From IMG/VR virus record IMGVR_UViG_3300038489_000010: a stretch of DNA of 34,857 nucleotides; one strand, written 5' to 3'. Positions 1-34,857 of this stretch are shown here, in pieces. Origin of the DNA: an uncultured virus (IMG/VR IMGVR_UViG_3300038489_000010) (lineage: Duplodnaviria; Heunggongvirae; Uroviricota; Caudoviricetes). The translations under genes were made by a program, and so were the position numbers. The notes beneath the pieces were generated by a model. That model saw only the letters and a program-made list of their open reading frames with translations, searched no databases and was not told where the DNA came from. Numbering within the stretch: position 1 is the stretch's first letter; every line of letters starts with the position of its first letter.

Positions 1-51
1 TCTGTAAATACTATAGGAGTAGATGATGTTGATACACTGTTTAATAATTAA
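1..51 (+). CDS. 3' end of upstream gene (partial), ...SVNTIGVDDVDTLFNN*
   Basis: Open frame to TAA at 49-51; ending resembles the C-terminus of the next ORF (TINAISNSEIDSLFN). Confidence 0.55.
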   Translation, partial: SVNTIGVDDVDTLFNN

Positions 52-60
52 TGATGTATT

Positions 61-339
61 ATGGCATATTTAGATTACAAAGGTTTAACAGAACTTGTTT
101 CAAAGATTAAAAGTATTAACTCTAATTTCGCAGCTTCTCTTAACAAAGAAATATCTGATAGGACATCTGCTATTAGTAATATTAATACAACTTTAGGAAA
201 ACAGACTGTTGTAACGACTGACGCAACTGATACTGAAAGTGCAAAAGTTGCTTTTACTTATGCAACTGGAAACACAACGACTAAGACAGTCACTATAAAT
301 GCTATCTCTAATTCTGAGATAGACTCTTTGTTTAACTAA
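61..339 (+). CDS. Small fibre-associated hypothetical protein (92 aa)
   Basis: Uninterrupted ORF; N-terminal YLDYKGL and KEISDR coiled-coil segment resemble the N-terminus of the 1173 gene. Confidence 0.7.
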   Translation: MAYLDYKGLTELVSKIKSINSNFAASLNKEISDRTSAISNINTTLGKQTVVTTDATDTESAKVAFTYATGNTTTKTVTINAISNSEIDSLFN

Positions 340-364
340 TTTATTAACTTTTTAAATTTAATAA

Positions 365-1096
365 ATGGACGAAAAAATTTATACAAGCGATTCTGCTTCA
401 AATTTTAGTAATGGCGCTATGATGGGTGCTATGCTTGGTAAAGATAATGATAATGCGTTGGCTCTTGCTAATGGTGGTTTAAACAACTGGATGAACAATC
501 CATTCGCTTACCTTATGTTTATGATGATTCCTGCTATTTGGGGCGGAAATGGATTTAATGGCAACAACAATGCTGTTAATGCTCAACTGCAGAGTTTGCA
601 AACTTAGATCTCTGATAATCACAACAATGACCTGACAATGCAGGCTATTAATGGTAGTCATGCTGCTATTACTCAGCTTGCACAGACTTTGAATGTTGGT
701 TTCGATCAGGTTCAGGGTGCAGTTAACCAGCTTGGTCAGCTGATGTAGGGTGGTATGAATAATGTTAATACATCTATTCTATCACAAGGTTATCAAAACC
801 AACTTAATAATTGTAATCAGACTAATACAATCTTGATGCAGTCTCAGGCTCTTCAGAACACAATTCAGAATGAAGTCACTGCGCTTGGTTATCAGTCTGA
901 GCGAAATAGTAGTGCTATACAGTAGGCCTCTACTGCTAACACTCAGAGAATTATTGACACGCTTAACAATCATTGGAATCTGGAGTAGCAAACAACTATT
1001 CAACAGCTCAGGGATGAGATCGGTCGTCTTAACCAGACAAACACTCTTATTTCTAGTCTGAAAGGTACTGCTACAGCAACTTCAACGGCTGCTTAA
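365..1096 (+). CDS. Hypothetical Gln/Asn-rich helical protein (243 aa, TAG=Gln)
   Basis: ATG 365; 4 in-frame TAG in Gln-rich context; TAA 1094-1096; hydrophobic segment NPFAYLMFMMIPAIWGG. Confidence 0.8.
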
Positions 1097-1121
1097 GCAT
1101 TATTAATTCATAATATAACCT

Positions 1122-1152
1122 CCTCTCGTTTATTTGACGAGAGGTTGTGTTA
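1122..1152 (+). terminator. Hairpin, probable intrinsic terminator
   Basis: CCTCTCGT / ACGAGAGG inverted repeat (1122-1129 / 1137-1144) followed by TTGTGTTA in an intergenic gap. Confidence 0.55.
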
Positions 1153-1172
1153 TATTATCTAATATATATAAT

Positions 1173-2681
1173 ATGGATATTTTAGATAATACAGGAGTTG
1201 CTAGAGTTGCTAATATAGCTAATACAAGGGCTGATGCATTAACTTCTGGCATGGCTAATATTGTTACAGCGTTAGATAATATAACATCAACTTCTGCTGA
1301 TTTATAGAAAGAGATTTCTGACAGAAAAGCTGCTGATACAACAATATAGAACAGTATAAACGAAACTCTTACTAATACAAACAAACTTATTGAAAGCGCA
1401 AATTCTGCTATTGTTGATGCAAACGGCGCTATCGCATAGGCAAAAAATGTTAATGCAGTACTCGACAATGACATATTAACTGTTACAGACAGAGATAACA
1501 ATTCTAAGAGTATTTAGCTTCTTAGTAATTATGAGAATGTAACTGTAAATTTGTTTACAACAAAATCTAATATTGATATTGTTGGAACACAACTTAATGT
1601 TTATATTAATAATGATACTACTACTCCTATATAGTATAATGCTGATTCAAATGGTGTTGTAACATTTAGAATTGCTAAAGGCAATTATTATAAGATTGTA
1701 TTCCCAGATAAGGCAGGATGTGCACATATAGCACCAATTGGATATACCGCAAGTATTGATAAAAGGACAATTACAGTTGAATATAAAGATACTGATTCTG
1801 GAATAGAAGAAATCCACGTTCTTACAAGGCTGTTTTCAACAGCAAGTACAAATGTCGCTATAGCAGCAGGATATTAGTGTACATTAACAATGGATGGCGC
1901 TACAACAACATTTAAGACTAATGAAAATGGAGAGTATGTATTCAAAGCCGAATATGGAAAAGAACTAACTATTACTGCTAGTGATTAGAATGATAAGAAA
2001 GTTGTTAGTGACGTTCCTATTAAGCATACAGCCAATGCGGCTATTAAATATATTTATGTATATTTTTCAGATGCATTATTGGGTGTAACAATTCTTGATA
2101 AGAATTTAAATACTTATACAGCAAAAGAGTGGTCTGATGCTGGTAAATCTAAACAGGATGCATTCCTAATTAGAATTGCTTCTACTACATCTTATAATCG
2201 TGGAGCAGATATTTATATTGATGCTCAAGCAATTGCCAATAAAGTATATACTAAGTCACCTTGGCAGAGTACAAATGATAATCTGTTGCTAGATTGTCCA
2301 TCAACCGTTGATACTTGGAATGGAATGCAGCAATGTGATAATTATATTGCATAGGCGAAATCTAATGGAGTAACAGTTCCGGCTATAGATAAATCAATGT
2401 CTTATTCATTAACTGATAATAATGGTGGAGTTTGGAAAGGATATTTAGGCTCTAAAGAACAATGGGAATTAACTTGGGTTAATATAAATGAATTGGACAC
2501 AGTGTTTACTGTCATATTCGGAGACGGTGTTACTATGAGCGGAAGCTATTCTGATTGGAAGTGGACTTCTACGCAGATCAATAGCAGCAGCGCGTGGTAC
2601 TTCAGTACCTACTCCAGCAGCTACGGTAAGAACTACAGCAAGTATGTTGTTCCCTTTTTTTTGCTTTCAATAAATAATTAA
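1173..2681 (+). CDS. DGR target protein (502 aa): N-terminal coiled coil, beta-rich middle, C-terminal C-type-lectin-like variable domain; probable receptor-binding fibre
   Basis: Single frame broken only by TAG; C-terminus WKWTSTQINSSSAWYF...KNYSKYVVPFF matches the WTSTQ...AW...V.P pattern of CLec-fold DGR targets and contains the VR. Confidence 0.88.
2571..2660 (+). repeat. DGR variable repeat (VR)
   Basis: 90-nt ungapped match to 3107-3196 with 13 mismatches, 12 at TR adenines. Confidence 0.96.
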
Positions 2682-2705
2682 CAATAAATAATAAATATAT
2701 AATAA

Positions 2706-3008
2706 ATGAAATCTCAGTTAGCATACAAACTATCGATAGATATAGTCAAAAATTTAACTAAAAATCAAGATAACATAAAAAGAGATATACGTTATGGTGA
2801 ATATTCAAAATTGCTATCATTAAGTTACGAACTTGTCGATGCAATTTCAGAGGATTCGTCATAGCGCTTTATTATATTAGGACGTATCAAAAATAGATTG
2901 TAGATACTAACAGAAATGAAATTTATTAAAATAAGTTTTGCAACTATGATTGTAAAGATAATTAATAAAATTAAAACAGAACTGTTGAGTCATGACGATA
3001 CAGAATGA
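2706..3008 (+). CDS. avd: Avd-like DGR accessory protein (100 aa, helical)
   Basis: Lies between target and TR; size and KRDIRYGEYSKL segment resemble Avd four-helix-bundle proteins; 2 in-frame TAG; TGA stop. Confidence 0.65.
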
Positions 3009-3106
3009 ATATCTCTACAATGATAAGGGGCTTATACTCTAAACTAGAGATAGAGGAGTTAAGAATAAGATAAGTAAGCCAGATTGGGTTAACGAGTTAA
3101 AAATAA

Positions 3107-3196
3107 ACGCAGAACAATAGCAACAACGCGTGGAACTTCAATACCAACTCCAACAACAACAATAAGAACAACAGCAACTATGTTGTTCCCTTTTTT
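3107..3196 (+). repeat. DGR template repeat (TR)
   Basis: AAC-rich copy of VR (acg cag aac aat agc aac aac gcg tgg aac ttc aat acc aac tcc aac aac aac aat aag aac aac agc aac tat gtt gtt ccc ttt ttt) just upstream of the RT. Confidence 0.96.
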
Positions 3197-3205
3197 GATT
3201 ATCGT

Positions 3206-4339
3206 GTGGAATATATTACAAGAAAAGAATTATACTTAGCATACATAGATTGCATAAAAAGAAAACGCTCTTCTAAAGGATTTCTTTAGTATTATGAGAA
3301 TTGGATAGAAAATAACGAATAGTTATATTTAGATTTAAATAATTAGACATATAAAATAGGAGTAAGTAAAGCTTTTATAGTTACTAGGCCAAAGTTAAGA
3401 GAAGTATTTTGTGCTTAGTTTAGAGATAGGATTGTACATCATTTGATATATAATAAGTTTAATAAAATATTTGAAGAATAGATGATAGACAATTCTTTTT
3501 CGTGCAGAAAAGGTAAAGGAACATTATATGGAATTAATACCGCTACAAATATTATAAAAGACATGAGTAATAACTATACAAAAGAAACATGGATTTTAAA
3601 GTGTGATATAAAAGGTTTCTTTATGTCTATTAATAGGTAGTTATTATATTCTATTATTAAACGATATATAAAATCTAATTACTTTGAATCAGATTTAAAA
3701 TGGTGGTTATGGCTATTAAAACTTGTAATACTAAATAAACCTGAATAGAATTGTATAAAAGTAGGAGATTTAACTTTATGGAATAAGTTACATAAAGAAA
3801 AATCTTTATTTAATACTAATGGTATAGGTTTACCAATTGGAAATTTAACATCATAGGTGTTTGCAAATTTGTTTTTATCTAGTACTGATAAATATATATT
3901 GTCGTTTGGAGTTGGTTATGTTCGATACGTTGACGACATGTTATTTATATTAAATGACAAAAATAAATTACTAAGTCTTATAGACATAGTAAAACATAAA
4001 TTAAAATAGATTGGTGTAACGTTACATCCAAAAAAGATATATATTCAAGAATCACATAAAGGAGTATTGTTTATAGGAGAGTATATAATGCCAAATAGGA
4101 TATATACGTCAAATAGATGTATAAACAATATGATTATGTGTATTCATAATTGGAATAATATAGAAAATCCAACTCAAAATCAAATAGATAATTTTCTATA
4201 TAAAATTAATAGTTATTTTGGATTTTTAAAACATACAAATTCATATGGTATTAAATATAGAATGTGGAACATGATAAATCATAAGAATCTTATTTGGTGT
4301 AAAAACATGATCTATATAAAACAAATTAAACATAATTAA
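3206..4339 (+). CDS. DGR reverse transcriptase (about 377 aa, GTG start inferred)
   Basis: Motifs PKLREVFCAQFRDRIVHH, KCDIKGFF, GLPIGNLTSQVFAN (Q is TAG 3854-3856), YVRYVDD (YVDD 3926-3937); 9 in-frame TAG, no TAA/TGA before 4337. Confidence 0.95.
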
Positions 4340-4340
4340 C

Positions 4341-4904
4341 ATGAATTTTGTAAATGCAATTATTCCGAAACAGGAATATAAAGACAAAGATAGTCTTGGA
4401 TCAAAAATTATTGTACATTTTAATCCTGTAGAAAAAGATGGAAATGTATATTGTGCAGAAACTATAGTTGATGAATATAATGAAGATGAAATAAATTCTG
4501 CATATTCATAGTGGAAGAAACGCATTGATGACGAATAGCTAAAAATTGCTAAGAATAATAAGATTAATGATATTTCAAAATATGATACATCAGACGCTGT
4601 AAATAGTTTTTCTATTAACGGAGTATCTATTTGGCTTAACAGAAATGATAGAAATGCTTTAATGCGTCGTTTTGAAGCAGAGAAAGCTTCTGGTATTGAG
4701 AATACAACGTTATGGTATGGTATAAACAAATTCAATCTTACTGTTGATAATGCTATTAATATGCTAAATAGTATAGAAGTATATGCATGTAAATGCTACG
4801 ATACTACATCATCTCATAAAGCAGCTGTTGAAGCTTTAACATCTATTGACGATGTGAATAATTATAATTACAAAACAGGTTATCCAGATAAAGTAAATCT
4901 GTAA
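4341..4904 (+). CDS. DUF4376-like tail-fibre-associated protein (187 aa)
   Basis: YDTSDAVNSFSINGVSIWL...IEVYACKCYDTTSSHKAAVEAL...YNYKTGYP pattern; 2 TAG. Confidence 0.72.
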
Positions 4905-5179
4905 TGTTAAAAGGTATATTCTGGAAGCCTGGTATTAATGGATTAGGTGTATTTGGCTTTCATAAGCTTCCGTATGCTAAATTGTTTGATAAAGCTGCAA
5001 GATAGCATGATTCTGATTATGACCTAAACGGTACATGGAAGAACAGAAGGTGTGCTGATATAAGGTTTCTTAAAAATGAATTAAATGTTTCACATAGCGC
5101 AGTCCAAATAGATTTTGCAATATTATATTATATATTAGTCAGACTATTTGGATGGGCTTTTTATAGATATAATAGATGA
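4904..5179 (+). CDS. Small protein with HD motif, DUF1353 / phospholipase-A2-like (91 aa)
   Basis: AARQHDSDYD...RRCADIRFL...YYILVRLFGW; TAATG overlap upstream and ATGA overlap downstream. Confidence 0.6.
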
Positions 5180-5655
5180 GTTTATATAATTTAATACAAG
5201 CATACAATAATGGCTCAGAAGAGTCTATGTATAAATCTATTAAAATTATTTCTGATTTTATAAATGATAAATTATCAGATGACGATAAGAATTGTTTAAA
5301 TAGATGTGTATACGGAATTGTCTCTAATTGCCACTATAATAAAGAATTTGCGCAAGAAGATATAGACAAGATGAAAATGTCAGATGGATCTGACATTAAA
5401 TTCATTGGACTTGATATTGCTAAATCTTGGTTTAATCAGTCGAATGTTAATAGTGCATACAATATATATGATTTCTGGGTTACATGCAATATGCTGTTAA
5501 CAGATGATTATGGTATGCTTAAGAAGTGGTTTCCAAATTATACAGATGACCAAATAATGTAGAAAGTTCATGAGTCTGCTATTAATTGGCTTAACGATGA
5601 CGATAATCCATTTGGAACAAGTAAAATTTGGTGTTATTTTAATTCAAAGAAATGA
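5176..5655 (+). CDS. Hypothetical protein (159 aa)
   Basis: ORF 5176 extends through TAG 5560 to TGA 5653-5655, overlapping the next ATG. Confidence 0.8.
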
Positions 5656-6056
5656 AGCTAACATTAAAAAGAATTGCTCTTAAACAAACTTATACAATAG
5701 GACATTTGTATATAGATGGTGAATATTTCTGTGACACAATTGAGGATAAAGTTAGAGATTTAAAAAAAGAACCAAAAATTAAAGGATAGACAGCTATACC
5801 ATATGGAACTTATGAAGTTACATGGTCTTATTCTCCAAGGTTTAAGAAGTTTACTCCAAGATTATAGAATGTTCCTCAGTTTAGTGGAGTTCTCATACAC
5901 AGTGGAAACACAGCAGCTGATACAGAGGGCTGTATAATAGTTGGCGAGAATAAAATTGTAGGTAAAGTTATAAATTCAAGATCAACGGTTAATAAATTAT
6001 ACCCAATTATACAGAAAGCTTGTAAAGAGGGTAAAGTAACAATAGAAATAGTATGA
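5652..6056 (+). CDS. DUF5675-family protein, putative endolysin (134 aa)
   Basis: MKLTLKR...YTIGHLYIDGEYFCDTIED...TAIPYGTY...LIHSGNTAADTEGCIIVG signature; 2 TAG. Confidence 0.82.
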
Positions 6057-6514
6057 TATTTAAAGATATAAAACAAGGAGATGCTATCTATCTGTTTGAT
6101 AGAAACGATATATCAGTACAGACAGGTAAGGTTACAGCTGTTAGCGGATCTCATGCTGGAAAGTATAACAATACGTTTGAGATGGTTGTTGATATAACTA
6201 TTGATGTTGATGGAAAATCGCAAACATATACGTTTAAAGATAGTAATGAAGTTAGTTATACTGGATAGATAATGATAACTCCGAATAGAGATAATATCAT
6301 CAGAGAAGTTAAACAGCTTAAGAGCCAGGCTGAAGATGTACTTAAGAATGTTGAGAAGAGTAAAGTAACCATAGAAAAGTGTTCTTCTCTTATTGCTGAT
6401 TTCGATCCTGTTTATAAGGAACGTAAATAGAATGATGAGAGATATTCTAAGTTAGAATCAGAGATAGCTAGTATCAAAGAAATGATAACTAATTTGGCTA
6501 ATAAGAATGTTTGA
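6053..6514 (+). CDS. Hypothetical protein with C-terminal coiled coil (153 aa)
   Basis: Read-through of 2 TAG to TGA 6512-6514; ATGA overlap with upstream gene. Confidence 0.8.
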
Positions 6515-7019
6515 CATACAAGGTACAAAAATTAAACTCAGTACAGACGATTTAGCTATTCCTCCATTCAAAGATTATTATAACAATGCTAATGACAAAA
6601 CAAGAGCTTTAAAAGATATAGAATATGTTATCTGGTTATATAAATGGAATAGTCCATACGATGCATACCCAGAAAAACAGAGAGCAAGCGTTCTTGGAAA
6701 GGATTTATATGGAGACGAATAGTTTAAGCCTAGTACTGAATTAAAACAATTAGGGAAACGATTTTTAGAGTTTTAGGAAACACCTGGAACTAGATTGCTA
6801 GCTGCATCTAAGAAAGCTGCAGAAGGTCTTATAGAGTCTCTAGAATCTTATTCTCAAGATGCTATGGATATTGATACCGCACTTAAGATAACTAGAATAC
6901 TTAAAGATGTTGGCAATATAGTTAAATCTCTGGATACTGCTGAAAAACAAGCAAAGGCAGAACAGATGGAAACAGGTAAGATTAAAGGAGGAGGTTATCT
7001 TAACGCCTTTGAGATATAA
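6507..7019 (+). CDS. Conserved protein upstream of terminase (possible small terminase subunit, 170 aa)
   Basis: ORF-track fragments 6507 and 6795 share a frame joined by TAG; TAATG coupling to terL; function inferred from position only. Confidence 0.65.
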
Positions 7020-9076
7020 TGATAGATTTTAATGAGAGATATAAAGACACAGATAAATTCAGATAGCCAGCTATATACTTTGAATAGCATGGTTATTATA
7101 CGCCGGCCCCACCAAATACAACTGATTATAATACATATTGGGAGCGCGAAGCACAGCGATGTCTAAATGGATATACAGCTCCTGATGGTCAATGGATAAC
7201 TGGTTATAACTACTTCTATCTTAATTATAGTCCTATTATGAAACTTGTTGAGACTGAGTATACTGATAGAAACGGAAATAAAAGAACTAGACGAGAGCGT
7301 TTATTTAAGTTCCCAGACTTCTGGGATTATGATACACACTACTTTAAAGCTATAGAAGAAGCAGAAGCTGAAGGTAGGCATATGGTTGTGTTAAAGGCTC
7401 GTGCTAGAGGATATTCGTTTAAAGGAGCATCTATGCTGTGTCGTAATTATTTTCTCATTAAGAAATCTAAAAGCTTTGCTGTTGCATCAGAACAGAAATA
7501 TCTAACAGGTGATGGCTTGTTAACTAAAGCTTGGTAGATAATGGATTTCTTAGACAAGAATACTGGATGGGCTAAGCGAAGACTTAAATCAACATCTCTA
7601 GAACGTACGTCTGGATTTAAGATAAAAGATGAGATAACTGGTAAGGAAGTTGAAGATGGTTATCAATCCAGTATAATGGGTATAACACTTAAAAATGACC
7701 CAGAACGTATTCGTGGTACTCGTGGTAAACTTGTGCTATGGGAAGAGGCTGGTAAATTTCCAGATATTAAATAGGCATGGCAGATAGAACGCCCTGCACT
7801 TGAAGATGATGCTGGTAATGCATTCGGTTTGATGATTGCGTTCGGTACTGGTGGTGAAGAGGGAGCTGACTTTGAAGGACTACAAGACATATTCTATCAT
7901 CCTGATGGATTCAACTGTTTGGAATTTCCGAACATTTGGGATACAGGAATGAATGATTAGAAATGTGGATTCTTCGTTCCAGCTTGGTCTAATTTGTATT
8001 CAACAGATCATCCAGAATGCATGGATGAATATGGTAACACAAATAGATCTCCAGCTATTAAAGTTCTCATGGAACAACGTGAACGTGTTCGACAAGGATA
8101 GCCAGATGAAACTGTAACAGATAGATATATAGCAGAGCACCCTATAACACCACAGGAAGCTATACTTGAGGTAGGTAAAAACATATTTCCTAAGAAACAA
8201 TTATAGATGTAGTTATCTCATATAAGAACTAATACTAAGCTTTAGAATATGAAGCACATAGTTGATCTCACATGGGGTGGAGACGGATAGGTTATAGCAA
8301 CAGAAAAGAAATCTGGTGATATAACAAACTACCCTCTTAAGAATGGACAAAAACCAGAAGGATCTGTTGTTATATGGGAATATCCAATTAAAGATCCTCC
8401 ATTTGGTTTATATATCGCAGGATGCGATCCTTATGACCATGATGGATCATTAACCAACTCTTTAGGTTCTACATTTATATATAAGCGTTTTCAACCTGGC
8501 GAAGCTTGGACTGATTGTATTGTTGCTGAATATAGTGGTAGACCAGCTACTGCTGAAGAATATTATGAAAATGTTAGAAAACTTCTAACATTATATAATG
8601 CTAAGTTACTTTTTGAGAATGAACGTAAAGGTATATATCCATACTTTACTAACAAGCATTGTGATTATCTATTAGCCGATTAGCCAGATAAGGTTATAGG
8701 AGAGATATTTCATGACTCAAAAGTACAAAGACGTAAAGGATGTCATATGTCTAAATAGATAAGACAGTATGCTGAAGGCCTTATAAAAGAATGGCTATTA
8801 GAGGAGTTTTCTCCAGGACATCCAAATCTAGAAAGAATTTACAGCGAACCTTTAATTGAAGAGTTGCTATTAGATGATGGTGAACGAAATGTTGACCGTG
8901 TAATAGCACTCTGTATGGTTATGATATATAGAGAAGAACTATACTAGGTTAAAGTCGCTGCTGCAAAAGAATAGAATAAATAGGTTGACTTCTTCGAGAC
9001 TCCGTTGTTCTCAGACCAATGGTTTTAGGATGATGACGTGGGACAACAAGATGACATACCGACATTTACATTTTAA
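7019..9076 (+). CDS. terL: Terminase large subunit (685 aa)
   Basis: Walker A-like VLKARARGYSF, Walker B LVLWEEAGK, FGTGG motif, nuclease IAGCDPYD, and crAss-type ITGYNYFYLNY; TAA 9074-9076. Confidence 0.93.
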
Positions 9077-9078
9077 CA

Positions 9079-12000
9079 ATGATAAGAGTAGAAGATAATT
9101 TATATAATGCAAACTTTCCTCAATAGAAGTTACCTTTATCAAAGAAGGATAAACAATGGAAGCACGATTGTGTGAACTATATTATTGGAGAAGGCAATGT
9201 TGTCTCTGGAGGAATGCAGAAGACGCACTTCGGAGAGATACAAACCTATTACGATCTTTATAATAGTATCTTCGATGAAAATGACTTTAAACGTATTACA
9301 AATCCGTTCAAGGTAGCGGATGGATTTCCAGCAACTCCATAGGACTTTAATATAATACGACCGAAAGTAGACCTACTTATAGGAGAAGAAACAAAGCGGC
9401 CACTTAATTTCAGAGTTGTTAGAACATCTTAGGAAGCAACATCAGAGTTAATGGATAAGGAAAAACAAATGCTTATTCAATATATGATGTCTGCTATAAC
9501 AGCGCGTATGAGTCCAGAAGAACAATAGTAGTTTCAAGAACAGATTCAGAGTGGAGAAATAATGCCACCTGAAGAGATTGGAAAATACATGCGAAGAGAT
9601 TATAAAGATGTTGTTGAAAATACAGCTTATCATGCTCTAGTTTACTTAAGAGAGAAGCTAGGACTTGATAATGAGTTTATTAAAGGTTGGAAAGATGGAC
9701 TTATAGCAGGAGAAGAAATATACTATGTTGGTGTATTAAACGACGAACCATACATGGAACGTGTTAATCCATAGTATTTCTCGTATGATATGAGCCCTGA
9801 TCTTGAATTTATTGAAGATGCTTCATGGTGTTGCAGAAAAATGCGTTTACCAGTTGCTGAAGTTTATGATAGATATTATGATAAACTTGAAGAAAAGGAT
9901 CTTGATAAACTCAACGAGATGTTAACAGGAAGACCTTCTAATGATTTAGGAGAAAAAGATCCTGTTGACAACTTCAATCATATCAATATGCATATCTATG
10001 ATAATCCTATATTTGATCAAAAGACAAGACATAATATAAATGTTTGGCATTGTTGTTGGAAGTCTTTTAAAAAGATTAAGTACGTGACAATGCTAGATGA
10101 TCAAGGATAGGCTTAGATAGAAATAGTTGATGAGTTTTATGAACCAGTTGGAACAGAACTAGCTGTTGAAGACGATTGGATCGTAGAAGTTTGGGAAGGT
10201 TATAGAGCAGGATCAGACTTATATTTTGGTATTTAGCCAATAGAATATCAACATGTTAGCATAGATGATCCTAATAGCTAGAAGCTTCCATATTGCGGTG
10301 CTGTTTATTCAAATACGAATAGCAGACCAAGAAGTCTTGTTAGTATTCTTAAGCCATTGCAATATATGTATATAGTATTATGGTATAGGCTTGAATTAGC
10401 ATTAGCTAGAGATAAAGGCAAGGTTGTTAATATGGATATTACACAGATACCTAAATCTATGGGTATAACACCAGCTAAATGGATGCATTATCTATCTAGT
10501 GTCGGAGTTAACTTTATAAACCCATATGAAGAAGGATGGTGTTTCGATCCAGAAACACTTGTATCCACTCCTAGCGGTAATACTAAGATGAAGGATATTA
10601 GATTAGGATAGTTTGTATATACACCTGGTCATCATCTAGCTTAGGTTACAAATCTTTTCCATGGAGAAGACGAGATGTATAATATAATACCATCTATAGG
10701 ATCCGATGTACAGAAAGTTACAGCTGACCATTTAGTCAGATACAGATACAGAATAAATGGACACTCTGATTCTGAAGTACGAGTAGATAAAGCTAGAGAT
10801 TTAATGCTTAAGTTCAAGTAGAACAAATATTATGCACAAAGATGTTTTCTTGAGAGAGAAGATAACTTCTTCGATCCTAAAGAACCTAGCAAGTTTTGTG
10901 GAAGAGATATGTATTTGCTTGGACTCTGGCTTGGAGATGGTACAAAGAATACACCAGAATTCGAATCCATGGATCCAGAGATAATACAATACCTTGAAGA
11001 TTACGCTTGTACACACGGATTAAGATGTTCTTATAGACACAAAGATGGTAGTAGATCTATGACAATTAGACTTAGTTCTGCTAATAATAAAAAGAAAGGA
11101 CAGGCTTTCTTAAATCCGTTTATAGAAGATCTTAAATACTTTGGCGTTTATAGCAATAAAGATATAAGCGGTTTACATATAGATAATATTAATGATGCTT
11201 TAAACTTCTTAGCAGGATTAATAGATACTGATGGAAGCGTATTTAAAGGAAGCGGAAATCATAAAGGATATGTAGAATTTACACAATGCGAATCACATAA
11301 AGACATATTTGATTTATTCGTTGACTTAGCTAGAAAATTAGGATATAGAGTCTCTGTAAAGAGAAAAGAATCCGTTGTTAAGAAGATATATAAAAATAAA
11401 GCTATAACTATTTCTGAACCTTTCTATAAAGCTAGAATATTCGACGGAAATTATGATATACCTACAAAAGTAGAAAGAAAGAAATTCCATTTTACATAGG
11501 GTAGAGTATATAATAAAAACTATTCGCATTTCAAGATAGAATATGCTGGCAGAGGTGAATATTACGGATTTGCCATTGATGATCCAAAGCATGAATTCTT
11601 ACTCTCTGATATGACAATAGTTCATAACTGTATTCCAGGACGTGAAGGCGGAAAACCTGCAACATTTAATCAGTTAACAGCTTTAGACTTAACAATGTCT
11701 AATGTTATTGCTGAGTATATCCAATTAATGGATAAGATCGAACAGCTAGCTGGTACTATATGCGGTATAACAGAACAGAGACAAGGAGAGATAAGTACAT
11801 CTGAACTTGTTGGAAATGTTGAACGTTCTGTTGTTCAATCTAGCCATATAACAGAGCCTTTATTCTGGGTGCATAATCAATGTAAGAGACATGTTCTTAA
11901 TATGCTTCTTAACACAGCTAAAGGCGCTTGGCAGCAGTCTGGTAAAAAGAAACTTCAATATATATTTGATAACGGAGAACGCGCTTTCATAGATATAAAT

Positions 12001-12654
12001 CCTAAATTCTATTTTGAAGATATGGATGTCTTTGTTAGCGATACATCTAAAGATCTTGAGAATATATAGAAGTTACAACAACTTATACAACCAGCTATGT
12101 AGAATGGAGCTAGTTTGCTTGAAGCAGCAGAGGTTCTTACGAATGATAATTTCAATATCATTAAGCAGAAGCTTAAAGATATGCAAGATCGTCAAGAACA
12201 ACTTCAGCAGCAACAGCAGGAAGCTGAACAGCAATAGGCTATACAGATATAGCAGATGTAGAATGAAGCTAAACAACAAGAGCTTATGCTTCAGGAAGCA
12301 TAGATGGATCTTGATAGATATAAGATAGACGCTGATAACTAGACTAAGATAGCTGTTGCAGAGATTAGTGCATATCGTGGTACAGAGGATAAGGACGCTA
12401 ATATGAATGGTATACCTGATCCTATGGAAATAGCTAAGAATGCAACTGAACAACGTAAGATTGATCAAGATGCTTATTAGAAGCGATATGAAGCTAGACA
12501 GAAGAGAGAGATAGAAGATTAGAAAGTTAAACTTGCTAGAGAGCAAATGAAGCATGAGTCTAGTTTATAGAAACAAAAAGACGATGCTGCAATGGAACGC
12601 GAGTAGCTTAAAGCTAGAACGGCTCTCAAGAATAAAGTTGTTGGATAGAAATAA
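9079..12654 (+). CDS. Portal protein precursor (1191 aa including a 363-aa intein)
   Basis: Follows terL; FPQQKLP start, NIIRPKVDLLIGEE, EVWEGY, ICGITEQRQGEI...VGNVERSVVQSS; all ORF fragments in one frame. Confidence 0.9.
10540..11628 (+). mobile_element. Intein with LAGLIDADG homing endonuclease in the portal
   Basis: EEGW|CFDPETLV (block A), VTADH (block B), YLLGLWLGDG and FLAGLIDTDG (endonuclease blocks), IVHN|C (block G with Cys+1). Confidence 0.94.
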
Positions 12655-12656
12655 TT

Positions 12657-14048
12657 ATGACTAGAACTAATTACCCAAAGCCGTCTAATCTACTATAGTA
12701 GTAGAAATAGACAGGAAAATCTTACTGGGACATGATTGGTTATCCTCTTCCAGAAGTTACAGTTACTTCCAATTATCCTCATGAATAGAGAGTATGGAAT
12801 ACTGTTAATTAGGCTAGATATGGTTTTAATGAACCAGAATTTCTTCGTAGACTTGATTATAATGATCGTAGATATATAAAAACTCCATATGGAGGAGAAT
12901 CAACACATTTGATGGCTAATGATGGCAATTATGTTTATCCTATGATATAGGACATTAATGGTACGCTACATAACTATGATAAGAAATATGGAGATTATTG
13001 GAATAGAGATCCTAAGGAAAATGGAGATTATATAAAATTTTAGACTCCAGGAGATGCAAGATATTTTGCTGAGCATTATAAGAAGTACTGGCCTATATTC
13101 TTTCAAGGAGCATTTAAAGATGGCAAGGATATGCTGCCTGGATTTAAAGGAGGGTTTGATTCATTTGCAAATGGAGTTGGAAGAGCTATTTATAACGAAA
13201 TGATTGCAAATGGTTGGTACACACCAGCTAGATATGACAATATAATGTCATAGCTATCATCAGAGTCTGGACATGGTACAAGTATGCTTGCTACAAAATA
13301 TCATAATTATGGTGGCAGAAAGAATGCTAAAGGTGGATATATGCACTTTAAAGATGATTCTGCATTCGCAAAAGATCATCTTGCATATTTACAAAGAATG
13401 CATAGAGCTGCATGGAATGCAAAAGACACTATGGATTATGTGAAAGCTCTTAAAGCATCTAACTATATGGGTGATAACATATATCATTATTATAATTTAC
13501 TTAAAGGACAATAGAGCGCAAGAAAGGCATGGAATGCAGCTATGAAGACATGGGTATAGCCAAAATAGGTTATTAAGACTGCAATTACAGAACCTGTTGA
13601 TGCAACAAGAGTTGCTCAGCCTATAGTACAAGAATAGAAACCATAGCATTTACCAACACCAGTTGCTCGTCAAGAAATATAGCCAACAACTTACATAGAT
13701 CCAACATTATTATTTGATCAACCAGAAGAAGTATAGCAGCCAGTTGTTGAAGATAATTACGAAGCATCTTTGCTTCCTTCTATACAGGATGCTATGTAGT
13801 ACTTTCTACCTAGTTAGACACCATTTGCTAATAATGATTTTATGTCTTAGTTAGTTCAAGTTGGATTGCCTGGTGCTAAATATGGAAAAGATTCTGGAAT
13901 ACATATAAAACCTTCTCATAGAGGCAGGTTTACGAGATATTTAAAATCACATCCAGGAATGACTGCTGAAAAAGCTAAACATTCCAAGAGCGCTGCTGTT
14001 AGAAAGATGGCAACATTTGCTATAAATGCAAGAAAATGGAGGCACTAA
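12657..14048 (+). CDS. Multidomain protein (463 aa) with GH73/FlgJ-like muramidase domain and basic C-terminal motif; probable virion cargo
   Basis: IMSQLSSESGHGTSMLATKYHNYGG...YVKALKASNYMGD resembles GH73 AQAALESGWG...NNLFGIK...YATD; C-terminal IHIKPSHRGRFT...FAINARKWRH; about 19 TAG. Confidence 0.72.
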
Positions 14049-14132
14049 TATCATGTCAACTAACAAACAGTCAACTAATAAAAATAATACAGTTAATTTG
14101 AACTGAAATCAAATATATAATAATATTATTAT

Positions 14133-15365
14133 ATGAAGAAAAAGAAGAATGATAATCCATCAGTATTGGATTCAGTATCATCTATTTTTAATACTCCGGA
14201 AGTAAGTAATCCGGTGACAGATGTTAGTGATACAATACTGAATGTTGATAGACAAACAGAAGATGTACCAGACCCTGCAAAACAGGAGCCTGAGGTTAAC
14301 AATAATCAGGATGTTGATCCAAATGGCAATGACCATAGCGACATCCCACAAGAAGTGCTGGATCGAATGAATGGAAAGGCTAATCCAGCTCAAGGTTTGG
14401 ATAATCCGAACAATCAGGATGATCCTAATAACAATAATAACAATCCAGATGATAACAATCATGATCAGCGAGAGCCACATGCTCAAGATGAACCAGATAA
14501 ATCTGAGCCATCTGATGCTGACATTGCTGAAGCACAAGCTGTTTCAACATTGTTTGACGCCTTGATTGAATCGTTTGGATATAATCCAAGTGATATTGAT
14601 GATGATAAGAAGCCTGTCACAGCTGATGGCTTGACAGATTATATTAAACAAGTTGTTGCTTAGAATAGCCAACCTCAATATGCTGATGATCGTATTGCTC
14701 AGCTTGACACATATGTTAAGAATGGCGGTAATTTTGAGGACTTCTATCAGATTCAGCAACAGCAAATGAATCTAGAAAATATCGATTTGGAAAATGAAGA
14801 GAATTAGAAGGCAGTTGTGCGTGAACTTTTACAGCGTGATGGCTACTCAACGGATAAGATTAATAGACGTATTGAAAGATTTGAGGATGCTGACATGCTT
14901 GAAGAAGAGGCCCAAGATGCTCTCGATAGACTGAAGGAACTTGATGCTCAAGAACTACAGCAAAGAGAGCAACAGTAGGCTGCTTATCAAGAATAGCAGG
15001 CACAGTAGGCCCAAGCATTCTTCCAAGATGTAACGTCGTAGATAACCAATATGACGAACATTAGAGGTATTAATGTTCCTAAGGAAGACAGAGCTCGTCT
15101 GTATGATTATATATTTAGAACAGACGCTAATGGACTTACTCAGTATCAGAAAGATTTTAATAAGAACTTATCAAAGAATCTTATTGAGTCTGCTTACTTC
15201 ACAATGAAGGGCGATGCACTGCTGTCTGAAGCACAGAGGGATGGACAAACATCCGCTGCTAAGAAACTTAGAGAAATGTTAAGAGGAACTAAAAATCATA
15301 CAAGAAGTTCCATTAAAGATGAAAAACAACCTCAGGCATGGGACATTGCGTCAAAGTACCTATGA
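14133..15365 (+). CDS. Acidic scaffold-like protein upstream of MCP (410 aa)
   Basis: Disordered D/N/P-rich N-terminus and Q/E coiled coil; position between portal and MCP; fragments in frame. Confidence 0.75.
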
Positions 15366-15391
15366 TGAGACAACGATATTAATAAAATTTT

Positions 15392-16915
15392 ATGAATAAC
15401 GGTTTATTGAATAATCTTCAGCTTTATCGCGGACGTCGTTTCAGCGATCTTGTTGATGAGAATATGATTTCAAATGCATTACTGACAAAGCCTCATGAGG
15501 TAGCTGGTTTGCTGTCTCTGGTATTCGGTACAAAGGATGATGGTGTATCAACTGCTATCGATCTGATCACAGGCGGACTCGGTAAGACAATGATTATCGA
15601 GAATAGAGAATACGAATGGTCAGTAATGATCGATCAGGATCATGCTGTCAATATTCGTTGGGCAAAGGCTAATGGCAAGGAGATTACTGCTAATGATATT
15701 GATAAAGCTACTCCTGGTCTTAATGGTGCACCAATCTACATCGCTCTTGAGGAGCGTTGGTTTGGACCAGGTGCACTCCTTTCTTTTGACAATGTTAACT
15801 TCCAGGTACGTGTAAATGGTACGCCTTATCAGGATGGTTCTGCATGGGTATACGAGTGCTACGTAGCTGAGGGTTTTGCAGGTTCTTACATTCCTGCAGA
15901 GTATCTTCTTCCTGGCCGTCAGGTTAGCCGCGTAGGTTCAGCTTACGAGGAGTACAGCGATGAGGCTGATATTATCAACTATCAGACTCCGTTTAAGATG
16001 CGTAACAACCTTATGACTCTTCGTCTGTCATACGATATTACAGGTGATGCTTATAGCACAGTACTGGCTATCGCTTTGAAGGATCCTGAGTCTGGTAAGA
16101 CATCTTATCTGTGGTCTGACTATCAGTATTGGCTCGCTCTGCGTGAGTGGAAGCGTCGTGAGGAAAAGGCTCTTCTGTTTAGTAAGTCTAATAGAAACGC
16201 TGATGGTTCATACGCACTTAGAGGAACAAATGGCCGTCCAGTACCAATTTCCGCTGGTTTGTTCGAGCAGATTGCTCCTGCTAACATTCGTTACTACACA
16301 ACTCTGACAGCTGAGTTGCTTGAGGATTTCCTGTTTGACCTTTGCTATAATATGCTTGGTACACAGGAGCGCAAGTTTATCGCTCTGACTGGTGAGATGG
16401 GTATTCGTGAGTTCGACCGTATCCTCAAGGAGAAGGTTGCTTCATTTAATATGATTGATACTCACTTCGTAACTGGTTCTGGTCAGGATCTTGTTCTTGG
16501 TGGTCAGTTTACAACCTATAAGATGACAAATGGTATTGAGCTCACTTTGAAGCGTTGCCCAATGTTTGATAACATGGAACTCTTCCGTCAGCTTCACCCA
16601 CTTACAGGTAAGCCATTGATGTCTTACACATTCCTGTTTGTTGATCTTGGTAACCGCGATGGTCAGCCGAATATTGTTAAGGTATGTCGTAAGGGTCGTG
16701 AGTTCGTTCAGTGGTGTACTGGTGGTTCTGTAATCCCAAGTGGTTACGCTAATAGTATCAATACACTTCGTTCTAACAGCCGTGATGGTTACCAGGTACA
16801 CTTCCTTGGTGAGGAAGGTATTATGCTTCGTAACCCACTGTCTTGCGGTATTCTGTATTGCGATGCAGAGGATACCGAAATGACTAACAACGGTGGTGTA
16901 GGCGTAGCTCGCTAA
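15392..16915 (+). CDS. Major capsid protein (507 aa), crAss-like
   Basis: Long ORF with no TAG, strong codon bias, size, position in terL-portal-scaffold-MCP module; EYEW, GLFEQI, ALTGEMGIREF segments. Confidence 0.9.
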   Translation: MNNGLLNNLQLYRGRRFSDLVDENMISNALLTKPHEVAGLLSLVFGTKDDGVSTAIDLITGGLGKTMIIENREYEWSVMIDQDHAVNIRWAKANGKEITANDIDKATPGLNGAPIYIALEERWFGPGALLSFDNVNFQVRVNGTPYQDGSAWVYECYVAEGFAGSYIPAEYLLPGRQVSRVGSAYEEYSDEADIINYQTPFKMRNNLMTLRLSYDITGDAYSTVLAIALKDPESGKTSYLWSDYQYWLALREWKRREEKALLFSKSNRNADGSYALRGTNGRPVPISAGLFEQIAPANIRYYTTLTAELLEDFLFDLCYNMLGTQERKFIALTGEMGIREFDRILKEKVASFNMIDTHFVTGSGQDLVLGGQFTTYKMTNGIELTLKRCPMFDNMELFRQLHPLTGKPLMSYTFLFVDLGNRDGQPNIVKVCRKGREFVQWCTGGSVIPSGYANSINTLRSNSRDGYQVHFLGEEGIMLRNPLSCGILYCDAEDTEMTNNGGVGVAR

Positions 16916-16946
16916 TACGAATATTGAAATATACAGTATGTTCGAC

Positions 16947-16968
16947 CCCCAGGTAATAGCGCCTGGGG
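16947..16968 (+). promoter_or_regulatory. GC-rich stem-loop after MCP
   Basis: CCCCAGG / CCTGGGG inverted repeat; no U-tract. Confidence 0.55.
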
Positions 16969-17003
16969 AGATCGGCATGCCAACAACTAAATTATTATAA
17001 TTT

Positions 17004-17756
17004 ATGGTAGTTGAATTAAAAATTAAGAAGAAGAATCCCTGGGCTGGACTTCTGAAGTATAAGCATTGCTTCGATTACATAGCTCCATATTTCACCAGAT
17101 CTGGGTCGATATATACCGGTTTAACTCCGGAGGATGAAAGATATTTTGAAAAGGCTTTAGGTTACCCTGAAGGACATCTATCTAAAACAAGTGAATTCTG
17201 GACAACTTTTTGCGTAAAGGTTGGTACTAGAGGTCTTGTTCTAGACGATTAGTTTCCACTGCAGGCTTTATAGATTAAGTTTTTGAGTGGACATAAGCGT
17301 GTAGCAACTAGTCTTGATAAGTTGTCAGCAGGTAAAGATTATCTGTTGATTAATAGAGAGGCAGAAGCTATTTAGAAGAATAAACAGAATAGTTTACGTA
17401 GAGATGCTATTAAGGCATTTGATACACTTTCTCTTGACGATATGCGTAAGTGTCTTAGACTCTTTGGTATTCGTTCTGACAATATGTCTAATGAGCTTGT
17501 AGAGTCTCAGATGTTTGATATTGTAGACAAGCAGCCTAAGAGATTCTTGGATAAGTGGGTAAATAATAAGAAGAAGGATACTGAGTTTATTCTTGAAGAG
17601 GCTATTGCAAAGGGTGTTATTCGCAAGGATCGTACACAGTACTTCTATGGTACTGAGATGTTTGCAGATTCACTTCAAGATGCAATTGCTTATCTTGATG
17701 CTAAAAAGAATCAGGACTTAAAGCTTTCTATTATAAACGAGGTTAAATCAAAGTAA
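17004..17756 (+). CDS. Conserved crAss-like protein downstream of MCP (250 aa)
   Basis: Two ORF fragments in frame joined through 3 TAG; TAA stop. Confidence 0.82.
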
Positions 17757-17775
17757 CCTAACGATATACGACAAT

Positions 17776-18468
17776 ATGACGAATTATAAGGATATACTAA
17801 CAAAGTTTTAGATTGAATATGACAAAGAAGGTGGAACCTTTTCGTCATATCCGTCGCTAACAGAATACGAGATAGCCACAATATTAGATAAGGCTTATTT
17901 AGCTCTAATTGCATAGAAACTTACAGGCAACAATCCAAGAAGGGCTGTTTTTGAAGCAGATACAAAAGCTATAGAAGATTTACGAGGGTTAATAAATACA
18001 AAAAAGTTAAATAAAGATAGTAATATTGATGATACTGTTAAGAACGAGAAGTGCTTTACATTACCAGACGATATGCTGTACTTTATACAAGGAGCAGCTA
18101 AAATAGGTAACTATACACATACAGTTGCTTTAATTAGCCATGATACTGCAAAGAACTTTTTCTTAACAGAATCAAATAATCCATGGATTGAAAACGCTGT
18201 AGCATTCATCGAAGGAAATAGGATTGCGCTATTGTATGATTATTTTGATCACAAAGATGATGATATAGAACTACGTGCGACATATATAGAAATGCCTCAA
18301 AAGTTTGCTAACTATGATGAAACAACGAATTTCGATGAACATTATAAGTTCTAGCTTAGTGATTCTATGGTAGAGGAGCTTATTAACTTAGCAATCATAA
18401 TGGCTCTAGAGAATGTTGAATCTCAGAGATTAACAACTAAAGTACAAACAAGACCGCTTGAATCATGA
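17776..18468 (+). CDS. Tail ring / head-tail connector-like protein 1 (230 aa)
   Basis: EIATILDKA...FEADTKAIEDLRGL...LPDDMLY...ATYIEMPQKF...ELINLA; pattern shared with the next two genes. Confidence 0.65.
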
Positions 18469-19208
18469 GTATAGAAGAAACTAGACAATTGGGTATTGAG
18501 TTTGAACGTAGAATCCAAGCCATTGACCCTACAGCCGAAATAGTCGGAAAAATGAGTACGGATGATATTTATTCATATTTGAATTAGTATCAATTATAGT
18601 ATATTAAAAGTTTGTATATTGCTGATGGACAAGCAGAATCATAGAGTAGATAGTCTTATAAGATACAGGATACTTTAAAGCCTATATTACAGCATAGTAT
18701 CACGCTAACTGATAGACGATAGTCTACATATGATGATAAAGCTGTTTTATTCAGTCTTCCAAAAAACTATTTTTCATATGTGCGATCAACGTCAACGATT
18801 ACTGGGTCTTACAAGGATCCAAATGCACATGGTACTGTTTCTAATATCATGTTTAAATAGGACGATATACATAAAGTGCTTGAAACCGTTTATGATCAAC
18901 ATAGCATATTAAGACATCCGATATGTACATTTGCTAATGACAAAGAACTAGAAGTTATCCATGATGAATATACAACTATAGATAGTGTTGATTTGGTTTA
19001 TATAAGAGAACCACATAAGTTCAAAATAACTGATTCAAAGGATACTTCTATTGAATGCGAATTGCCAAAGGATTGTTTCGAAGATCTTGTTACAGGAGCA
19101 GTTGAATTATATTTTAATTATAAGTATAAAGTTGCTCTTGCAAGCTCTGCTGCTAGAAGAAAAGCTGCAAGAGAAGAACTAGGAACAGATAAATAGAATA
19201 ACCAATAA
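18465..19208 (+). CDS. Tail ring / connector-like protein 2 (247 aa)
   Basis: DIYSYLNQ...LPKNYF...LVYIREPHKF...CELP...DLVTGAV; ATGA overlap. Confidence 0.65.
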
Positions 19209-19220
19209 GGAGGCTGAACA

Positions 19221-19907
19221 ATGACAAATATTGAAATAGTTGCTAACTTCGAAAGAGAAATAAACAAACTTGATGATACAGTCAATAAGCCTGCAACTGA
19301 TGATTCTCTGTATTGGCTTAATTAGGCTATTGCTAAATTCTGTAAAACAAGATTTAATGGTAATACTCCTCATTTGACTTCTTATGAATAGAATGAGAAG
19401 CGTACAAGAGATCTTGTTAAATTATTTGTTGAAAAAAACTATGATATACCAACACCAATTGAGCATACAGATTATGATGTTTACGAGTTTGATTATCCGA
19501 CACAAATGATGTATATGCTCAACGAAGATGTTGATATAACAGACATGAACAATGCGAACAGAACTGTCGCTAGTGTGTTCGAATGCACAGCAGATAGTTT
19601 TATGTATCGTGTAACAAACAGTTTAACAGACTTTCATTATAGACATCATAGAGCTCGTCCGTTGAGGATAAGAACTAACGATGGATGTAAATTGTTAACT
19701 GATAAAAATTATAAGATAGCTGAGTATCGTATAGGATACTTGCGTTATCCAAACACATTGACATTAGATGAGCCACAGACTGAGTATTCCGACTTTTCTG
19801 ATGACACAATGTATGAAATAATAAAGATGGCTGCTTAGATGTATATAGAGAATCAATCTGATAAGCGCTATCAAACTTTAACAAACGAAGTGAATACTCA
19901 AGAATAA
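19221..19907 (+). CDS. Tail ring / connector-like protein 3 (228 aa)
   Basis: DSLYWLNQA...YEQNEKRTRDLVKL...YPTQMMY...GYLRYPNTL...EIIKMAAQM. Confidence 0.65.
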
Positions 19908-19976
19908 TTTTAACGTGGAAACCCCAGCTAGTTAGGTCTAGCCTTGTGTATAGGGGAAGTAGAAAAAATTAATAAT

Positions 19977-21089
19977 ATGATAACATACGTAAACACAGTG
20001 CTGGTAGCAAACCAGCCGGCTGCACTTGTTGCAGATCCAAAGAATCTGGCTCAGTCAACAGACGTAGAGTCTCCTGAGGCAGGTCATTTCATTATCATGA
20101 ATCTTGATCCTAATACAACTGAGGAAAACCAGTATACTATTGATGCTAATACCCAAAAGATCAAGATTGGCTTGGTAACAAACAAGAATGTTGTTGTTCG
20201 TACAAAGAATGGCAACAAGATTACTGTTAAGTATCAACCTATTATTAAATGGACAAACGACATTAAGAAGCACGACATTAAATCTTTCACAGAACTTATA
20301 GCTCCTGCTACTATGAACGATGCAGATTCAGAGGACAAGGTTACAATTGATTTCACTAGTCTTAATGGAACCATTCTTGATAAACTTGCAGAAGGCGGAA
20401 AGAGAGTTATTGTTCGCCTTACATTTAAGGATCTTCCAACTCGTTATCGCAAATGGACTGAGTCTTATGAGTACGTAACAATGGTTGGTGATACAAAGCA
20501 GAATATTATCGAAGGTATTGCTTCTCAGATCAATGGTCAGTGGAAGCGTGCGCGTGTAATAGCAGATGATAGCAAGGCTGCTGATGGCAAGCTTGTTATT
20601 ACCGCTATGAAGTATGACGATGATAACGACTTTAATACCATTAATCGCGCAAATAAGGTTCGTTTTAATGCAAACATGTATTTCACAGATCCTGCAGCTG
20701 AAGGCTGGGAATCTTTGAACAAACATTATCTCCAGGGTGTTAAGATTATCAAGACACCGGCTAAACAGTATCCAGCTATTGGCAAGCTTGTTCGTGATCG
20801 TGAGAATCAGGCTTATGGATATCAGGGCATTCTTAACCGTGGTATGTGTACATGGCCAATTATCCAGCCGGAACGCGTAGCTAAGGATAATGTTATTTAC
20901 AATGCACTCACTCTTGAGTTTGAAAATATGTATCGTGCTGCAGACGATATTTTCCGTAAGACAAAACAGACCGTTGAGTTCTATATTAACGGTGATGTTT
21001 CTGCACTTAAGGATGAGCTTACTAAATTCGCTGGAACTCCAGTTAATGAGACTGGTGATTATCCAGAGCCTGAAAACGAAGGTAAGTAA
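19977..21089 (+). CDS. Probably abundant virion structural protein (370 aa)
   Basis: No TAG, MCP-like codon bias, followed by terminator; ATG 19977 after an A-rich leader. Confidence 0.75.
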   Translation: MITYVNTVLVANQPAALVADPKNLAQSTDVESPEAGHFIIMNLDPNTTEENQYTIDANTQKIKIGLVTNKNVVVRTKNGNKITVKYQPIIKWTNDIKKHDIKSFTELIAPATMNDADSEDKVTIDFTSLNGTILDKLAEGGKRVIVRLTFKDLPTRYRKWTESYEYVTMVGDTKQNIIEGIASQINGQWKRARVIADDSKAADGKLVITAMKYDDDNDFNTINRANKVRFNANMYFTDPAAEGWESLNKHYLQGVKIIKTPAKQYPAIGKLVRDRENQAYGYQGILNRGMCTWPIIQPERVAKDNVIYNALTLEFENMYRAADDIFRKTKQTVEFYINGDVSALKDELTKFAGTPVNETGDYPEPENEGK

Positions 21090-21108
21090 TTATAAATTAT
21101 ATGATTAG

Positions 21109-21141
21109 AGGTGGGCGGACTTCTGTCCACTCACCTTTTTT
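21109..21141 (+). terminator. Intrinsic terminator
   Basis: GGTGGGCGGAC-TTCT-GTCCACTCACC stem followed by TTTTTT. Confidence 0.85.
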
Positions 21142-21159
21142 CGTTTAACATATACGTAT

Positions 21160-22617
21160 ATGAATAAAATAAGAATTGGAAACGATATTAGACTTCTGGT
21201 TGCTTTGACTAATTCATCTGATTGGGATAAAAAGAATATTAAGTCAATTAAAGCGTTTCTTGTTAATACGTCAATCAAAGACTTTGAAGAGAAGTGGCAT
21301 GATTTTCCAGGACGTTTTCCAAGAGATCCTTAGTCTAAGTTCTTTAGACCTGATTGTCATTGCTTAAATAGATGTGGTTATCCACATTATCATGCTATGC
21401 CATGTGATAGATTCAATCACCATTGGTGGCATATGTGGCATATGGATCATGATCCAAATTATGTATTTGATGATGGATTTCATCGTCCTTTCTGGCCACA
21501 TCCATTCGATGGTCCATGCGATCATCATTTCTATCATGGCTTTGGTTTAGAACCTGGTAGATGGCCAAGCCGTTGGTTTGGTTGGACAAGGCGTGATGAC
21601 GTTTCATTTGGACATAAAAGCCCGTTTGATGGTATTCCATTGCATATAGGAGAAGATTGGACTTATCTTGCTCCTTCTAGAGAGGTTAAAGATAAGTATG
21701 TTAAAGCTGATAAAGATGTTCATCATCAGATTGAAGTATTCTTCCCGGCGTAGGACCAGATTGCATGTGGTACATATAAGCTTATTCTTGTTATAACAAG
21801 TTATAATTCAGGTTGGGGAAGAAATAACATGCATACATATACGCAAGATTGTGGTGGAGTATTTGAACTTGTTGATGATGAAACTGGAGATTTTGGAGAT
21901 ATAACACTACTTATCCCAGAAGGAGAAAAGGTTGGTAAAGATAGTATTGACGACATTAAGATTGGAGGAATTAATACAGAGGTTGATCATTACTATATCA
22001 GCTATACAAAATATTTAGGAGAAAGCTTTGAACTTGGCGATACTGATAGTAGAGGCAATCTATATCAAATATATGCTCTTTAGAATGGATAGATGATACA
22101 GTATGAACCTAATGATAAATTATATTTCTCTTCAAATAGACCAGAAGTTGTTTATGTAGATGGAGGAACAGGTTCAATGAGAATTAATATTGATTAGTTC
22201 TCAAAAATTGCAGATGATCCAAATGCTATAATAACTGTTACATTAAATGAAACTGGAGAAACAAAGAAGTTTATGGTTACTGTAATTGATCCAGATGCAG
22301 ATAATGTACTTATTGGATTTAGCCATGCTGGCGATTTAAACGATCTTGATATTTCTAAATTAAAATACTATAAGAAGTAGAATGGTGTTAAATTTGATAT
22401 ATTTAATCCAGAACCTACTTCTTATCTGTGGGTTGGATCTAAAACAATATTAAAATATATAGACAACGCAAATCCATTAAAGACTGTTGGTGTAACATCT
22501 TAGAGATTCCCAGTTCCAATGCTTGGTGCTGTATATCAGAATGGTAAATATTGGTATCGCTCAGCAGAAGCTATTATGAATGGTTATATGTCGGATATAA
22601 ATATAGAATAGAATTAA
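21160..22617 (+). CDS. Probable fibre-base / structural protein (485 aa) with His/Trp/Pro/Cys-rich segment
   Basis: MNKIRIGNDI start; single frame through TAGs to TAA 22615-22617; beta-rich C-terminal half. Confidence 0.72.
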
Positions 22618-22618
22618 T

Positions 22619-24811
22619 ATGAATAGTAATAATTTTAACGAAGACTATGCTATAAAGATATTTGGTACTTTGTATAGTAAAGTAGCAGATGGTCATCTTG
22701 CATTTGCTGAATAGATATACGATGATACATATCCAAATGGCACAAATCTTGGAGATAATAGTCAGTACTCTATAAATAGATAGGTAAAAAAAGATATTGA
22801 CGCAATTAATGACCCAAATAAAGATTGGACTATTAATAATCTTAGAATTAATGGACAGTCTACTATTACGTCTCCTATTAAAATTTGGAAAGATTTTGAT
22901 GATGGAGATTATGAATACATAGATTTGTCAACAGATGGGTATACATTTGCAAGTTCAGATGATCCTTCAAATCACGAGCATCACTATTGGTCTGAAATTG
23001 CTTCTAAAAAATATGTTGACAATAGGGTTAATGCATTGATAAACGGAGCTCCAGATGCGTATGACACACTTAAGGAAATATCTGATTATATTATATCAGA
23101 TAAAGATGCTGGTGCTGCTATCTTGAATAAAATAACAAATATAAACAATAGTATAGAAAGTATTGGAAGCAAGATAGGAAGAGTTCATTTTGTTAGCGAT
23201 ACAGATGATAGTATTAAAAACGCAATTGATAGTCATACGTTTGTAAAAGCTAATTATTTGCAAGTTGGCATTGATAACTATAGTAATGGTACAACATCGT
23301 TTACACCTGGATATATTGCATTTCTTTCTGGGAAGGGAAGTATTCAAGACTGTCAGAAAGCTTTAATAGAATATGATCCTGAAAATTTAAAGATTAGTTT
23401 TACTCTGAATGCTGTAGATACTAATTCTAAATATCATCTTGGTAATCCGTCACTCAATTATAATAATGTTAATAATATTGATAATAACAGAATAATTGTT
23501 GGAAAGGATTTGCATAATGCTATAGATCTTGTTAATAGCAAATATTATGATAAAAATACTATTGACACAAAGATTAACAAAATAATAGCTGGAGATGTTG
23601 ATTTAACTGGATATGCTCTTAAAACTGATTTATCAAATTATGCATTAAAAAGTGATATTTCTAAATATGCTCTTAAGACAGATATTCCAACAGTTCCAAC
23701 AAAGATTAGTCAGCTTACTAATGATTCTGGTTATATAACATCATCAGAAGATGTTAACACAACAAACAAATCTTTAAAGTTTGATTCTAGTGCAAATTCA
23801 AACAATATGAATTTGACTTTAACGGTAACAGATTCTGATAATAAGTCAATTAGTGATGATATTAAGCTTGAAAAAGCAAATAGTGAGACAGCTGGCCTTA
23901 TGGGTGCTGTTGATAGAAACTACATTACATTCTTGCTTAATAAAGTAAACGAACTTGAGTCTAGGGTAAATAAACTATCTACAAGTGGAGATGATTCTCA
24001 AACAGAAAATGTTTGTATTTCTAGGATTCCATATATTGCAATTCGTGACAATTTAAAAAATATAAACGGAATATTTAGTGGAACTGGTTATGCTGCATTT
24101 CCAACAAAAACAGACCCAACAATTTAGAGCGCCATTGCATATAAGAATAATTCATCATTTACTACAGAGTATATTGCTACGTTCCCTGATCTTGTTATAA
24201 ATGCAAATGAACTTAAAGTTTATAAACTTGTAAATAATAATACTAGTCATATTATTGGAGATACAGTTAAATTTGATTTTACAATGGGAGAGAGTAGGTT
24301 TCACAATTGCGCTGGAACTGTAAAAGAATGGACAATTAGAAATATTGTTGATTCAAATGAATATAAAACAGTACTTGGAACGTTCACTATAAATAACATT
24401 AAGATTTCATCTTAGCCTGGAATGCATCCTATTCCTAATACTAAAAATACAAACAGATAGTATTATACTGTAAATGGCAATTCTGATTATTTTGCAAGTC
24501 AATTTAAAGCTGGTAAAAGTTATACAATAACATATACTAGTTCTGATGTTTCTAAAGTTAACTTTAAGAATACTCATATTGTAAACTAGGATAATGCCAG
24601 CGCATCAACAGGTGCAGACGAAATCTCAGTTGGAAATATTGGCAGCACTAAAGACGGTATAGTTATAACTCCAACTATAAATGTAACATCTTAGTCTGAT
24701 ACAAAACTTGAATTTACAATCGCTATACCTAGTGATGTTTACTGTATAAACGAAATTATAGATATACAGTATAGTGGTTATAGAGATGTTTCGCTTATAT
24801 ATAATTATTGA
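22619..24811 (+). CDS. Tail fibre-like protein (730 aa)
   Basis: ALINGAPDAYDTLKEI, YALKTD repeats, IPTVPTKISQLTNDSGYIT and AGLM motifs typical of phage fibres; TGA 24809-24811. Confidence 0.8.
23612..23686 (+). repeat. Three degenerate 27-nt coding repeats (YALKTDLSN / YALKSDISK / YALKTDI)
   Basis: Seen directly in DNA and translation. Confidence 0.8.
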
Positions 24812-24817
24812 TAAATT

Positions 24818-24922
24818 ATGTTAAAGAAAAAGATACTCGGAGCCGTTGATGGAAAGTCTAAGACTAATGTAAATGTTATGTCTGATGATGATGTTTAGAA
24901 TTTAATAGATAAGATTCAATGA
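24818..24922 (+). CDS. 34-aa peptide MLKKKILGAVDGKSKTNVNVMSDDDVQNLIDKIQ
   Basis: Fills the gap exactly; ATGA overlap with the next gene; 1 TAG. Confidence 0.45.
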
Positions 24923-25245
24923 ACAACTACGTAAATAATTTTTAGAAGCATACCGATAATTGGAAAGATAAAGTACAATACGGTGTAGCAACAACATCAT
25001 TTATTGCTGGAGTTGGCATGGGATTCTTGTCTTTCTTAACATCTAGAACTTTATCTGGAGAAATACTAGGGTTTATTGGAGAATGCTTCACATTAACCGG
25101 TGGTATATTCGGCATAACTTTATATGTTCGTAATAAAGTAGCTTAGGCTGGTACATATATAATAGAATAGACTAAGCAAATTTTTGACCAACACGAACAA
25201 GAATATCATAGAAATGATAAAGACGATAATAGCTTGGATAGTTGA
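24919..25245 (+). CDS. Putative holin (108 aa)
   Basis: Two hydrophobic segments (YGVATTSFIAGVGMGFLSFL; ILGFIGECFTLTGGIFGITLYV) and a charged C-terminal tail; 3 TAG. Confidence 0.55.
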
Positions 25246-25873
25246 GCATAGTAAAATCGTCAAGAACGCCATTTTAAGCCTCGTGGTGGGCTTATCTATA
25301 TTGTTTGGTGTAGTTAACTGCAAGAACAATTAGAAGCTCTCAGAAGAGCTTAAAACAGCTAACAATAACATAGAGGCCTACCAGGAGCTTTAGAGCTCTT
25401 AGTAGGCTTCTCGTGTTTTATATCTAGACATGGCTAAGCTTGGCGAAACAAAAGATACGATACTAACTAAGATGAATGATGTTGCTAATGATAATAATGT
25501 TAAATCTAAAACAATGTTAACAGCTGCAACCCAGACTTAGGATGTAAACGTTAAAAGAAGTAAAAAAGTAGAACAAGACACTATACATGATCTAGTAACT
25601 ATATTAAAAGATACAACATATAGTGATACTATAAAATATAATGATTTAACAACTATAAGTTATACAATAGGTAAAGATACAGTAAGTATAGGTCTTAAGT
25701 TAAATAACACATAGTACTTATATATTTATAAAGATAAACATTATAGATACAAAAACTTCTGGAAGAGATTAATAAGATTCTGCTGGAAGAAAGATATTGA
25801 TTATAAGTACAAAATAATAAATACAAACGACCTACTCAAAACAAGTAATGTGAGAGTAGTTAATGCAAAATAA
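25214..25873 (+). CDS. Membrane-anchored coiled-coil protein, spanin-like (219 aa)
   Basis: N-terminal TM (AILSLVVGLSILFGVVNC), coiled coil, basic/aromatic C-terminus KNFWKRLIRFCWKK; overlaps the holin candidate. Confidence 0.5.
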
Positions 25874-25874
25874 T

Positions 25875-26651
25875 ATGGCAAGTATTTCACTTAAAGAATT
25901 TATTGACGATATACTATTATTAGTCAGAAATAATAATATAAGTGAAAGTGAGGATTTGTCAAGAACATAGATAGCCAATTGGATTAAGGCTCATAAAGCA
26001 GCTATTCTCAAAGAGAGACTAGATAAACAAAAAGAAAATGCCTTAAACCCTGACGATGATGAGGATGCTATAGATAACATGTTCATCAGAGAAATAGGCC
26101 CGCTTGAGCTATAGAATGTTGAACAAAGAGGAAACAAACCCACTTTCACAAAGAGGACGATAAAGCCTCTAGAAGACATATATGAGAATGCGGGTAGCAG
26201 TATATTGGCTATACGTGATGAAGATGGAGAAGATATATAGTATATGTCTCCAGAGCGTCGTCATTACAATTATTTTAGAAAATATACGTTTGGAGAGTTA
26301 ACTGCTTATTATAAACCAATTATTTTAGAAAACAACCAGTCTAATACAAAAACAGAAGATGGAGCTGAACTAAGAGGTAATGGATATATATATGTTCAAG
26401 GTACAGAAGATTTAAATAAACTAAAGTACATATATGTATTAGCAATCTTTAATACAGAAGGAGATAATTCTGATGGAGATGATAATATAGATGAAGACGA
26501 TATAAAAATACCAGCTTGGCTTATACCTCCAATTAAGCAGAGAATAATTCAAAACGAACTAGCGTTCATGGTGCGCATGCCTAGCGATGATAGTAATAAT
26601 GCAACGCTAGCTAGCGTAAAACCACATGGACCACAAGATGCGGAAGAATAA
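25875..26651 (+). CDS. Conserved structural protein, ring-protein-like (258 aa)
   Basis: In frame with fragment 26244; DLSRTQIANWI...IPAWLIPPIKQRI...PSDDSNNA. Confidence 0.65.
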
Positions 26652-27081
26652 TTCTATAACACTTAGAGACATGTATAAAAAAATGCCAAATAAGCCTATT
26701 TATAGCGATTTTAAGGCGATTACAGACTGTATGTGTAAAGTTATTCTAGAATGTTTAGAAGACAGCTCAGACGGCTTTAAAATGCCTTCTGGACTAGGAT
26801 ATATTAGAATAGGAAAGTATCTACCTAAAACATATACTGATAAATCTCTAAGTGTTGATTATAAAGCAAGTAAAGAATACGGTAAACGTATTTATCATCT
26901 GAACGAACATTGTGGAGGGTATAAATTTAGATTGTTTTGGTCTAAACAACCATATACATTTTCAGACAGATATAAATACCAACTTGTATTCGTTAGAGCA
27001 AATAAAAGAAGATTAGCTCAACTGATTTTTAACCATAAAGATTATATAAATATAGATGATATACAAGTTTACAACATGTGA
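26638..27081 (+). CDS. IHF/HU-like basic protein of the crAss tail module (about 147 aa)
   Basis: Basic ORF with FKMPSGLGYIRIGK; sits before the tail tube gene; start could be 26626. Confidence 0.6.
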   Translation: MRKNNSITLRDMYKKMPNKPIYSDFKAITDCMCKVILECLEDSSDGFKMPSGLGYIRIGKYLPKTYTDKSLSVDYKASKEYGKRIYHLNEHCGGYKFRLFWSKQPYTFSDRYKYQLVFVRANKRRLAQLIFNHKDYINIDDIQVYNM

Positions 27082-28009
27082 GTCGGTTATAGCTAAGATT
27101 ATGGCTGACTTAGATTCTTCCGAAGTAAGAAATAGAGTAACAGATATACGGGAATGGATCTTCGAAGCTGTTGATAAGATAGGAGCTCCAATGTAGTATT
27201 TGGAGAAAGAGTCTGGATTAGATGGAGTTCCATTGCTGAAAATTATAGATCATCAAGTACCGCTTCCTGATGATTTAGAATAGCTTGACGGAGTAGCTTA
27301 TGGATTAACACCTGACGGTCCTTGGTTTCCTATGTAGAAGGAATCAAGAACCGTTAAATCGTTTAAGAGTGAGCGTCCTAAACCACATGATTAGATAATA
27401 CCTATTAAACCTCATGATCCAGCCAATATGACTATAGACGAACCAGATGCTGTAGTTGTTCCTGCACCAAAACCAGAAGTGCATCAACCAATGCAACATA
27501 AGATAATAACATCTTAGCATTAGTTCTATAATGACACTGGAATGAAGTACTGGAATGATTTAAAACCAGTATTTGATCATAAACGTCCAGCATATTGGAT
27601 TAAGCCTGGTTGGATTGTTACAAACTAGGATCATGGATTTATTAAGTTAAATTACAAATCAATAGCAACAGATGAAAGAGGTTATCCTCTTATACCAGAT
27701 TTGTCTTCATATCAAGAAGCTATATACTGGTATGTAACTATGAAATTAACATTCCCTAAATTCCTTAAAGGCAAGCTAGGCGGTAGAAGCGTTAGAGATA
27801 ACAGATAGGTATATACATATATACAGCAACAATGGAATTTTTATCGCAACCAAGCATATGCAGAGGCAATGATGCCAACTCAAGATGACATGAGAACAAT
27901 TAAGAATGATTGGCTAAAACTAATACCTGATGTTGAAGCTGATGATTATTTCTTCGGTCCAGTTGGAGATAGGGAGCTAACATATAACGATTATTACTAT
28001 GGATATTGA
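27056..28009 (+). CDS. Tail tubular / ring protein (317 aa)
   Basis: IREWIFEAV...LPDDL...DERGYPLIPD...EAIYWYV; directly before the stabilisation protein; missing from the ORF track because of TAGs. Confidence 0.72.
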
Positions 28010-31000
28010 TGAAAAATTAAGCCAAACAAATACTTTTGCCGGTGGCATGGACACAGATACTTCTGACATGCTTATGAAAGATAGTCAATATCGATTGGCT
28101 AATAATCTTCGCTATATTACTAATTCAGATGAAAATACCGGCGAACTTCATATGATAGATGGAGCCAAGTTTTTAAATAAATTAGAACCAGATAATATAC
28201 AAATATTAGCAACTGCTACTATAAGAAATTATGGCGTTATAATATGGAAAAGCTTTGAATCATATAATTGGGGAGTCGATTATATAAAAGACACAAATAC
28301 AACTCCAGTATGCGTCTTTGAATATGGTGGAAATAAGCAAGAAGATGTAATAGGAGATCATCCAAGTATTGTTTGTAGATGGGAGGACAATGACAATATA
28401 AAAGTTTATATAGCTGACGGTATACATGAATTAATGATGGTGTCATTAAATGATGACTATAGAGACGATCCTATAGGACATCCTGATGAATACAGAATCA
28501 CTTCTTTAGACAAAATATAGGCACATAGTAATATGCTGTTAACAACACCATTATTTTGTGGTTTTGTTGAAGGAAATCTAACAGCAGGGCTTGTGTAGTA
28601 TGCTTACATGTTATATAAAAAGCATGGGAAATGGACAAATATGTCTCCTATAACAAAGCTAATTCCACTTCCTAAAAATCCAGATAAAATTGGCAAAAAC
28701 ATTGAAGGAGCAAAAGTTGGAAAAGAAACATCTTGTGGAATAAAACTAAAGATAAATATAGAAGACAACGAAAATTTTTTTGATAGAATACTTCTATATA
28801 GAATACATTATATTAAAGCTGGATAGACACCAACAATCGAACTTGTTGTTGACAAGTAGTTTGATAGAACAAATAAAACTATAATTGTACAAGATACTGG
28901 ACATTCAGCGTTAGATTCGTTAACTCTTGAAGAATTCAATAATTTATCTGGTTTGCGATTAATACCAAAAGTTATTGAAAGTAAAAACGATTATCTATTT
29001 GCTGCAAACATAAAAGATAATGGCTATGTTGATATATTAAAAATGAATGATGGATCATCTTTTGATGCACGTTCTTTTTAGTATAAAATAAACTCAAATA
29101 CATTGGAGCTGTATGATTATAATAGCAAAGAACAGGAAACTATTATTACCAATACTTCTGATTGTTGGAATGATAATAACGATGTAAATCATTTTTATGA
29201 TAATAATAAGTGTTGTTATACAAAATTTACAGATGGAGATGTACAATATTATGGCGGAACCGGAAAGTACATTGATTGGAAGTTTATTATAACTGAAGTA
29301 GATGGAGATACATGCAGATATACAACAAGCGATTAGTATTATGATCAAATTGGTACTAGATATAATATACAATCATTAAAGTAGGCTAATGGCTTAAATG
29401 ATAATTTTAGATCTTATTATATTGATAGTGATGGATCTCTTATACAGACGCAAGATTTTAATAAACATGATATTGGTATTAGCAACGATAGCAACAGTGC
29501 ATTGAGTTATGCGAACCCAATTGTAGCGTACTCTTTAAAATCATTAAGAAGAGGAGAAGTATATAGATATGGTATAGTTTTTTATGACAAAAGTAATAAT
29601 GCTTCTCCTGTACAATGGATAGCAGATATAAGAGTTCCTGATCTGTTTATAAAAGGATTCCAGACATTTGTATCTCACGCAAGAATATAGTCTGATAAGA
29701 CTAACCAAACTATAGATCTAGGTGTACGTCCAGTTGGAATATAGTTTGTAATAAAACAGTTTCCAAAAGATGCAGCTGCATATGAAATTGTTAGATGCAA
29801 TAGAACAGAACACGACATTGCGTCTTTAACACAGGGTGTTGTATCTAGACCTATAAAGCGTATTAATGGAGATGATGACACGACAACTGAATACCCATAT
29901 ACACCTAGTGGATTATTAACAACAAATAAGCTAGTTATTAGTAAAAGAGATGAATTTAGCGGACATGAAGATGGTGTATCACATGAAGGAGGATCATAGG
30001 CTGATAATATAGAAAACTCTTCTGTATTTTAGTTTATATCTCCAGAAGTTTTATATTTAAAAGATACAATAAAAACATAGCTTGAAGATAAAGTACTTTA
30101 GTTAGAAGGACTTACATATATATATGGACGATGCGCTGGAATAAGAACTTAGGAATTCTTGAATAGAGTTCATTCTGTATATGGAGAAAGTGCAGGTATA
30201 TATCAAGAATAGAAATCTGATTACCATGTTAAAACAAAGCACATAATTAAACCATCTGTATCAAATTTAAATATAGGATTTGGAGTTAATAATAAAATAA
30301 GCGACGCTAAAGATATAGATGCATATAGAACAACTGTTAATATACTTACAGAAGATCTTACAAAAGAGTTTTATAAGGCACAACCGTCTGAGGGTAATAC
30401 CAATCCAATATTTGGATATTCTAAATCTACACCATCATGTATAGTTCCTACTAAAGACAGGATTACAGCGTGGCCATATTTTGCTGATTATGGAACTAAT
30501 ACAGGAGTTAAAACATACGATATTGATAGTACTTACAAAGTTAGATTTGATGCATATGCTTATATAAAATTATATGAATAGTGTCCAAACGTATTGCTCT
30601 CTATTCCAATTAATGATCAAGTCGGAAAATATTTTTTTATGAAAGATGACAAAATAGCGCAAGGTTATAGTTCTGTATATTATCCTAAATCACATTTTGA
30701 GTGTAAAATAAACGATATTAACATGGCGTCAGATCTCAATTGGGACGATGGTGTTACTGATGTAGAAAATGATGGTAAATCAGCAGTTACAAGTAAGTAT
30801 ATAGATAAGGAAGATGCTATAGGAACATATAGATTTAACAATTGGGTGTCATGGAATAGATATGGAGATTCTTAGCATGACGAAATGTTAAGATGCGAAA
30901 GTGATCTCTATGCAACAACTTATAGAGATGGTCTTGTTTAGAAAGTAATAATGGGTCCTGGCGGTAGATGCTTGCTATTAAATACTGATTATAATAGATG

Positions 31001-32723
31001 TTTAACAGATACAATAGGTTCAACTAATACAACAATTGTTGATTATGATAATGATAATTATCCTTCTGTTAAGGACATAAAAGCTGATAAAAATAAAGAA
31101 GGTGTACAAGCAGAATTACAGTAGTTAGGTGATACAATATACGCAGAATCTGCTCTTGGAACATATTTATGCAATATAAAGCATAATGTTTCTCCATATG
31201 GTGGTAGTAGTTATACAGACAGATAGCTTAGTAATTATTATAGTTACGGAGATTATCATATAATTGGAGAAACTAGTTAGCAATAGATAAGTGTATTTGA
31301 TGGAGATTGTTTTATAGAACCGTTGGAATACACGAGTATGCATAAATGGTATTCAAAAACAAAATCTTTAAGGTACGCTCCAACGTTTTCTATAATGTAC
31401 TCAATTCCAGTTGAAACTAATATAAACTTGGCTTTATCTGATGGTTTTGAGTTTAGTAGAAACTATAAACAAAATAATGTAACAAATTTGTAGTCAGAGC
31501 CAGCAAATGTTAATGGTCTTCTAATACAAGAAGATCCTGAATACTCGTATAATAGTGTGTATTCATAGAATCCTACGTCAAAAGTATTTGCGGCAGATAG
31601 TGAAAATCTTTACGAATCATCTATTGATAATTTTGATTATAGAATATTTTATAGTCAAAGAAAAGATAATAATGAACGAAGAGATAATTGGCTAGTATTT
31701 ATGCCTGCTAACTTTTTAGACGTAGATACTAGATATGGATCTATAACGCAACTTAAGAAGTTCCATAACAATCTATTATTTTGGCAAGAAGAAGCTTCTG
31801 GTCTTCTGTCTGTCGACGAGCGTGTGCAAATATCAGACGATTCGAATCTTCCATTAATACTTGGAACTGGTGGAGTATTAAGTAGATATGATTATTTTAG
31901 TTCTAAAAATGGAATGGCTCCTGATGAATATGCTGATTCATAGTCAGATGTAATGTTAATATGGTACGATAGATATAAGAACGAATTGTGTGCTTATTCT
32001 GGTGACGGAACAAATGTTTCTATATTATCTAAAGCAAAGTTTGTTCAGAACTTCTTTAATAAAAATAAGAAATTTAATACAGAAGGATGTCTAATATCAT
32101 ATGACAAACGATTCAATGAGTTTATAATAAACGTAATTGGTGGTGCTGATAAACAAAATGGATCACTAGTATATAGTGAATTAATGTAGACATTTATTGG
32201 GTTGTATACGATTCGTCCATACTTTGATTTTGAATTTAAAGACAGATTGCTATTTGTTGATAAGTATAATAATATTTCTGAGTGGAATAGCGGAAATGGA
32301 TAGCAAGCACTTGGACTTGATGATCCACACCTTGAAAACATAACTGATGAATACAAACTTAGAATAGATGCTAACTATTTGTATCCTTTTGTTGAATACA
32401 CTGTAAATAAAAATCCTCAAATGGTTAAAGTTTTCGACCAAGCAGAAATGGGAGGAAGATTTTATGGTGGAGATGATTTAAGTAGATTAGGTATTAGTTT
32501 CAGAACTCCTTTAAAACAGTATGGATATATAAATGGTGATAAAATAACAAATAGAGAATATTCGTTTAGATATACTGTGCCAAGGAACAGCTTAAACTCA
32601 GTTCCAGCTTGGGGAAAACGTTTAAGAGGAAAAACAATGTAGGTTGAATTAACCTCTAGTAGTAACTCAACCGACTTTTCTTTGTAGTATGTAACAACTA
32701 AATTTAGATTATCATGGAGTTAA
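27999..32723 (+). CDS. Tail stabilisation / muzzle protein (about 1574 aa)
   Basis: NTFAGGMDTD start, SLRRGEVYRYGIVFYD, FLDVDTRYGSITQL, RLRGK end; eight ORF fragments share one frame; not every gap checked codon by codon. Confidence 0.85.
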
Positions 32724-33709
32724 GATATAGAAGAAAGATGAAAATGCCGGTTTGGAGTTTGCCAGGATTTGAAACAGGATTTGAAGGTGGACAGGTATAT
32801 GGAGGAGAGTCAACAATGTATGACGATGCGTTAGGCACTAAGAGATATGGATTTGCGCAAAGTATTCCATAGTTATCATAGCCAGCAGCGCCTAATATAA
32901 ACATAGGTGATATAAACGCATAGATGAACCAATAGAAACAAATAAATTGGAGCTCAGATTCAATACCACTACAATAGCAAAATAATGGAAACATATTTGG
33001 ACCAAATAACCAAGAAATATGGAATAAAAGTGCTGATTTTACTAAAAACACAGCATTGATTAATGGTGTTTAGCAAAAAGCATTTAGTTCAGCTCATGGA
33101 AATGGAGGTGGCGGAGGGAACGTAGGCAACATTGCAGCTAGTGCAGTTTAGTTTTTAGGTGCCACAGCAAACTCGTTTGGAGGAGTACAAAACGCAAACG
33201 AAATGTCTGCTCATTCAGGATAGTCAACAGGTTATGGCGCTGGATATACTTATGCAAAACAGAATAACATAGATGCTGCTAGAGAAATAGCTGAAGTTAA
33301 AAAAGAAAATACAGCAAATACACTTAAAACAACAGGTGCAGGCGTAGGACTTGGTGCTAGTATTGGAGCAGCTATAGGAGGAGTTGCAGGACCAATAGGA
33401 GCAGCAGTTGGAGCTGTTTTAGGTTTAGGAATAGGATTATTGGGTGGTGCAAACAGAAAGCGTAAACTTCGTAGAGCTATATATAATGCTTAGCAGGAGG
33501 TAACTAGAAAAAATACATTTTCTAATGCTTCAGCTCAAACTGATTATTTAACTCAGAATTATTATAACAAATATGGTAATCCATACGATGATTAGATATA
33601 TAATGCAAAGTATGGAAAAGACGCTGATGGATGGAATTTACCTGATAACAGTGTAAAAGGAAAAGCAATAGAATTTAATCGCAAGTTAAGCTTGCCAAAT
33701 ATAAAATAA
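32714..33709 (+). CDS. Cargo / ejection-type protein with glycine-zipper hydrophobic segment (331 aa)
   Basis: GAGVGLGASIGAAIGGVAGPIGAAVGAVLGLGIGLLGG followed by RKRKLRR; 10 TAG; TAA 33707-33709. Confidence 0.7.
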
Positions 33710-33710
33710 A

Positions 33711-34857
33711 ATGATTGATATAAATAAAGCAAAAAGAGTTTATTCGTCTATTGGTAAGATTAATGCGATACCAACAGCTAGAACTGCCAAAGATGAAGTA
33801 ATATGGACTCCGCCACAGGATTATATAGACTCAGGTAAAGTTATAGGAAATTATAGCCAAGGAAAAGACTCTGAAGCAATAGGAGATATAACAAAACAAG
33901 GTGGAGCTGCTAGTAAGGTACTTACTGGAAAAAGAGGACAAGATACAGAATTAGCTAACGTTGGAACAAATGATGTAATCTTTGGAGGATTAACTAATTT
34001 GAGGACTGGTTATAAATATCAAGATGATCCAGTACTTAATACAATGTCTATGCCAATGTTGAATACTTTGAATAAAATTGAAACTAAAATGAGAAAGAAC
34101 CATGAAAAACATGGTTACGACTAGTTCGCTATTAATTCTGAAAAAGTATTCTATAAACTAAGTTAGCCTATGAAAGAAGAAGCTAACAAATATAATGCTA
34201 GTTTAGCACAAGATCAGGCTAATGATAGATAGATATATGACGCTGTTAAACAATATAAAGGACTTATGAGAGCTAAGAACGGAAAAGACTATATGATGTT
34301 GCCTGGATTTGAAACTGGCAAAGGTCCACATGGAGAAGTGAATGAATACAATGCATTACAAGCATCTCTTCCTCCAAAACCAGAAAAATTTAATGGTACT
34401 CAAGAGTAGTGGGAACAATTGCTTGGAGTATATAGAGATCCATTTGTTGTAAATAAACAATATACATCTGGCGGTGTTTATCCTAGATACGCAAAATATA
34501 ATATTTATGTTCCTGTTCCTGAAGTAAAAGATGTAAATATATCAAAAGAACTTGAAAAGAATCCTGTAAAACCAGTTGTACCAGAATATAGATATAAAGA
34601 TAATAATGATGGATATGGACCATATAAACTAAATCCATATGATTCATTATATGTTAATGGAGTAGGTGCTTTAGGAGCTATAGGACAAGCTATAGATGCT
34701 TCTGGTTAGAGAATAAGTACTCCAAATCTATATGCAGCAAATCCATATGCTAGACAAGCTTTGTCTGGTATGGCTAGCGTTAAATACGATCCATATTGGG
34801 TTAGACAGTATATGTAGTAGAATAGTAGAAATACAGCATATAGACTTAATAATTAGG
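33711..34857 (+). CDS. Cargo / ejection-type protein (partial, runs off the window)
   Basis: Fragments 33711 and 34419 in frame; only TAG interruptions seen to the window end. Confidence 0.7.

Follow-up and report, generated by a model that had tools for sequence, protein, structure and literature searches.

An amber-recoded diversity-generating retroelement in the late gene block of a Suoliviridae-like crAss phage shares its need for suppression with neighboring genes

Among the closest described systems to the locus analyzed here is the diversity-generating retroelement (DGR) of the Bordetella phage BPP-1, a temperate phage that uses the standard genetic code. Its elements are arranged in the order target, avd, template region (TR), and reverse transcriptase (RT), its TR and variable region (VR) differ specifically at adenines, and its RT-Avd complex (bRT-Avd) is represented by PDB entries 8ub7 and 4dwl. 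DGRs have also been described in recoded phages. In the accessible parts of their preprint, Lou et al. (bioRxiv 10.1101/2023.08.07.552389) report three lytic, persisting gut phages of about 100 kb that use code 15 (TAG = Gln) and carry DGRs; the phages come from the human infant and mother gut, within three years their VRs had changed, and in one lineage 502 nt of the RT were deleted. That text relates the DGRs to persistence, without proposing that they are gated by the code switch. The Zeta crAss-like phages (Int J Mol Sci 2025, PMC12386605, as far as the accessible text goes) belong to another family, have genomes of 155 to 177 kb, and carry DGRs that target the C-type-lectin tips of tail fibers. 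Tail-gene targets and adjacent DGR RTs that are both recoded have already been published (bioRxiv 10.1101/2023.08.07.552389; PMC12386605).

Alternative codes have themselves been interpreted as a timing device. According to the accessible text of two studies, Yutin 2021 (PMC7886860) and Borges 2021 (10.1101/2021.08.26.457843), reassigned in-frame stops concentrate in late structural and lysis genes, and recoding is proposed to delay translation until a suppressor is present; the second study also argues for such a timer in the case of an intron homing endonuclease, a selfish element. Neither DGRs nor reverse transcriptases are mentioned in the accessible text of these two papers, and we found no explicit published claim of a code switch gating a DGR in the literature searched, bioRxiv supplements aside. 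The initial annotation of the locus described below had presented the coupling of a retroelement to a code switch as a candidate for an undescribed regulatory system. That claim to novelty was not sustained, as recoded DGRs and code-switch gating of late genes had both already been reported in the available sources; on our analysis of this literature, applying the code-switch model to a DGR is an extension and not a new mechanism.

The window, i.e., the whole stretch of 34,857 nt that was analyzed (IMG/VR record IMGVR_UViG_3300038489_000010), holds the block of late structural genes from a Suoliviridae-like crAss phage (Crassvirales) that is amber recoded (code 15, TAG = Gln). Read with TAG as Gln, it forms one codirectional block of long open reading frames (ORFs); under table 11, the same genes are fragmented. 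Pfam families matched in the block include Crass_capsid (7.6e-213), crAss_MUZ (the muzzle; 9.7e-214), Ring_1 (5.4e-93), and Ring_2 (1.5e-49). The Pfam matches of the terminase (TerL), the portal, and the muzzle, the last with 29 TAG codons, are full length under TAG = Q, and the homologues of capsid, terminase, portal, and muzzle are full length only with that reading. The capsid gene is 78 to 80% identical at the nucleotide level to that of cr272_1 and its kin, and cr272_1 is classed in Suoliviridae; Oafivirinae. The nearest IMG/VR genomes share only 81% identity in TerL. Because TerL carries in-frame stops in 78 of 80 TerL relatives, recoding is the rule in the clade of this phage; an RT was present within the fetched flank in 1 of the 80. 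A blastn search of the cassette against the phage collection returned no match. The features discussed here are listed in Table 1.

Table 1. Positions of the DGR cassette and of selected late genes in the window
Feature	Position	Strand	Description
DGR target, tail-fiber-like	1134..2681	+	515 aa from TTG at 1134; 8 TAG, 4 CAA, 4 CAG
Variable region (VR)	2571..2660	+	90-nt TR match; ends about 21 nt before the stop codon of the target (6 sense codons remain)
Avd-like accessory ORF	2706..3008	+	100 aa, helical bundle; between target and TR
Template region (TR)	3107..3196	+	AAC/AAT-rich; hairpin 3166-3188 at 3' end
TR + RT segment missing in natural strain variants	3107..4335		contig joins in X15 and X5
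DGR reverse transcriptase (RT)	3206..4339	+	GTG start, 377 aa, GC 0.23
Terminase (TerL)	7019-9076		match to annotated terminase of relatives by position, length, and TerL-level identity; 16 TAG
Portal	9079-12654		match to annotated portal of relatives (position, length); 26 TAG

The tail-fiber part of this block contains what is quite likely a complete and active DGR, with a target bearing a VR, an Avd-like ORF, a TR, and an RT, a judgment that we make jointly with the account of its history given below. The cassette resembles that of BPP-1 in the order of its elements and in the adenine specificity of its mismatches: the 90-nt TR/VR pair has 13 mismatches, and 12 of these are at TR adenines. 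The RT was matched by RVT_1 (2e-20), by PHROG 1423 (3.7e-77), and, as a further likeness to BPP-1, by PDB chain 8ub7_A (2.2e-23); it carries GNLTSQ, a form of the GxxxSQ motif of the DGR clade, and YVDD (YxDD). The ORF upstream belongs to no Pfam or PHROGs family and is called the target because the VR sits at its 3' end. The ATG at 1173 is probably its true start, since a terminator-like hairpin (1122-1144) overlaps the TTG at 1134. The small ORF between target and TR had no sequence-level match in Pfam, PHROGs, or the PDB. Its AF2 model is a helical bundle (pLDDT 86) whose best Foldseek matches were 2gsc and 2rld, which we take to be members of the Avd-related 23S-IVS family, with Avd chains of the Bordetella phage ranking next (8ubb_D, 4dwl_D, and 8ub7_E; TMq 0.63 to 0.65). 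We name the ORF Avd-like, not Avd, because none of these matches (probability 0.82 to 1.0, E 0.02 to 1.3) reaches an E value of 0.001 or below; the model suggests a putative Avd function. The cassette differs from BPP-1 in that its Avd match is at the level of the fold only and nonsignificant, and in that all three of its genes need amber suppression.

The VR is diversifying in nature. We aligned contigs of four runs to the cassette (DNA runs X5, X6, and X13 and RNA run X15), a comparison made at the level of contigs and not of reads. The assemblies of all three DNA runs, which come from three studies, break at the VR: contigs of X6 end at 2544 and restart at 2708, those of X5 end at 2571 and restart at 2643, and in X13 the VR is covered by only one 172-nt contig (depth, 4.9) with 19 differences. 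All five of the between-run VR differences listed are at TR-adenine positions, with 44 further differences outside the list. The TR of a metagenome relative (L100) is conserved, with 1 difference. Strain variants that lack the TR and RT were also observed. A contig of X15 connects 3106 directly to 4336. Another form, seen in X5, connects 3043 to 4336, with loose ends that map to 4336; depth in X5 was 16.8 over the RT versus 38 to 93 upstream. The phages of Lou et al. are alike in both respects, with VR changes and with the RT deleted in some lineages (10.1101/2023.08.07.552389, accessible text). In the RNA run X15, the sole long contig is that of the RT-less strain, depth over 3274 to 4339 is 0 to 1.4, and the run is therefore uninformative on RT expression.

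The RT frame is a real gene that is read through TAG and is under purifying selection through its TAGs. Our recount agreed with the codon numbers of the initial annotation. Nine of the 13 Gln codons of the RT are TAG (codons 28, 39, 47, 71, 92, 145, 181, 217, and 268) and four are CAA (281, 324, 326, and 373), with no CAG; eight TAGs precede YVDD (residues 241 to 244) and one follows it. TAG also makes up 8 of the 16 Gln codons of the target and 2 of the 4 in the Avd-like ORF (codons 53 and 66, beside 1 CAA and 1 CAG). The TAG at codon 217 encodes the Gln of GNLTSQ, as had been noted; this residue is invariant in a five-sequence alignment, and its counterpart in the solved structure of the DGR RT 8ub7_A is the Q of LTSQ. 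Under table 11, the RT stops after 27 codons, as the annotation had stated, and the longest internal ORF is 90 aa (4067-4339); the sequences of the RT, the Avd-like ORF, and the target show directly that a standard-code genome would make their products only in truncated form. In-frame TAA and TGA codons together number 0, versus a mean of 31.6 (minimum, 16) in 2,000 shuffles, while TAG occurs 9 times in frame versus 8.2 expected from composition. The RVT_1 match (residues 63 to 291) spans 7 TAGs. Relative to the RT of L100 (93.7% nucleotide identity; 66 of 378 codons differ), dN/dS is 0.12, both for the whole gene and for codons 29 to 377 alone. None of the 13 Gln codons differs in L100, although synonymous differences elsewhere number 41; as evidence that the TAGs were selected as a gate, this conservation is weak, because 13 of 13 would be kept about 8% of the time.

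In-frame TAG codons are found in 27 of the 31 ORFs in the window. Because nearly all neighbors also carry TAG, the recoding of the cassette is an ordinary consequence of the altered code of the phage. The proposed dependence of diversification on suppression stands to the extent that full-length RT, Avd-like protein, and target need it; as a property particular to the DGR, it does not. The annotation had also suggested comparing the TAG share of the RT with that of other low-expression genes of the genome. The RT share is 0.69, compared with 0.37 (199/541) for all Gln codons of the window, and this was the second-highest nominal enrichment of the 31 ORFs (P = 0.018 uncorrected; Fisher P = 0.017 to 0.018 against the rest of the window), but the excess did not survive correction (Benjamini-Hochberg q = 0.28 over 31 ORFs). 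The sole ORF significant after correction was that at 12657-14048 (19/29 TAG, q = 0.041). For TAG versus CAA only, the RT gave P = 0.14. TAG share falls with GC3 (Spearman coefficient = -0.46, P value = 0.009), and a GC3 regression with the RT left out predicted a share of 0.49 for it, giving a probability of 0.12 for at least 9 of 13. For the whole cassette, 19 of 33 Gln codons are TAG versus 14.4 expected (P = 0.076; P = 0.0099 before composition adjustment). In the adjusted tests, the ORF from 20737 was trimmed to the ATG at 21160 because its longer form overlaps the preceding gene, which changed its counts from 10 TAG and 12 CAA/CAG to 8 and 6. L041, an independent relative that is also recoded and has a DGR close to TerL, likewise shows no excess: 2 of the 8 Gln codons within its RT match are TAG, versus a share of 0.18 in the flanks (counts based on both the HSP and the ORF). 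The RT is therefore no outlier, and its TAG excess is explained by composition, as expected under the alternative that the annotation itself had conceded, i.e., drift in an AT-rich gene of low expression. The expression level of the RT is taken here from its composition. TAG is absent from the Gln codons of the capsid gene (0/15, all CAG) and of the ORF at 19944-21089 (0/14). Its absence from the highly expressed capsid gene suggests that TAG decoding has a mild translational cost and is purged in highly expressed genes only.

Standard-code sister DGRs, which the initial annotation had suggested for comparison, proved informative on the origin of the RT. A scan of IMG/VR with the single RT protein returned one relative (41% identity), and an alignment-based scan gave a wider set. 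The RT match is free of stops in all of the 80 best RT relatives (31 to 50% identity), and the GC content of the standard-code relatives is 0.41 to 0.52, versus 0.23 in the window RT. In 12 standard-code sister RTs, Gln is encoded at position 217 in 11 and at position 39 in 9. At the other 7 TAG positions, the sisters for the most part have Glu (GAA/GAG) or Lys (AAG) or vary in residue, with TTG and TCG among the codons, and a single base change would turn most of these codons into TAG. Position 47 departs from this pattern, with sister Met, Gly, and Arg codons more than one base away. These comparisons show that the clade of the RT has, as judged from aligned sequences, a standard-code ancestry.

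Overall, it appears likely that this is an active DGR whose standard-code RT was naturalized by drift and whose need for a suppressor is shared with the late genes. In such a history, a recoded phage, whose genome uses TAG as a sense codon, would have acquired a standard-code DGR. After entry, the RT would have turned very AT-rich and gained TAG by ordinary single-base substitutions, with two of the TAGs at conserved Gln sites and most others at tolerant sites where the sisters have Glu or Lys; TAG could have accumulated because selection against it is weak in a gene of low expression. The RT, the Avd-like protein, and the target would now all need an amber suppressor, like almost every other late gene, and if suppression starts late, as in published models, diversification would be confined to the late phase as a by-product. 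We infer both the role of drift and the late timing; this captured-DGR history is the simplest account and requires no selection for gating.

The timing of suppression was considered in the window and in a complete relative (G001; 81% TerL identity). No suppressor tRNA was found in the window (0 tRNAs by ARAGORN, 0 Rfam hits), and of the 9 tRNAs that ARAGORN called in G001, none has a CTA anticodon; one of them, a tRNA-like call of 93 nt (20703-20795) that was given no anticodon, was dropped. Suppressors are often undetectable in such recoded phages, according to the accessible text of PMC7886860. In G001, 21 of 24 late plus-strand ORFs contain TAG (share, 0.176), and the 9 plus-strand ORFs that immediately precede the late block contain none; on the minus strand, 14 of 44 ORFs contain it (share, 0.088), two of them with 7 each. 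Because the ORF calls in G001 were crude (ATG starts, greedy), some of the TAG-bearing minus-strand ORFs may be spurious. The distribution in G001 agrees with published reassignment mostly in late genes (PMC7886860, accessible text). Late timing would thus be drawn from the literature and would apply to the whole late block, not to the DGR in particular.

Within the RT, all 9 TAG codons lie ahead of all 4 CAA codons (exact P = 0.0014). The target shows a similar tendency, its TAG codons being placed nearer the start than its CAA and CAG codons (P = 0.0074). A 5' bias of TAG was absent from the window without the DGR (z = -0.74) and from the G001 late block (z = +0.50), and none was clear in the loci of 47 relatives (median z = -0.33). 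A general 5' bias of TAG was accordingly rejected as the cause of the ordering in the RT, being absent from the rest of the window, from G001, and from the relatives. Drift does not predict the TAG-first ordering in the RT. The ordering test was chosen post hoc, after the data had been seen, and L100 does not provide an independent replicate.

Other readings of these TAGs can be weighed against this background. If the TAGs were real stops, the RT would be a decaying pseudogene in a dead cassette. Strain variants without TR and RT do exist, and an RT deletion is also reported in a recoded phage (bioRxiv 10.1101/2023.08.07.552389, accessible text). This reading is nevertheless barely credible, given purifying selection past the first TAG, the complete lack of in-frame TAA and TGA, an RVT_1 match that runs across 7 TAGs, a TAG at the invariant Gln of GxxxSQ, VRs heterogeneous at A-sites in natural populations, and late proteins whose homologues are full length only under TAG = Q. 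Alternatively, suppression may be effectively constitutive in infection, through an early phage suppressor or a host suppressor, in which case TAG would be a plain Gln codon and nothing would be gated. The presence of TAG in 14 of the 44 G001 minus-strand ORFs, the lack of a CTA-anticodon tRNA by ARAGORN in G001 and the window, and an in-frame TAG count in the RT that matches neutral expectation from composition are all compatible with this possibility. However, TAG is much rarer on the G001 minus strand than in the late block and is absent from the nine ORFs just upstream, and the full avoidance of TAG in highly expressed capsid genes suggests a decoding cost; we consider constitutive suppression unlikely.

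The initial proposal went in the opposite direction, holding that the TAGs in the DGR genes were selected as a gate, with RT and Avd made only after amber suppression and retrohoming confined to late infection. The RT does require read-through from codon 28 on, the TAGs are front-loaded in RT and target in a way that other genes do not share, all nine RT TAGs are kept in L100, and the early or replication-side minus-strand ORFs of G001 are TAG free in 30 of 44 cases, as the late-gene model expects (PMC7886860, accessible text). Against this, the TAG share is no higher than the composition-matched background, 27 of the 31 window ORFs have the same property, the conservation in L100, expected about 8% of the time, is weak evidence, and the RT of L041 has a low TAG share, with the only CAG of its ORF (codon 287) probably encoding the signature Gln, as judged by position. 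Selection for a gate is thus quite improbable, and DGR-specific gating is unsupported. A narrower version, in which front-loaded amber codons were selected in DGR genes specifically, so that no truncated active enzyme or fiber is made before the suppressor appears, is very doubtful. If it were true, the mutagenic activity of a retroelement would be licensed by the genetic-code switch of the phage and locked into recoded genomes.

A captured standard-code DGR, read through TAG like the genes around it, remains our preferred account. The locus differs from the Zeta crAss-like phages, as the window phage is Suoliviridae-like and its RT clade is otherwise standard code, and from the human-gut phages of Lou et al., as it was found in bovine gut runs. 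It extends the reported class of amber-recoded phage DGRs by an example from a Suoliviridae-like phage of the bovine gut, and it may serve as a clear instance of a gene lineage with the standard code becoming naturalized in a recoded genome, with GC content moving from 0.41-0.52 to 0.23 and TAG mostly at former Glu or Lys codons. The recoding of the cassette does not reveal a new regulatory system; it illustrates how an alternative code may act as a one-way barrier to gene flow, with the cassette locked into recoded genomes. Such cassettes will be overlooked by DGR finders that apply table 11. A sigma-70 promoter scan of the window gave 56 sites versus 44.5 ± 7.5 in shuffles, a result that is uninformative for this host and phage. 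The cassette was found whole or in part in 20 run rows from 12 studies, with at least half of the sampled words present in 14, and these runs are gut metagenomes, either bovine or unspecified.

In the RT of the DGR cassette, all nine TAG codons precede all four CAA codons (P = 0.0014), and in the target gene TAG likewise occurs earlier than CAA or CAG (P = 0.0074), although this ordering test was chosen after the data had been seen. Such ordering of Gln codons was not observed in the other late genes of the window or in G001, the closest complete relative genome. DGR RTs were found in two recoded Suoliviridae-like phages, L041 (an independent recoded relative) and the window, and both have a GC content far below that of their own genomes (0.36 and 0.335) and below that of standard-code sister RTs (0.41 to 0.52).

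Coordinates, Gln codon use, and GC content of the features discussed (positions in the window unless a relative is named)
Feature	Coordinates	Gln codons	GC
Terminator-like hairpin (9 pairs)	1122-1144		
DGR target	1134-2681		
TR	3107-3196		
AAG codon of the TR	3179-3181		
RT	3206-4339	9 TAG, 4 CAA	0.23
RT of L041	8773-9450 (L041)		0.23
TR and RT absent, form in X5	3044-4335		
TR and RT absent, form in X15	3107-4335		
Region compared with L100	2842-5701		
Tail-related genes	4442-5641		
ORFs upstream of TerL	365-7019	TAG in nearly all ORFs	
Plus-strand ORFs upstream of late block, G001 (L096)	20809-28013 (G001)	TAG in 0/9 ORFs	
Portal gene	9079-12654		
TAG-enriched ORF	12657-14048	19/29 TAG	
Major capsid gene	15392-16915	0 TAG, 15/15 CAG	0.44
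381-aa ORF	19944-21089	0 TAG, 12/14 CAG	0.39

Comparison with L100, a metagenome relative, revealed 92 to 98% identity across the Avd-like ORF, the TR, and the RT, whereas identity dropped to 70 to 87% in the tail-related genes downstream. The dS was 0.25 for the RT versus 0.67 for the next gene. There are two explanations: a recent exchange of the cassette, or rapid evolution in the neighboring genes.

Natural strain variants were observed in which the TR and RT are missing while the target, its VR, and the Avd-like ORF remain. A 5,059-nt contig from the RNA run X15 joins position 3106 to 4336, and a second deletion form, in the DNA run X5, joins 3043 to 4336; the right junction shared by the two forms coincides exactly with the RT stop codon. 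In X5, the RT-bearing form had a depth of 16.8, compared with 38 to 93 upstream.

In the reading frame of the VR, AAG occurs only once among the codons of the TR, and the codon list indicates that this is the only TR codon that adenine mutagenesis could convert to a table 11 stop (TAG). With TAG read as Gln, no nonsense codon would arise from the TR. The terminator-like hairpin overlaps the TTG (1134) taken as the target start; translation probably begins instead at the ATG at 1173, and a transcription unit may start with the DGR target.

The ORFs upstream of the G001 late block are free of TAG, whereas nearly all of their positional counterparts in the window carry it, and the extent of recoding therefore varies between relatives sharing 81% TerL identity. 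Within the window, the only significantly TAG-enriched ORF (q = 0.041) has a weak, subthreshold Pfam match to Glucosaminidase (E = 2.8e-4), recalling the bias toward recoded stops described for lysis-related genes of recoded phages (bioRxiv 10.1101/2021.08.26.457843). The portal protein (1,191 aa, versus 828 aa in relatives) contains an intein-like insert (Hom_end, 2.7e-10; LAGLIDADG_3, 1.1e-6; weak Hint matches, at approximately residues 488 to 850; all Pfam), which itself includes four TAG codons, at 511, 522, 581, and 807. The major capsid gene and the 381-aa ORF, both of comparatively high GC content, lack TAG entirely and encode Gln nearly always by CAG, and their G001 homologues show the same codon behavior.
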